Notes: a model not told the origin generated them from the sequence alone. A stretch of 64,000 nt of DNA from Spirochaetia bacterium (GCA_965140585.1 OZ223264.1:32001-96000); one strand, 5' to 3'; positions 1-64,000 are shown, counted from the first letter of the stretch. Program-made: numbers and translations.

Positions 1-1
1 G

Positions 2-646
2 GTAAGCCGTGACATGGTTCAGGGGCTGATTGCCGGCGGACAGGAAGCCCTGACCCGCTCGGTTGAATGGGCTGAGGATAACGAGGAAGCCGGTGCAAAT
101 GAACTTGCTGAAAAAGGCATATCTGCAAACGATGTTGTTGTAGGAATTACAGCAAGCGGTCAGGCCCCCTATGTAATCGGAGCAATGAAGAAAGGACATG
201 AGGCCGGTGCAGTAGTTGGTGCTATAAGCTGTAATAAAAACTCGAAAATCTTTCAGTATGCTGACCATTCGATTTTTCTGGATGTAGGTCCCGAGATTGT
301 TGCCGGATCTACAAGGCTTAAGTCGGGAACCGCGCAGAAGCTTGTGCTGAATATGATCACAACTGCTTCGATGATACGGCTGGGAAAGGTTTACAACAAT
401 CTGATGGTTGATCTGGTTCCTGTTAATAATAAACTGATTGAGAGATCTATAAGGCTGATCATAACTGCAACAGGCTGTGATCGTAAAACAGCTGAAGCAG
501 CCTTTGATGAATCAGGAAAACACCCTAAAACTGCTATTGTGTCTGTACTTCTGGGGATTTCGGCTGATGAGGCAAAGGCTCTGCTGGATGGTAATGAGGA
601 CCGAATCGGAACTGCAGTACAGAGTTATAAAAATCAGGCAGAGTAA
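2..646 (+). CDS. murQ: N-acetylmuramic acid 6-phosphate etherase, 5'-truncated by the window edge
   Basis: Motifs GLIAGG...EWAED, GITASG, GPE..AGSTRLKSGTAQKLVLNM, VYNNLMVD; frame is open to the window start. Confidence 0.93.
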   Translation, partial: VSRDMVQGLIAGGQEALTRSVEWAEDNEEAGANELAEKGISANDVVVGITASGQAPYVIGAMKKGHEAGAVVGAISCNKNSKIFQYADHSIFLDVGPEIVAGSTRLKSGTAQKLVLNMITTASMIRLGKVYNNLMVDLVPVNNKLIERSIRLIITATGCDRKTAEAAFDESGKHPKTAIVSVLLGISADEAKALLDGNEDRIGTAVQSYKNQAE

Positions 647-648
647 AA

Positions 649-1704
649 ATGTTTGGAAAACTGATTGAAGAAAGTATAGCAGGCGGTTGTTTTCCGGGAA
701 TATCCCTGATTGTTGAAAAGGACGGAAAACGGATTGCAGCTGAAAATTACGGCAATATGTCTTATGATGATGAGACATATGTTAGTTCTGATACCCTCTT
801 CGATCTTGCCTCACTGACAAAACCGCTTGCGACAACACCGGTACTGCTTGCCCTGCTCGATGCTGAAGGTCTGGATACCGGTAAAACTCTTTCATACTTC
901 CTTGATAAAATAAATGAAGAAAGCGGAGCTCTGAGTCTTCAGCAGCTGATGACTCATTCTTCCGGGCTCCCTCCAGTCCCGGAGATTTTCCGGCTGTTTG
1001 AAACAGAATCGGATATCGATGAACAGAGAGCACTTCGGCATCTTTACTCTCTGGTTCCGGAAGTAAACCCCGGCACCGAAGTTATTTACAGCTGTACCGG
1101 TTACATTCTTTTGACTCAGGTATTGAAAAAAATTGCAGGGATGTCGCTTGCGGAGGCTTTTTACAAGCTGATAATAGAACCCTCAGGGATCTCTGATCTT
1201 AAATTTAATCCTGATGGGGATGATAAAAAACGCAGTGCTGCAACCGAGTTCTGCAGCTGGAGAGGCCGGCAGCTTAAGGGTGAAGTCCATGATGAAAACT
1301 CCTGGTGTCTGGGAGGCGAGGGTGGAAATGCCGGACTCTTCGGAACCGCGGAGGCTGTTTCCTCAATTGCCGATCTTTTCATGCATGAGGGCGTCTTAAA
1401 CGGAAGGCAGATTCTGAAACCGGAGTATGTACAAAAAATGACTACAACCCAGTCCGAAGAACTTCAGCCTTCTAGAGCTCTGGGTTTTCTCACCCAGTCG
1501 GCAGAATCTTTTGCCGGTCAGGGTTTCAGTGAAGCCTCCTTCGGTCATACCGGGTTTACCGGCACAAGTCTCTGGATAGATCCCGAAATGGGACTTAAGG
1601 TTACTGCTTTGACAAACCGTGTTAATCTTGGAAGGGATAATACGGCCGATAAAATTAAGGCCTTCCGGCTTGACCTGCACAAACTGATAAGGTCTTTTTT
1701 TTAG
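649..1704 (+). CDS. Serine hydrolase, beta-lactamase-related family (AmiE-like muropeptide hydrolase candidate)
   Basis: FDLASLTK (SxxK), YSC, VHDEN, FGHTGFTG; starts 2 bp after murQ; no signal peptide. Confidence 0.85.
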   Translation: MFGKLIEESIAGGCFPGISLIVEKDGKRIAAENYGNMSYDDETYVSSDTLFDLASLTKPLATTPVLLALLDAEGLDTGKTLSYFLDKINEESGALSLQQLMTHSSGLPPVPEIFRLFETESDIDEQRALRHLYSLVPEVNPGTEVIYSCTGYILLTQVLKKIAGMSLAEAFYKLIIEPSGISDLKFNPDGDDKKRSAATEFCSWRGRQLKGEVHDENSWCLGGEGGNAGLFGTAEAVSSIADLFMHEGVLNGRQILKPEYVQKMTTTQSEELQPSRALGFLTQSAESFAGQGFSEASFGHTGFTGTSLWIDPEMGLKVTALTNRVNLGRDNTADKIKAFRLDLHKLIRSFF

Positions 1705-1706
1705 TA

Positions 1707-1755
1707 AGCTTCCTGCAAAACCCGGTTGGTTTTGAAATTGCCTTAATTAATCAAA
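1707..1755. repeat. Dispersed 49-bp intergenic element, copy 1
   Basis: AGCTTCCTGCAAAAC-N7-GTTTTGAAATTGcCTTAatTaATCAAA, matches 13919..13967. Confidence 0.75.
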
Positions 1756-1757
1756 AT

Positions 1758-2969
1758 TCAGTAATTGAAAAAATTATCCCATTGCCGGTCAAGGATTGAG
1801 AGCGAATCTTTCAGCGGTTTAACAGTGAAACCTCCCTCAGAGTCTTCATTCAGCAGTTCCAGAGCCTTAAGTTTTGCCAGTGCATCATCGCACTCAAAGT
1901 CCATTACGCAGCCGTGCTTCTCTTCCATCCACTTTTCGATACGGCTGTCAAGCTCACCTTCAGTCAGCGGACTTTCGGCTGTGTACAGGAAGTAGTACGA
2001 AAGAAATGATTCTTTGCATTCCTCTTCTTCGGCCGAATCTATCAGCGAATAGAAAACTCCTGCATTGTTTACCATATTTCTGAAATAAAGATTGTCGCTG
2101 AGTTCTTTCTGAAAGAGGAATCTCTTTGTTTTATATTTACTCCATTGCTTGAAGAGAAATCCTCCGAGGGCTCCAAGAGCTGAAAATACCGCAATAGCCT
2201 GCTTGAGCTGATTTTCTTCAACTGTCCCCTTTATTCCAAGATAGGCGCTGATGATTACAAAGGCGACTATAAGTGCCGGAATAACCTTTGTTACCAAAAG
2301 CGGTACTCCGGCGGCAACCGCAGGGACGACCAGCATAAGTTTGTCCTTCAGGCTCATTATTACTTTTGAGTTTGGAAAAAGAATCTCGAGGTCCTCAATA
2401 GGGACATCCTTGAACATCTTTATGAAGGTACTCTCTTCCTGTTCCTCTGTCTTCTTGAGACGTGCAAAGAGAACTACTCTTTCAAGTATTTCGTGCTCAT
2501 GGTCGGTGGTTTTAAGCCCGAACAGGCGTTTTAATGTGAATTTATCCTTTCTACGGCCGCGGGCGTAAATTCGGGCGTATTCATAATCATCGAAATCAAT
2601 TTTAACACTGAAGTTGACCAGGGCGTTATCGTTGAATGCGCTTTCAATTTCTTCCTTGGGGATTAGATTGAAATTGGCGTCATTTAATATCTTCTGGAGG
2701 GTTGTATCGAGCTTCCGGTTCGAGTCTTCGATTTCTGCTTCAGATGGTTGCAATGCCTTTTTCAGGTCGGGGTTTATCGGATAGTAAGCGTCTTTCAGTT
2801 CCTCTAGATCTTTGTGAAAGGTAAAATGAAAAATGCTTTCGATGATTCCGCAGAGCAGATTAAAATCCCCTCTTGCTTCTTCTGATTCAAATTTCTGATC
2901 GTCGAGAATCATACCGATGATATCCCTCTTCCGGAAGGGAATATACCGTTCTTTCTGTGTCTCCATCAT
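1758..2969 (-). CDS. DUF3754 / TMEM143-like membrane protein
   Basis: ERYIPF start, KMFKDVPIEDLEILFP, LYFRNMVNN, AEEEECKE, two hydrophobic segments. Confidence 0.8.
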   Translation of the reverse strand: MMETQKERYIPFRKRDIIGMILDDQKFESEEARGDFNLLCGIIESIFHFTFHKDLEELKDAYYPINPDLKKALQPSEAEIEDSNRKLDTTLQKILNDANFNLIPKEEIESAFNDNALVNFSVKIDFDDYEYARIYARGRRKDKFTLKRLFGLKTTDHEHEILERVVLFARLKKTEEQEESTFIKMFKDVPIEDLEILFPNSKVIMSLKDKLMLVVPAVAAGVPLLVTKVIPALIVAFVIISAYLGIKGTVEENQLKQAIAVFSALGALGGFLFKQWSKYKTKRFLFQKELSDNLYFRNMVNNAGVFYSLIDSAEEEECKESFLSYYFLYTAESPLTEGELDSRIEKWMEEKHGCVMDFECDDALAKLKALELLNEDSEGGFTVKPLKDSLSILDRQWDNFFNY

Positions 2970-2983
2970 TTACTCCAGCGGTT

Positions 2984-3850
2984 TCAGGAACGTTCATGAA
3001 GTCTCTTCAGTCCTTTTACTGCTCCGGTAAGTTCAAGATAATTCTTGATTTCGGGGTAGTCCTCGGAAGCGAGTCCTGTGAACAGTATATCAATAATATT
3101 GAGCTGGGCAATACGTGATGAGCTTGCAGCGGACCGCATGCTGGTTTCCGGAGATGAAATGTGAAGGTTTATATCCGCTTTTTCACTGAGGGTGCTGCTG
3201 CCGTATCTGGTGATGGCAATGGTAACCGCACCTGCGGCTTTCGCTATATCTATCAGTTCAACAACATCCCTTGTTTCTCCGGAATATGAAATGAAAACAG
3301 CTGCATCTCCGGATGTGAGAAGTGTTGCTGAGGTTGCCTGAAGGTGGGTATCTGCGTAGGCATTTGCAAATCGGTTGATTCGCATAAACTTCTGCTGGGC
3401 ATCGAGGGCAACAAGGCCTGAAGCTCCTGTTCCGTAGAAGTCAATTCTGCCGGCACTCCGGAGGGCTTTAATAGCTTTTTCCACCTCGTTTTTATCAAGA
3501 ACCTTTATGGTGTCCTCAATAGCCTGTTTATTGTTATGAGAAATATTTCTGATTATTGTTTCAAGACCGTCACCGGCCTGGATATCTGTATACTGTTTGT
3601 CAGCAGAGTTTTCCCGGGATAATGCAATATCAGTGGCCATTTTCAGGGCAAACTCTCTGTATCCCTCAAAGCCCAGAGTCTTGCAGAAACGGATTATTGC
3701 TGCTTTTGAGGCTCCGCTTAGATCTGCAAGTTCGCCTATTGAAAGTCCTACTGAATTATCAGGATTGTGCATTACATAGGATGCAACCTTGCGCTCCGAT
3801 GGGGTTAGTCCGGAATAAGACTCTTTTATTTTTAACAGGCAACCGTTCAT
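2984..3850 (-). CDS. murR: MurR/RpiR family transcriptional regulator
   Basis: N-terminal HTH (LTPSERKVA..IIRFCKTLGFEGY) plus SIS domain (ISYSGET, SSRIAQL); recycling-gene context. Confidence 0.85.
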   Translation of the reverse strand: MNGCLLKIKESYSGLTPSERKVASYVMHNPDNSVGLSIGELADLSGASKAAIIRFCKTLGFEGYREFALKMATDIALSRENSADKQYTDIQAGDGLETIIRNISHNNKQAIEDTIKVLDKNEVEKAIKALRSAGRIDFYGTGASGLVALDAQQKFMRINRFANAYADTHLQATSATLLTSGDAAVFISYSGETRDVVELIDIAKAAGAVTIAITRYGSSTLSEKADINLHISSPETSMRSAASSSRIAQLNIIDILFTGLASEDYPEIKNYLELTGAVKGLKRLHERS

Positions 3851-3851
3851 A

Positions 3852-5348
3852 TCAGACCTCTTTTTCTCCGATCAAAAAACTGATCACAGCTTTCTGCTGG
3901 TCGGGAGTGTAGCCGTATGAACACCAGGCGTTTCTGATTCCGGCAATATCGGCATCCCACGGATTCCGGAGAGCTATAAGATAGAGTGTCTTTGAAGCCT
4001 CCGCTAGCGCTGTGATTAGATTAGATATATTATCATCAAGATAAGCATTTTCGGTAAAAATCAGATTAATTTTTCCTTCAGCAGCCTTTAAAAGGCTTCT
4101 TTTTGTCTCATCTGTCGCTGTTTCGCTGTTTATTTCAAGAAGAGGGCAATCCGAAAGTTCAGCAGCCTTGACCGCTGCGTAGAACAATCCCTGAGCTTCC
4201 TCTTCAACCATCACGAGTCTCTGACGTTTCATGGAAAAAATGTTTTCAATTGACGAAAGCAGGGGAAGGGGCTCTTCCTCTTTGATGCATTTTATTGAGC
4301 GTCCGGAGAGTCCTGCAGCTTTTGAGGCATTTTCAGCGATTCCGATTTTTACTGTATCCTGATTCAGAGAATCCTCAAAGGGGGATAGAATACTGTTGAT
4401 CCTTTCCAGTGATTCAAGATAACGTCTGTATAGATGCTCATCTTTCCCGACAGCATCGTTAAGCGAATTAAATGCATTAATCTGTTTCTCAGTTCCCTCA
4501 CAGATTGAAAGAATATCCATTCCGGCACTAAATGTGTTGATGACCAGTTGTTCAGTAGAGCTGCTGTTTGCCACTCCGCCCATATTCAAATCGTCGGCAA
4601 GCAGCAGTCCGTCAAAATCAAGTTCGTTTCTGACTATTCCGGTAAGCACTTCAGAAGAAACGGTTACAGCCTCTTTCCTGCTTTGAATTGATGGAACGTA
4701 TATATGAGTAGGCATCCAGCATGGGCAGTCAATGTCAAGGAAGGGTTGAATATCAGTATTAAAAAGCTCTTCCCGGCTGATATCAAGAACAGGAAGGTCG
4801 ATATGCGGATCAACCGATGCTCCTCCCAGTCCGGGGAAGTGTTTAAGGCAGGAAAGCACTCCGGCCTCACTAAGCCCTTTAACGAATGCCTGTGCGCAGC
4901 TGATTACTTCTTCTTTCCGGGTTCCGAAGCTTCGTATTCCAATCCCCCGGTTCATAGGATTCCGGTTGATATCAACAACCGGAGCGAGATCCCAGTCAAT
5001 TCCAACTGCCTTCATTTCTGTTCCAAGTATAAAAGCCGCTTCGTAGGCTGCGGTTTCTCCACCTGCCTGTGCAAGAGCCATTGGGCCCGGCATTACAGTA
5101 AAGCCCTCGGTAAGCCTTGTTACAATGCCGCCTTCCTGGTCAACTGCAAAAACGGGTTTTCTGCCCATAAAGGCCGTAATGTCTGAAATAAGTACGGCAA
5201 GCTGCTGCGGATTGACTATATTGCGGCCGAAAAAGATAATCGACAGCGGATCAACTGTTTCAAGGAGTCTTTTAGTTTCATCATCGAGTTCGGATCCCGG
5301 AATTCCGAGCATGAACAGTCTTCCGGTGTTTATATCTGCAGTGTTCAT
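3852..5348 (-). CDS. nagZ: GH3 beta-N-acetylhexosaminidase
   Basis: AVDQEGG, APVVD, RSFG, KHFPGLG..DPH, LADDLNM. Confidence 0.85.
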   Translation of the reverse strand: MNTADINTGRLFMLGIPGSELDDETKRLLETVDPLSIIFFGRNIVNPQQLAVLISDITAFMGRKPVFAVDQEGGIVTRLTEGFTVMPGPMALAQAGGETAAYEAAFILGTEMKAVGIDWDLAPVVDINRNPMNRGIGIRSFGTRKEEVISCAQAFVKGLSEAGVLSCLKHFPGLGGASVDPHIDLPVLDISREELFNTDIQPFLDIDCPCWMPTHIYVPSIQSRKEAVTVSSEVLTGIVRNELDFDGLLLADDLNMGGVANSSSTEQLVINTFSAGMDILSICEGTEKQINAFNSLNDAVGKDEHLYRRYLESLERINSILSPFEDSLNQDTVKIGIAENASKAAGLSGRSIKCIKEEEPLPLLSSIENIFSMKRQRLVMVEEEAQGLFYAAVKAAELSDCPLLEINSETATDETKRSLLKAAEGKINLIFTENAYLDDNISNLITALAEASKTLYLIALRNPWDADIAGIRNAWCSYGYTPDQQKAVISFLIGEKEV

Positions 5349-6409
5349 ATTTTAAGACCTATTCCCGGCTTTTGTGAAAAGTATATGTCTGCGCCGCGGT
5401 ATTCGACGCCGCCTTCTTCTGTTTTTGTTCTGCAGAGCAGGGGAACATCAAGATCGGCATATTTTACGTTTCTTACTGCGGAGGCAAAGTGCGCTGCTGC
5501 GGATACTCCCGCATGGCTTTCCATCATGCATCCTGTCATGCAGAAGAGCCCTGCAGCTTCTGCCAGGTGTGCAATTTTAACCGCTTCTGCAATGCCTCCG
5601 CATTTGGCCAGCTTGATGTTGATTCCGTCAGCGGCTTCTGCTTCAATCAGCCTGAAGGCGTCGTTAAGTGAAAAGACACTTTCATCAGCTACAAGGGGAA
5701 TATCTATATTTTCGCGTACATAGCGCATTCCTTTGAAGTCGGCAGCGGCAACCGGCTGTTCAGCGAAGTCGAGACCGGCTCCTGCATTCTGTGATTCATT
5801 TATCACCTTGACTGCATCGCGAGCGTTCCAGCCCTGGTTTGCATCAATCCTTATCACGGCTTCGGGTCCCAGGATTTTTCTGACGGCAAGAATCCGCTCA
5901 ATATCTTCCATTGGATCCTTTCCTACTTTAAGTTTGAATTCACGAAAGCCCTCGTTATAATATTCAAGAGCATCGGAAGCCATCACAGCGGGAGGGTTCA
6001 GGCTGATTGTAAGATCGGTACGGATGCACTCACCCCGTCCGCCAAGGTACCGGTAAAGCGGAAGCCCGCAGGATTTAGTAAAAAGATCGTGGAGGGCAAT
6101 GTCCAGGGCGGATTTTGCGGAAGTGTTTCCGGCCATTGATTTGCCAATAGTATGAAGCAGGGGTTCCAGTGCTGAACAGTCTTCACCGGTAATCAGCTTT
6201 GAAATATGTTCGAGGGCTCCTTTCAGAGAGGCTTCAGTTTCTCCGGTAATAGCTGCGGTAGGAGCGCAGCCCCCTATGCCTTTAAGTCCGGTATCGGTAA
6301 CTACTTCAACCTGAATAACTTCGAGCAGGCGCAGTGTTCTCAAAGATGTTATAAAGGGCTTTTTCAGCTCGCAGCTAATATTCTTCCAGCGGATACTTTC
6401 TATCTTCAT
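5345..6409 (-). CDS. L-Ala-D/L-Glu dipeptide epimerase (enolase superfamily)
   Basis: KLKVG, RIDANQGW, EQP, ADES, NIKLAKCGG, GCMMES, DLD. Confidence 0.9.
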   Translation of the reverse strand: MKIESIRWKNISCELKKPFITSLRTLRLLEVIQVEVVTDTGLKGIGGCAPTAAITGETEASLKGALEHISKLITGEDCSALEPLLHTIGKSMAGNTSAKSALDIALHDLFTKSCGLPLYRYLGGRGECIRTDLTISLNPPAVMASDALEYYNEGFREFKLKVGKDPMEDIERILAVRKILGPEAVIRIDANQGWNARDAVKVINESQNAGAGLDFAEQPVAAADFKGMRYVRENIDIPLVADESVFSLNDAFRLIEAEAADGINIKLAKCGGIAEAVKIAHLAEAAGLFCMTGCMMESHAGVSAAAHFASAVRNVKYADLDVPLLCRTKTEEGGVEYRGADIYFSQKPGIGLKI

Positions 6410-6533
6410 AAAATCAGATTAACACTATTATCAGGATCTTGCCAACGAATATAAAACTTTTTATCATTAAAACGATGACAATCTGAAAATTAGTTGTATG
6501 ATATCCTGATTTTTTAATGTATTATTAATATGT

Positions 6534-7715
6534 ATGAAAAATATCATTTTATATAATGCTACGATTTTTACCGGTTTTACAGAGATTGAAAGAGGCGCAG
6601 TTGTGCTTGAAGACGGCCGTATTACCGATGTTTTCAGCGGAAAACGGTTTGAACAAAAATCGTTCGGCAGCGACTTTGAGCTGTGGGATCTGCAGGGAGC
6701 TTATCTTGTTCCCGGACTGATCGATACCCATATTCACGGTCTTCACGGATACGGTACGGATGATCTGTCCACCGAATCCATACTCGGAATGAGCAGTGCG
6801 ATGGCTGAATACGGTGTAACCGCCTTCTGTCCGACCCTGTATCCGCAGAATGATGAAAACTTCATGAAATCAATTGAGGCTACCGCGGCAGCAATAGGCA
6901 AAGAGGATGGCGCCAGAATTCTGGGGCTGCACCTTGAGGGGCCGTTTATAAACCCTGAAAAGAAGGGTTCGCTTCTTGAAGAAGGAATCAGGGCAGTAAG
7001 CCTTGATTTAATGGATAAATACTATACCGCGGCCGGCGGTCGAATAACAAATATGACAGTTGCTCCTGAACTGAAGAACATGCGTGAGTTGGCCCTGTAC
7101 TGTAATAAAAAGGGAATAACTCTTCAGGCCGGACACTCCAACGCCAGTTACGACCAGATGAGGGAGGGGATGGAGGCAGGCATTACCCATTCCACCCACT
7201 TCTTTAATGCGATGAGAAGTATACATCATCGTGATCCGGGAATTGTAGGAGCCATCCTGATTCATCCCGAGCTGACCTGCGAGCTTATTGCCGATGGAGA
7301 GCATGTGCATCCTGCAATAGTACAGATGCTGATAAAGGAGAAGGCTGCCGACAAGATCTGTCTGGTTACCGATGCAGTCAAACCGACCTGCGTAAGATCG
7401 GGAAAACTGATTGCAAACCGTGATGAGGTTTATCTGGGTGATGATCATGTCTTTCACCGGGTCGAGGATGATGTGATTGCAGGTTCCGCTCTGACCATGA
7501 ACAGGGCGGTAAAGAATATGGTCGGATTCGGCAGTACACCGCAGGAGGCTTTTCTTATGGCCAGTTATACACCGGCCTCCGTACTGGGACTGTCGAAAAA
7601 AATGGGAATGCTTCTGCCCGGGAGCAATGCGAATCTGGCTGTCTATGACAAGGAATATAACTGTCTTGCTACAATTGTAGACGGAGTGTTTAAAAAGAAT
7701 GAGATGCGCGGTTAA
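6534..7715 (+). CDS. nagA: N-acetylglucosamine-6-phosphate deacetylase
   Basis: PGLIDTHIHG, HLEGPF, GHSNA, THFFNAM, DGEHVHP, VTDA. Confidence 0.95.
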   Translation: MKNIILYNATIFTGFTEIERGAVVLEDGRITDVFSGKRFEQKSFGSDFELWDLQGAYLVPGLIDTHIHGLHGYGTDDLSTESILGMSSAMAEYGVTAFCPTLYPQNDENFMKSIEATAAAIGKEDGARILGLHLEGPFINPEKKGSLLEEGIRAVSLDLMDKYYTAAGGRITNMTVAPELKNMRELALYCNKKGITLQAGHSNASYDQMREGMEAGITHSTHFFNAMRSIHHRDPGIVGAILIHPELTCELIADGEHVHPAIVQMLIKEKAADKICLVTDAVKPTCVRSGKLIANRDEVYLGDDHVFHRVEDDVIAGSALTMNRAVKNMVGFGSTPQEAFLMASYTPASVLGLSKKMGMLLPGSNANLAVYDKEYNCLATIVDGVFKKNEMRG

Positions 7716-7725
7716 GGAGAAATAA

Positions 7726-8523
7726 TTGAGACTTATAATTCATCAGGACTATGAAGGTGTTAGCCGATGGTCAGCGGCTTATATTGCAAACAGGATAAAA
7801 GAGTTTAACCCTTCAACTGAAAAGCCCTTTGTATTAGGGCTCCCAACCGGATCGACACCGCTGGGGATTTACCGGGAGCTTATAAGACTTTACTCCGAGG
7901 GAAGCCTTAGTTTTAAGAATGTAGTCACTTTTAATATGGATGAATACGTCGGACTGGGACCGGAAGACGAACAGAGCTACCATCACTTTATGCAGAAGTC
8001 TCTTTTTTCTCATATTGATATACCCGAAGAGAATATAAATATCCTCGAGGGGCTGGCTTCTGATCCGGAAGCCGAATGCCGCAGGTATGAAGAGAAAATA
8101 AAATCCCTGGGCGGAATTAACCTCTTTCTTGGCGGTGTAGGCGCCGACGGTCACATTGCTTTCAACGAGCCCGGAAGCAGCCTGAGTTCGCGCACCCGCC
8201 TTAAGCGGCTGACCCATGATACAAAGGTGATGAACTCAAGATTTTTTAATGATGATATCAGTCTTGTCCCGGATATGGCATTAACAGTAGGTGTGGGAAC
8301 TATTATGGATGCCGATGAAGTCCTTCTGGCCGCAAGCGGTCTGAGCAAGGCCAGGGCTCTTGAGAAGGCCGTACAGCAGGGGGTAAACCACATGTGGACT
8401 GTGAGCTGTATGCAGCTTCATCCCAAGGCAATTATTGTCTGTGATGAGGACGCAACTGTAGAATTGAAGGTCGGAACTGTTAATTACTTCAAGGCGATAG
8501 AATCACAGCGATCTCCATCCTGA
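7726..8523 (+). CDS. nagB: Glucosamine-6-phosphate deaminase
   Basis: [31 protein letters not shown]; TTG start after AGGAG. Confidence 0.95.
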
Positions 8524-9079
8524 GTTGATCAGAAATCATTTCTTTCAGTGTCTGATCTTCAGTATCCTTGATCCACCATATTGTATAGAGCATAAGAACT
8601 GCTACCAGTCTTTTTGACAGCATTTCAGGTGAGACCGAATCCGGAATGCTTTTGCTCTGCTGACCGCTTTTGATTATTTTTGTAAGCAGCGGTCTAATCG
8701 GCAGCAGATTTTCAATGATTGATTCACCGCTCTGAGGCACAATATCATTTTTTATCAGCTGGGCAACAATTGCCTTACCCTTTCTCTCATAGTAATCAAG
8801 TTGGAAAGACATCAGCTTCTCAAGCTGTTCTGCGGTCGAGTCAGTCTCTATTTCCCGATAGTAATTGGATAAATCCTCACCTTCAATCTTTAAAATCTCG
8901 TTAATAATATCATTAACCGAATGAAAATAATGATAAAAAGTTCCCTGAGCTACGTTCGAAACACTGCAGACTTCAACAAGAGTTGTATTCTCAATTCCTT
9001 TTTCCTTGATCAGGTTTATTGCTGAAGTAATTATCCTGTTTTTGGTTTTTGTGCCCTTGGGGGTCTTTCCTGCTTTCAT
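8489..9079 (-). CDS. TetR/AcrR family regulator
   Basis: N-terminal HTH ([17 protein letters not shown]); divergent from the DUF362-AOR operon. Confidence 0.85.
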
Positions 9080-9125
9080 AAAAAAAAAGTAACAGAAGCG
9101 GACTCATCTTTCAAGGAGATAATAG

Positions 9126-9207
9126 AAAAAATCGGGAAATCCCGAAAATAATTGACATTTCATTACAGCAGGAGTAACATGAGAAAAAACCGAGAGTTCT
9201 CGAAAAA
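9126..9207 (+). promoter_or_regulatory. Sigma70 promoter flanked by two palindromic operators (putative TetR sites)
   Basis: TTGACA(9152)-17-TAACAT(9175); palindromes TCGGGA-AA-TCCCGA (9132..9145) and CGAGA-GT-TCTCG (9191..9202) with the same A-rich flanks. Confidence 0.65.
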
Positions 9208-9210
9208 GGT

Positions 9211-10848
9211 GTGTTTATGAGCGGGGGAAATTATGTAATAGTCAGCAGAGCGCCGGATCTGGATTACAAAACCGATTATGTAGTCCTTCCAAAAAATTAT
9301 GGAAGCCGGCAGTATTATCAGAGGAAGGATGTAAGTGCAATAATTGATACTGTTGAATCAAATCTTAATGCGCTCAATGAAAAAACTGATTTTGTAAAAA
9401 AAATTCAGGGTCGAAGGGTTATTATCAAGCCGAATTTTGTCGGGGTCTTTCACAAGGTCGGACTGAAGGTTGACGATGTTCCTCAGTCTACAGATCCGCG
9501 GGTTATAGATGCGGTTGTAAAGTATATGAAAAAATATACTGATGATATTATTATAATAGAAGGTTCAGGTGCTCCTGTTTCACGTCTGATGGCTAAAATA
9601 AACGGAACAGACCGTATTGTTAAACGCTACAATATTGAGTTCCAGGCTGTCGAGGAGCTTCCTGTTGATAAATACCTTCTTCCGAAGGCACAGGTAATGA
9701 AGGAAGTATATATTCCCAGGACTTTCAGTGAGATTGTCAGAGGGGAAGCTTTCTACATTTCTCTACCCAAGATGAAAACAAATGCCTATACCGGAGTGAC
9801 CCTCGGGTTTAAAAACGCCATGGGCTGTCTTTCACCGCATATGCGGTATCGAAACCACAATTACAATATTGATAAGAAACTTGTGGATCTTCTCTGGCTT
9901 TTTAAACCGGACCTGACAATTATTGATGGAATTATTGGTGCCGAGGGGAATGTTCCCGGGCCGGTAGATCCGGTGGATGCCCGTCTGATAATTAGCGGTA
10001 CCAACAGCGTCGAAACCGACAGGGTTGCTACAAGGATAATGGGACATGACCCGTCAAAGATCAGACTGATGCAGGAGGCTGACAAACTCGGGTTTAACGA
10101 CCCTGACACTGTTGTTATCGGTGAGCCGGAACCCATTCCCTGGAGGCATGCCGATACAAGTCTTGTTTCAGGCAGGATTGCGGAAAAATTTCCTAATGTC
10201 AGGTTTCTTGTAGGAGCAACAAAGAATACCGCTCCTGAGATTGACAGTATCGATGTTGATATTGAAACTGTGAAGGCTATGGAACAGGCCTGTCCCGGAG
10301 GATGTCTGCCTTCGGTGATTTATAATATGGAGAATTTTCTCTATTACCGCAATCTCAATCCGGAAGATGTAAGGATGACTGTTGTAATCGGAGCCGGTGC
10401 CCTTGTCGACGGCCGCAGGTTCTATTTTGATAAAGACTGTAGGGCGTACTCCGATGAGGATATAAAAGCCCTGGAGGAGCCAGTAGTTGCTGTGGGTTCA
10501 TGTACAAGCCGTCTGAATGGATCTGCAGATTACCAGGTTGAAGGTTGTACCGCCAAGGTCTCAAGAGTTACAGAGGTATTCAATAAAGCAGCAGGCCTGC
10601 CTAATCCGATAACAAGAAGTCTGCTGTCAAATCCTTTAAACATCCCTGTGATTCTTAAGTCTCAGCGGAATCGTAAGAAACTGGCTCTGGCAGGGCATCC
10701 CATGGATGTTGAACTGTGTATTGAGGACAGGGTTTTTGAAGGACGGGCGATTACTGACGATGAAAAAAAGATGGATTATATCCGCTGTGAAATAGAGCCG
10801 CTTACAAAAGAACAGATTAAAAGGCAGTTAAGCTATATAAAACTATAG
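9211..10848 (+). CDS. DUF362 domain protein with Cys-containing C-terminal extension
   Basis: VIIKPN, STDPRV, SLPKMKT..TGVTLGFKN, TIIDGI..EG.GP; later CPGGC, VGSC, EGC. Confidence 0.8.
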   Translation: MFMSGGNYVIVSRAPDLDYKTDYVVLPKNYGSRQYYQRKDVSAIIDTVESNLNALNEKTDFVKKIQGRRVIIKPNFVGVFHKVGLKVDDVPQSTDPRVIDAVVKYMKKYTDDIIIIEGSGAPVSRLMAKINGTDRIVKRYNIEFQAVEELPVDKYLLPKAQVMKEVYIPRTFSEIVRGEAFYISLPKMKTNAYTGVTLGFKNAMGCLSPHMRYRNHNYNIDKKLVDLLWLFKPDLTIIDGIIGAEGNVPGPVDPVDARLIISGTNSVETDRVATRIMGHDPSKIRLMQEADKLGFNDPDTVVIGEPEPIPWRHADTSLVSGRIAEKFPNVRFLVGATKNTAPEIDSIDVDIETVKAMEQACPGGCLPSVIYNMENFLYYRNLNPEDVRMTVVIGAGALVDGRRFYFDKDCRAYSDEDIKALEEPVVAVGSCTSRLNGSADYQVEGCTAKVSRVTEVFNKAAGLPNPITRSLLSNPLNIPVILKSQRNRKKLALAGHPMDVELCIEDRVFEGRAITDDEKKMDYIRCEIEPLTKEQIKRQLSYIKL

Positions 10849-10861
10849 AAGAGGGTGTATT

Positions 10862-11134
10862 ATGAATAATCAGTCAGTGAAATATGCATCGGTAATTCTT
10901 ATCTGGGCGGCAGCGCTGCTTCTGTGGATTATCAAAGGGTGGTGGTTTATAACTGCGGCTCTGTTTCTGCTGCATTTTTTTGAAACAGTGTTTACAGGAA
11001 TCAGGACAGGAAAAGAACATGGTCTGAGTCGGGGGTATTCGATTATTATGTCAATGGCCTTCGGTATTGTCTGGTGGAAACCTCTAAATGATGAGTATAA
11101 AAAGAAAAACATTCCGGAGGACTGCGAAGAGTGA
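10862..11134 (+). CDS. Small membrane protein
   Basis: Hydrophobic segments, LHFFE motif, GAGG RBS, overlaps the AOR start. Confidence 0.65.
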   Translation: MNNQSVKYASVILIWAAALLLWIIKGWWFITAALFLLHFFETVFTGIRTGKEHGLSRGYSIIMSMAFGIVWWKPLNDEYKKKNIPEDCEE

Positions 11135-13131
11135 AAGGTTATATAGGAAAAATTCTGGTTGCTGATCTCGGATCAGGTAAATGTGAAATTGAAGCTGTTC
11201 CCGAGAAGGTATATGAAGAGGTTCTCTCGGGAGTAGGCCTTGGTGCCTGGTACCTCTGCAGGAATATTCCGGCCGGTGCAGATCCGCTTGGTCCGCTAAA
11301 TATTCTAGGATTTACATCCGGTCTTCTTACGGGAACAGGCTCTGTCATGACCGGCAGGTGGATGGCAGTCTGCAAATCACCGCTTACCGGTGGATGGGGA
11401 GATTCCAATTGCGGCGGAAATCTGGCACCGGCAATCAAGCAGTGCGGTGTTGATGCAATATTTATCAAGGGGCAGGCGGCCGAACCCGTTTACCTGTATA
11501 TGGATAACCGGGGAGCGGAGATCCGCCCGGCTGCAGACTTTTGGGGGCTTGATGCAATCGAAGCCGAAGAGCGGCTGATAAAGGAAAACTGGAAAAAGAA
11601 GAAGCCGGCTGCTGCCGTAATCGGACCATCTGCTGAAAAGCTGTCGCTGATATCCGGCATATCCAATGACCTTGGTCGGTATGCCGCGCGTTCGGGCGTC
11701 GGTGCTGTAATGGGTTCAAAGAAACTTAAGGCGGTGGTTCTTGCCGGAACCAAGCAGGTTAAGGCAGATAATCCGGAAAAGATTAAGGAACTGAGTAAGG
11801 AGTATTCCCGGAAGGTAAGAAAGATGAACGCGCCCAGCGTATTCACCGGTGCCCTGCTTCCTGTGCTTGGAAAGGTAATGGGCAGCCTGAAAAGTGTTGC
11901 GCCTCTGGATGGAATGCTAACCGCAATGCTTCTTAGAAAATGGGGTACGGTGATGAACAATACACTGGCCGTCATGAATGGTGATGCCCCGATTAAGAAC
12001 TGGTCCGGTTCGGAAAAAGATTATAATTTTAAATACTACAGACAGATCAATCCCGATAAGTTCATTGCCCGTGAGCAGACCAAATATCACTGCTATTCCT
12101 GCATAATCGGCTGCGGGGGAATGTGTTCAATAAAGGATATCAGGGACGGAAAATATTCCCATACCCATAAACCCGAGTATGAAACGGCAATGATGTTCGG
12201 CGGTCTTCTGATGAATAAGGACCGTGATGCAATCTTTTATGCAAACGAACTCTGCAACCGCTACGGTCTTGATACCATTTCAGCGGGAACTGTAATAGCA
12301 TTTGCAATTGAATGTTACGAGAACGGGATTCTCACGGATGAGGATACATACGGTCTGAAACTTAACTGGGGCAGCAGCGATGCCGTCATAAGTCTTCTTG
12401 AAAAAATTGCAAACCGCGAGCCGGGTCTTGGTGATATCCTTGCCGACGGTGTCAAAGCCGCAGCTGAAAAGATAGGTAAGGGTTCTGAAAAATATGCTGT
12501 TCATGCCGGCGGGCAGGAGCTTCCGGCACATGACCCGAAGATTGATCCGATGCTTGCCCAGACCTATGGAATAGATCCGACTCCGGGCCGGCATACTACC
12601 AGCAGCGGCTTGTACTATACTTCCTCATTTCTGTGGCAGTATGTTTCATGGCTTCCCTCATTCAGGCTGTATTCTAAAAGTAAGGAATACATCCCTTCTA
12701 TGGAAGAAACAATGAAAAATGTGGCTTATACATCGTTTAAGATGCTGATCGATGGAACCGGCAGCTGCTATTACGCTATGCTGATGGGTGTCAGGTATTT
12801 CAGAATTTTTGATTTCCTGAATGCTGCAACCGGATGGAACAAGACTCCCGATGAATATATGGAAATAGGAAAGCGGATGCAGAATCTGCGTCAGCTGTTT
12901 AATGCAATACATTCTGTGGATGTTAACAGCTTTAAGCCCCATGCAAGAGTTTACGGGGCGGAGCCTCTTGTAAGCGGACATAATAAAAATATTACGGTTG
13001 ATATTGACGGGATGATTGAACTGTATAAGGAAGCCTGGGGCTGGGATGCTGAAAGCGGATACCCCACTGAAGAAACCGTTAACAAATACGGACTTGAACA
13101 GCTGCTTGATAAGGAGGACCTGTATGCCTGA
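11131..13131 (+). CDS. aor: Aldehyde:ferredoxin oxidoreductase family (tungstopterin) enzyme
   Basis: KSPLTG.WGDSNCGG, AARSGVGAVMGSKKLKA, C..C...C, EYET, GLDTIS, HDP. Confidence 0.92.
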   Translation: MKGYIGKILVADLGSGKCEIEAVPEKVYEEVLSGVGLGAWYLCRNIPAGADPLGPLNILGFTSGLLTGTGSVMTGRWMAVCKSPLTGGWGDSNCGGNLAPAIKQCGVDAIFIKGQAAEPVYLYMDNRGAEIRPAADFWGLDAIEAEERLIKENWKKKKPAAAVIGPSAEKLSLISGISNDLGRYAARSGVGAVMGSKKLKAVVLAGTKQVKADNPEKIKELSKEYSRKVRKMNAPSVFTGALLPVLGKVMGSLKSVAPLDGMLTAMLLRKWGTVMNNTLAVMNGDAPIKNWSGSEKDYNFKYYRQINPDKFIAREQTKYHCYSCIIGCGGMCSIKDIRDGKYSHTHKPEYETAMMFGGLLMNKDRDAIFYANELCNRYGLDTISAGTVIAFAIECYENGILTDEDTYGLKLNWGSSDAVISLLEKIANREPGLGDILADGVKAAAEKIGKGSEKYAVHAGGQELPAHDPKIDPMLAQTYGIDPTPGRHTTSSGLYYTSSFLWQYVSWLPSFRLYSKSKEYIPSMEETMKNVAYTSFKMLIDGTGSCYYAMLMGVRYFRIFDFLNAATGWNKTPDEYMEIGKRMQNLRQLFNAIHSVDVNSFKPHARVYGAEPLVSGHNKNITVDIDGMIELYKEAWGWDAESGYPTEETVNKYGLEQLLDKEDLYA

Positions 13132-13336
13132 CAAAAAAATCCCGGAAGTCGACTATAAACACTGCATGGCCTGCCGGGTCTGTATTATCGCCTGCCCATT
13201 CAGTTGCCTTGATGCGGTTAAAACCGATAATCCGGGAAAGAAGGGTTTTCCGGAACTTGTAAAAGCTGAAAGCTGTACAGGCTGCGGAATATGCGCGCAG
13301 GCCTGTCCTGTTGAAGTAATAAGGATGGTTTCCTGA
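13124..13336 (+). CDS. 2x[4Fe-4S] ferredoxin
   Basis: Two CxxCxxCxxxCP motifs; start reassigned to ATG 13124 after AGGAGG. Confidence 0.9.
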   Translation: MPDKKIPEVDYKHCMACRVCIIACPFSCLDAVKTDNPGKKGFPELVKAESCTGCGICAQACPVEVIRMVS

Positions 13337-13339
13337 GAA

Positions 13340-13573
13340 GTGAAGGTTAGAATTACTGCTCCGGCATTCTGCGACTACAGCCGGATTGATGATTCCGGCT
13401 GCATCGAACTGCCGGAAAAATCCCGGCTTAACAAGCTGTATTCAATGCTTAAAATCCCGCTTCCGGTAAGGCCTCTTTTAATAACCATGGTGAATTTCGA
13501 AAAAGCCCGTCCGACTAAAATTCTTTCCGATGGAGACGATGTCAGCATCCTCTGGTTTATGTCAGGCGGATGA
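13340..13573 (+). CDS. MoaD/ThiS family sulfur carrier
   Basis: 77 aa ending in MSGG; usual AOR neighbour. Confidence 0.85.
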   Translation: MKVRITAPAFCDYSRIDDSGCIELPEKSRLNKLYSMLKIPLPVRPLLITMVNFEKARPTKILSDGDDVSILWFMSGG

Positions 13574-13676
13574 TCGTCTCTGCATTGACTCTTTTGCGGT
13601 ATTAATTCATTCTTAAACAAGAATAAAAAGTATAAGAGGCTGAATCGGTTCAGCTTCGCGTAAAGGAGTCTCTTCA

Positions 13677-13919
13677 ATGGCAAAAATAATCGAGTTTAAA
13701 AAACCTGAGCAGGAAAAGGGTAAATCATGTTCCTGGTGCAAGAACCGGGGAACTCATCCGCTTGACCCTCCTTGTGATAGATGCAGATGGTATGATCGTG
13801 ATGAAGTCTTTGATCTTGAAGTTGCCGGTGAAGGCGTTGTTAAAGTCAGAAAAGAGGTAGACCCCGAGACCTTCGAAATACGCTTCATCCCCGCGGAAGA
13901 AACTGATATAGATATCTGA
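13677..13919 (+). CDS. Small hypothetical protein with CxxC...CxxC
   Basis: AAGGAG RBS; CSWC-x11-CDRC; acidic tail. Confidence 0.65.
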   Translation: MAKIIEFKKPEQEKGKSCSWCKNRGTHPLDPPCDRCRWYDRDEVFDLEVAGEGVVKVRKEVDPETFEIRFIPAEETDIDI

Positions 13920-13967
13920 GCTTCCTGCAAAACTTTCATAGTTTTGAAATTGTCTTATCTGATCAAA
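13919..13967. repeat. Dispersed 49-bp intergenic element, copy 2
   Basis: AGCTTCCTGCAAAAC-N7-GTTTTGAAATTGtCTTAtcTgATCAAA. Confidence 0.75.
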
Positions 13968-14011
13968 CTCTCCGGTTGACTGTCGGATCGTCGGACGGGT
14001 ATACTTACAGA

Positions 14012-14641
14012 ATGATAGACATTTTTCTGAAAGGCGGCGTACTGATGTGGCCGCTTCTTGTAATTTCAGTTATAGCTCTTGCTGTAATTCTTGAGCGTGA
14101 ATATTTCTTTTTTAAAAACCGGGTCAGTGAATCCCAGCTTAACTCTTTAAAGGAGCTTCTTCTTGATGGAAGGGCTGATGAGGCAGAAACACAGACCGGG
14201 CGTTCCGGCCGTGTGCTTCTTGTTTTTCTTAACTCAGTAATTTCAAACCGTAGAAATTCCGTTGAGATTGCCGAAAGGGAAATTTCACTCTCCGGAGAAA
14301 AGATGCTTTTTCAGGCTTCAAGCTTTATTCATGTGCTTGAGCTTATCGGCAGTATTTCTCCCATGATTGGACTTTCAGGTACTGTTGTGGGAATGGTCAG
14401 GGCCTTCCAGCAGATCGGTTTGAATACAGGGTCCCAGATTGACCCATCGCTTCTTGCCGACGGAATATGGGTAGCCATGATAACAACTGTGGCAGGACTA
14501 TTTGTGGCAATTCCCAGTTTCATCTTTGCCCATATAAATAACAGGCGCCTTAGAAAGCTTGAGTTCAATATGAAAATTTATGGAGAAGAGTTTCATTCGA
14601 TTTTGCGTGCAGATGAAAAAAAGGCTGTATTGAATGATTGA
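14012..14641 (+). CDS. exbB: MotA/TolQ/ExbB proton channel
   Basis: GG.LMWPL, SPMIGLSGTVVGMVRAF, GIWVAMITTVAGL; ATG 14012 preferred as start. Confidence 0.88.
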   Translation: MIDIFLKGGVLMWPLLVISVIALAVILEREYFFFKNRVSESQLNSLKELLLDGRADEAETQTGRSGRVLLVFLNSVISNRRNSVEIAEREISLSGEKMLFQASSFIHVLELIGSISPMIGLSGTVVGMVRAFQQIGLNTGSQIDPSLLADGIWVAMITTVAGLFVAIPSFIFAHINNRRLRKLEFNMKIYGEEFHSILRADEKKAVLND

Positions 14642-15050
14642 ATTCAGAGAATTTGATGAATCGTGGAAGTCCCGTACAAGGTTTGAGATGACCCCGATGA
14701 TCGATATGATCTTTCTTCTGCTGATATTTTTTCTCCTGACATCAACTCTCACCAATCCGGTCATTACTGTTGAACTTCCTGAATCTGAAATTGTCGATAC
14801 CAGAATAGAGCAGGATGTTGTGGTTACAGTTGACAGTGAAGGCAGGCTTTTTCTGGATGAGCAGGAGTACAGTAAAGCAGCGCTTGCCGCTGAAATCAAT
14901 TCAATATATCTTGGCCGTGACTCATCGGATATTTTTATCCAGGCTGATGAAAATGTTGACTTTGGAATTATTGTTGAGGTAATGGACATCTGCAGAAAGA
15001 ACGGAGCCTTCGATCTTTCTTTCATTGTAGAAGGAAAGGCTTCTCCCTGA
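14634..15050 (+). CDS. exbD: ExbD/TolR
   Basis: MTPMIDMIFLLLIFF, IQAD. Confidence 0.9.
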   Translation: MIEFREFDESWKSRTRFEMTPMIDMIFLLLIFFLLTSTLTNPVITVELPESEIVDTRIEQDVVVTVDSEGRLFLDEQEYSKAALAAEINSIYLGRDSSDIFIQADENVDFGIIVEVMDICRKNGAFDLSFIVEGKASP

Positions 15051-15054
15051 AGAA

Positions 15055-15780
15055 ATGAAATCTTCCAGAATTATTCTATTATTTGCTGCAGTCTCAATTG
15101 TAATACACGGACTGGTTTTTCTTGTTAAGATTAGTCCGTCGGAAAGATCTCCAGTGCCGGACTCCGGACATCTGATCCCGGTTGAACTTGCATTTGTTCC
15201 GAAGCAGGCATTGCCTGTACAGGCAGCGCCTCCGGTGACACAAGCTGAGGAACCTCCGGCTGAACCGCCGTCAGCTTCAGAGAAACCAGTGCCTAAAGAG
15301 CCGGTCCGGGAAACTCCGCAACCGGAGCCGGTTAAACAGGAGTCTCAGGAAATGGACCGGGATACGGCTCCGCATCCGGAACAGGAGACGCAGGAATCTT
15401 CCTCTCAACAGCAGGACAGTAGTGATGTTTCTCAGAATTCTGATTCCACTGAAACCCGGGACTCTGCGACTGTCTCAGTCGCTGCGCCGGTGACTCAGGC
15501 AAACCCTGTTGACGGTCTTATGCAGCGTGTTGAAATAAATAAAAGAGGCAGCTATCCTCTTCGTGCAAGGAAGCGGGGCCAGCAGGGGACTGTTATAGTC
15601 TCGCTGATTCTGGATAAGGATGGAAATATGCTCAATGTTGAGATTATCAGAAAATCCAGACACTCTGCACTTAACACTGCGGCGCTTGAGCTGGTTGAAA
15701 AGATTATGGAAACACCTTATCCGCATGGTCTAGATAAAACGGTGAATTTTGAGTTTCCTATTACATTCAGACTTGATTAG
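15055..15780 (+). CDS. tonB: TonB energy transducer
   Basis: N-terminal TM with His, Pro/Glu-rich linker, YPLRARKRGQQGTV C-domain. Confidence 0.85.
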   Translation: MKSSRIILLFAAVSIVIHGLVFLVKISPSERSPVPDSGHLIPVELAFVPKQALPVQAAPPVTQAEEPPAEPPSASEKPVPKEPVRETPQPEPVKQESQEMDRDTAPHPEQETQESSSQQQDSSDVSQNSDSTETRDSATVSVAAPVTQANPVDGLMQRVEINKRGSYPLRARKRGQQGTVIVSLILDKDGNMLNVEIIRKSRHSALNTAALELVEKIMETPYPHGLDKTVNFEFPITFRLD

Positions 15781-16522
15781 TATAAAGGGGAAATTTGATA
15801 TTGAAGGATGTTCCTGAATTGCCCGAATGATCTATTTCTCCACTCAGGCTGGTAACTGTTTCACGAATAATTTTCATCCCCAGACTTGAGCCGGTCTCAA
15901 TATTAAAATCTTCGTTTAAAACTATTCCTGTGTCGAAATCCTGAAAAACTGTAGGGCTGTATCCGTGTTCTGATGCTGTTTTCAGTAGTTTCTCAAGATA
16001 TGCTTCTGTAGTTTTTACCTGTCCGTCGACTACATAGATATTCTCTGTCTTCGGTTTCTGTTTCAAAGCCATTGCAAATGTATTATTAACAGAAGACAGA
16101 TCATTATTGGGAAGCAGAATTATATCCTCACCCATCGCGATAGTTTCGCCCGGGTCGATAAGTATTTTTGGAATCCCTGGGAAGTAGTTGCTTATTTTCT
16201 GAAAAATCTCAGTTGCAGGATCAGCATCGATCATAATTGCGTCTATTTTTGCATTCTTGTATTTGATACTCAGATACCAGTCCCGTTCGTCTATAGTAAG
16301 GCTGCTGGACAGTCTCATATCGTCCAGGTATTCATTATACAGAATAACGGGTTTACCGTACTCGGATATCATTTCACTGATACCATTCTGGACGGCGGTA
16401 CTCCATGGAAGTTCTGCTGCATATGATGATAAAAAAAGTAACTTTAAATTGTTCTCCGATGCAGAAACCGGTTGAAAAACTAGGATGCTCAAAATAAATG
16501 CAAGTAAGAATTTCCTGGGCAT
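15767..16522 (-). pseudogene. Sensor histidine kinase with a large in-frame internal deletion
   Basis: Signal peptide and half of a periplasmic sensor joined directly to a HATPase tail (DTG...SSLGMKII..L.GEI..GTSFNIKFP); no TM, H-box or N-box. Confidence 0.65.
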
Positions 16523-16642
16523 CTCAGTATTATATTACGAATATATAGGATCACAAAATTATATTTGTGTTTTTGTAATATAAATATCTAAAAATTTGAC
16601 TTGCGATTTTAAAGATCCTATTAATTCAATAGGAGTAAATGG

Positions 16643-18568
16643 ATGATAATATCAAGGCTCAAGATAGGCCAGAAAATCAGTATAATAATGTCGATCACGG
16701 TAATTATTTCTCTTTCTGTTTTTTATATATACATAAGAAATACGACTTTAAACCTCGCAAATAATGACGCAGGAGTGATCGCCAATGAATATGCACAGCA
16801 TTACGGGCGGACCGTTCAGGAAATTTTCTCTACAGTATTAAGTGAGACCTCCGCAGCTGCAGATGCCATGCTTGCACTGATTGAATCGGGGGAACCTTCA
16901 AGAGAAACTGCAACCGCCATCCTTAAGCAGTGGTATGAGAGGGGCCGGGTAGAAAGCCGGATTTATGATACCTGGATAACCTTTGAACCGGGAGCCTTTG
17001 ACGACAGAGACAGCGAATACATGGGCACGGAACGATATGGGGAAGGTGGACAGTACAGTGCCTGGGTACTTGGTGAAGAAGTTTATGTAAATGTTCCGTC
17101 GGGTGACCCGGAGATGGATATCTGGTACACAGGGGCAAGGGAGAGAGGCCGGATAACAGTTTCGGATTTTTTTGAATTTGAATATCCGGACGGCATGCAG
17201 ACCGTTGTTGCAATTTCCAAACCCATAATTGATTCAAAAGGCAAACATCTTGGTGTCATCGGCTGTGATTTTGAGGTAGGATCCATTCATAAGGAAATAA
17301 GTCTTGTAAGAATTTATGAAAATGGATTTTTAACTCTGATCTCTGAAGGCGGGGGTATAATTTCAACAATGGATGAAAACGCCCTCGGGAAGGATATTGC
17401 TTCTTTCTCCTGGATGACTGCTGAACTTGAAGATAAGATAAAAAGCGGAGAGTCTTTTAATTTTGATTATTATTCAGTTTTCCTGCAGGAGGATATTTTT
17501 GCAGCTGTTGTCCCTGTCGAATTCGGTCATAGCGGTAATACCTGGTACATGATGGTTAATATTCCAAAGTCGGAAATTAATGCGGAATCAATTAAAATAA
17601 TGAGAAATATTCTGATTCTTGCTGTCATTATGATACTCCTTCTTATCTTTATCCTGACTTTGGTCTCCCGGAGCATCACTATTCCATTAAAGAAAGCTGT
17701 TAATTTCGCTAATGATATTTCAGAAGGTAATTTAAATGCACGCCTTGATCATAATAATAAGGATGAGATTGGAAGCCTTACAGATGCCCTGAATGACATG
17801 AAGGCAAATCTTGTCAGAATTATCACAAGCATAAAAGACAGTACAGAACAGTTTATTGCCGGAAGTTCGCAGCTGAATGAATCTGCTTTGCAGATCGCGG
17901 ATGGTGCAAATCAGCAGGCCGCCGGTGTTGAAGAAATTTCTGCAAGTATGGAAGAACTCAGTGCCAATATTCAGCAGAATGCTGATAATGCCGCCCATTC
18001 AAGCCGTCTTGCCGATGATGTCATAGTCTCCGCAGATAAGGGAGGTGAGGCTGTTCTTGAGACGGTTTCTGCAATCAAGGAGATAGCTGAAAAGATTGCA
18101 GTTATAGAAGAAATCGCCAGAAATACAAATCTTCTGGCTCTTAACGCTGCGATTGAGGCAGCCAGAGCCGGAGAATCGGGGAAGGGTTTTGCTGTGGTGG
18201 CAAATGAAGTTAAGAAGCTTGCTGAAAATAGTGCTGCTGCGGCTGCAGAAATAACAGGAATTACAGGTGTTAACGTCTCAAAGGCTGAGCATGCCGGAAA
18301 GATTATAAAGGAAATGGTTCCGCAGATAGGAAAGACTGCCGAGCTGATTCAGGAAATCTCCTCTGCAAGCCACGAACAGAGCTCCGGTTCCGGGCAGGTG
18401 AATGAATCCATCCTTCAGATGAATAATGTTGTTCAGGAAAATGTCAGTGTTTCTGAAAAGATGGCATCAATGGCTGAGGAACTTGATTCTCAGGCGCGTA
18501 CTTTACTTGAGCTTGTTTCCTTTTTTCAGCTTGAAGAAAACCGGCGGACACAGAAACTTCTTGAATAG
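16643..18568 (+). CDS. Methyl-accepting chemotaxis protein (dCache, HAMP, MA)
   Basis: Two TMs, Cache motifs, [30 protein letters not shown]. Confidence 0.95.
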
Positions 18569-18572
18569 CTGT

Positions 18573-18601
18573 AAAAAGCCGGCGTAATTACTGCCGGCTT
18601 T
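18573..18601. terminator. Bidirectional intrinsic terminator
   Basis: AAAAAGCCGGC-N9-GCCGGCTTTT between convergent genes. Confidence 0.8.
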
Positions 18602-18623
18602 ATGTAGATTTTTTGATTACCGT

Positions 18624-20445
18624 TTAAATTCTCATAGCAGCATCATATCCGGTTCTTGTTGCGTTGCGTACATTGCTGGCTTTGATGCAGTCGCCGACCG
18701 GAGTGAAGAACAGCGCTGTATCTCTGAACCTTTCGGCTTCATCACTTTTGCTTTTCATCCCGGCTGAGAGTACTACGAGATCGCAAGGAATTGTTTTTGT
18801 CTGATAGTCATTGTCGGTATATTCCAGTGCCTCAGAGGTTATTTTTGTACAGGTTGCTCCGGTGAAAACATTGGTGTATTCCCTAAGGTGATCCAGAAGC
18901 GCATCTCTGGTCAGATACATCTCATCGCTTCCAACTTCTTCAAGCTGTTCAACAATAGTCACTTTCTTACCCAGTTTTTCTGCAAGATAAAGTCCTGTTT
19001 CACAGCCGACCAGTCCTCCGCCGAGAACAACAATATTTTCCGGAAGCGCTTTTCCTTCCGCAGCACGGTTATAGGCTTCTTCAGCGGATATTACATTTGG
19101 ACCGTCAATTCCGGGAATTGGAAGAAGAATTGCTTCCGCACCCACTGCAGATATAACTGCATCCGGATTCATAGCTTCTATTGTTTCAGGTGTCGCTTCG
19201 GTTTCAGTTATCACCTCAACGCCGAGCTTGGACATCATGTGAATCTGCCAGTCCATAAACCGGGCAAGATCCTGCTTGAAGGGTACATTCCGTGAAAAGT
19301 TAAGCTTTCCGCCCAGTACATTTTCCTTTTCAATGAGAGTCACGTTGTGGCCCCGCTTCGATGCTGTGATAGCAGCCTGCATTCCTGCAGGACCGCCGCC
19401 GATGATCGCCACTTTTTTAGAAGGGCCTTCGGGCGGTGTTAGAAGCGGCATGAAAAGTTCGCGGCCAATAGTAGGGTTAACTGAACATGCAAAGGTTGGT
19501 GCGCGCTCAAAATCAAGGCAATGAAAGCATCTGATGCAGGGGATAGCCTCATCTTCAATTCCCAATTTCCACTTATTTACTCTATCGGCATCGGCTATAA
19601 GACCTCTTGCCATGGCAACAATGTCAGCCTTTCCCTCTGCAAGGGTTTTTTCAATAAGCTCAGGTTCCTGGAAGGCTCCGAGTGTGAGTACCGGAATTTT
19701 AATTTCCGGATCAGCTTTCACTGCTGCTGCATATTTTATATTACAGCCGTGTTCGAGAAATTCGGTCGGATGAGTGATGTTTTCTGTTCCGTTGTAAAAG
19801 GCTCCAGTAGATACATGGGCAATATCAATTTTATCCTGGATGTATTTGATCATCTCAATACCGTCTTCAAGGGTATAGCCGTCAGGATGCGCCGGATTCT
19901 CTTCTCCAGATATACGAAACTCTATTAGAAGTTTATTTCCGACTCTGGCTCTGATTTCATCAAGAACCATGACTGCAAAGCGCATTTTATTTTCAAGCGT
20001 AGCGGCGCTGAACTCATCAGTCCTGTGATTCATTATCTTTGAATAAAACTGGGACATGCACAGGCCGTGCCCGCCGTGAATAAGCAGCATATCAAAGCCG
20101 CACTTCATGGCAGCCTCGGCAACATCGCCATAGGTTTTTGCTATCCGTTTAAGATCTTCTTTTGTGAAAGCTTCAGTCTCGCAGTTCATCATTTTATTGA
20201 AATCGCCGTTTAATGAATGAAGAACGATTTGGCCGTTTTCAAGTTTATGATGATGCTGGAAGGCCAGCAGCTCAAGGCTGACTTTTGCATCCTGAGAATG
20301 AATGGCTTCGGTAAAGCGGTTATAAAATCTGTGTGTTTCCGGTTCCAGTATATTCTCACAGGCATGAACGGGATCGTAGGGTGCTTCAAGATCCATATTC
20401 TTAGCGGAGTAAGTGATTACTGCAGCTCCTCCTGCCCCCTGTTTG
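18624..20445 (-). pseudogene. NADH:flavin oxidoreductase (old yellow enzyme / 2,4-dienoyl-CoA reductase-like), N-terminus lost
   Basis: HGGHG, NHRTDEF, CIRCFHC..CSVNP, GGGPAG; homology begins at AGGAAVIT and the upstream DNA is MFS sequence. Confidence 0.7.
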
Positions 20446-21283
20446 ACAGCAGAAGAAATCCTGTAAGGGCTGCTGCAGAGACGAAGCCTGAAATATACCA
20501 TAGAAGGTCAGGATTGTAATTATCCATTACCAGACCGGCAAGGTAAGGGCCAAGCATGGATGGGATGGACCATGAAAGATTGTATATTCCCATATACCGT
20601 CCACGCATATGCTCAGGAGATAGTTTTGCGACAACCGTCTGGCCTACAGGAATGCTGTACCAAGGGCCATCATTTTCATGGGATTTTTTTCTCAAGCCAT
20701 GCTGAAACCCTGAACTGAAATATAACCACAAAAAGGGCATTTATGCTCATCAGAAGACCGTAGTGCCTGGCGGATATACTGTGAACATCACGAAGATAAA
20801 CTGAAAAAGAGCTATAGAGCTGCTGATAAACCAGCAGCATTTAATATGTAGGCCATGTAGAATTGATCTGAAAAAACTTTGCTGTAGCCCTTGATGGTTT
20901 TAAGCAGGTTGTCATGCTGTTTATCCTGTTCTTCATTTTCAGGTTTCGTTTCCGGAATTTTGATATAAAATATAACAGCGGTGATTATACTCGTAACTGC
21001 ATCAGCCAGAAAAATAAAGAAGTACGACTTCAGCGACAGAAGCCCGCCTTTCTTCCGGAAGCAGATCCGCCACCATAAACATTCTGGCCATGGCAAATAC
21101 TGCGAGAAGAAGACCTGCCTCTGTCATTCCAACATCAAATCTTTTAGTTACATACAGTGTGAAAAATGGGTACAGCATGGTGCCGCCCAGCCTGTCTATA
21201 AAGGTCGACCCGCTGAGTACCCAGAAATTGCCGGGATATAGATTATAGGTTTCGGTTATCCGCTGTTTTAATTTTTTTATCAT
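20417..21283 (-). pseudogene. MFS transporter, fragmented and internally deleted
   Basis: MFS pieces in three frames (FIDRLGG..PFFTLY; FIFLADAVTS; SPEHMRGRYMGIYNLSW); only about 870 bp in total. Confidence 0.85.
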
Positions 21284-21294
21284 TTTGTAAGAAT

Positions 21295-21833
21295 CTAAAT
21301 ATTCCTTTCTTCTTTTATATCCGGAAATCTTACAGGAATTATCAAAGTAAATATTGAGCCTTTATTGAGTTCTGAAGATACAGAGATACTTCCACCCATC
21401 TTTTCGGCTAAGGAGTTTGAAATTGAAAGCCCCAATCCGGTTCCATGATGATTTTTTGTATAGGATGACTCCGCCTTCTGAAACTCTTCAAAAATATGTT
21501 TTAAATCAGCTTCCTGTATTCCGCAGCCTGTATCACTGATTGAGATGGCGATTTGATTCGGTTCAGTCTTATCTGTATATGCAGTTCTTCTGAAGCCACA
21601 AAAGTTCCTAGTCTTTTAATTTCATTCCAGTGGTGGTCAGTCAGAGTTCTCAATTCCTGTATGGAATGAAGCTGTTGGGGAGTAAGAGCTTTACCAGTTG
21701 AATTTGCTGATATCATGCGGGAACCTTCAGGCCCTGCGGTGTTACGTAGTGAAAGTGTCTCCAGTTTTATTTGGAAGCCGATATCATTTTCAGGGGATAT
21801 GGATGCAACGTAGATATGTATTCGAAAAAACAT
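21295..21833 (-). pseudogene. Histidine kinase remnant (HATPase_c tail, not in the ORF track)
   Basis: Minus-strand 21295..~21580 reads ISISDTGCGI..IFEEFQK..GTGLGLSIS..MGGSISVSSELNKGSIFTL; joined out of frame to an N-terminal stub. Confidence 0.8.
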
Positions 21834-21908
21834 TTAAGTTAATCTGCTGATAAATTATCTTCAATTATTTGATAATCTCCTTCCGGTTATCTATACTTCA
21901 AGTACAGA

Positions 21909-23693
21909 ATGAAAATCTATAATTTACTGTATTCTGATCCTTCCGATTTAATTCCCGTTAAAGAAAAGGTATTAAAACTGCCTTCCGAAAAGGTTTTGAT
22001 CCAGGTTTTTATGGGTACGTCAGAATCTGCAATGGCGGAAAAAATTCTTGAAGAGCTTAAGTCAGACTTTCCCGGATATCCGGTAATCGGGACAAGTACT
22101 TCAGGTGAAATCCTAAACGGTACAGTTTTAAATCATTCAACCGTGATTAGTTTCAGTCTCTTTGATTCAACAATTGTCAGATCGGTACTGATTGACCAGA
22201 ATGATGATATTGCATCTGCCGGTCGGGAAATAGCAGATGTGCTGCGGAACCCTGATTTAAAATCAGTTATAGTTTTCGCCTGCGGAATGAAGGACAATAT
22301 TTATGTTGATCAATCTTCCATTCTAACAAGCCTTGAGTCCGAGCTTGGCCCTATACCGGTTTCCGGAGGACTATCCGGAGGTGTTTTTAAAGAACAGGAA
22401 TCTTTCTTTGTTTTTACAGAAAATGGCTTTTCATTTGGAGGCTTTGCTGCTGCAGGCTTGTCAGGAGAACATCTCAGGGTTCTCTGCGACTACAATGTCA
22501 GCTGGATACCAATCGGAAAACAGATGATGATAACAAAATCCGAGAATAAAAGGGTTTTCAGTATAGATGACAAGAATGTAAAAGAGTTGTATCAACACTA
22601 TCTTGGAATTGATCTTACAGGAGCCTCTTCTACTTTTATGGATAATTTTCCGCTGATGATCAGCCGATACAACCGCTATATTCCCAACCCTGTGTCCAGA
22701 GTCCTTGATGACGGTTCGGTTGAGTTTGTTCATCTGATGAATACCGGTGAAGCCGTCCAGTTCAGTATCTGCGATGTTCATCTTCTTGAATACGGCGCCA
22801 TTGGTTTGAAAAATACTCTTAAAGAATTTAAATCTGAGGCTGTTTTTGTTTTTTCATGTGAATCAAGAAAAAGTATTCTTGGAGATGATATCTACATCGA
22901 TATGAAGGCTCTTAATGGTTCACCGGCGTCAATAGGCTTTTTTACCTATGGTGAATTTCTAAAACCTCATGGAGAACCACCGCAGTTTTTTCAACAGACA
23001 ATGACGGTTCTTGCTCTTTCAGAAAAAGCGAAGGACGCTCCTTCTGAATACTCCGGATTGTATGAACTTATAGAACCAGAGATTCAGGAGTCCGACAGAT
23101 TCAAACTGCAGAAGGTTCTTATCTGTCTTGTAAAATGCATAACCGGTGAGCTTGAAGAACGTAATCAGCAGCTTGATAAAATGGCAAATTCAGATACGCT
23201 TACCGGGCTGGGTAACCGACGAAACTTTGATATGATTTTAAATCATGTAATAAAAACGCAATCCAGGTCAAATGACAGTTTCAGTCTGATTATTTTTGAT
23301 GTTGATTTTTTTAAACTATTCAATGATTATTACGGCCATGTCGAAGGAGATAATGCTCTCAGGGGAATAGGCGCTGTTATGAAGAAAATGCTTAAACGAA
23401 GCAGTGACAAGGCATTTCGTTACGGCGGTGAAGAATTTGCATGTATTCTTTTGTCTACAGATTCAGAAGGAGCCTCTTTAATGGCTGAGAAGATAAGAAA
23501 GAGTATTACGGGCCTCGGAATTCCTCATCAGAGGTCTGGCGTTTCTGATTTTTTATCTGTCAGTCTGGGGGTGCTTACGGTTAATCCTGATAAAAACTCA
23601 GAGGCAGATTCAATAATCAAGCAATGTGATCAGCTTCTTTACAAGGCTAAAGAACAGGGTCGGAACTGTTTTGTTTCAGGAAAAATTAATTAG
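21909..23693 (+). CDS. FIST-GGDEF diguanylate cyclase
   Basis: GTSTSGEI, FSCESR, GFFTYGE (FIST); DTLTGLGNRR, RSSD I-site, RYGGEEF. Confidence 0.9.
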   Translation: MKIYNLLYSDPSDLIPVKEKVLKLPSEKVLIQVFMGTSESAMAEKILEELKSDFPGYPVIGTSTSGEILNGTVLNHSTVISFSLFDSTIVRSVLIDQNDDIASAGREIADVLRNPDLKSVIVFACGMKDNIYVDQSSILTSLESELGPIPVSGGLSGGVFKEQESFFVFTENGFSFGGFAAAGLSGEHLRVLCDYNVSWIPIGKQMMITKSENKRVFSIDDKNVKELYQHYLGIDLTGASSTFMDNFPLMISRYNRYIPNPVSRVLDDGSVEFVHLMNTGEAVQFSICDVHLLEYGAIGLKNTLKEFKSEAVFVFSCESRKSILGDDIYIDMKALNGSPASIGFFTYGEFLKPHGEPPQFFQQTMTVLALSEKAKDAPSEYSGLYELIEPEIQESDRFKLQKVLICLVKCITGELEERNQQLDKMANSDTLTGLGNRRNFDMILNHVIKTQSRSNDSFSLIIFDVDFFKLFNDYYGHVEGDNALRGIGAVMKKMLKRSSDKAFRYGGEEFACILLSTDSEGASLMAEKIRKSITGLGIPHQRSGVSDFLSVSLGVLTVNPDKNSEADSIIKQCDQLLYKAKEQGRNCFVSGKIN

Positions 23694-23715
23694 TTATATT
23701 CACTCCAATATATCC

Positions 23716-24564
23716 CTACCCGCCTATTCCGATCAGGGCTGCGCCGGCTATTGAAAGAATCAGTCCAAGAATCCTTAACGGCGGAAGCTTTTCTTTTAGA
23801 ATTATCCTCTGCAGAACGACCGTAGGTGCCGGATATAAAGAAGAAAGGATAACTGCAATTATAAGATATCCGGTCCTGCCTGCCAGCAGATAAAGTACAT
23901 TTGCGGCCATATCAAGAAAACCGCTTATAAAAGTGAGTTTACGGGTGCCCTTTGCCAAAATCACTTTTTTTTCTCGAATTATAGCAAATATAAGGAAAAC
24001 CGGTACTGTAACAGCTCTCGCCGCGGCAAGAGGCCATATTCCGGATTGTTCTGAGGTTTTTGAAACCAGAATGATAAAGAAGCCGGCAAAAAATGTCCCT
24101 GATATTAATCCGTGCCGGATAGATTTTGAAATATGTTCGGGCTTGCCGTTTTTTTCCCATGATAAGAATAATATTGCAGGAAGTGATATAGCCACACCAA
24201 GCAAGGTAAGAAAAGGCGGTCTTTCTCCAGTTAAAAGTCCGAAAATTACCGGAATAACGGCTCCGCATAAGGCTGCTGTTGGTGATACTATTGCGGCTAT
24301 TCCTGAGGCAAGGCCTCTGTAAAGAAACAGAATTCCAAGCCCGCCTGAAAGGCCTCCGACCATCCCCCAGAGAAGATCTGCGGCGCTCACCTCTGCTTTT
24401 CCTATAAATAGAGCTGCAATCAATACTGTGATAAGCCCAATCATCTGTGACCATGCAACAGTCAGGGCCGCTGAATTTTTCCTGGTGGAAAAGCCGCCCA
24501 GAAAATCAGCGGTTCCGTAGGCAAATGCCGACATCAAAGCATAAAAAACTACCATAGCATGCAA
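23716..24564 (-). CDS. EamA/DMT family transporter
   Basis: About 10 TM, YGTADFLGG, SLYPAPTV. Confidence 0.88.
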   Translation of the reverse strand: MHAMVVFYALMSAFAYGTADFLGGFSTRKNSAALTVAWSQMIGLITVLIAALFIGKAEVSAADLLWGMVGGLSGGLGILFLYRGLASGIAAIVSPTAALCGAVIPVIFGLLTGERPPFLTLLGVAISLPAILFLSWEKNGKPEHISKSIRHGLISGTFFAGFFIILVSKTSEQSGIWPLAAARAVTVPVFLIFAIIREKKVILAKGTRKLTFISGFLDMAANVLYLLAGRTGYLIIAVILSSLYPAPTVVLQRIILKEKLPPLRILGLILSIAGAALIGIGG

Positions 24565-24638
24565 TGATAACAGATCGTTTGGATTTCGTTTTAGAATTAG
24601 ATATAATATAATAGTACTGTCTGTCCGGAGGATAGTTT

Positions 24639-26444
24639 TTGAAATATTTGATTGCAGCTTTGCCTATTCTTTTTATTTTTACCGTATTTATTCCTGCTCA
24701 GGAAGTTGATGTAACCGGCGCCGGTTACAGAACTTATCTGGATGGTGCCTGGAGCGTGCAGTACGGTGATGTCGTTGAAGATAATAGCTGGGAAGATGTG
24801 GTCTTTCCGAACCTGAAATTCGATTTTCCGGACAATTCCAATCTTTTATGGTTTCTGCGTACCTTTTCTGTTGATGCTTCCATACAGGATGAGCCGCTCG
24901 GTCTGTTTCTGGGAAAGCTTCCGGATTCCTGTGAAGTCTATCTGAATGGTTCTCTTCTTCTCCGCAGCGGCCGGCAGGCTCCGGATGAATATTTCCCCGA
25001 AACATTTACAGCTTTTAGTACAATTCTTCCCTCGGGACTGCTTAAATATGATGAAAGTAATGTTTTGCTTTTGAAGGTTTACAGTGAAAGACACACCGGG
25101 GCACTTCCTTCGATGTTTATTTCAACACCCGGGGATGTTAAAACAAAAACTGTAAAAATTAATACTTTTAATTCCTATCTTGGTCTGACTGCAACAGTCA
25201 TAACTCTGCTGACAGCCTTGTATTTCGGCGTTATGTTTATCATGGACAGAAAGACTATCGGATACTTGTATATGGTGATCGGCTCTCTGGGGTTTTCTAT
25301 TAATTCCGGTATCCTGTATATAACCGGCAGTCCGTTTTCCTACCTGACAATGTTTAAGATTTACATCATAGGGCTCTATTGGGGAATTGCCGGTATTCAG
25401 CTGTTTGTTATGTATCTGGGTGAATTTGATCTTAAGCCAAAATCCAGGATTTTTATACTGGCAGTGACAGCGGCTATATCAATTACTGCCATTCTAATGC
25501 CCAATCTTAGGAGTATTCTCTTTTACAATGATAATATTATCTACTTGATCTGGGTAATTCCCATGCTGATCATTCTTCTTTATGTTACTATCAGGGGCAT
25601 CCGGGAAAATGTAAAATTCATGTACTTCATACTTGGCGGTGCGATTGTTGCAATGATGAGCGGCGGAAGAGATATATTGCTTCTGCAGCTGAACATTGCA
25701 CCGGATTTCTATTCAAATCTTATTGGACTCACTGCTCTTATAGTGAGTATTTTCATAACCTATGCTGCACAATTTAACTATAATGAGAAACTTTTAAGGA
25801 TACAGGCTCATAAACTGGCACAGATGACAGAGAATCTGGAAGGGCTCGTAAAGGATCGGACAGAGGAACTGGAGCATGCATATCAGGAGCTTTCACATCA
25901 GGCTGTTACCGATATGCTTACCGGAACATTCAACCGTCTTGAATACAGCCGGGTACTTGAGAGTGAGAATGCACAGTTCAAGCGGACTGGCCAGAATTAC
26001 GCGGTTATTTATATCGACCTTGATAATTTTAAATATATCAACGATACCTACGGTCACGCTTCCGGTGATTTCGTCCTGCTTGAAATATCAAAACTGCTGA
26101 AAGATTGCAAAAGAAGTTCTGATTTTTTATTCAGGATGGGCGGTGATGAATTCCTGATACTTATGACCAATACCAGCTCCGGAAAGGATGCGATTAACCT
26201 TGTCGATCGTATCTATCAGCAGATCGAGAAAAAAGAATACTTAAGACCTGCCTTATCGAAGTTTACCGGTGAAGAGATAGTTTACCCTGAAGGTAAAAAG
26301 CTTTCACTTACAATCGGTATCAGCTCTACAGATATCTCAAATGTTTCATCTCTGCATGATCTGCCCTTCCAGGCTGATATGGCCCTTCTTGATGCAAAAG
26401 TTTCAGGTAAAAATAGATACGCTTTTTATGAGAAGTCATTATAG
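24639..26444 (+). CDS. Membrane-bound diguanylate cyclase (extracellular beta-domain, 7TM, GGDEF)
   Basis: Signal peptide, EVYLNG, about 7 TM, DMLTG.FNR, RMGGDEF. Confidence 0.88.
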   Translation: MKYLIAALPILFIFTVFIPAQEVDVTGAGYRTYLDGAWSVQYGDVVEDNSWEDVVFPNLKFDFPDNSNLLWFLRTFSVDASIQDEPLGLFLGKLPDSCEVYLNGSLLLRSGRQAPDEYFPETFTAFSTILPSGLLKYDESNVLLLKVYSERHTGALPSMFISTPGDVKTKTVKINTFNSYLGLTATVITLLTALYFGVMFIMDRKTIGYLYMVIGSLGFSINSGILYITGSPFSYLTMFKIYIIGLYWGIAGIQLFVMYLGEFDLKPKSRIFILAVTAAISITAILMPNLRSILFYNDNIIYLIWVIPMLIILLYVTIRGIRENVKFMYFILGGAIVAMMSGGRDILLLQLNIAPDFYSNLIGLTALIVSIFITYAAQFNYNEKLLRIQAHKLAQMTENLEGLVKDRTEELEHAYQELSHQAVTDMLTGTFNRLEYSRVLESENAQFKRTGQNYAVIYIDLDNFKYINDTYGHASGDFVLLEISKLLKDCKRSSDFLFRMGGDEFLILMTNTSSGKDAINLVDRIYQQIEKKEYLRPALSKFTGEEIVYPEGKKLSLTIGISSTDISNVSSLHDLPFQADMALLDAKVSGKNRYAFYEKSL

Positions 26445-26454
26445 ATAAATTGAC

Positions 26455-26483
26455 TTGACAATAGTATCACCGGAAAATATTAT
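26455..26483 (+). promoter_or_regulatory. Sigma70 promoter for the riboswitch leader
   Basis: TTGACA-17-TATTAT ending 7 nt before the RNA motif. Confidence 0.7.
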
Positions 26484-26490
26484 GATTCAT

Positions 26491-26590
26491 AACTCCGAAC
26501 CTTTATCTCCTAAAATCCGGAAGGATCATGGGTTGAGGTCGATGGGTTCAACGGGAAACGGTTGTGCCTTCCGTGTTTGAAAAGGAGAAA
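26491..26590 (+). ncRNA. Moco RNA motif riboswitch, P3-less (Wco/tungsten-type) variant
   Basis: 5' ACTCCGA, CCTAA..ATGG, GGGT-hairpin with GAAA loop, 3' GCCTTCCGTGTTTGAAAAGGAG resembling the conserved GCCUCCCGU..UGGAAAGGAG end; upstream of a WtpA-like gene. Confidence 0.8.
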
Positions 26591-26756
26591 ATAAAAAACT
26601 GATCATGGCTTTAATGACCTGAAAAAAGTTTCTTATTAAATTACTCGAAGAAGGATTGATTAAGTAATCAGATCCTGTTCGGGCAATTCACACCTCTTAT
26701 ACAGATTCAGGAAGACAGGACCGTACTCTCGTAAATTTGAAAAGACGGAGGCTTGA

Positions 26757-28079
26757 ATGTCTGAATATCTCGAATATCTGCCAGAATTGAAAAGCACTAC
26801 ACTCTTTCAGGGAATAGGCGACTCTGAATTAATAGCTCTTCTTGATGCAATGAGACCCGAAATTGTCTGCAGGAAGGCCGGCACAGAAGGTGTACCGCAG
26901 ATAGACTTTGATGAAGGTCTATTCTGTGTTGTGCTCAGGGGGAAGCCTCTTGACAAGCTTGCCCCCCGGCCTGATGTTTACAACATGCCTAAAATAACAG
27001 AACCGGGAATGATGATGGGAGAAATTCCCTGTCTGTCTGAAATGCTGAAAAGTCGGGCTCCAAAAATCAGATTCAGAGGCGGCGGGCATGCAGGGCCCGG
27101 ACATGATGACTTTGATCTTTATATGCTTCGAATGAGCGGAGAGATGATTACTCGCTTTCACGGCATAGAGCATAGTGGTGCACAGGGACGGATGCTGCGG
27201 AATTTTCTCGGTATTCTGGCCCAGAAGGTAACTGATGTCCGAAAAGAGAAAGCTCAGCTGAGTTATGATTATAATAAGGCGCTTTCTCCATACCGACTGA
27301 ATATTCTCTGTGCCGGGGTTTCGCTCAAGCTGGTAAAGCAAACAGCTGATATATGGAATAAAATGCATCCTGAGCTTCCGGCGGTTGTTACTACGGGCAG
27401 TTCTGTAGACATTATCCGTGACTGTATAAGCGGTTATCCCTGCGACCTTCTTGTTTCTGCAGATGATTCCATTATTGAATCGATGCTGATGCCTGATTAT
27501 GTTTCGGGTTACCGAATCTGGGGCGGGAATAAAATGGTCATCTGCGGCGAGGGAATTTCTCCTGACAACTGGATTGACAGGCTTCTGGCTTCCGGGGCTT
27601 CATTTAAGCATAAGGACCCTTACGGAGATCCCGGCGGGTACAGGGCTGTTATGGCTATGCTGCTTGCCGATAAAGTTGAACCTGGACTCTCGGGCAGGTT
27701 GATGAATCATCCCGGCCATATCGGCATGGAGAAAAATCCCGGTCCATTTGGAAATATGAAGCCTGCGGATTATTCGTTTACCTATCTTAGTGCAGCTGTT
27801 TCGATGGGAGTCGACTATACTGAACTGCCCGCAGTTATGGATCTTTCTGATCCTGATCTGGCTTCAGAGTATGCCGAAGTAAGTTTTGCTGTTGATAAAG
27901 ATAATACCGTTACAGCAACACCAATTGCCCACGCATTAGCCATTCCGAAAACTTCACTGCATCTTTCTTCCGCTGCGGAATTTGCTGAACTCTTTCTTAA
28001 TATCGATAAATCTAAACACGGTTTTCTGCTTCGTGAGGGAACAGCCGGAACCGATCCTCTGACATTAAAAAACAGATAA
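26757..28079 (+). CDS. Fusion of a Crp/Fnr-like effector domain (no HTH) and a WtpA-type tungstate/molybdate-binding domain
   Basis: N-term LFQGI..EL..LL, PGMMMGE, LRNFLGILAQK; C-term SADD.II, NKMV, DPYGDPGGYRAVMAMLLA, DYSFTYLSAA, ELPAVMDLSDP, PIAHALAIP. Confidence 0.75.
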   Translation: MSEYLEYLPELKSTTLFQGIGDSELIALLDAMRPEIVCRKAGTEGVPQIDFDEGLFCVVLRGKPLDKLAPRPDVYNMPKITEPGMMMGEIPCLSEMLKSRAPKIRFRGGGHAGPGHDDFDLYMLRMSGEMITRFHGIEHSGAQGRMLRNFLGILAQKVTDVRKEKAQLSYDYNKALSPYRLNILCAGVSLKLVKQTADIWNKMHPELPAVVTTGSSVDIIRDCISGYPCDLLVSADDSIIESMLMPDYVSGYRIWGGNKMVICGEGISPDNWIDRLLASGASFKHKDPYGDPGGYRAVMAMLLADKVEPGLSGRLMNHPGHIGMEKNPGPFGNMKPADYSFTYLSAAVSMGVDYTELPAVMDLSDPDLASEYAEVSFAVDKDNTVTATPIAHALAIPKTSLHLSSAAEFAELFLNIDKSKHGFLLREGTAGTDPLTLKNR

Positions 28080-28118
28080 TGTACTTAAAAAAAGTACTGA
28101 TTATAAAAGGAGAAACTA

Positions 28119-29210
28119 ATGAATAACTTGAAAAAAATTGTTTTAGCGATTCTTGTCGGTATATGCATTGCAGCATCTCTTCCGGCGGACGACAGAGTTG
28201 TAAACGTCACTGACATGAGCGGTGACTCGGTTACTGTGAAAGGAGAGGTTCGTAAGATAATTAATCTTTGGCCTGCCGGAACTTCTTCATTCTTTGTTAT
28301 GGGGGCCGGTGATCTGATTGTCGGGCTTGCTGTAAACAGCCCGGCTACTATGAACTCCTGGACAAGGCTCTTCTACCCTGAATGTCAGAGTATTCCGGCT
28401 TTGGGCGGTATTACACCTTCTATAGAGGAGCTGATAAAACTTGATCCGGACCTTGTCATCATTCATCCTTCAAGTGCAAAGGCTGGGTTTGCACAGCAGA
28501 TTCGAGATGTCGGTATTCCTGCAATCAATATTAATTTCAGTGATTATAAAACAATGGTTAAGGCATATTCAGTACTTGGGGAAGTTCTTGGAGGCAAATA
28601 TCAGCAGCGGTTGAGCAAATGGTGTTCTGCAGTAGAATCAAAGCTTTCAAATGTAAGATCTCTTACCGCAGGACTTACAGACTCAGAACGTCCTGTAGTT
28701 TACTATGTTGCCGGCCAGACAGATTCATTGACAAAAACAATGCGTTCAGGCAGTATAATTAATGACTGGGTTGAGTCTGCCGGAGGAGTATATGCTTTTG
28801 ACAGGATGGATGTTCCAGGTTCTGATGTTACTCCTGAGGCTGTATTCGCGCTTAATCCTGATGTTATAATTTGCGGCGGTGTATATCAGCATATAGAAAA
28901 AGAACAGATTTCTGTATCTGAAGGCTGGAATGATCTTCGGGCTGCTGTTGATAAACGTGTATATACTAACCCTTACGGCTGTTTCAACTGGGATCGCTTC
29001 GGTCTGGAAAGTCAGCTTCAGATTAACTATGCCCTCTTAAGGATTCAACCAAAAATAGCTGCTGCTAACGGTATATCTGAAGAGTCAGTAATTGAAGAAA
29101 TTATTGATTTTTACAGTACATATACAGGATTTAATCTGAGCCGTGCACAGGCCGAAAATATGTTTAATGGTTTGACCGCTGACGGGTCACCGGAAATGTC
29201 AGCAAGGTAA
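28119..29210 (+). CDS. ABC substrate-binding protein, helical-backbone (BtuF/FepB/MolA-like) class
   Basis: Signal peptide, VTDMSG, EELIKLDPDLVI, NPDVII, PYG.FNWDR. Confidence 0.85.
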   Translation: MNNLKKIVLAILVGICIAASLPADDRVVNVTDMSGDSVTVKGEVRKIINLWPAGTSSFFVMGAGDLIVGLAVNSPATMNSWTRLFYPECQSIPALGGITPSIEELIKLDPDLVIIHPSSAKAGFAQQIRDVGIPAININFSDYKTMVKAYSVLGEVLGGKYQQRLSKWCSAVESKLSNVRSLTAGLTDSERPVVYYVAGQTDSLTKTMRSGSIINDWVESAGGVYAFDRMDVPGSDVTPEAVFALNPDVIICGGVYQHIEKEQISVSEGWNDLRAAVDKRVYTNPYGCFNWDRFGLESQLQINYALLRIQPKIAAANGISEESVIEEIIDFYSTYTGFNLSRAQAENMFNGLTADGSPEMSAR

Positions 29211-29217
29211 GACTGCT

Positions 29218-30282
29218 TTGACAGATTTAAATTCTGAAAATAAAACTGATCACTCCGCTGCGGGCAGGGTGATCAGTTTCCCTTTTTCATGGATTTTTAT
29301 ACTTTCTCTTCTTGTCCTTTTTATGATGTTTACATTTTCCCTGGCTGTCGGTCGCTACAGTATTCCGGTTGATTATACTCTGCGTATTCTTTTTTCAAAG
29401 ATAATTGATGTAAACAGGATATGGACAGATATTCAGGAGGCGGTTGTTCTTAATCTTAGACTTCCCAGAACTGTTGCCGCCGTAGTAATCGGTGCGGCTT
29501 TATCACTCTCCGGTGCAGCCTACCAGAGTATTTTTAAAAACCCCATGGTATCACCCGATCTCCTGGGAGTTTCTTCCGGTGCCTGTGTGGGAGCTGCACT
29601 TGCAATTCTGTTAAATGCCGGGAATGCAGTTATTCAGCTCAGTGCCTTTACAGGGGGCTTAATTGCTGTAGGAATTACAGTTTCTATTCCAGCACTTATC
29701 CGGAGCAATTCAACCACGGTTCTAGTTCTCTCCGGTATTGTTATCAGCAGTCTAATGTCTTCAATTATGAGTATAATAAAATTTGTAGCTGATACAGATA
29801 CCCAGCTTGCAGAGATAACCTACTGGCTGATGGGCTCTTTTGCTTCTATAAAATTTAAACAGATGCTGCCTGTTCTTCCAACTATTATTATCCCTGCATC
29901 GGTCGTGCTGCTGATGCGGTACAGGCTGAATATTCTTTCTCTAGGTGATAAGGAAGCGAAATCTCTTGGTGTAAATCTTGGTATTACAAGGGGAATCTTC
30001 ATCCTGTGTTCAACTCTTTTAACGGCCGGCTGCGTTTGCTTATCGGGGACTATTGGCTGGGTCGGTCTCGTGATACCTCACACAGCAAGAATGATCATCG
30101 GATCGGATAACAAGAAAATGCTGCCTGTAGCAATGACCTGCGGAGCTGTTTTCATGCTGGTAATTGATATTCTCTGCAGAACAATTACTTCGGCCGAATT
30201 AAGGCTTGGAATTTTAACAGGAATAATCGGTGCTCCGTTTTTTATCTTTATTTTGTTTAAGCAGAAGGACCAGGTAAAATGA
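29218..30282 (+). CDS. FecCD/BtuC family permease
   Basis: LRLPR, SGAAYQ.IFKNP.VSPDLLGVSSGA, GTIGWVGLVIPH. Confidence 0.93.
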   Translation: MTDLNSENKTDHSAAGRVISFPFSWIFILSLLVLFMMFTFSLAVGRYSIPVDYTLRILFSKIIDVNRIWTDIQEAVVLNLRLPRTVAAVVIGAALSLSGAAYQSIFKNPMVSPDLLGVSSGACVGAALAILLNAGNAVIQLSAFTGGLIAVGITVSIPALIRSNSTTVLVLSGIVISSLMSSIMSIIKFVADTDTQLAEITYWLMGSFASIKFKQMLPVLPTIIIPASVVLLMRYRLNILSLGDKEAKSLGVNLGITRGIFILCSTLLTAGCVCLSGTIGWVGLVIPHTARMIIGSDNKKMLPVAMTCGAVFMLVIDILCRTITSAELRLGILTGIIGAPFFIFILFKQKDQVK

Positions 30283-31049
30283 TTCTTGAAGTAGATGATC
30301 TAAGTTACCGCTATCATAACAGCAGTAATGTTTTTAATGGTGTAAGTTTCTCACTTGATAAGGGCGAGGTCCTTTCGATCCTCGGAGTGAATGGTGCAGG
30401 GAAATCAACCCTGCTGAATTGTATAGGAAACCTTTTTAGACCTGCAACGGGAGAAATCAGGTTAAACGGAAAACTTATGTCTTCGATGCATACAAGAGAT
30501 ATAGCCCGTGTTATTGGTTATGTTCCGCAGAGCCATACTGCGGTATATGGATACAGCGTTAGAGAGTACGTTGTTATGGGAAGGACTCCGTTCATAGGTG
30601 CTTTTGCTGTTCCGGGAAGAGATGATTACAGGATTGCGGATGAAGCGCTTGAAAAAATGGAAATTAAACATTTGGGAAAAAAACTGTATACAGAAATATC
30701 CGGAGGTGAAAGGCAGCAGGTTATGATTGCAAAAATTTTCGCTCAGCAGCCTCAGCTTATTCTTCTTGATGAGCCTACAGCCCACCTGGATTACGGAAAC
30801 CAGCACCGTGTTGTCGAAATGATCCGTAATCTTGCCGGAGAAGGATATGCGATGATAATGACCACTCACAATCCGGAGCATGCGTTTATTCTTGATGGGA
30901 AGGTAGCTATTCTGAACAGGTCCGGTGTTCTGTGTGTTGGTGATTCCGGAGAGACCCTTACCACCGAAATTCTTTCAAGCCTTTATTCGCTGCCGATAAA
31001 AACCAAATATGATGAAGATGCAAAAAGAAATATCTGTGTAGTCTGCTAA
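30279..31049 (+). CDS. ABC ATPase (FecE/BtuD-like)
   Basis: GVNGAGKST, ISGGERQ, LLDEPTAHLD, H-loop. Confidence 0.93.
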   Translation: MILEVDDLSYRYHNSSNVFNGVSFSLDKGEVLSILGVNGAGKSTLLNCIGNLFRPATGEIRLNGKLMSSMHTRDIARVIGYVPQSHTAVYGYSVREYVVMGRTPFIGAFAVPGRDDYRIADEALEKMEIKHLGKKLYTEISGGERQQVMIAKIFAQQPQLILLDEPTAHLDYGNQHRVVEMIRNLAGEGYAMIMTTHNPEHAFILDGKVAILNRSGVLCVGDSGETLTTEILSSLYSLPIKTKYDEDAKRNICVVC

Positions 31050-31114
31050 ACGCAATACTCTTCTATTATTATAATCCCCTTGAAGCATCAGGTTGTAATT
31101 GTTAATCTTATTCA

Positions 31115-32020
31115 ATGCCTTTTAGAGAAGTTATTATTTTTAATGTTCCTATAGTATACATTTATCCGCTGCTGATTCTGATAATATTCAGCACAGTCCT
31201 TTTTATTGTTCTTAAGAATCTCAAGAAAGCGACGGTTCGTAGAGAAGAGCGTTTTATAAAAAAGGAACATGATAAAGCATTCTCAAAGCCGACTAAAACC
31301 ATGCGGAGAAGCAACGCAAAGAAGCGGAAGTCGGGGCTTGAAAGTATTGAAAAGCAATTTACAATAACAAGAAAAATACTTATACCCTTTATTCTGCTCC
31401 TTGCTCTTATCGTTGCAGTGGTGCCATTTCTTAATCAGGTTCCTGCGGCTATTTTTTCTATGTTCATTGCGGGTTTTTCGCTGATTCTCGGTATTGCAGT
31501 TAAACCTCTGCTGGAAAATGTTTTTGCCGGACTTGTTATCTCTTATTCGAAATCTCTTAATATTGGCGACACTGTAGTTGTTGATGATAAGTACGGTACT
31601 GTTGAAGATATAACCATGTCTTATACAACAATAAAAACCTGGGACTGGAAGCGCTATGTACTTCCTAATTCAAAAATGATTCAGCAGGAATTTTTAAACC
31701 TGACTCTTGTTGAAAAATATCAGTGGGCATATGTAGAGTTTTATGTGGCATATGATACTGATATTGAGAAGGTTAAAGAGATCGCTCTGAAATGTGCTTC
31801 AGAGAATAAACATACTGTTGTTGATAATGTCCCCTATTTCTGGGTTATGGATATGAAGGAAGAAAGCTATGTCTGCTGGATCGCCTCCTGGACTGAAGAT
31901 CCTGCGACTGCATGGTCATTTAAAAACGATATCAGAACTGATATGATCATTGAATTTCAGAAAGCCGGTATTAAATCCTACTCAATTAAATATTTCATGA
32001 ATGAAAATCCCCCAGTATAG
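31115..32020 (+). CDS. mscS: Small-conductance mechanosensitive channel
   Basis: LENVFAGLVI, IGD.V...GTVEDI, LPNS. Confidence 0.85.
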   Translation: MPFREVIIFNVPIVYIYPLLILIIFSTVLFIVLKNLKKATVRREERFIKKEHDKAFSKPTKTMRRSNAKKRKSGLESIEKQFTITRKILIPFILLLALIVAVVPFLNQVPAAIFSMFIAGFSLILGIAVKPLLENVFAGLVISYSKSLNIGDTVVVDDKYGTVEDITMSYTTIKTWDWKRYVLPNSKMIQQEFLNLTLVEKYQWAYVEFYVAYDTDIEKVKEIALKCASENKHTVVDNVPYFWVMDMKEESYVCWIASWTEDPATAWSFKNDIRTDMIIEFQKAGIKSYSIKYFMNENPPV

Positions 32021-32100
32021 AAGATATTTCTTGCTGAAAAGATATAAAAAGCTTTATAATTATATTTAAATAATAATTAAGATATATTTTTGGAGTTCTT

Positions 32101-33624
32101 ATGGCACTTTTGAAGGTTCAGACAGAAGGCGGGCTGGTAGAAGGATTACCGGCAAATAACCAGGTGATTTCAGTTTTTAAAGGGATCCCGTTTGCAAAAC
32201 CACCGGTGGGTGATTTACGGTGGAGGGCTCCGGAACCGGTTGAACCCTGGGAGGGCAACTACGAGGCTTTCAGGTTCAGGAATATTTGTACTCAGCCGCG
32301 GTTTGCATCAGAAGGCGGAAATACGCTGGCAGCTACAGAATTTTATGTAGTGGAATTCCCAATGAGTGAAGATTGTCTGTATTTGAATGTCTGGACGCCG
32401 GCTGAAAGTGATACGGAAAAACTTCCGGTTGCGGTTTACATTCATGGAGGCGGGTACGAAACCGGCTTCAGTTATCTTAATGCTTATGATGGCGAGGGCT
32501 TTGCCAAAAGAGGTGTTGTCTTTGTAAGTATTGCATACAGGCTGAATTTCTTCGGTTTTCTTGCTCATCCTGAACTTGCTGCTGAAGATCCTAACGGAAG
32601 TACCGGAAATTACGGTGAAATGGATCAGATTGCAGCGCTTGAATGGGTTAAAAGGAATATAGGAGCTTTCGGCGGAGATCCGGAGACTGTCACAATTTTC
32701 GGACAGTCGGCAGGAGCCTCAAGTGTGCAGAATATTTGCGCCAGTCCTCTTTCTGAAGGGCTTTTTAAGAGAGCTATTATGCAGAGCGGCGGCGGCTTAT
32801 CCCGGAATGGTGTTCTTGAGCCCCTGGATCAGGATACGGCTTATGCAATGGCAGAAGATTTTATGGAGTTTGCAGGCTATAAAAATATTGAGGAAGCCCG
32901 GAAAGCTGCAGATCTGGAAATGCTGGAAAAATATCAGGCGTTCACAAAAGCACGCGGACTGGTTATGCCTGTTTTTGCACCTTCAGTAGATGGTTATGTC
33001 CTGCCCGATAAGGCATATAAGGCTTTCAGAGCCGGAAAGCATCCCGATATCGATTATATGGTAGGTTCGACTGCAGATGAAATGAGGAATAAAAATGCCG
33101 TGGCTCCGCCTTTCGAAAATATAAAGAAAGCAGCGGAACAGCGGTATGGAGAGTTAGCAGAAGCTTACCTGACTGCGATTGATGCTTCGGATCCTGAAAA
33201 ATGCAGACCGTATTTTGAAGATTTTTTTGCTGATGAGACTCTTGCCGGATGTCTCGGCTGGTGTGAGAATCAGCTGCTTTTGGGACGGCGTCCAAGTTAC
33301 ATGTACCATTTTTCCTATGTTCCGCCCGGAGCAGAGGAGGTCGGAGCTCATCATTCGGTAGAACATCATTATGTTTTTCAGACACTGGTTCGTTCTTTCC
33401 GTCCATATACGGGGTTTGATTTTGACCTGTCCGAAGAGTTAGCAGGTTACTGGGCAAATTTTGTGAAGACTGGAAATCCGAACGGTGAAGGGCCTGAAAC
33501 ATGGTCTTCGTATACAAAAGATTCACCGAAAGCGCTGCTGATCGACAGGAAGCGGGAAATGGTTAAAATGCAGCCGAGCCGAAAAGTCTGCTTTATGCGG
33601 GATTTTTCTCTTGTAAAGTTTTAG
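32101..33624 (+). CDS. Type B carboxylesterase
   Basis: GIPFA.PP.G.LRW, EDCLYLNVW, HGGG, GQSAG. Confidence 0.93.
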   Translation: MALLKVQTEGGLVEGLPANNQVISVFKGIPFAKPPVGDLRWRAPEPVEPWEGNYEAFRFRNICTQPRFASEGGNTLAATEFYVVEFPMSEDCLYLNVWTPAESDTEKLPVAVYIHGGGYETGFSYLNAYDGEGFAKRGVVFVSIAYRLNFFGFLAHPELAAEDPNGSTGNYGEMDQIAALEWVKRNIGAFGGDPETVTIFGQSAGASSVQNICASPLSEGLFKRAIMQSGGGLSRNGVLEPLDQDTAYAMAEDFMEFAGYKNIEEARKAADLEMLEKYQAFTKARGLVMPVFAPSVDGYVLPDKAYKAFRAGKHPDIDYMVGSTADEMRNKNAVAPPFENIKKAAEQRYGELAEAYLTAIDASDPEKCRPYFEDFFADETLAGCLGWCENQLLLGRRPSYMYHFSYVPPGAEEVGAHHSVEHHYVFQTLVRSFRPYTGFDFDLSEELAGYWANFVKTGNPNGEGPETWSSYTKDSPKALLIDRKREMVKMQPSRKVCFMRDFSLVKF

Positions 33625-33652
33625 CCGAAGCAATTTTTTAAAATAGAAATTT

Positions 33653-33691
33653 AAAAAGGCTGATCGGAAAGTATTCCGGTCAGCCTTTTTT
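33653..33691. terminator. Bidirectional intrinsic terminator
   Basis: AAAAAGGCTGATCGGAA-AGTA-TTCCGGTCAGCCTTTTTT. Confidence 0.85.
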
Positions 33692-33711
33692 ATTTGCTTT
33701 GAAAAGTATAA

Positions 33712-36000
33712 TCAGTTTATAGAGTAGAGAACTTCAGTTTTGATGATATCCAGAAGCTCAAGGACCGAGCTGTCTGTCTCTGTTCTTTTCAAATTTTCAA
33801 CAACCCTGTTCAGTACAGTTTTATCTGTACTCTCTGACAGAGAAACAATAAATTCTGTGAGCTCCGGGTTCCTGCCTTCCAGAAGCATTCCTTCATAACC
33901 TTCTTCAGTTCCTGTAAGATAAAACGCGTAGGTCAGCCGTCTCTGGCTGGAAATGTCTGTAAGTATGCTGCCCAGTTCAATGCCCTTTGAAATAAAATCT
34001 GATGACCGAAGTTCTCCCAGTATTTCACAGATGAGCAGGGCAATTGAAGAATTCTTCTTCAGGTCCATCTTGTCGAGAGTCTCTGCCAACTGATTTATTC
34101 TTGCAGGATCTGAGAGCCCTATTCTGAGCAGTGTCTGAATTGCCTCTTCTCTTATGGCTGAATCTCTTTCCCTGGAAGCAAGACTTATCAGTTTTTCTAT
34201 CGATTCATCACTCAGGTTCTTCATCTGTCCAAGTGACCTTACAGCGTAAAATCTCAGCTGAGCGTATTTCTCATCCCTCATTGTTGCGGCTGTTATTAGA
34301 GTCAATTCGACGTTGATGGTAGGATTATCATACCCGCATGCACCAAGGGCCCTTACCGCATTGACTCTTACATCAAGAGGCTCAGTCTCATTGGAGACCA
34401 TTTTGTTAAGGGCGGTTGTGATAAGTGCGTTGTTTTCCGGTCTGATCCTGTAAAGAGCTAAAGTCGCATACCTTTTTACTTCGGCATCTTCGGAAGCCAG
34501 CATTTTAAGAAGGGTCGCGATCGCTGAACTGTCGGGCAGTTCTGAAAAAAGCCTGGCAGCCTGGCGCTGAAACTCCGGATCAGTGTTTGTTGTTGAAAAT
34601 CTTGCAAGACTTCCAATCAGGGCAATGGAGTCTGTTTGGTAAATGGCTTTTGCCGCCATATATGCCGCATCTTTAATTTCAGTATCTGCAGAAGAAAGTG
34701 CATCGAGTACTCCATTGATTCCTTTTGCCCCTTCAGGGTGTACTCCTATGGTTTCAAGGCAGCTGATTTTTAATTCTGTTGATGTCTGCGGGCTTTGCAG
34801 GAGGGCAATAATTGACGGAACTATTGCAGGGTTGTTAATATTCTTTGATTTTTCTACAAGGGTAAGCAGTACAGTTTCGGAACGTTCGGTTTTGAACAGC
34901 CTTACAAGAGAGCCTACTGTAGCCTGATCGCTGAAAGATGAAAGGCCGCTGATTGCAGTAATTCTTAATGCCGGATCGGCTGAGTTCAGGTATTCGGAAA
35001 GAGCTGTAGAAATTCTGCGGTCGGCTGTTCCATATGCTGCTATTTTTCCCAGAGATTCAAGTGCGGCTTTCAGCACTGCCGGAGGTAATTCTTCCTCTTT
35101 CAGTATATTGAAAAGCGGAATGAGGCTTTCCTTTGCCCCCATTGACCCAAGGGCTCTGATAATTTCCACCTTAAGCGGTTCTTCCGGATTTTCATCAAGT
35201 TTAGTGAGCAGCAGATCCATTGCTTCAAGGTTTCCAATCGCACCCAGACTTCTGATGCTTTCAACAGCATAGGTCTTGTCTGAGGTCATTGGCATTATAT
35301 AGGGAATAGCCCTGCTGGAGCTAAGCAGCCCGAGGGTATAGAGTGCGGTGTTGATGGCTTCCTGATCGGACTGTTCCCGCAGCAGGCTGTTTATAAGTGT
35401 TGACTCAAGGATTTCCTTTTCCTTTCCCGTCATGGGTTCAGGAACGGGATAGCCCTTTTCAAGCATATCGTATAGTTTGCCTTTGGCTGTTTTAAACTCA
35501 GTTTCAGCTCCGCTTCCTTCTCTCTTGTAGGCGCTGTCCATCACGGCAAGATAGGATGACATTTCATCCATTGCCTTTCGGCGTGCTGAATTAGGAAGGT
35601 AAAGACCGTAATCACCCATTGCAATCCGCTTTTCAATAAGCTGGCTAATTGCGGCCCCGTAGTTCAGTCCGATAAGCTCATTGATTGTGCCCTCGGGGCT
35701 TTCCAGTGCATCTCTAACTTCTTCAAGTGTTCTTACCGGGAAATACCTGTAGTTTTTTCTGATAAATTCAAGTGTTTCCTGAACCTGAATCTGATCATCC
35801 TGAACAAGATAGTCTGATATCTGCTCATCCATATCATCAAGCCGATCCATGGAACCGTTTTTATTCAAATCAATATAGCCGTTTCTGAGTTCGGGAAAGA
35901 TCGAACGAAGCTGGTTACCCAGCGGAGTTGAGACAATATCAGAAAACAGGGGATTAATGATAATTATACCTGCAATTAGAAGAAGGAGTTTTCGTTTCAT
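33712..36000 (-). CDS. Exported HEAT-repeat protein
   Basis: Signal peptide; repeated A..ALG.. helical units; DLNKNG loop near the N-terminus. Confidence 0.75.
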   Translation of the reverse strand: MKRKLLLLIAGIIIINPLFSDIVSTPLGNQLRSIFPELRNGYIDLNKNGSMDRLDDMDEQISDYLVQDDQIQVQETLEFIRKNYRYFPVRTLEEVRDALESPEGTINELIGLNYGAAISQLIEKRIAMGDYGLYLPNSARRKAMDEMSSYLAVMDSAYKREGSGAETEFKTAKGKLYDMLEKGYPVPEPMTGKEKEILESTLINSLLREQSDQEAINTALYTLGLLSSSRAIPYIMPMTSDKTYAVESIRSLGAIGNLEAMDLLLTKLDENPEEPLKVEIIRALGSMGAKESLIPLFNILKEEELPPAVLKAALESLGKIAAYGTADRRISTALSEYLNSADPALRITAISGLSSFSDQATVGSLVRLFKTERSETVLLTLVEKSKNINNPAIVPSIIALLQSPQTSTELKISCLETIGVHPEGAKGINGVLDALSSADTEIKDAAYMAAKAIYQTDSIALIGSLARFSTTNTDPEFQRQAARLFSELPDSSAIATLLKMLASEDAEVKRYATLALYRIRPENNALITTALNKMVSNETEPLDVRVNAVRALGACGYDNPTINVELTLITAATMRDEKYAQLRFYAVRSLGQMKNLSDESIEKLISLASRERDSAIREEAIQTLLRIGLSDPARINQLAETLDKMDLKKNSSIALLICEILGELRSSDFISKGIELGSILTDISSQRRLTYAFYLTGTEEGYEGMLLEGRNPELTEFIVSLSESTDKTVLNRVVENLKRTETDSSVLELLDIIKTEVLYSIN

Positions 36001-36141
36001 TGCATCATCCTAAAGAAAGAAATGATTCTTGGCAACTCAAAAAAAATCATAGAAATTTAATGATGATTGAATAACTTGGATATTCACTATAGACTGTGTC
36101 ACTGCAAACAATTCTGCGAAAAACATATTTTAGAGGAAGAT

Positions 36142-38272
36142 ATAAGCTTAAAACAAACTGTAGACTTTAAAAAAAGTTCTTTCTCAACTCCACTGATCAT
36201 TACAATTATCGGTGTTCTGGTTATTTCATTCTTACTTCAATATCTGCTTGTTTCATCAAGGATATCTGAAGAGGTAAAAAAACTCAGTCGATGAATTTCA
36301 GGGCAATCACCATGTCTCTAAGTGAAATTCTTGAGCTGCAGCTCGACTATAATGAAAAACTGGCATTATCCTTTGCGGATAATATAAGCCGCTATTTAAC
36401 GGCTGCAGATGGAGACTTATCAAATCAGGGAGAGGTCTTTGAGCTCATATCTGAGCTCAAAGCTGTAAATGAAAACTTTGAATCTGTATTTATTCTTGAT
36501 AATTATGGAATAGTTAAATCTTCAACATATTCCGAAAGCCTTCTGGGTACTGATTTGTCTTACCGTGAATATTATATAAAGATTTTAAGCAACATTAGAA
36601 AATCATTCACTTCAAGTGAAGCACTGCAGTCTGCAGCAACTGGAAATCCAACTATAGTTCATGCCGCACCGCTTTTCAAAAATGGGGAATTTTTTGGAGT
36701 TCTTGGTATTTCACTTGATTTAACTGCACTTGGGAATGAATATATTATATCCAAGAAAATCGGGGAAACTGGTTATCCATATGTCCTGGATAAGCGTGGG
36801 CTGGTTCTGATTCACCCCTCCGGGGATATTGTTTTTACTTCGGCACAGGATGTTGACCCATTTTTTCAGGATGTCGTTGACAGCCGGGAAGACATTCAGA
36901 AAATAAATTATACACTCGGCGGATCTGCAAAGCAGGGTGTCTTTATAAAAATACCTGACACAGGATGGATAGTCTGTCTGGCTATTGATGAAAGCGAAGC
37001 ATACAGCTCGATTTATATTTTAAGAATCCTTCTGATTATCTCCGGAATTGTTATGCTTGTTTCAATAAGTCTGATTCTTCTATTTTATATCAGGAAGAAC
37101 CTTGTAAAGAAATTTTCTGATGTTGAAAAAATTATTTTTAAGGCTTCAGAGGGAGATATCTCAGGACGGGGAATAGTCAGGGGAAGAGATGAGATAGCAA
37201 GTATGACTTCCTTTTTTAATAAATTTATGGAACCACTTGCTGTCTTTTTGCCAATCTCAAAGGTAACCTTGGAGAGCTTGATGATGCGGGAAAGGAGCTT
37301 TCGATTAATATGGAAGGAACTGCTGCTGCTGTCTATCAGATAAGTACGAACGTATCCAACTCACGAAAGCAAATCTCTATGCAGGAAAACTATGTCCGGG
37401 AAACAGATATGGCCGGCCGTGAGATTACCGATAGTATAAATGAGCTAGTGCACATAATAGAAAAACAGCAGATGGATCTTCAGCAGGGGTCAAGTTCTAT
37501 TGAAGAAATGATTGGACAGATAAGAAACATATCCGCCTCTACTGATGATTCTACTAAAATTATGAATGAATTGAAACTTTCATCCAGTGCCGGAAAAGAA
37601 AATCTTGATAAGGTGAGTGAGCTTGTCAGTACTATTGCTGCACAGTCTGCGAAACTCGAAGATGCCAACACAATCATTGCCGGAATAGCCTCACAGACCA
37701 ATCTTCTGGCTATGAATGCCGCTATCGAGGCTGCTCACGCCGGGGATGCCGGACGCGGCTTCGTTGTTGTTGCTGATGAGATACGGAAGCTTGCCGAGCA
37801 GTCCACCCTTCAGTCCGGTGAAGTAAAGCAGAGTATATCTGAGATCATTTCGACTATTACCGAAGTTGTGAGGAGTTCTGATACTTCAAATAATTCATTT
37901 CAGGAAATTCTGGAAAGAATTAACTCAATTGACAGACTTACCGGCGAAATAAAAGCTTCGGTGCAAGAGCAGGTGTCAGGCGGAACTCAGGTTCTTCAAT
38001 CTCTTGAAGAGATGAAAATTTCGGGCATGGAAGTCCGTACAGGTTCAGAAAAAATGATGAAAAACAATACAAAGATTCTTGAATCAATTAAATCACTGAT
38101 TCGGATTTCAGATGAGGTTTCAATGGCCATTGCTGAGATCGGTAGCGGAATGGATGAAATAAACCAGTCTGTTCTGAATGTAAAAGAGCTTGCGTCGGTG
38201 AATATGAAGAGTGTGAATGAAGTAAGACAGAACGCTCTTTTTTACAGGACTGAAGAGGCCTCTCTTAATTAA
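36142..38272 (+). pseudogene. Methyl-accepting chemotaxis protein with two frameshifts
   Basis: TM, dCache, HAMP and MA ([20 protein letters not shown]) split over three frames; ATA follows the GAGGAAG RBS. Confidence 0.85.
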
Positions 38273-38301
38273 GCAGAGATCATCATTGAAAAAATAGTTA
38301 T

Positions 38302-39996
38302 CTATGACAATGAATAAAGGATAATCGGTCTGGATTTACCCCTTACAGTAACAGGTTCATTTTTTTCAGCATTTATCCGTCTGATGTATTCATCTGACAA
38401 CTGTGAAAAAGTTGATTCGCTGATAAGAATATCAGTCTCGTAAACCTTAGTCTGACTTTCGATCCTTGATGCCACATTAACAGTATCTCCGATTACCGTA
38501 TACTCCTTACGTTCTTCCGAGCCCACATTTCCCGCGATAAGCGTTCCGGTATGAACACCTATCCCGTGCCTGATAGGGGGATATTTCCCTGCCTCATTGA
38601 ACATATCAAGTGCTTTTCGCATTTCAAGTGCAGCAGTAACAGCCGATTCGGCATGTGACTCCAGGCCGAAGACAGGAGAAAACACAGCCATTATACAGTC
38701 ACCTATAAACTTGTTGACAACACCGTGGTTGTCGGAAATTGGTTTTACCATATAAGAGAAATAATCGTTTAAAAAATCAATAAGCTCGCGCGGTGTGTAT
38801 CCCTCACTGATAGATGTAAAACTTCTGATGTCGGCGAACATGACGGTTGTTTCAATCTCCTCTCCGGCAAGATCTATTCCTTTTGTATCTATCAGTTTCT
38901 TTGCTATTTCTATAGATACAAATTTTCCGAATGTGTCACGCAGTTTTTCTCTTTCTTCAAGTCCTTCAACCATCATGTTGAAGTGCCCCTTCAGCTTTCC
39001 AATTTCATCGGCTGACAGCACTGACGATCTTGTTGTAAAGTCTCCTTTTGCCACAGTCTGCATTCTTTCAATAAGTATGTTGATAGGCCCCTGAATATTC
39101 CTGCGGAACGTGAATATTGAAAAGAACTGTGCTGTAATGAAGAAGAGGTTAACAAGAAATATGATGATAATCGGACCAAATAACTGACCTGTTACTACGA
39201 GGTCAGGCTGAGAGCCTTCAGCGATGGCTTTGAACATCCATGAATTAAATACAACCGGTATGTAAATGCTTAAAATCAGAGGTATTACTCCAAGCGAAAC
39301 TATCAGAAGCAGAACCCTTGCTGTCAGGTTAAGAGTAAATCCTTTTTTCAGTGAATAAAGTTTGCCGCTTCTGAAAACTTGTGCAGCTATTCCCCTGTTA
39401 ATGTATCTGGTTGTGTGCCAGGCGTTGATGAATCCGGAAAGACTTCCATACATTATGGCAGAGGCTATGAAGTTTGCAATTATCTTTCCATTTATTTCGA
39501 TACCGTCAATATCTCTAATTACCAGCTTGATAATCAGACTCCAGATTGCACCGATCCAGGGAAGAACAAACATAAGAACAGGCAGGTTAAGTACCCTTTT
39601 TACCGTTTTCTCATCAGGCTCTCCTTCGCCTTTAAAATTATACCGGTATACTGGAATCAGGTAGATTATTATAAAAAGAAACATAATCCCGACAGGGTTT
39701 CTTGTTCTGTAAAAGAAATATTCTTCTGAAAGACGCTCGTTTATGGTCTGATCATCTTCAAAGCCGAATTCATTTCTGATTGAGTCCTCAAGTTTAATAT
39801 CAGGATTGTCCTTATGTTCGTTCATTACTTCCAGAATCTGGTCAGAATTGTTTTTGACATATTTTGCCATTTCTTCAAATGGCATGTTTGAGTAGAATTC
39901 AAAAAAGCCTGAAAGAATAGAACTGAGTATTATTGAAGTTAAAAAAAGCAGATAAAGCGGTATAAACAGTTTTTTAAGAAACAGCCGTGAATTCAT
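38302..39996 (-). CDS. Membrane class III adenylate cyclase with HAMP domain
   Basis: MFADIRSFT, NKFIGDCIMA, YTVIGDTVNVASRIE. Confidence 0.9.
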   Translation of the reverse strand: MNSRLFLKKLFIPLYLLFLTSIILSSILSGFFEFYSNMPFEEMAKYVKNNSDQILEVMNEHKDNPDIKLEDSIRNEFGFEDDQTINERLSEEYFFYRTRNPVGIMFLFIIIYLIPVYRYNFKGEGEPDEKTVKRVLNLPVLMFVLPWIGAIWSLIIKLVIRDIDGIEINGKIIANFIASAIMYGSLSGFINAWHTTRYINRGIAAQVFRSGKLYSLKKGFTLNLTARVLLLIVSLGVIPLILSIYIPVVFNSWMFKAIAEGSQPDLVVTGQLFGPIIIIFLVNLFFITAQFFSIFTFRRNIQGPINILIERMQTVAKGDFTTRSSVLSADEIGKLKGHFNMMVEGLEEREKLRDTFGKFVSIEIAKKLIDTKGIDLAGEEIETTVMFADIRSFTSISEGYTPRELIDFLNDYFSYMVKPISDNHGVVNKFIGDCIMAVFSPVFGLESHAESAVTAALEMRKALDMFNEAGKYPPIRHGIGVHTGTLIAGNVGSEERKEYTVIGDTVNVASRIESQTKVYETDILISESTFSQLSDEYIRRINAEKNEPVTVRGKSRPIILYSLS

Positions 39997-40062
39997 TGGT
40001 ATTTCCTTATTTATCTAATTATTATTAGTATAATTATATATTATTGTAATCGGAGGGACTGT

Positions 40063-41037
40063 TTGAAAAGTATAAAAAAAACTGAAACAGTGTTTATTAT
40101 CAGTGTAATCATAAGTGCAGTTATAGTTCTGATAACCTGGCTTCTCGGCGGCCGGCTGGAGACTGTCCCTCATTTACCCGACAAGGGTGCTTCATGGTAT
40201 TACTGGCAGCTGGCAAAGCCTGAAACCGCCGCCAGACTGAGTGCCTGGATTGGTTACGGGCTCCATCAGCTTTTTATATGGACTGTTTTTTATAAGGCGA
40301 GAAATGAAAAACCTCATCCTGATACTGTAGGCAAATTCAATGCCGCTCTTCTTCTTATAAACCTTCTGTTTATTTTTCTTCATCTTATTCAAACTCATGT
40401 CTGGTACGACGGACTTGCACAGGATGTTCCTATCTGGACTTCCCAGGGCTCTGTAATTGTAATGCTTGTTCTGATGCTCGTTATGCTTACGCCAAGACGC
40501 GGCTTTTTTCTCGGGATCAAAATTGGACTTCCGGCAAAGGGTGTAAGGTTTCTTAACGCTGTTCACGGCGTCTTTATATCATGGGCACTGGTTTATACAT
40601 TCTGGTTTCATCCCATGGAAGGAACCTATGGTCTGCTTTCCGGCTTCTTTTACATGTATCTGCTTTTTACCCAACTGAGTATGTTCAATACCAAGATACA
40701 TTTCAGCATGAAGTGGCTTGTACTTCTTGAATCAATGGTTGCCGTGCACGGAACACTTATAACACTTCAAAAAGAAAATCCTATCTGGCCGATGTTTCTT
40801 TCGGGTTTTCTTTTTATGATTGCATTTACCTACGTTTACGGTCTTACTAAAAAGCGGGTATTTAGAATAGGGACCCTTGTTCTTTATGTTCTGGCGGTCG
40901 CTGTCATGTATTATTTCCGGGGATACAATCACCTTTATGAGGTCAGTTTTATTCCGGTTGCCCTGTACGGCGGAGGGCTTGCTCTGATAATTCTGATGAA
41001 GCTTGCTGGAAAAATTTTGGAAAGGAGAGCCGGCTAA
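40063..41037 (+). CDS. Uncharacterised polytopic membrane protein
   Basis: About 10 TM, several intramembrane His, WYDGLAQD; GGAGG RBS with TTG start. Confidence 0.75.
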   Translation: MKSIKKTETVFIISVIISAVIVLITWLLGGRLETVPHLPDKGASWYYWQLAKPETAARLSAWIGYGLHQLFIWTVFYKARNEKPHPDTVGKFNAALLLINLLFIFLHLIQTHVWYDGLAQDVPIWTSQGSVIVMLVLMLVMLTPRRGFFLGIKIGLPAKGVRFLNAVHGVFISWALVYTFWFHPMEGTYGLLSGFFYMYLLFTQLSMFNTKIHFSMKWLVLLESMVAVHGTLITLQKENPIWPMFLSGFLFMIAFTYVYGLTKKRVFRIGTLVLYVLAVAVMYYFRGYNHLYEVSFIPVALYGGGLALIILMKLAGKILERRAG

Positions 41038-41043
41038 CATATT

Positions 41044-42276
41044 ATGCCGATTATTGAGCGTAAAACTCTATACAGGGTAAATACTGAAGATGTTCTTTAT
41101 CTGGATGCCGGAAACCTGATGAAAGCCGGCCAGAAGGTAGGTGAAAAGATCTAAGGCTTGGCAAAATATAATGTTTCGCATATAACTGTAATTGCTCCAA
41201 CTAGAGAGGAGCGGGCAGCTCTCAATGATGATAAACTGAAAGAGCACATCAACAATTACATTGAAATCGGAAAAAGAAAATCTCATTATGATTTGAGGTT
41301 TAATCTCAAGAATACACTACTTAATTTTCATGAACTTTACTCTTAAAAAGACAGAATCTTTTCAATACCCGGAAAACGATCATACCTTGAAACAGGCGAT
41401 CTTCTCTCAGCAAAGATTGAATCTTTAAACTACAATCATATACAGGCTGGAAGTTCCCGCCTGATTGATAAATATAAATTAAAGTACTTAGGTGAAATAA
41501 TTAGCAAGTATCAGTCCTTCTATGATAAATTAAAACCAATCGAAAAAGGTGAAAAGGAATCTAAGGGTGCTGTTAACAGAATACATATGAATTCGATTCG
41601 GCTTAACAGTATGTATGATGATTCAAAACTTGCATCACTTGGTGATTCTCTTGTTAATCAATCTATAGACATTGCTCTGCTGTTTCTTCACACCTTCATT
41701 AATATTAATAAAAAGCGGATTATTGAGGGCCGTCCGTTATCTGAATCCCGATGGGATCCGTCTCAGAAAAAATCCAATCAGGGGATATATCAGTATAAGC
41801 CTGAATTGATTTTTGAGGCTGTTATCGGGGCACTTCTTCATAATGTAGGTGAGGCACACAGTCTGGTTCATCAGATAATTTCCGGGAAGCCGTATTTTTC
41901 AGATCAGAGCAAAAATGATCAGATGAAAATAAAGCAGATTCAGAAATCAACCAATGTGCTGAAGCACCTTCTGGACCGGGATGACATATCATCAATAACC
42001 AGGATGATAGCTGTTATGCAGAAGGATTACCCTGACGGTACAGGATATCCTTCGCCCAATGAAAACCGCTATTTATTTGAGTTTGTTCGTTTATTTCAAA
42101 TTAAGGTTTATCTTTATGAGAAGAGAAAAAGAAACCACCCTATGTACGTAGGCAAGGTTGTCTCATATCCTGATTCATATTTTCCGATGGTTGCAATTCT
42201 TAAGGATGAAAAGAATAACAGAGCGTACCGGGATATGATTTTCGGTTCGGAAAGACCGCTGAGCAAACATCTGTAA
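41044..42276 (+). pseudogene. Degenerate HD-GYP-like protein with two in-frame TAA stops
   Basis: One frame from ATG 41044 with TAA at 41152 and 41344; GALLHNVG and DGTGYP motifs. Confidence 0.7.
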
Positions 42277-42287
42277 AAAAGTAATAA

Positions 42288-43031
42288 TTAAAATCCCAGC
42301 TCTTCGGCAATCATTATCACATGGAAGTCCGAGTCTGTGGGTTGCCTGTGAATGATGTTTGTAATGTTGCAGTAGCGTTCTTCTGAGCGGCAGTCCAGAC
42401 ATCTGCCGCTTTTATTGCAGGCTAGTTCATTATGGTATTTGATATTATTCATCTGGGCTGCTGTTTCATGGATTCTATCCAGGCCGGTGTTCAGGTCTTT
42501 TACAAGCTTGTTGGCTCCGGCAACTACAATAATGCGGTCGGAACCGTAGCAGCTGCCGGCAACTCTATTGCCGGTTCCATCTATGTTTATGATCTGTCCG
42601 TCCATCGTAACGGCGTTTGCTCCCAGTATAAAAACATTTGAGACCAGGTAGTTCATCAGAATTTCCCTGGTTTCCTGTTCATTTCCGATTATCTTATATC
42701 CCGGGGTTTTGCTATCAAATGCTGTTTTATTTACAGCGCAGGTATGAGGTATGGCAACGCAGTTTTTCTTTTCCAAATCGTCATCAAGTTCAAGGGAGAA
42801 AATTGTATGAGAATCTCCAAATCCGACTGTGCTGTTTTCCGGTATCAGGTTTAGAAGAAGAGCTTTTGCTTCAGTTCCCGATTTGCAGAAGTGTGCTTCA
42901 AAATTATTTTTTGACAGATTTTTAACAGCAATACGGCATTGCTGCTTCATGTAATCAGATCTTATTTTTTCTCTACTGCAGTCCTCTTCCCTTAGTTTTG
43001 GAAATTTCAGTTTTCGTAAATTAAGCATCAT
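42288..43031 (-). CDS. LUD-domain (lactate utilisation, LutC/YkgG-like) protein
   Basis: GANAVT.DG.IINIDGTGNRVA, GANKLV, C..GRC.DC..C, EELGF. Confidence 0.85.
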   Translation of the reverse strand: MMLNLRKLKFPKLREEDCSREKIRSDYMKQQCRIAVKNLSKNNFEAHFCKSGTEAKALLLNLIPENSTVGFGDSHTIFSLELDDDLEKKNCVAIPHTCAVNKTAFDSKTPGYKIIGNEQETREILMNYLVSNVFILGANAVTMDGQIINIDGTGNRVAGSCYGSDRIIVVAGANKLVKDLNTGLDRIHETAAQMNNIKYHNELACNKSGRCLDCRSEERYCNITNIIHRQPTDSDFHVIMIAEELGF

Positions 43032-43092
43032 AGCCTCCCGATGATGCTATTCTACAGTAAAAATCAGTTTCTACAAAATATTTTGGCTCGAT

Positions 43093-44461
43093 TTATAAAT
43101 CTTCGCAGTTTTCATCATCAGGATCAACACAGCCGCGTTGTCCGGGTGCCGGAAGAGCCCTGGTCTGTCCTGTTTTTATATGACAGGCCTTCAGGTTGAA
43201 GAATTTAATCTGCTCTTCAATACTCTGGACCTGGTCCGCCAGGGTTGTCGCTGTTGCCGACATTTCTTCGGCCCCGGCGGCATTTTGTTGAATGATATTG
43301 TCCAGCTGCATGATAGCCGAGTTGATCTGATCAACACCGGTGCTCTGTTCTGCACTCGCTTGACTTATTTCGCGAATAAGCGCTGATGTTTTTTGAATAT
43401 CCGGAACAAGCTTGCCCAGGCGGTCGCCTGCATCGGTTGAAAGTTTTACAGTTTCTATTGAAAGTTGGCTTATTTCTGCAGCAGATATCTGGCTTCGCTC
43501 GGCCAGCTTGCGAACTTCTGAGGCTACTACTGCAAAGCCCTTTCCATGGTCGCCAGCTCTTGCCGCCTCAATAGCCGCATTCAACGCCTGCAGGTTTGTT
43601 TGCCTGGCTATTTCCTCAATAATTACTATCTTTTCAGCAATCTGCTTCATTGAATCAACGGCCAATACTACAACCTTGCCGATTCCTCCTATAATGTCAC
43701 ATAGAGAAAAAATCATGGAGTCGATTGCACGGGCCTGATCTCCGGTTTCATCCTTCATTTTCATATTCTTTTCAGGAACATCGATTTCAAGATTTCCCCG
43801 TGAAATTTCCTGAGTCAGTCTTACCCCGGTAACAATTGGTAAGGCAATTTTTTTTACTTATTATCCATGCTGCAATAATTCCGGCCACTGAAAGGATGAT
43901 TGTCAGTACCATTAGCAGCAGGATTATATTCCTTGCCAGCCTGTCGGCCAGTTTGGTTATATCGTCATTCGGAATTGCTACGTAGAGTATTCCAATTATT
44001 TCACCCACTGAATTATGAAGGGGATCATAGGCTGTTAAATAGTTTTTTCCCAGGATTGTTGCTGAACCCAGAAATCTTGTATCGGCCATAATAGGAGCAT
44101 ATGCAGAACTTGCTTTTCCGAGAAATGTTCCTACCGCACGTGAGCCGTCATCCTTTTTAAAAACTGTTGCCGTTATATCAAGCCTGCTTCCAAAGTCATC
44201 GATGAAATCAAAATCTTTTACAGGAGAACCGGATTTATCAAGCATAATTCTGTTCTCAATATATGCTGAACCGAATCTCTTATCAAAAGCAATTATAAGT
44301 GATTCTATATCGCCTTTCACCTTCATATTCAGAGCCGCAGTTGAGATATCAGTACTCAGCTTTTTCATGCCGACGTAGGCTACAGAAAGTCCTCCGAGTG
44401 TTATGACTAAAACAATTATTACAATAAACAGTATTATCTTATTGGTTATGGATACCCGCAT
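43093..44461 (-). pseudogene. Methyl-accepting chemotaxis protein with a frameshift and internal deletions
   Basis: Cache part (DGSRAVGT, YLTAYDP) and shortened HAMP/MA part in different frames. Confidence 0.85.
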
Positions 44462-44646
44462 TAGTAGTCCTGAAAAATTATAGAGTTTCTAATATATATG
44501 TTAGTGTCTGAGATTTTCGGAATCAAGGCTGAAGATTAAATTAGAGACTTTGAAACATCAGCTGAATATAAAGTCAAGAACCCAGCCAGTATGTTTATTA
44601 AGGTGCTGGTATAATTTAAATTCCATGCTATATTAAAATCGATGTT

Positions 44647-45431
44647 ATGTTTAAAAAAGTAATCTTCTACATTTTTCTGATATTGGTGTCATCTAATATT
44701 TTTTCTCTTCCTTTCCGCAGCAGCGGGCTATGGCTTGGTGCTGATGTTTCGGCAGACTTTCTGACTATATCAGAGCTTTCAAATTCTTCAATCTGGTACA
44801 GGACTGTGATGCCTGCTTATTCAGTTGACGGGAACTATGATTATTTAACCAATGAGAATGAGCTTCACCGCAGTGATTTTGGGGTGAAGTATTTTGAAAG
44901 TAACTGCTTCAAAATGAACACCGTGGAACTTGAGCCGGGTGATATGAGGATACTGCTTTTAAATATCTACGGTGATTACACAGATACCTGCCGTTTGTTT
45001 CTTATCTTGATTATATTACAGGGCTGAAAGTTTCCGGAACATATGACAGCTATGGATGGGTTGTTTCATCAGAAGGGGTCAGGGTAAACAGTTTCTTTGA
45101 TATTAAAGTGGGACCGGTAAACGGGTTTTCGGTGAATATTCCCGATCTTTTTGAAGTCAGGAGTGTTTTTGGTATACTTGCCGGAATTCCGGTTTCAGGC
45201 AGCATTGAATATCCGGGGGATCTGGAAAAAGCGATGTATCCGCTCGATCTGCTGCTTGAGGTTCAGACTGAAGCAACCCTGTTTCTGAACCGGATTTCTC
45301 TTTCCATATTTTATAACTGGTCACAGGAGTTTATTGCCGCGGTAGAGGATGAGGCAGAATACTTCACGCCAATATCATTTAATTCCCGGATTATTCACAG
45401 TGCAGGAATCAGTGCATGCGTAAAACTATAG
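44647..45431 (+). pseudogene. Exported beta-rich (outer-membrane-like) protein, frameshifted near 44985
   Basis: Signal peptide; alternative frame LPFVSYLDYITGL.. is open into ORF 45108..45431. Confidence 0.55.
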
Positions 45432-46147
45432 AGATAGTACTGTGTCTGCTGATTGCTTCTTTCATGATTTCCTGTTCATACATTGCCTATCCGGAGGATT
45501 GTGAAGTTATAGAGGGCGAGCGATGTTTTGTAGTCTGTGACGGTACACTTACTGCGGATCAATATGAGCAGATCTGCAGTCTTGCTGACGGTGTTTATCC
45601 CGTCCTTCAGTCAGAGATTGGAATACAGATGAGTTCAAAATTATATATCCACTTCAGTGATTTAAATTTCTCCGGATCAGCGGGAGCCGCAGGCACCGAA
45701 AGTATTTTTCTTGATGCAGATTATTATACAAGCCTTGATACAGACTATAAAATATACATGCTCAGACATGAAATGACACATATAATCTTTGAACAGAATT
45801 TCGGGGACACAACATCATTCATTTTCTCGGAAGGCATAGCTGAGTATTACAGCTCTTCAGATTCAGATTCTACGGCGGGAATATATGATATTGAAAACTG
45901 GATCGGTCTTTCATATTATGATTATTTTCTTAATGCGGACGAATATACTGAAATAAGCACAGAACTGTATTCATTGAGTCTTTCGTTTATAACTTTCTGG
46001 TGTTCACAATACGGTGAAGAAAGTTTAAAAGAGCTGTACCCGGGAATTACCGCAGAGAATATAATTGAAAAACTTGAAGATTACAGTCACAAGGATTTTG
46101 ATGAAATAGTGACCGATTACAATTGCTATCAGGGAGATCGTCTGTGA
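45416..46147 (+). CDS. Lipoprotein with gluzincin-type metallopeptidase motif
   Basis: FMISC lipobox; HEMTH followed by EGIAEY. Confidence 0.7.
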   Translation: MRKTIEIVLCLLIASFMISCSYIAYPEDCEVIEGERCFVVCDGTLTADQYEQICSLADGVYPVLQSEIGIQMSSKLYIHFSDLNFSGSAGAAGTESIFLDADYYTSLDTDYKIYMLRHEMTHIIFEQNFGDTTSFIFSEGIAEYYSSSDSDSTAGIYDIENWIGLSYYDYFLNADEYTEISTELYSLSLSFITFWCSQYGEESLKELYPGITAENIIEKLEDYSHKDFDEIVTDYNCYQGDRL

Positions 46148-47451
46148 AAACACTATTTGCTTTTGCGTTTGCAGTCCCGCTATTGTTCTGGTCATGTTTC
46201 CCGTTGACTGTAGATGTTGAAACAGAAAGCTCGGAGGGAGATGTTTCATACGTTCAGGAAGTGACTCTCGATGACGGCGAGGAAAAGAGGGTAGTAATCT
46301 GTTACGGCAGTAACAATGCATTGCTGATTCAAGTTACTGAGATAAATCAAACAGGTTATATAAAAGTTTCACTCAAATCCGCCTCTGATGTCGCAGAGGG
46401 CCTTCATATCTCAGATATGATTATCAAGATATATGATGATGAGCCCCTGATTGGGGACAGCGAATATACTCCATATGATTCTTATGACAGGGACAGCGAT
46501 ACGGCTGAGTACTATTTTATTTCCGACGGTGCTCAGAAATTTATTATCCTGTACCATGAAAATTCAGATTACAGCGGTTTGTTATACGGTGATGCAGTAT
46601 TTGATTTGAGGGTGGAATCATTTGCGTATTCAGTGGAACCCCCACAACCTGAAGATGAATATGAGCAGAGGTCTATCTCGGCAGGGCAGACCGATTCAGT
46701 TTCGGTGCCTTTCCTGGGAGAATCAGCATACATATACACGCTGAATGATATTGAAATTGACAAGTTCTATTCGGTAGCCGTTAGTCTTGATAAGAGTGCG
46801 TCTGTGCTAGGATCGGATTATGCTTATTATTTTACGGGTATTGGGCTGATTGCGTCCTCTTTAAGTCTGGAAAAATATTACAACGATTCTGTAATAAATG
46901 AGGATATCTGCATCTTCCAAATTACTTCGGATGAAGGGCTTTCCGGCACTGTTGGCGATGCAGTTGCGCTTAGAATAGTGGAATGTTTCACCGGGGATCT
47001 GCTTACTGTGGAATTACAGGAAACCACAGAACACATATTTGCTGATGACGCTTTTGAACCTGATCAGGGCCCTGTTACTGCCGGCGATATCATTGATACT
47101 GGACATCAGACCTCGGAGCTTCATACAATTATTGACAGAAATGAAGACTGGATACTCTGGGAGCCATGGGGTGCCGGTGATTACCGGATTACAGTTCAGC
47201 TGACTGATGCCTGGTATCCGGATTCATCAAACGAGAATTTCGAGTGCGGCATCGGTCTGAATCTCATAGATCCGAATGGTGCTGATGAACTTGAAGCTGA
47301 ATACTATAATTTTGATGAGGCTCCTGTAAGCCCGGTTGTAAGCAGCGATCAAATTGAGTTTACCCTTGAATCGGACACGGGTGAGCCGTATTTTATTCAA
47401 ACCGGTTCCGCCTGGGATCTCAGCTATAGGGTTATCGTAGATAAGCTTTAA
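46144..47451 (+). CDS. Acidic beta-rich lipoprotein
   Basis: GTG start after GGAG, LFWSC lipobox, DDAFEPD motif. Confidence 0.65.
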   Translation: MKTLFAFAFAVPLLFWSCFPLTVDVETESSEGDVSYVQEVTLDDGEEKRVVICYGSNNALLIQVTEINQTGYIKVSLKSASDVAEGLHISDMIIKIYDDEPLIGDSEYTPYDSYDRDSDTAEYYFISDGAQKFIILYHENSDYSGLLYGDAVFDLRVESFAYSVEPPQPEDEYEQRSISAGQTDSVSVPFLGESAYIYTLNDIEIDKFYSVAVSLDKSASVLGSDYAYYFTGIGLIASSLSLEKYYNDSVINEDICIFQITSDEGLSGTVGDAVALRIVECFTGDLLTVELQETTEHIFADDAFEPDQGPVTAGDIIDTGHQTSELHTIIDRNEDWILWEPWGAGDYRITVQLTDAWYPDSSNENFECGIGLNLIDPNGADELEAEYYNFDEAPVSPVVSSDQIEFTLESDTGEPYFIQTGSAWDLSYRVIVDKL

Positions 47452-47472
47452 TTTAAAAACTATAATGCCTCC

Positions 47473-47838
47473 ATGGGATTATATTGGAAGGATATTGAAA
47501 TACTGCCCGGGATGCTTATAGAGGTGGAGCTTGTGCGTCCGGATGCCTTTGACGATGACGGCCGGCCTGTCAGGCTTACTTGGCAGATTATGAACTTCGG
47601 AACACGGCTTCCTGATGATGCCTACCTGCTTTATAAAAACGGAAAGAAGTATCCGCTTAAAAAAGTTGTTAAAAGCAGGCGACTTCAGTCGTTGATTAAA
47701 AAGGGCCAGCTTCTGCAGCTTCCTGCCGGTACGGATTATATGGTTGTTGAAGAAAGGCATAACGGTACAGAGTCCGGACTAAAGTGCTGCAACCTTGATA
47801 TGCTTGCGACCGTCAGGAGTATTCGGGTACTGGTGTGA
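47473..47838 (+). CDS. Hypothetical protein
   Basis: Clean 121-aa ORF with TATAAT 6 nt upstream. Confidence 0.6.
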   Translation: MGLYWKDIEILPGMLIEVELVRPDAFDDDGRPVRLTWQIMNFGTRLPDDAYLLYKNGKKYPLKKVVKSRRLQSLIKKGQLLQLPAGTDYMVVEERHNGTESGLKCCNLDMLATVRSIRVLV

Positions 47839-48475
47839 GGATTTTTTCTATCAGCTTTTGCATAAACGGCAGCATTTTTCTGGCGATGCCTCCAACTAGA
47901 AATACCGCAACCAGAGTTCCTTCTCGTACACCATGTATTGTGTCGAAAAAATAAATTGAAAAAATACAGCTTAGCGCAACTACCGCGGCATCAAAGCCGA
48001 TTTTTATCTTCCCGAATTCAATTTTCGTAACATCGGCTATAGCATTGGTTGCGCCCTCAGGCGGCAGAACGATAACATCGGCAGCAAGCTCCATACTTAC
48101 CCCGACAGCAGCCAGTACGCAGCTAATAAGCATAAGAATAAACCGATAATGATATACTGCAGGTGTCAGCCATGATGTAATATAGATAGAAAAGTCTACA
48201 AGGTAGCCGAAAAGAAATGCTACAGGCAGCTGAATAAGGTGTATTGGTTTGAACCTTTTTCGAAGCAGAATTATCTGCAGCAGTACCATTACAAAATGGA
48301 ATACAATTGTGAATTGTCCGATAGTAAGCTTTTCTGTTAGGCTCAGTACAAACGGGAGTGTTGATATTGTCGATATTCCCAGGTTTGCCTTTACTGAAAG
48401 GGCGGAACCCAGAGAGAGTAACCAAATCCCCAGTATAAAAAATGTGTAGCGAGTAAATATTTCTTTGAATTTCAT
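47813..48475 (-). CDS. YczE/YyaS (DUF6198-like) membrane protein
   Basis: ANLGIS, TIGQ, KIGFD, GVREGT. Confidence 0.85.
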   Translation of the reverse strand: MKFKEIFTRYTFFILGIWLLSLGSALSVKANLGISTISTLPFVLSLTEKLTIGQFTIVFHFVMVLLQIILLRKRFKPIHLIQLPVAFLFGYLVDFSIYITSWLTPAVYHYRFILMLISCVLAAVGVSMELAADVIVLPPEGATNAIADVTKIEFGKIKIGFDAAVVALSCIFSIYFFDTIHGVREGTLVAVFLVGGIARKMLPFMQKLIEKILTPVPEYS

Positions 48476-48484
48476 GTTCTTTTT

Positions 48485-48676
48485 TTAAAGTATCTTCTGG
48501 ACCCGGCCGACCTGGCCGTCTTCAAGTCTGACTTTTATCCCGTGAGGGTGGTTTGGTGATTTAGTAAGAAGATCGGCAACCACTCCCTCGGTAAGTTTTC
48601 CGGTGCGCTGATCCTTTTTTAAAACTATCGCAACCTTAATTCCCGGCTTTATATTTGCTCTGACTTTTCCGTCCAT
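48485..48676 (-). CDS. YwbE family (DUF2196) protein
   Basis: VLKKDQRTGKLTEG.V..LLTKS..HPHGIKVRL.DGQVGRV. Confidence 0.92.
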   Translation of the reverse strand: MDGKVRANIKPGIKVAIVLKKDQRTGKLTEGVVADLLTKSPNHPHGIKVRLEDGQVGRVQKIL

Positions 48677-48687
48677 ATATTTCTTTC

Positions 48688-49317
48688 CTAAATATTTAAT
48701 ATTTCAGATGAATTAATAATTTTTATTCCATCTGATTCCAATTGTGATATTGAAGATCTTACACCCTCAGTTGTGACTCCTGCGCAGGCATCTCTGATAA
48801 CAAAAACTGATCCGTCTGCATTCAGCTGTCTGGCGTCTTCTGCAGTGTTCAGGACGCATACATCGGTTGCTATTCCGCAGATGTAAATTTCCAGCTGTTC
48901 TTTTAAAGGACATTTGCTTTTAAGCAATCCGAAAAGTCCTGTATCATTTTTCTTTTCGTTGTCAAAGAATGCAGAATATGAATCAACATCGGGGTTTGTT
49001 CCCTTTCTGATTATGCAGTCGACAGGATTCAGGTTGACAGAGGGTCTGAATTCCGCTCCGCGTGTCCCCTTTATGCAGTGATCCGGCCATACGACCTGAC
49101 CGGCTTCTTCATTCATTTCATATGGCTCAGATCCCCAGGTGGTCGCGAATGACACATGATCTGCCGGATGCCAGTCCTGAGTCGCAACGACGCAGTCGAA
49201 TATTTTGCTGGTTGACAGCCTGTTAATAACAGGAATAATCTTGTCACCGTCAGAAACAGCAAGACTTCCTCCAGGGCAGAAGTCATTCTGGACATCTACA
49301 ATAATCAATGTTTTCAT
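48688..49317 (-). CDS. pncA: Nicotinamidase/pyrazinamidase
   Basis: VDVQNDFCPGGSL, TQDWHP..H, WPDHC, KG..DSYSAF, GIATDVCV. Confidence 0.93.
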   Translation of the reverse strand: MKTLIIVDVQNDFCPGGSLAVSDGDKIIPVINRLSTSKIFDCVVATQDWHPADHVSFATTWGSEPYEMNEEAGQVVWPDHCIKGTRGAEFRPSVNLNPVDCIIRKGTNPDVDSYSAFFDNEKKNDTGLFGLLKSKCPLKEQLEIYICGIATDVCVLNTAEDARQLNADGSVFVIRDACAGVTTEGVRSSISQLESDGIKIINSSEILNI

Positions 49318-49398
49318 CCCAGCATATTATGCCTGATCGTGTGCGAGGGTCAATATTTCTATTTACTGTATAGTGAGATTATAATTATAATATTTCCT

Positions 49399-50822
49399 AT
49401 GAAAAGCAGTGATATCTCCAACCAGGATGCAAAAAGAGTTTTCCAATTGCCTGAAAAGCTCGAAAATTCACTGCTTTAAAGGATTATTGAAAATTCGTAT
49501 GACGGATTATTGGCACCGACAACACCGGGCGGGTTCTTCTTGCCAACCCTCCGGCCGCAAATTTTATGAACCGTACCGTCGAGGAGCTTCTTGGCTATAA
49601 TGTCAGACTTCTGGTTGAAAAGGGTTTTTACAGTCAATCTACCATTCTGGAGACTATAAGGACGGGACAGACCGTAACAAAACTGATAACAATACCAAGC
49701 GGAAAGAAGGTTCTTTCAACAAGTATTCCTGTACTCAATGATGATAATACCGTTAATCTGATTGTTACCACTACAATTAATCAGGATCTGGTTGATACAT
49801 ATGTGGATGCGATTGAACAAGAAAAGACAAAATCGGAAAAATATAAAAGTGCCGCCAATTATCTTGATGGTCTTTAATCCAGAGCTAATGAGATTGTCTT
49901 TAAAAGCGAAAAAATGAAGCGGGTATGATTGCCAGAACCGACAGTACTGTTCTGATAACCGGGGAATCGGGCACGGAAAAAGAAGTTATTGCAAGATTTA
50001 TTCACAGAAACAGCTTCCGATTCAGAGAACCCTTTATTCCGGTTAACTGTGCAGCAATACCTGAGGAATTGATGGAGTCGGAATTTTTCGGGTATGACAA
50101 GGGGGCTTTTTCCGGAGCAAATTCAAGAGGGAAACTGGGCTTCTTTGAGATGGCTGATAACGGAACTCTTTTTCTTGATGAAATCGGAGAGCTGTCTTTG
50201 AACCTGCAGTCTAAACTGCTGAGGGTTCTTGAGACAGGAGAGTTTCAGCGCTTTGGCGGCGTTGCGATAAAAAAATCGGATGTCAGGCTTGTTGCGGCAA
50301 CTAATAAAGATCTAGCCTCAATGGTCACTCGCGGGGTTTTCAGGGAGGATTTATATTACAGACTCAATGTTATCCCTGTTTCCATACCGCCGCTGAGGGA
50401 GAGGCCGGAAGATATTTTGAAGCTTTCTGATAAGTTTTTAAAGGAATTCAACGCGAAATTCGGGACTGATAAGGCATTTTCAAAGAACCTTCTTGTTAAT
50501 TTTATGAACTACAGCTGGCCGGGTAATGCGAGAGAATTAAGGAACCTGATTGAAAGGCTTGTTATTATTTCCAGCGGAAAAGAACTGAATTATGATTTTA
50601 AGGGTGATTATTGCTCGGAAAAAGATACGGTTGAGTCAAAGCTTGATAAAAAAGGAACTGAATTTGTTCCTTATTAAGGATGCCGTTAAGACGTATGAGC
50701 AGACTTATATAAAAGCTGCAGTAGATTCATGTAATGGTAAAATTTCAGCGGCGGCAAATCTGCTTGGAATTCACCGGACCATGATATATCGAAAGCTTGA
50801 ATCTTCTTCTTTAGATGATTAG
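49399..50822 (+). pseudogene. PAS-AAA-HTH sigma54-dependent activator, disrupted
   Basis: Stop and frameshifts split PAS, AAA ([15 protein letters not shown]) and Fis-HTH; Walker A reads GESGTEKE. Confidence 0.88.
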
Positions 50823-50826
50823 GTTT

Positions 50827-50887
50827 TGTAGTATAATCGCTACATATGTAGTAAATATGCTACAATAAATGTTGCAAAATTGCTACA
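50827..50887. promoter_or_regulatory. Three tandem TGT-N12-ACA upstream activator boxes
   Basis: TGTAGTATAATCGCTACA, TGTAGTAAATATGCTACA, TGTTGCAAAATTGCTACA at 50827, 50847, 50870. Confidence 0.75.
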
Positions 50888-51011
50888 AGTAAAAATCATA
50901 ATAAAATAAACTCAGTGTAATAAAGTCTGAAATTTGATAAATACCAGCTGTTTTTCCCATTTTTCTCTCCTAATCAACGGTTTCTATAAATAATTCAAAT
51001 AAAAAATTGAT

Positions 51012-51028
51012 TTGGTATGTAACTTGCA
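51012..51028 (+). promoter_or_regulatory. Sigma54 -24/-12 promoter
   Basis: TTGGTATGTAACTTGCA (GG-N10-GC) downstream of the activator gene and boxes. Confidence 0.75.
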
Positions 51029-51071
51029 TTTATGACTTCGAGAATATCATTTAGATAAGGAGAAGAATTAA

Positions 51072-52265
51072 ATGAGTATTGTTTTGAGTGGACTGGGAAT
51101 CCTGTTCGGGTTTCTTCTGCTGATAGTCGGCGCCTGGAAGAAGATCAACCTTCTTGTTGTAACGCTGGCTGCAACTGCAGTAATCGCAATTTTTAACGGA
51201 TTGAATATCGCCGAAGTCTGGGCCGGAACCTATATGGAGGGGTTCACAAGTTTCGCAGGAAAGTATCTGCTTCTTTTCTGTTTCGGTTCGTTGTTTGGTA
51301 AAATCATTGAAGACAGAGGTGCCGGCTGGAGAATTGCAAATACAATTGCATCAAAAACCGGCCATAAAAAAGCCCTGGGTGCGCTTACTCTTGTGACAGC
51401 CCTTCTGTTTTACGGCGGTGTAAGTATATTTGTAATTGTATTTTTTATTCTGCCCATCGGAAAGAGTCTGTTTAAGAAAATCGGGATTCCCTGGTATCTC
51501 TTCCCTGGAATAGCAATGATCTGAACAATTCCTGCAGTCGGAATGCTTACCTGAACTCTGCAGATCCTGAATATTATTCCTACAAACTTCCTTGGTACTA
51601 CTCTGACAGCCGGAGCCGGCGTCGGTCTTGTTGCAACTGTTGTATATTTTATGATGGCTTATTTTTATACAAGACGTGTAATTCGAACCAATGCAGGTAA
51701 TTTTGTCCTTGCAGATTTCAATACAGGGCATGATGTGGAATTAAATGAGGAAGAGCTTGATTCAAGAGCGCCGAATGTTATCTTTTCGCTTATTCCAATA
51801 GCCGTTGCGCTTATCCTGATAAACGTATTCAAGATTAACATTATCATAGGAATGCTGCTTGCCAGTGTTGTCGGTGTCGCCCGAACCGTAGCCGCAGTTC
51901 CCTTCTTTGATGTAATGAAAGATGCTCTTCTTAATCTTCAGGCTAATGGTCTGATAAAGGTAATTGCAACCACATCTGTTCTTTCTGCAATGACCGGATC
52001 TTCGTCTGGAAGTATGACAATGATTCTTGATCTTTTCAGTCAGGACTTTCTGTCATGGGGATACGCCCCGGGACTTCTGCACAGATTGATCTCTGTTGCC
52101 GCTCTGGGTTTTGATTCTCTGTCATGGAATTCAGTTGTTGTAGTTTTCTTTACCTTAAGCGGGGATTCATATGCAAAGGGATATAAACATGTTTTTGCCT
52201 ATACTGTAGTTATGCCTTTAATATGTGCCTTTCTTATTATTGCCATATCACCAATATTTTATTAA
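51072..52265 (+). pseudogene. GntP-like permease with two in-frame TGA stops
   Basis: YGGVSIFVIVF, QILNIIPT..LGTT, TGSSSG; TGA at 51522 and 51552 in one continuous frame. Confidence 0.8.
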
Positions 52266-52277
52266 ACAGGAGTTTAA

Positions 52278-52499
52278 ATGAGTAATTCAGATACAAAGAA
52301 ATATCTGATCCAGCAACTTCATGATCCTAATATGGGGTCACCTGAGTTTCAGGAGATGCATACAATTACCAAGTCATCACTGATATTTATACCGGCAGGT
52401 ATGCCTCATATGCCCCTGTCGCTTAAAAGGGTTGATAGACCCATCTTTCATTTTTCAGTAGTAATGAACCCCGAATACTACGACGGGGCTTACAAATAG
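52278..52499 (+). pseudogene. Cupin-like protein, probably internally deleted
   Basis: Only the second cupin motif is present (ITKSSLIFIPAGMPHMPL..VDRP), directly after a short N-terminus. Confidence 0.55.
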
Positions 52500-52525
52500 A
52501 GGAAAAGTTATAATTTCGTTGCTTA

Positions 52526-52559
52526 CATTACAGGTAATATACTAATATTACCTGTAATG
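52526..52559. promoter_or_regulatory. Perfect 15-bp inverted repeat covering the -10 region and start codon
   Basis: CATTACAGGTAATAT-ACTA-ATATTACCTGTAATG. Confidence 0.6.
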
Positions 52560-53372
52560 ACTAATAAAACACTGCAGTCTTTTCTACCCCGTAAGGGAAT
52601 CACAATTATCAGCGGTTATACCGATGCTGATATTCTTGTTTATGTAGCAGCATATGAACTGGATAAGGATAACAGTATCGAGATCCGTTTTCCGAAGGGA
52701 CATCGATTTAAAGATGGTCAGTTTGTGACTCTGCACCTTGATAACAGGACCGGAGTCGAAGAATACGATTCAGATTTACGGGTTTACCGAACATCCTACC
52801 GGGGTATTGTTTCAAATATTAAGGGAAATGATATAAAAGTCCTTCCGAAAGAATTCATGTGCTACTATTCGAACGACTGTGTCATAAAATATGTGTCGCC
52901 TGATTTTCAATATGATTTTGTAAATGAAACAAACCCCATACCGGAATCCGGAATAGAACATTCTGAACTTCGCTGGACCGGAAGAGAGTACGAGAATAAG
53001 CTGGGAGTTTTAATCACACGGCTTAAAGAGTATCCTCACTCTTCCTTAATGGCTTTTCTTTCCACCGAATGTGATGATATTTTTCTGATCACCCTGAAAA
53101 GCCTGTTTAAGTCTTCGGTAATCCACCGGGATAACAGATGCTGTTTTGCGATTGATCACAGGTCGGATTTTGTATTTGAAAAAGCCTATGACTGGAATTA
53201 CACAATTGTGGAGGCAGATGCTTACACAGTGTCTAACAGTAATCCTGTCTTTGAAGAGATTCAGTCGAGGTTTGTAGATAAGAACCCCTGGGAAGCTTCA
53301 TTCTTTCTAAGTCCTGAAGTTGAAATGTTTCATCTTAAACCGAATAAAATACTGATGCCCGATACAATATAG
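52557..53372 (+). CDS. Pyridoxamine 5'-phosphate oxidase-like (split-barrel) protein
   Basis: C-half GVLIT...PHSSLMAF..IFLIT...K...I..CFAID, FVDKNP. Confidence 0.6.
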   Translation: MTNKTLQSFLPRKGITIISGYTDADILVYVAAYELDKDNSIEIRFPKGHRFKDGQFVTLHLDNRTGVEEYDSDLRVYRTSYRGIVSNIKGNDIKVLPKEFMCYYSNDCVIKYVSPDFQYDFVNETNPIPESGIEHSELRWTGREYENKLGVLITRLKEYPHSSLMAFLSTECDDIFLITLKSLFKSSVIHRDNRCCFAIDHRSDFVFEKAYDWNYTIVEADAYTVSNSNPVFEEIQSRFVDKNPWEASFFLSPEVEMFHLKPNKILMPDTI

Positions 53373-53380
53373 GAGCTGTT

Positions 53381-54565
53381 ATGCAACTTTCACTTAAGGA
53401 ATATTTCATCTCTCTTTCCTCGCTTCTGGACTTTCTGGAGGTGGAAATGCATTCCAGACCTACTAATCACTGTAAAAGGGTTGCACTTTTTGCTTTGAAG
53501 CTGGGCAGTGAAATGGGGCTTGATGAGGATGAGCGTTTCAGTCTGGGTGCCCTGGCTCTGCTGCATGATCTAGGTGCATCGATGGCGGTGCTGATCCAGA
53601 AAATGGAAAAGCAGAAAAATCCTGACATTGAAGTATTTCCTGATCACTGTAAGGCCGGAGCCGATCTTGTCTCAGGCATTCCGTTTCTGTCCGGGCAATC
53701 TGATGTTATTCTGTATCACCACGAACGCTATGACGGCAAGGGCTATTACGGCGCAGATACCGTTCCGCTTTTCTCAAGCATTATAACCATAAGCGACAGG
53801 GTTGATATGGAGCTGTTTAATAAATCTTCCGGGATGGACGCACCCAATAAGCTGTTGGAAAAAGAAAAGGGCAGGATTTTTTCTCCGGAAATTGCAGAGG
53901 CCGGACTTCTCTCATTAAGCAGCTGCAATATGTTTCAGACTCTGGATGATGCAAATGTTCTGTCCGGAATAAACGCGGAACTGCCGGAAAAGATGATCTC
54001 CGCATCAGGAGAAGAGATACTTGAAATGACTCAGCCTTTTTCAAATATCGTTGATGCAAAATCACCCTTTACCAGGAATCATTCCTCTCAGCTCACCGAT
54101 AAGGTTGCTGCGATGTGTGAGTATTATAAGTTTGACAGAGAAAAAACTATTAAGATGCTTATCGCAGCTAATCTTCATGATATCGGAAAACTGGCGGTGC
54201 CGAACAGGATTCTTGAAAAGAACGGAAAGCTGACTCCTGAAGAATTTGATGTGATAAAGACACATACTTATTACACCAGGATTGCACTTCAGCAGATCTC
54301 CGGCTGGGAGGATATCACCGACTGGGCTTCCGATCATCATGAAAAGTTGAACGGAAAAGGATATCCGATAGGCAAATCTGCAGATGAACTGTCATTTGAA
54401 GCAAGGTTTATGGCATGTCTGGATATCTATCAGGCGCTATCCGAAGACAGGCCCTACAAGCAGGGATTCTCAAATGAGAAGTCTTTCGGGATCCTTGATG
54501 AATGTGTTGCCAGAAATGAGATCGACGGTTCTATCGTTGAGGATATGAAGAAGGTTTTTGTTTAA
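53381..54565 (+). CDS. Tandem HD-GYP phosphodiesterase
   Basis: Two HD domains: LLHDLG..HHERYDGKGY and LHDIGK..HHEKLNGKGYP, DRPYK. Confidence 0.9.
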   Translation: MQLSLKEYFISLSSLLDFLEVEMHSRPTNHCKRVALFALKLGSEMGLDEDERFSLGALALLHDLGASMAVLIQKMEKQKNPDIEVFPDHCKAGADLVSGIPFLSGQSDVILYHHERYDGKGYYGADTVPLFSSIITISDRVDMELFNKSSGMDAPNKLLEKEKGRIFSPEIAEAGLLSLSSCNMFQTLDDANVLSGINAELPEKMISASGEEILEMTQPFSNIVDAKSPFTRNHSSQLTDKVAAMCEYYKFDREKTIKMLIAANLHDIGKLAVPNRILEKNGKLTPEEFDVIKTHTYYTRIALQQISGWEDITDWASDHHEKLNGKGYPIGKSADELSFEARFMACLDIYQALSEDRPYKQGFSNEKSFGILDECVARNEIDGSIVEDMKKVFV

Positions 54566-54567
54566 AT

Positions 54568-54618
54568 CATGGCTGTTTTGAATATCTCTTAGACGGAATC
54601 TTATTCAAATCAGCCATG
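54568..54618. repeat. 17-bp inverted repeat (one mismatch) with a 17-nt spacer
   Basis: CATGGCTGTTTTGAATA...TATTCAAATCAGCCATG; no U-tract. Confidence 0.6.
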
Positions 54619-54658
54619 GAAATTCCGGGTTGAAAAAGCTAACATTCTTCCTGTTATT

Positions 54659-55999
54659 ATGCAGGATATATTTAAAGAAGGTGTTCACCTCAAACCATTC
54701 TACAGATTTATTTTCCCGTCCATTATCCAGATGGTTTTCATGTCCATCAATTATATCATTGACGGTATTCTCATTGCCAATTTCCTGGGGATAAATGCCT
54801 TTGCCGCTTTGAATCTCTGCTACCCGGTGGAGTCGCTGATATGGGGCTTGTCCGTAATGCCTGCAGCCGGAGCCTCCGCTCTCATAGCTATTCTTCTTGG
54901 CGAAGGAAAAACAGAAAAGGCCAATAGCCGCTTTACCCTGATATGTCTTGTTGCTCTTGGCATCGGCCTGCTGTATACACTGGTTGTCTACGTGTTTATG
55001 GAGCAGATTCTGAATCTTCTCGGGGCAACCGGACTGCTGCGTGAAAACAGCAGAACCTATCTGATGATAGCAAATATCGGAACACCCTTTGCATTTCTGG
55101 GAGTAATCCTCGGCTTTTTTATCAGGGTTGACGGCAGCCCCAGATTTACGCTTCTTCAGAATGCGGCAGGAGGGGTTGCCCTTGTCGGTCTTGATTTCCT
55201 GCTGATGGGTAAGCTCGGCTGGGGTATTGAAGCCCCCGCTATTGCTACGCTTGCCTGGCTTGTTGTGAAAGCTGTTTTAGGTGTCTGGTATTTTCTGCGC
55301 CATAACAAGACCATTAAATTTGTAAAACCGCAGTGGGACGGTAAATTTGTCAGAGATTCTCTGGTTAACGGTTCGTCCGAGCTTGTCTCTGAAAGTTCTG
55401 CCGGGCTGGTTGCCTTTGTATTCAATCTGCTGGCCCTTCATTACGTAGGAGAAGCGGGGGTTGCTGCAATAGGTATAATCATGACAGTGAATTTTCTGCT
55501 CATCTCACTTTACTTCGGTTATATCTCCGGAGCCAGTCCTCTTATAAGCTACTACTATGGTGCCTCGGAATTTAAGATAGTAAATACAATTCACAGATGG
55601 TCCAAAAACCTGCTGCTTGTAAGTTCTGTTGTAATTGCCGGCTTAACCTTTATCTTTGCTGAGAATCTTGTTTCAATTTATGAATCAAATGACAGCGAAG
55701 TTTTCCGGATTGCGGTAACCGGAATGCGTTTTCTTGCCGCGGGGCTGCTTTTCGGCGGCGTGAACATTTATGCCTCGGGATTTTTTACCGCATATGGAAA
55801 CGGTTTGATTTCTTCGATTATTTCGTTTTCGCATTCAATTGTTTTTACCCTGCTATTCGGCCTTGTGTTCACCGCGGTAATGGGATTTGACGGAATATGG
55901 TTATCGATCTGTACCGCGGAGTTTTTGACGCTGATTATTTCACTTGTATGTTTTTATATTTTCAGAAACAAGTATAGATATTCATTTTTTAAGAGCTGA
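54659..55999 (+). CDS. MATE family efflux transporter
   Basis: FIFPSI, IDGI.IAN..G..A.AALN, RVDGSP, NGSSE, PLISYYYGA. Confidence 0.92.
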   Translation: MQDIFKEGVHLKPFYRFIFPSIIQMVFMSINYIIDGILIANFLGINAFAALNLCYPVESLIWGLSVMPAAGASALIAILLGEGKTEKANSRFTLICLVALGIGLLYTLVVYVFMEQILNLLGATGLLRENSRTYLMIANIGTPFAFLGVILGFFIRVDGSPRFTLLQNAAGGVALVGLDFLLMGKLGWGIEAPAIATLAWLVVKAVLGVWYFLRHNKTIKFVKPQWDGKFVRDSLVNGSSELVSESSAGLVAFVFNLLALHYVGEAGVAAIGIIMTVNFLLISLYFGYISGASPLISYYYGASEFKIVNTIHRWSKNLLLVSSVVIAGLTFIFAENLVSIYESNDSEVFRIAVTGMRFLAAGLLFGGVNIYASGFFTAYGNGLISSIISFSHSIVFTLLFGLVFTAVMGFDGIWLSICTAEFLTLIISLVCFYIFRNKYRYSFFKS

Positions 56000-56053
56000 T
56001 TATAAAAGTATCAATTCTGTGATATTCTGGATCCGCAGGACTGCGGAACAGAT

Positions 56054-57010
56054 ATGATTAAAGAAGAGGAAATAGAATATCCGGAAGGGAGTCCGCTTTC
56101 ATTCAGGATTTATTCTGTTGAACACTATCATGTACATTTTCACTCCGACTCGCTTGAGCTGATATTATGCCTTGAAGGTTCGGTCTTTATTCAGAACTGT
56201 TCCGAGACCAGAAAGCTAAATGTCGGACAAATTTACAGCGTTGATATGCCGGACATTCATCACCTTTACTCAGAAGAGCCTAATATTATTGTTTCCTTTT
56301 ACATCAGACTCAGTCCGTTTTATTCCCGATGGCCTGAGCTCAGGCACATATGGTTTGCCTGCAACCCCTCCAATCTCAGTCCTGTAAAAAGGAAAGCCCT
56401 TGAGCGAATTGAAGAGCTGATTCTATTCACTGCATACGGGGCTGTTTCCGGAAAAACGATGGATGAGGCGGAAGCTGAAAAAATAGCCCTTGAGATGCTG
56501 CAGCTTTTAATTGATTATTTTAACTACTATTATTTTAATAAAGAAACAGTCAGCCATAACCCCGATACTATCAGGCGTTTCAACAGGATAATATCCTATT
56601 GTCAGGAAAATTACCGGAATAAAATAACACTGTCAGATATTGCCGAGAACGAGAATCTGAATAAATTCTACATATCGCAGCTGCTTCGCAACAGCAGCTT
56701 TGACGGTTTCAGCAGGGTCCTTGGTTATATCAGGTGTCTTCACGCAGTGCATCTTCTTCTTACAACTGAAGATTCAATTGAACAGATCTCCAGTGATTGC
56801 GGATTTTCAGATTTGAAATACTTTTATAGGCAGTTCCGTGAATGGTGGAAGTGTACTCCGAATGAATTCCGTATCAGGCACGAGGAATACCTGCAAGAAC
56901 CGGAAATTTTCTGTGACATCAATGAAGCTGAAGTAAAAACACTGCTAAAGACCTATATTATTTCCCGGATGATGCGCAGATGGGCACCATCCGGTACTAT
57001 TCAACCATGA
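56054..57010 (+). CDS. AraC family regulator
   Basis: Cupin HFH..LE N-domain; ISSDCGFSDLKYFYRQF..TP.EFR. Confidence 0.9.
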   Translation: MIKEEEIEYPEGSPLSFRIYSVEHYHVHFHSDSLELILCLEGSVFIQNCSETRKLNVGQIYSVDMPDIHHLYSEEPNIIVSFYIRLSPFYSRWPELRHIWFACNPSNLSPVKRKALERIEELILFTAYGAVSGKTMDEAEAEKIALEMLQLLIDYFNYYYFNKETVSHNPDTIRRFNRIISYCQENYRNKITLSDIAENENLNKFYISQLLRNSSFDGFSRVLGYIRCLHAVHLLLTTEDSIEQISSDCGFSDLKYFYRQFREWWKCTPNEFRIRHEEYLQEPEIFCDINEAEVKTLLKTYIISRMMRRWAPSGTIQP

Positions 57011-57260
57011 ACTGACCCATCATCCCCGAGTCCTCATGTTCAAGCAGATGGCAGTGATACATGTACAGACCGGTATAATCCCTGAAGCTTACGCCAATCA
57101 CAGCAGTATCGCCGGCATTAAGGAGAATTGTGTCTTTGGGGCCTGCATAAACCGGATCCGGTTTTCTACCGTTGAAAGACAGCACCGTGAACTGTGTATC
57201 ATGGACATGGAATGAATGCGGTATGTTCATCATTCCCACCCCTATGTTGCGTACTGTCTT
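56997..57260 (-). pseudogene. Multicopper oxidase, C-terminal remnant
   Basis: PHSFHVH, KDT, YMYHCHLLEHEDSGMMGQF; the AAAGGAGG RBS is not followed by a properly spaced start codon. Confidence 0.85.
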
Positions 57261-57269
57261 AACCTCCTT

Positions 57270-59708
57270 TCAGACCGGGCTGTAGCCGGCCTGCTTGACT
57301 GCATCCTTTACAGCCTCTGTCAGGGCTGCATTTTCTGCCGCAGCCTTAAATGCAAGTTCTTTCTTTTCAAGATCTACTTCCGCAGATTCTACTCCGCTGA
57401 CAGACATTGCCGCTTTTTCAACCGCCATTTTACAGTGGTTGCATGTCATTCCATCTACTGTAATTTTTTCAGTCATTTGATCCTCCCTGGATTCATTTGT
57501 TTTTACTGGTGTTATTTTTTTCAGTTTGAATTTCTTCAGACTGAGTGAATTCGATACTACTGATACCGAGCTGAACGCCATTGCTGCACCGGCAATTATA
57601 GGGTTAAGAAATCCGAGTGCAGCAAAAGGAATTCCAATCGAGTTGTAGAAAAAAGCCCAGAACAGATTCTGACGGATTTTAGCCATCGTTTTACGTGAAA
57701 GCAGTATGGCAGCTGAAATTTCCCGCAGATCTCCTCTCATAAGAGTTATGTCCGCTGACTCCATGGCTATGTCCGAACCGGACCCCATGGCTATTCCTAT
57801 GTCTGCAGTCGCCAGGGCGGGGGCATCGTTTATTCCGTCTCCGACCATAGTGACGATTTTCCTGCTGTTCTGAAGTTTCTTAACTTCAGCGGCCTTCTGT
57901 TCCGGCAGGACTTCTGCAAGAATGTTTGTAATTCCGGCTTGTTCCGCTATCGCCACAGCAGTGATGCGGTTGTCGCCGGTTATCATGTATACTTCAATTC
58001 CCAGCTCTTTCAGACGGGCAACACCTTCTCTGGACTCCGGTTTTATACTGTCCGCAATTGCAAGCAGGCCGGATGGTCTGCCGTTTTCTGACATCACTAT
58101 TACAGTATTGCCCTTTGACTCAAGTTCTGTTTTCCGGGACAGAAATGTTTCAGTGCTGATTCCTTTTTCCTGCATAAAGGAGGTCGTTCCTATCAGGTAT
58201 TCTGCACCGTTTAATTTTCCGCTGATTCCCTTTCCCGGAATTGCATTAAAGTCTGAGACCTGCAGTAGAGCAAGGTTTTTGCTTTCCGCGGCATCAACTA
58301 CGGCCAAAGCAAGCGGGTGTTCTGAATTCTTTTCCAGAGATGCGGCTGCGGCCAGGAGTGAATCTTCATCCGTCTCGGCAGTGAGCGGGACAATCTTCTG
58401 AAGCGCAGGTTTGCCCATGGTAATGGTTCCGGTTTTATCCAATACAACTGATGTTATTTTCCCGGCGTTCTGAAGTACCTCTCCGTTTTTAAGTAGTATT
58501 CCCCGCTGAGCACCTATCCCGGTTCCCACCATAATTGCTGTGGGGGTAGCAAGGCCCAGCGCACAGGGGCATGCTATTACAAGAACCGCCACCGCCGGTA
58601 CTATCGCTGAAAAAACTGATCCGCTTATTACCCACCACAATATGAAGGTAAGAACTGCTATTCCGAGCACTATCGGAACAAAAACTGCCGCAACCTTGTC
58701 TGCCAGTTTCTGGATAGGAGCCTTTGAGCCCTGTGCTTCCTCTACTATCGATATCATTCGGGAAAGAACTGAATCACTGCCTACATGCTCCGCTTCGAAT
58801 TTTACTGAACCGTAGCCGTTGATAGATCCGCTTACGACCCTGTCCCCGGCCTGTTTCTCAACCGGCATGCTTTCGCCTGTTATTACGCTCTCATCGGCGG
58901 TTGTGTTTCCGTCAGTGATTATTCCGTCTACAGGAAAACGTTCGCCGGGTTTGACCAGAACGACATCACCGGGAATAACATCATCGATGGGGACCTCTAT
59001 CTGCTCTCCATTGCGTTCAATATGTGCGGTTTTAGGCTGGAGCCCCATCAGTTTTTTTATTGCCTCGGAGGTTTTTCCTTTTGCTTTCATTTCAAGGTAT
59101 CTGCCCAGAAGCACCAGGGTGATAATTATGGCCGAGGCTTCAAAATACAGGCCGGCAGATTCAAAACCAATCCGGGACGCTATAAAACCGTTGAAGATAC
59201 TGAATAAATATGCGGTTGAAGTTCCAAGCACTACAAGTACATCCATACCCGGGCTTCCGGATTTTATGGTCTTCCATGCTACTTTGTAGAATTCCTTTCC
59301 TATCCAAAACTGAACAGGAGTTGCAAGAACCAGCTGAATAAGCGGGTTATGCAGAAACATCAGCGCTTCAATTTTAAGTATAGAAGCAAACATAGCTGTA
59401 AGAAGCGGAATGCTGAGTATTACCGAAATAATGGTTTTTCTTTTAAGAGAATTCAGCTCTTTCTGTTTTACATTTTCTTCCTTGTCGCTTCCCGGGTCGG
59501 GAAGGGCAGCGGCATATCCTGCATCTGATACAGACCTTATTATGTCCTCTATATTAGTTTTATCAGGATCATAGCTGACTGTTGCTTTTTCTGTGGCGAG
59601 ATTAACCGAAGCCAGCTCAATACCTGAGCCGCTTTTTATTCCTTTTTCTACATGGGCTACGCATGACGCACAGGTCATACCCTGAATATTAAGTTGTACA
59701 ATTTCCAT
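57270..59708 (-). CDS. copA: Cu(I)-transporting P1B ATPase with N- and C-terminal HMA domains
   Basis: GMTCASC, TGES, CPC, DKTGT, GDGIND, YN/MAFSS, C-terminal GMTCNHC. Confidence 0.95.
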   Translation of the reverse strand: MEIVQLNIQGMTCASCVAHVEKGIKSGSGIELASVNLATEKATVSYDPDKTNIEDIIRSVSDAGYAAALPDPGSDKEENVKQKELNSLKRKTIISVILSIPLLTAMFASILKIEALMFLHNPLIQLVLATPVQFWIGKEFYKVAWKTIKSGSPGMDVLVVLGTSTAYLFSIFNGFIASRIGFESAGLYFEASAIIITLVLLGRYLEMKAKGKTSEAIKKLMGLQPKTAHIERNGEQIEVPIDDVIPGDVVLVKPGERFPVDGIITDGNTTADESVITGESMPVEKQAGDRVVSGSINGYGSVKFEAEHVGSDSVLSRMISIVEEAQGSKAPIQKLADKVAAVFVPIVLGIAVLTFILWWVISGSVFSAIVPAVAVLVIACPCALGLATPTAIMVGTGIGAQRGILLKNGEVLQNAGKITSVVLDKTGTITMGKPALQKIVPLTAETDEDSLLAAAASLEKNSEHPLALAVVDAAESKNLALLQVSDFNAIPGKGISGKLNGAEYLIGTTSFMQEKGISTETFLSRKTELESKGNTVIVMSENGRPSGLLAIADSIKPESREGVARLKELGIEVYMITGDNRITAVAIAEQAGITNILAEVLPEQKAAEVKKLQNSRKIVTMVGDGINDAPALATADIGIAMGSGSDIAMESADITLMRGDLREISAAILLSRKTMAKIRQNLFWAFFYNSIGIPFAALGFLNPIIAGAAMAFSSVSVVSNSLSLKKFKLKKITPVKTNESREDQMTEKITVDGMTCNHCKMAVEKAAMSVSGVESAEVDLEKKELAFKAAAENAALTEAVKDAVKQAGYSPV

Positions 59709-59717
59709 AATGACTCC

Positions 59718-60041
59718 CTATTTTGTCATTTTCCGGACAGTAGCTAAAAGCTCATCAATAACTTCATCGCTGCCTTCGCGAATCTGTTCTACAACACAGC
59801 TTTTCATATGTGCTTCAAGCAGCGACATCTTCACACCGTTAATTGCTGACTGTACGGCCATGAATTGGTGAAGAATATCGTCACAGTAGACGTCTTTTTC
59901 AATCATTCCGGAAATACCGCGGATCTGCCCTTCAATTTTTTTCATCCGTGTAATCATATTCGCTTTCTGCTCATATGAGTGATGAGCCTTTCTGGTTCCG
60001 CCTGTATTTTCAGCAAGGATATGGCAGCTATTTTCGTTCAT
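59718..60041 (-). CDS. csoR: Copper-sensing repressor
   Basis: IEGQIRGI..M..YC.DIL.Q, HMKSC. Confidence 0.9.
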   Translation of the reverse strand: MNENSCHILAENTGGTRKAHHSYEQKANMITRMKKIEGQIRGISGMIEKDVYCDDILHQFMAVQSAINGVKMSLLEAHMKSCVVEQIREGSDEVIDELLATVRKMTK

Positions 60042-60174
60042 ATTTATTCTCCCTGTTTAGATCGCAGCAGTCGAGTCGTCCTTTTCCATAAAGATCTTCA
60101 TTAACCTTTGCGAGTCTGTCCAGATAATTTTTCCACTTTCTGCTGATGGAATTAAGTACTATCTTCATTTCCAT
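60028..60174 (-). CDS. Small LDCC-motif putative metal-binding protein
   Basis: GGAGG-ATG at 60174; ..YLDRLAKVNE..YG.GRLDCCDLN. Confidence 0.75.
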   Translation of the reverse strand: MEMKIVLNSISRKWKNYLDRLAKVNEDLYGKGRLDCCDLNRENKYERK

Positions 60175-60182
60175 ACCTCCAG

Positions 60183-60234
60183 ATACCCCCAGGGGGTATA
60201 CTTGTAAGTTAATAAACCTTACTGCAATTGTCAA
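60183..60234 (-). promoter_or_regulatory. CsoR operator and -35 box
   Basis: Palindrome ATACCCCC-A-GGGGGTAT (60183..60199); minus-strand TTGACA at 60229..60234. Confidence 0.8.
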
Positions 60235-60343
60235 GTAAAGTGTGTCAGTAGGGGACTATTTGAGGTGAATTCCTTTCTACCATCGCTGCTATAATTCAAT
60301 TCCATGAAAGCTGTAGCCGGTAAACTGTGATATAATTTTCTAC

Positions 60344-60937
60344 ATGAAAATAAAGTCAATTATTCTCGTGCTTATTCTGATAGCCTCTTCGGTTTCTTTG
60401 TACGGTATTCCGTCCAACCTTACCGGTGATGAAGAGGGCTGGTTTGAGCTGAATATCGGCTACACCCTTACTATTCCTGTTATGGCTACGGAAAAATTCG
60501 GTCATAATCTTCGAGGCGGATTTGTGTGGAGTATGAATAATATCGGTCTTGGTGCAGGCTTTATGGCCGGTGAGGATTATGCCAATTGTTATGCGGAGGG
60601 TCATTATTATTTTGATGTCCCGGGTATGGATTCTCTAAATATTCCGGTATTTATCAAGGCTGGTTTTTTTCAGTCCGGAATTCTGGGATGGCTTGGTCTT
60701 TCTGCTGAGACAGGGTTGAAATACTTCTTTGATGAGAAAGTTGAAGACATTGGACCTTCGCTGGAGTATTACTATAAATCACTGGAACTGCTCAGCGAAA
60801 TGGATTTTCTGATTATCCCGCTGTTTGATACTGCATCCCGTGAATTAAAAACGGCTGACAGGTTTATCTTTTCAGCCTCTGCAGTATATAGTTTTGATAC
60901 AACACCGAGGCCCTCCAGCGGTGTATACTACTACTAA
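60344..60937 (+). CDS. Exported, possibly outer-membrane beta-barrel protein
   Basis: Signal peptide; alternating Gly/aromatic strands. Confidence 0.6.
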   Translation: MKIKSIILVLILIASSVSLYGIPSNLTGDEEGWFELNIGYTLTIPVMATEKFGHNLRGGFVWSMNNIGLGAGFMAGEDYANCYAEGHYYFDVPGMDSLNIPVFIKAGFFQSGILGWLGLSAETGLKYFFDEKVEDIGPSLEYYYKSLELLSEMDFLIIPLFDTASRELKTADRFIFSASAVYSFDTTPRPSSGVYYY

Positions 60938-60956
60938 ATATAAAAAGTGAGTTGTT

Positions 60957-63900
60957 ATGAAAAAAATCATTCTTTTAATCATTATTTCAATTCTGATCTT
61001 TTCATGCGGAGATAAGTCAGGACCGCCGGCTGTACAGGTTGATGCCGAAACTGTAGAATTTTCAGGGCTTGACGGCACTGTTGTCGGCCGTGATATGTCC
61101 AACCTGGTTGGCGGACCGTCAGAGGATGTTTCTGATGAAGGATACACCAGAGAAGGCTTTGATCTATCGGCAACGACAGTAAACTACTTTTCTGTAGATG
61201 AGCTGGATTCTGCTGATTTTATTATTGAAGATGATGGACTGAGTTTTGATGTAACCGATTTCGGGCCGGAGGGGCAGCTTCCCCGTGAAAACAGGAAACC
61301 GGTAATCTATGTTACATTTTCACATGCAATGGTTCCGATCGGAAAACTCGGCGCGCCGCTCTCTGTGTTTGACGGACTTTCAATTACTCCTGAACTTAAG
61401 GGAACCTACCACTGGTACGGTACGCGGACGCTGAGTTTCGAACCGGATGAACTGCTGCAGAGCCAGCAGGAGTACATGGTTACAGTCAGCAGTAATCTTC
61501 AGTCTCTTGGGAAGAAGTCGCTTGCAAAAGATTTTAGTTTCATTTTTAAGACTGAGCCCCTGGACATTGCCGGAATGCGTCCGGGAACATATGACAGGGT
61601 CTGGGATGACTTTTTCAATGTTCCCCCGGATTTCTCTCAGAATATTCTACTTTCATTTACTGAACCGGTTGATGCAGAATATATAAAATCCTTCATAAAA
61701 ATCAGATCCGGGCAAAAGGATTTTTCATTCAGGGTTTCAAGACCTGAAAGTGAAGAGCAGGAGCTTGATGAAAATTATATTTCAAGAACTCTTCAGCTGG
61801 AGCTCGATGAGGCTCCTCCCTTTGATTCGGATATTAATGTTGTGCTTGAAGCCGGAGCCGCCTCGGCTGAAGGAAAAAACGGCAGGCCGGGGGCAGTTTT
61901 CAGAAAATATCATACCCTCAAGCCTTTCAGGTTTGTATCAGAGAGCACATATTCCTATGCATTTCCCCGAAGCCGTACAGGTACAATTAACCCTGTTTTT
62001 ATTGAAATGTCCCAGCCGGTAAACAGCACGGGAGCAATTGATTTAATAAGTACGTCATTTGGAGCAATTGAAGACTGGGCTGACAAGGTTGAAATCTGGG
62101 AGAATATAATCAGGATAAACGATCTGCCAGTTGAGTACGGCAAAAATTACGAAGTAGTTCTTAAGGCCGGGCTTTCAGATATATACGGCCAGGAGCTTCA
62201 AACCGACAGGGCTGTTGAAGTCTATGTGCCGGAAGCCTCGCCCTATGCCTATTTTCCGGGCGGCAGCGTTTACCGTGATACCGACTACAACTTCAGAATG
62301 CTTGAATCACAGTTTACCCCTAAGGTGATATATGAATACCAGAATGTTTCCGAGGGACAGATGGCTGTTACACCGGTTTCAAACCTCTACAGCAATATAA
62401 GAACTGAGCTGACTCCGGTTGATTTTACCGACAGCCGTAAAAATGAGGCCAATTATAAAATTCTCGATCTAAGCCCCTGGCTGAATGAAGACGGTTTCGG
62501 TTCGGTACAGCTGAACTGGAACTTCATTAATCCAAGCACAAGCCGCTACAAGAATGATTACAAGCAGAACCTTGTCGTTCAGGTTACCGATCTCGGTGTA
62601 ACCGTAAGATACGCTTACAATACGATTCTCGTCTGGGTTAACAGCCTTACCGGCGGAGAGCCGGTTGCCGGTGCCGATGTTTCAATCAAAGTAGGAGGAA
62701 GTGATAAAATCATGCAGACTGATGCTGACGGGCTCGCTGTTTTTGAACTGGTCGGTTATGAAAATAAGAATGTCTACAGCAGCCGCTATCACTCCCGATT
62801 CAGCAATCCTCTTACAGTTACGGTTAACGGAGACAGGGCTGACTTTCTGCCGTCCGGAACCCACAGCGCCTGGCATTTCGGTGTGTATTCAGGAGCCGGA
62901 CCCTGGGCCGGAAATGATCCCGAGCCGGTTACCTTCTTTTTTACAGATCGCGGACTCTACAGACCGGGAGAAACCCTTACCTTCCGGGGAATAGATCGTG
63001 ATATCAGGCTCGGCGACTTCGAATCCTACATCGGCGATTTTCAGCTTACTGCAAAAAAGCAGGAATGGCGGGCTAAACCCTTTAATGAAATCACCGGTTC
63101 AACAACGACTGAAGGCGGATTCTACGGAAAGATAGACCTGCCTGAAAACCTCGAACCCGGAACCTATCAGCTGGCCTACAAGAGAGCCGGTGGTACAGGA
63201 GAGACCAGGCTGAGCTTTGAGATAGCCAACTTCCGCAGACTCAACTTCGAGGTCAGCTCAAAGGTTCCACAGCGGCTGTTTATTCAGGGTGATACAGTTT
63301 CTGTTCCTGTTAAAGCCTCCTATCTGGCCGGCGGAGCAATGGCTAATGCTGATTACGGCTACTTCTGGACAAGGCAGCCTGCATGGTTTCATCCGGAAGG
63401 CGAAAAATACAGCGACTGGGTTTTCGGCCCAGATCATTCAGGTGGAACTCAGAATCTTACCCATAAAACCGGAAAACTTAATGCCTCCGGAGAAGTCCGT
63501 GCAGAACAGGAAACCGGCGATGAAACTATCGAAGGCCAGCCTTTCAGGTATGTGCTGGAAACCACTGTTGAAGATATTGACCGCCAGGAAGTTTCAAGCC
63601 GGGCATCGGTTCTGGTTCATCCTGGAAGCTTTTATATAGGCGCCAAACTTACATCCGGCAGCAAGGGCTGGTGGTCGCGTTTTGTTGCTGAAGATACCGA
63701 GCAGACCGCCGAGTTTATTCTTGTAGACCCGGAAGGCGGTGAGGTTTCAGCAGAGGCCGAGATTACAGTCGAGCTTATCCAGCGATCCTGGGTGACCGCA
63801 CAGCAGCGGGGAGTCTACGGGCGGATAAATACCCGCTATACCCTGGTTGAGAATGTTGTTGATACGCAGATTGTAAAACACAGCGGGGGAACATCAACTG

Positions 63901-64000
63901 TTAAATTTAAGCCCTCAGAGGCCGGCTCATATATTCTTCGTTCAAAGGCTGTTGATGAAAAGGGCAGGACGATAGTAACCGATTTAAGGCTCTATGCAAC
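60957..64000 (+). CDS. Bacterial alpha-2-macroglobulin lipoprotein, 3'-truncated by the window edge (absent from the ORF track)
   Basis: MKKIILLIIISILIFSC lipobox; VTFSHAMV, VQVTDLG, FTDRGLYRPGE, ANFRRLNFEV, ASYLAGG, LVHPGSFYIG. Confidence 0.9.
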   Translation, partial: MKKIILLIIISILIFSCGDKSGPPAVQVDAETVEFSGLDGTVVGRDMSNLVGGPSEDVSDEGYTREGFDLSATTVNYFSVDELDSADFIIEDDGLSFDVTDFGPEGQLPRENRKPVIYVTFSHAMVPIGKLGAPLSVFDGLSITPELKGTYHWYGTRTLSFEPDELLQSQQEYMVTVSSNLQSLGKKSLAKDFSFIFKTEPLDIAGMRPGTYDRVWDDFFNVPPDFSQNILLSFTEPVDAEYIKSFIKIRSGQKDFSFRVSRPESEEQELDENYISRTLQLELDEAPPFDSDINVVLEAGAASAEGKNGRPGAVFRKYHTLKPFRFVSESTYSYAFPRSRTGTINPVFIEMSQPVNSTGAIDLISTSFGAIEDWADKVEIWENIIRINDLPVEYGKNYEVVLKAGLSDIYGQELQTDRAVEVYVPEASPYAYFPGGSVYRDTDYNFRMLESQFTPKVIYEYQNVSEGQMAVTPVSNLYSNIRTELTPVDFTDSRKNEANYKILDLSPWLNEDGFGSVQLNWNFINPSTSRYKNDYKQNLVVQVTDLGVTVRYAYNTILVWVNSLTGGEPVAGADVSIKVGGSDKIMQTDADGLAVFELVGYENKNVYSSRYHSRFSNPLTVTVNGDRADFLPSGTHSAWHFGVYSGAGPWAGNDPEPVTFFFTDRGLYRPGETLTFRGIDRDIRLGDFESYIGDFQLTAKKQEWRAKPFNEITGSTTTEGGFYGKIDLPENLEPGTYQLAYKRAGGTGETRLSFEIANFRRLNFEVSSKVPQRLFIQGDTVSVPVKASYLAGGAMANADYGYFWTRQPAWFHPEGEKYSDWVFGPDHSGGTQNLTHKTGKLNASGEVRAEQETGDETIEGQPFRYVLETTVEDIDRQEVSSRASVLVHPGSFYIGAKLTSGSKGWWSRFVAEDTEQTAEFILVDPEGGEVSAEAEITVELIQRSWVTAQQRGVYGRINTRYTLVENVVDTQIVKHSGGTSTVKFKPSEAGSYILRSKAVDEKGRTIVTDLRLYA

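Follow-up and report, generated by a model that had tools for sequence, protein, structure and literature searches.

A P3-less Moco-family riboswitch heading a four-gene type II ABC importer cassette in a Spirochaetia bacterium: a candidate tungsten or molybdenum acquisition system

A P3-less riboswitch of the Moco/Tuco family heads four tightly packed genes in a stretch of Spirochaetia DNA (the window; 64,000 nucleotides), and these most likely form a self-contained, horizontally spread cassette for tungsten (or molybdenum). The cassette combines the RNA motif with recognizable protein domains, a gene linkage conserved among related loci and a transport core resembling MolBC. We favor, with a probability of roughly 0.6, an acquisition system for tungsten or molybdenum of the MolBC-A kind, in which the product of gene 1 (here P1) would serve as a dedicated acceptor or sensor. 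The accepted view is that prokaryotes take up both metals as free oxyanions by way of ModABC, WtpABC, or TupABC, the little understood MolBC-A of Haemophilus being the exception.

Riboswitch, leader, and gene order

In a cmscan search of the whole window, the single match at gathering level (score, 36) was to RF01055, the Moco/Tuco riboswitch (E value, 5.2e-15), and it covers the complete model (positions 1 to 135). The consensus positions of the P3 hairpin appear as a deletion in this alignment, and the aptamer is thus of the P3-less form, as the initial annotation had claimed. Moco-family riboswitches without P3 are the proposed tungsten-cofactor (Tuco) subclass (Regulski et al. 2008, PMC2408646, in excerpt). 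Six RF01055 copies, including this aptamer, are present in the genome. A promoter had also been placed ahead of the riboswitch, and a sigma-70-type candidate is found there (Table 1); its TTGACA is invariant in an alignment with three related Spirochaetia loci (L012, L016, and L020).

Table 1. Features of the cassette region (window coordinates)
Feature	Position	Strand	Basis
Sigma-70-type promoter-like site	26455..26483	+	TTGACA-17 nt-TATTAT, 11/12 consensus matches; consensus match only
Moco/Tuco riboswitch aptamer RF01055, P3-less	26481..26603	+	Covariance model, 70.6 bits
Leader and putative expression platform	26604..26756	+	CCUCU complementarity; MFE fold
Gene 1, N-terminal domain P1N (aa 1-175)	26757..27281	+	Divergent Crp/FNR-type effector (cNMP-binding-like) domain with C-helix
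Gene 1, C-terminal domain P1C (aa ~176-440)	27282..28079	+	WtpA/ModA-like oxyanion-binding domain (SBP_bac_11, TIGR03730)
Gene 2, exported Peripla_BP_2 substrate-binding (lipo)protein	28119..29210	+	PF01497; N-terminal hydrophobic signal
Gene 3, FecCD-type (type II) ABC permease, MolB-like	29218..30282	+	PF01032, 287 bits
Gene 4, ABC ATPase, MolC-like	30279..31049	+	PF00005 (ABC_tran)

The leader contains a CCUCU element (26693 to 26697) that is complementary both to the 3' strand of the aptamer's own P1 (AGGAG, 26583 to 26587) and to the Shine-Dalgarno sequence GGAGG (26747 to 26751). In the MFE fold of the leader, AGGAG is paired with CCUCU, and the Shine-Dalgarno sequence and the AUG lie inside a hairpin (z, -1.55; not significant). 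A scan found no terminator-like site in the leader. Cofactor binding to the aptamer is predicted to repress the downstream genes, the only candidate element for this being the possible Shine-Dalgarno-masking one, so that masking by CCUCU may be the switch mechanism.

Control by Fur or by cobalamin, which the initial annotation had regarded as speaking against tungsten or molybdenum transport, was not seen. Cobalamin riboswitches were detected neither in the window nor in 48 homologous loci at gathering score. A Fur-like box (7-1-7, up to three mismatches) was absent from positions 26300 to 26760, which is a weak test because the consensus used may not fit these phyla, and an exact 7-1-7 site was absent from 102 loci, with the same possibly unfit consensus. 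The four open reading frames begin with gene 1 at 26757 to 28079 and are spaced by 39, 7, and -4 bp, exactly as had been described.

The fused protein P1 and the importer

P1 (440 amino acids) is, by its sequence, a previously undescribed fusion of a Crp/FNR-type effector domain (P1N) and a WtpA-like domain (P1C). Its maximum hydropathy is 1.12, and it accordingly has no transmembrane segment or signal peptide; the possibility that it is an ordinary exported WtpA was rejected because the signal peptide is absent.

No Pfam family was assigned to P1N or to any of the 17 N-domains searched, and a genome-wide PF00027 search did not pick it up. Comparison with ten cNMP domains of the same genome was not significant (hhalign probability, 0.2%), and a PDB profile search returned weak PKA and Crp matches only (E values, 0.05 to 0.6). 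Searched against 1.84 billion representatives, the P1N profile reached just 63 clusters, which extend to Crp-type proteins. With hhalign, P1N matched P0273 (HTH_Crp_2) at 98.4% and P0297 (cNMP_binding and HTH_Crp_2) at 92.2% (E value, 6e-7; 141 columns), and this remote homology to bona fide Crp/FNR effector-domain members spans the whole domain.

For P1C, the initial annotation had pointed to a WtpA-like domain unaccompanied by WtpBC, and SBP_bac_11/TIGR03730 was indeed identified in gene 1 next to genes of the FecCD type. The match to TIGR03730 is limited to residues 181 to 411 (E value, 5e-29) and at 101.3 bits does not reach the cut-off of 242.75; likewise, that to WtpA model NF003196 (99.2 bits) stays below its cut-off of 355. 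The P1C family profile matched the Archaeoglobus fulgidus ModA/WtpA structures 2onk and 3cij with an E value of 3e-47. P1C belongs to the same fold family as these proteins and shares with them the DPxGYR, GGS, and AD motifs and the tyrosines (Y..Y), all invariant in the P1C family. Unlike archaeal WtpA, however, P1C has neither an export signal nor WtpB and WtpC, it occurs with a Crp-type domain, either as a fusion or as the product of an adjacent gene, and it is linked to a type II importer. When the putative carboxylate and serine positions are mapped by sequence alignment and residue numbering, the DPxGYR aspartate is invariant, the second carboxylate position is acidic (Glu/Asp) in 18 of 20 family members, the segment between the two is shortened, and in the AGS motif, the first serine is replaced (AGV/AGC). 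Octahedral binding of the WtpA type is defined by two acidic residues (PMC11350598, in excerpt). An Atlas look-up with the P1 homologue P0014 returned solely its own SBP_bac_11 clusters.

The assignment of genes 2 to 4 to a FecCD-type importer was upheld (Table 1). The permease and the ATPase are closest to MolBC among solved structures: gene 3 matched HI1471 (MolB) best (225.6 bits, compared with 173.8 for HmuU and 154 for BtuC), and the best match of gene 4 was HI1470 (MolC) at 157.1 bits, followed among type II ATPases by FhuC (119.4 bits). A control FecCD permease of the same genome that is not preceded by a riboswitch also had MolB as its top match, by a smaller margin (168.9 versus 151.6 bits), and therefore the MolB likeness of gene 3 is only partly specific. 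The binding protein encoded by gene 2 is, as judged from its matches, not a MolA orthologue; its top PDB match was 4ovk (71.8 bits), whereas MolA (3psa) ranked ninth at 31.6 bits. The literature searched contained no mention of PDB codes 4OVK, 4PAG, 9HRJ, and 9HT5. The family of the gene 2 protein is strongly conserved (mean column identity, 64%), its closest named relatives are iron-, siderophore-, or heme-type binders, and its homologues are automatically named "iron complex transport system substrate-binding protein," an iron/B12 labeling that had been anticipated. With BtuF at only ~24 bits and the cobalamin riboswitch absent at gathering score from the window and the 48 loci, the cassette does not qualify as a BtuCD-F system.

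The analogy to Haemophilus MolABC drawn initially gains support from the permease and the ATPase but not from the binding protein. MolBC-A (HI1470/HI1471/HI1472) has the same kind of transport core and also a Peripla_BP_2-type binding protein, and in both cases a ModA/WtpA-family gene lies in the cluster, the Haemophilus mol cluster (HI1469 to HI1475) including modA (HI1469; PMC3928620). As is true of MolBC-A (PMC4031551, in excerpt), the cassette is found alongside a canonical high-affinity transporter for oxyanions. In contrast to MolBC-A, however, the ModA-family partner in the window lacks a signal peptide and carries a fused Crp-type domain, the cassette is under a Moco/Tuco riboswitch, and the versions in diderms add a TonB-dependent receptor. 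According to the same excerpt, MolBC-A has low affinity and is useful at high molybdate concentrations, whereas riboswitch control of the window cassette points, by analogy, to induction under scarcity.

Distribution of the cassette and variants of P1

A P1 family search gave 180 matches at E values of ≤1e-3, and identities were 37% to 69% among the 120 matches listed (own protein excluded). Full-length members (~436 amino acids, at least 96% of the query) are 43% to 69% identical and occur in Spirochaetia, Clostridia, Atribacterota, Dehalococcoidales, and Deltaproteobacteria; Christensenella sp. MSJ-20 and Mangrovibacter yixingensis are cultivable hosts of the cassette. On PLSDB plasmids, no P1 was found, only distant WtpA-like matches. 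A class-level survey identified full-length P1 in 4 of 401 genomes, too few for a test of co-occurrence with aldehyde oxidoreductase (AOR).

A survey of gene neighborhoods, which had been proposed at the outset, bore out the linkage: of 48 related loci, 34 have P1, or both of its halves, next to Peripla_BP_2/FecCD genes, and no other recurring neighbor was found around them. The arrangement varies, with P1 first or last, P1N and P1C as separate genes, or the fusion reversed (P0263). A Moco-family riboswitch lies upstream in the correct place and orientation in 11 of the 48 loci at gathering score, and rescans in Rfam E-value mode added full-length matches (E values, ≤0.015) in 8 of 15 loci, giving 19 in total. 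No riboswitch was found in the other 29, of which 7 were tested at E values of ≤0.1 and the rest at gathering score only. Eleven of the 19 riboswitches are divergent and have a hairpin where P3 would lie, and specificity for tungsten versus molybdenum is therefore not uniform. In our alignment of 18 riboswitches, the 5' half was too ragged for model building. The MolBC-like type II importer appears widespread among anaerobes, tied to a cofactor-sensing riboswitch and partnered by P1.

Several variants bear on the function of P1, for which an acceptor role and a compartment are predicted from the sequence. Secreted forms of P1N exist (P0248, P0251, and L056), which fits poorly with a purely cytoplasmic acceptor. 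P1C is fused to a methyltransferase in L047 and L052, and in L042 (Eubacteriaceae), the order is riboswitch, P1C, methyltransferase, FecCD permease, ATPase, and binding protein. P1N directly precedes MoeA in L053. P1 was not found fused to a transporter subunit or inside a longer protein, which is weak evidence. HmuS, PhuS, and ShuS are cytoplasmic heme-binding cargo acceptors encoded in heme uptake operons, and P1 resembles them as the soluble product of a type II importer operon that is proposed to take over the cargo. Unlike them, P1 is unrelated in sequence, its acceptor role is predicted, and some homologues of P1N are secreted.

P1 could instead be the regulator of a tungsten or molybdenum importer, a dimer that senses tungstate in the cytoplasm through its WtpA-like domain, or another effector through its Crp-like domain, and throttles the transporter or some other target. 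In this role it would stand in for the trans-inhibition exerted by the TOBE domain of type I ModC; we regard this reading as unlikely. P1N is homologous to a family of regulatory domains, a P1N-like domain is fused to a Crp-type helix-turn-helix in P0273, and the MolC-like ATPase (256 amino acids) is devoid of a C-terminal regulatory domain. How MolBC-A is regulated is, according to the literature, not understood (PMC4031551, in excerpt). The secreted P1N forms and the methyltransferase fusions, however, suit cargo handling better, and the lack of a fusion to the transporter speaks weakly against this idea.

In the favored acquisition reading, the operon would be expressed when the cofactor is scarce, the exported Peripla_BP_2 protein would capture a tungsten species, and the MolB-like permease and MolC-like ATPase, together forming a type II ABC importer, would carry it inside. 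P1, being soluble and without an export signal, would receive or sense the oxyanion through its WtpA-like domain. With plentiful cofactor, the riboswitch would turn the operon off, probably by freeing CCUCU to mask the ribosome-binding site.

Genomic setting and candidate cargoes

The initial annotation had proposed that the importer supplies the AOR encoded at 11131 to 13131. This gene is genuine (AFOR_N and AFOR_C are both present; Pfam), but the supply link is not specific because the genome has eight AOR paralogues and the cmscan of the window found no riboswitch at this one. In line with the favored acquisition reading, AOR-family genes occur in 5/5 cassette genomes tested and in 5/14 control genomes. 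TupA- or ModA-like binding proteins are present in all five cassette genomes as well, and the idea that the cassette is the sole route for tungsten or molybdenum was therefore rejected.

Iron is the cargo suggested by the literature. In a 2024 study of Eubacterium limosum, "Fe ABC-type" transporters preceded by Tuco riboswitches were reported and interpreted as iron uptake systems (PMC11725836, in excerpt). As in the window, a P3-less RF01055 riboswitch directly precedes an iron-annotated ABC importer in fetABC1 and fetABC2, and E. limosum relies on AOR-family tungstoenzymes and has a riboswitch-controlled tupABC (same excerpt). By extension, the cassette would be an iron-chelate importer in the tungsten-cofactor regulon that feeds Fe-S-rich tungstoenzymes, with P1 in an unrelated role. 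This agrees with the named relatives of the gene 2 protein and with the diderm hosts, in which the cassette is accompanied by a TonB-dependent receptor and ExbB/ExbD/TonB, as siderophore systems are; a search for the substrate class of these receptors reached no assignment. We nevertheless consider iron import improbable. Across phyla, no partner accompanies the importer more constantly than a WtpA-like oxyanion-binding domain, the transport core is nearest to MolBC, and the leader has no Fur-like box (by the weak test above). In addition, Moco/Tuco riboswitches, where this was tested or inferred, switch their genes off under cofactor abundance (PMC2408646, in excerpt), and fetABC1 rose on tungsten limitation (PMC11725836, in excerpt), which is the behavior expected of a tungsten-scavenging system, whereas iron supply for active tungstoenzymes should go the opposite way. 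The window cassette therefore argues against the iron-uptake reading of the E. limosum operons and offers a concrete alternative for the "Fe ABC" systems that such riboswitches control in gut bacteria dependent on tungsten.

Import of a pterin-bound form had been proposed alongside that of tungstate, molybdate, or a chelate. Pterin salvage is not required, since each of the five cassette genomes tested has the capacity for pterin synthesis (MoaC in 5/5) and the genome analyzed here encodes MoaA, MoaC, and MoeA. A cassette serving pterin auxotrophs is likewise unsupported, no auxotroph having been seen. Salvage of the cofactor or a precursor (Tuco, MPT, or cPMP), with P1N binding the pterin or nucleotide moiety while P1C binds the metal-oxo end, has its attractions: the riboswitch ligand would equal the imported molecule, in parallel to the cobalamin riboswitches governing BtuB and BtuFCD, and large cofactor-like cargoes are typical of type II importers and TonB-dependent receptors such as those of the diderm hosts. 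P1N, moreover, is a Crp-type small-molecule-binding domain that precedes MoeA in one locus, and a further riboswitch-led ABC operon of the genome includes a gene for an exported protein that contains a molybdopterin-binding domain. The molybdenum/tungsten cofactor is very labile, however, nothing in the gene 2 protein points to pterin, and de novo synthesis is encoded in all genomes tested, so that salvage seems to us very improbable.

The imported form may thus be the free oxyanion, a chelate, or a pterin-bound species, which look alike at the level of the sequences compared here. Tentatively, and with more doubt than confidence, we consider that complexed tungsten (a "tungstophore"-type chelate, a thio- or organo-tungstate, or a pterin-bound form) may enter by an undescribed pathway of which the cassette would be the uptake arm. 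The TonB-dependent receptor (in diderms) and the type II importer would then carry the complex; P1 would dismantle it, its Crp-like module keeping the organic carrier and its WtpA-like module catching the freed tungstate for MoeA; and DUF364 and the P1C-fused methyltransferases would be alternative release enzymes. Should the cargo be complexed tungsten, the cassette would represent the first uptake route dedicated to such a form, and many "iron complex" ABC systems behind Moco/Tuco riboswitches would be misannotated tungsten or molybdenum systems. In support of the favored acquisition reading more generally, DUF364 has been tied to molybdate and tungstate transport (PMC2954201; bioRxiv 10.1101/2024.03.05.583561), and it is encoded in the genome analyzed here in a second riboswitch-led importer, together with a MolB-like permease that is 45% identical to gene 3.

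Riboswitch, leader, and genes of the cassette

When the entire 64-kb window was scanned with covariance models, only one match exceeded the Rfam gathering score, the Moco/Tuco riboswitch RF01055, which heads a cassette of four genes encoding the protein here called P1, a Peripla_BP_2 substrate-binding protein (SBP), a FecCD permease, and an ABC ATPase. Its alignment to the model lacks the P3 hairpin, and the Moco-motif RNA proposed in the initial annotation is thus a P3-less RF01055 member. Regulski et al. (2008; PMC2408646) report that 58 of 176 Moco RNAs have no P3 and that the P3-less ones track tungsten-cofactor use. A promoter-like site and the tight gene packing noted earlier were also found, the -35 hexamer being unchanged across three related Spirochaetia loci and the open reading frame (ORF) spacings being 39, 7, and -4 bp.

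Features of the cassette and of related loci in the same genome (G000; positions without prefix are those of the window)
Feature	Position	Strand	Description
Promoter-like site	26455-26483		TTGACA-17-TATTAT
Riboswitch 1	26481-26603	+	RF01055, 70.6 bits, E 5.2e-15, full model; ahead of P1 cassette
Aptamer P1-stem 3' strand	26583-26587		AGGAG
Leader segment	26693-26697		CCUCU
Shine-Dalgarno (SD)	26747-26751		GGAGG
P1 (gene 1)	26757-28079	+	440 aa; residues 181-411 SBP_bac_11/WtpA-like (Pfam, NCBIfam)
Gene 2	28119-29210	+	Peripla_BP_2 binding protein (Pfam/NCBIfam)
Gene 3	29218-30282	+	FecCD permease (Pfam/NCBIfam)
Gene 4	30279-31049	+	ABC ATPase (Pfam/NCBIfam)
MscS-type mechanosensitive channel gene	31115-32020	+	65 bp past ATPase gene
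AOR gene	11131-13131		No riboswitch in window
Riboswitch 2, paralogous operon	G000:C3:56352-60194 (L008:2001-5846)		Moco riboswitch, 62 bits; Peripla_BP_2, MolB-like FecCD permease, ATPase, DUF364/DUF4213 protein
Riboswitch 3, SBP_bac_8 operon	G000:C9:526535-531534 (L007:101-5099)		Top-scoring Moco riboswitch of genome, 74.6 bits; SBP_bac_8 binding protein, 465-aa exported PF00174 (Oxidoreductase molybdopterin-binding) protein, fused double BPD_transp_1 permease
Riboswitch 4			Ahead of tupABC with moeA/moaA/moaC/moaB
Riboswitch 5			Ahead of ferredoxin and AOR
Riboswitch 6	G000:C7:210541-210666 (L003, L011)	-	Directly ahead of NAD-dependent aldehyde dehydrogenase

No terminator was seen in a scan of the leader, where CCUCU is complementary to both the 3' strand of the aptamer P1 stem and the SD, in a fold that is not significant. 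The riboswitch is predicted to be an off-switch, with CCUCU able to pair with either one. The scan gave no terminator-like site between the ATPase and MscS genes either; L012, the closest relative, is alone in keeping the latter beside the cassette, so this gene probably lies outside the module.

P1 and its two halves

P1 has no hydrophobic segment (top 19-residue hydropathy, 1.12, compared with 2.05 at the N terminus of the gene 2 product). A database search gave 180 relatives at E<=1e-3; among the 120 matches listed, most are ~436 aa long, with 96-99% of the query aligned and 43-69% identity, and stand-alone relatives of ~260 aa span the C-terminal half only. When 20 members were aligned, conservation proved strong in either half. 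Two stretches of the C-terminal half (P1C) match the Archaeoglobus fulgidus ModA/WtpA protein (2onk, 3cij; E 3e-47), and its AG, GGS, AD, and DPxGYR motifs and two tyrosines are invariant. We placed the two acidic residues of WtpA on P1 by sequence alignment and residue numbering; the "GMEK" position is acidic in 18/20 members. WtpA-type octahedral oxyanion coordination is described as coming from two acidic residues (PMC11350598).

The N-terminal half (P1N, residues 1 to 175) has no Pfam family, and when its profile was searched exhaustively against 1.84 billion representatives, only 63 clusters were returned at E<=1e-3, which include proteins with a Crp-type helix-turn-helix. By hhalign, P1N matched the proteins P0273 (98.4%) and P0297 (92.2%; E 6e-7), the second of which has clear cNMP_binding and HTH_Crp_2 matches. 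On the basis of these matches, P1 is a Crp/FNR-type effector domain plus C-helix, with a WtpA-like domain in place of the DNA-binding domain.

The halves also occur in other combinations. A reversed P1C-P1N fusion (P0263) and tandem P1N-P1N forms were found. P1C and a class I SAM methyltransferase form one protein in L047:2142-3791 and L052:6968-8653 and are encoded side by side in L042:6962-8667, and P1N is followed by a methyltransferase in L057:6986-8485. P1N is fused to NTP_transf_5 nucleotidyltransferases in P0258 and P0260 and adjoins MoeA in L053. Some P1N homologues (P0248, P0251, and that of L056) carry Sec-type signal peptides, an unusual setting for a Crp-type domain, outside the cytoplasm. 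In the L056 locus (3128-11551; Thermodesulfobacteriota), the gene for a TonB-dependent receptor comes first, followed in order by those for the signal-peptide P1N, an exported near-WtpA protein (253.7 bits), a pair of FecCD permeases, one ATPase, and one Peripla_BP_2 protein.

Importer core and its pairing with P1

Among solved structures, the closest relatives of the permease and the ATPase are MolB (HI1471; 225.6 bits, followed by HmuU at 173.8 and BtuC at 154) and MolC (HI1470; 157.1 bits, followed by FhuC at 119.4) of the Haemophilus influenzae type II importer MolBC-A. A paralogous riboswitch-led permease, 45% identical to that of the window, likewise prefers MolB (244.8 bits; next, 166.2). 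The likeness is real but partly generic, because a control FecCD permease without a riboswitch also prefers MolB, by a narrow margin (168.9 versus 151.6 bits). The SBP, however, best matches the unnamed structure 4ovk (71.8 bits) rather than MolA (31.6 bits), and we reject it as a MolA orthologue. The MolABC analogy drawn earlier gains support from the permease and ATPase. A ModA/WtpA-family gene is present in both clusters, since modA is described beside molABC in the Haemophilus HI1469-HI1475 cluster (PMC3928620); MolBC-A is reported there to be a low-affinity molybdate importer (PMC4031551).

A pattern scan with one genome per species yielded 48 loci in Spirochaetia, Clostridia (Syntrophomonadaceae, Peptococcaceae, Lachnospiraceae, and Christensenella sp. 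MSJ-20), Atribacterota, Dehalococcoidales, Deltaproteobacteria/Adiutrix, and Mangrovibacter; the closest named relative is a Spirochaetia MAG, 93% identical over gene 1. The neighborhood survey suggested in the initial annotation showed that the pairing is kept: in 34/48 loci P1 or its parts have a Peripla_BP_2 gene, a FecCD permease gene, or both no more than 4.5 kb away on the same strand, one further locus has the ATPase only, and 13 have P1 or one half without ABC neighbors. Gene order varies: (i) P1-SBP-permease-ATPase, (ii) SBP-permease-ATPase-P1, or (iii) separate P1N and P1C, then permease-ATPase-SBP. Clustering of all neighbors gave no other that recurs in more than four loci, which marks the four genes as a module complete in itself. 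Full-length P1 occurs in only 4/401 genomes of the class, all of one family, yet the copies of Spirochaetia, Clostridia, and Dehalococcoidales are 60-70% identical, a distribution that points to horizontal transfer. Four diderm loci have a TonB-dependent receptor gene ahead of the cassette. The cassette is followed by ExbB, ExbD, and TonB in L048 (Pfam) and L050 (by N-terminal similarity only) and by a TonB_C protein in L046. In the enterobacterium Mangrovibacter yixingensis (L036:2083-8323), a full-length P1 homologue (46% identity) directly follows pstSCAB-phoU, with no FecCD genes nearby.

In 11/48 loci (L012, L015, L016, L020, L021, L024, L029, L033, L041, L042, and L057), a correctly oriented RF01055 at gathering score lies upstream of the cassette. 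When 15 loci were rescanned at E<=0.1, eight (L013, L014, L017, L019, L023, L025, L027, and L028) had full-length matches at the equivalent site, with scores of 28-35 bits, and none was found in L018, L022, L026 (where the bases directly upstream are masked), L032, L035 (truncated at the contig end), L037, and L038. These eight copies and those of L021, L024, and L029, all upstream of the P1 gene, make up a divergent RF01055 class of 28-36 bits, at or just below the gathering score, most of which standard annotation would miss. It has a 7-bp hairpin with compensatory changes at the P3 position, so the cassette is not tied to the P3-less form alone, and a non-GNRA (UUAGCC-like) P4 loop. In this set, the class occurs only ahead of the P1 cassette, in Clostridia and Atribacterota. 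Four of the five diderm hosts have no RF01055 in the whole genome, which makes its absence at their cassettes uninformative. Cobalamin control of homologous operons had been named as a point against the importer reading; covariance-model scans found no cobalamin riboswitch in any of the 48 loci.

Tungsten use and the role of the cassette

Five cassette genomes were tested (reached via L033, L028, L018, L015, and L030). All encode MoaC and AOR-family proteins (1 to 8 matches each; controls, 5/14), and three have a TupA-like protein and the other two strong ModA-like matches. The hosts are therefore pterin-making tungsten users with a canonical oxyanion transporter, a profile that favors either an auxiliary role for the cassette or a further form of the metal as its cargo. 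Cofactor salvage was raised in the initial annotation; as an obligate process it finds no support, as all five make their own pterin. That annotation also had the importer plausibly supplying the AOR in the window. The genome (assembly, 4.85 Mb; window, G000:C1:32001-96000) does use tungsten, and heavily, judging from its eight AOR paralogues (tblastn), but this AOR is only one of them, and the single paralogue behind a riboswitch is the copy at G000:C9:227904.

A tungsten/molybdenum importer remains the best available reading and is strengthened by the comparative data, although we still infer it. What the analysis demonstrates is the aptamer, the identity of the domains, the conservation of the module, and the likeness to MolBC. 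The exported SBP would capture some form of tungsten for import by the type II core. The WtpA-like half of P1 may receive or sense tungstate, and the Crp-like half, which probably dimerizes P1, would bind a second ligand. "Cargo handling" fits better than pure regulation because of the secreted P1N forms and the methyltransferase and MoeA partners; the same observations are compatible with a bolder idea, in which tungsten is carried as a complex.

The published reading of comparable operons is iron uptake. Eubacterium limosum is reported to have five P3-less RF01055 riboswitches, and the authors take the riboswitch-led "Fe ABC-type" operons fetABC1 and fetABC2 to supply iron for Fe-rich enzymes; fetABC1 and focA transcripts rise under tungsten limitation (PMC11725836). 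A Eubacteriaceae MAG locus (L042) is likewise riboswitch led and carries P1C (riboswitch-P1C-methyltransferase-permease-ATPase-SBP). The supplement of Regulski et al. may already list FhuD-type binding proteins behind such riboswitches, since an FhuD structure paper is in the reference list without a main-text citation (PMC2408646). In the literature on Moco/Tuco-riboswitch importers and on DUF364 and tungsten, we found no account of P1 or tungsten reading of these importers. The Tuco-riboswitch/"Fe ABC" link and the MolBC-A system are already known; the novel elements are P1 as a family, the constancy with which it accompanies a MolBC-like importer, and the arguments against iron as the cargo.

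The genome has six RF01055 copies, whose downstream genes were named by ORF calling and Pfam (see the table). Genome context has linked the DUF364 family, found behind riboswitch 2, with the transport of tungstate, molybdate, and vanadium (PMC2954201), and in Methanococcus maripaludis a DUF364 gene lies in a "modABC" operon and is cofit with nifH (bioRxiv 10.1101/2024.03.05.583561). A candidate role of the SBP_bac_8 operon is the extracellular handling of a pterin or cofactor. The aldehyde dehydrogenase (ORF call, 482 aa; named from inspection of its sequence) is also riboswitch led in a congener (L095); produced when the cofactor runs short, it may stand in for AOR without needing tungsten.

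Across the family, 10/11 genomes carry 51 riboswitch copies. At 27 loci of other genomes, the first downstream gene, classed by BLAST against our own reference set and by eye, encodes AOR or a ferredoxin before AOR (seven loci), an SBP_bac_8-type protein (four), P1 (three), a Peripla_BP_2 protein of the DUF364-operon type (three), TupA (two), or aldehyde dehydrogenase (one); three have no class. The remaining four (L080, L084, L094, and L100, in genomes G001, G091, G184, and G066, respectively) are headed by an adenylosuccinate-lyase-like gene (Lyase_1 plus ASL_C).
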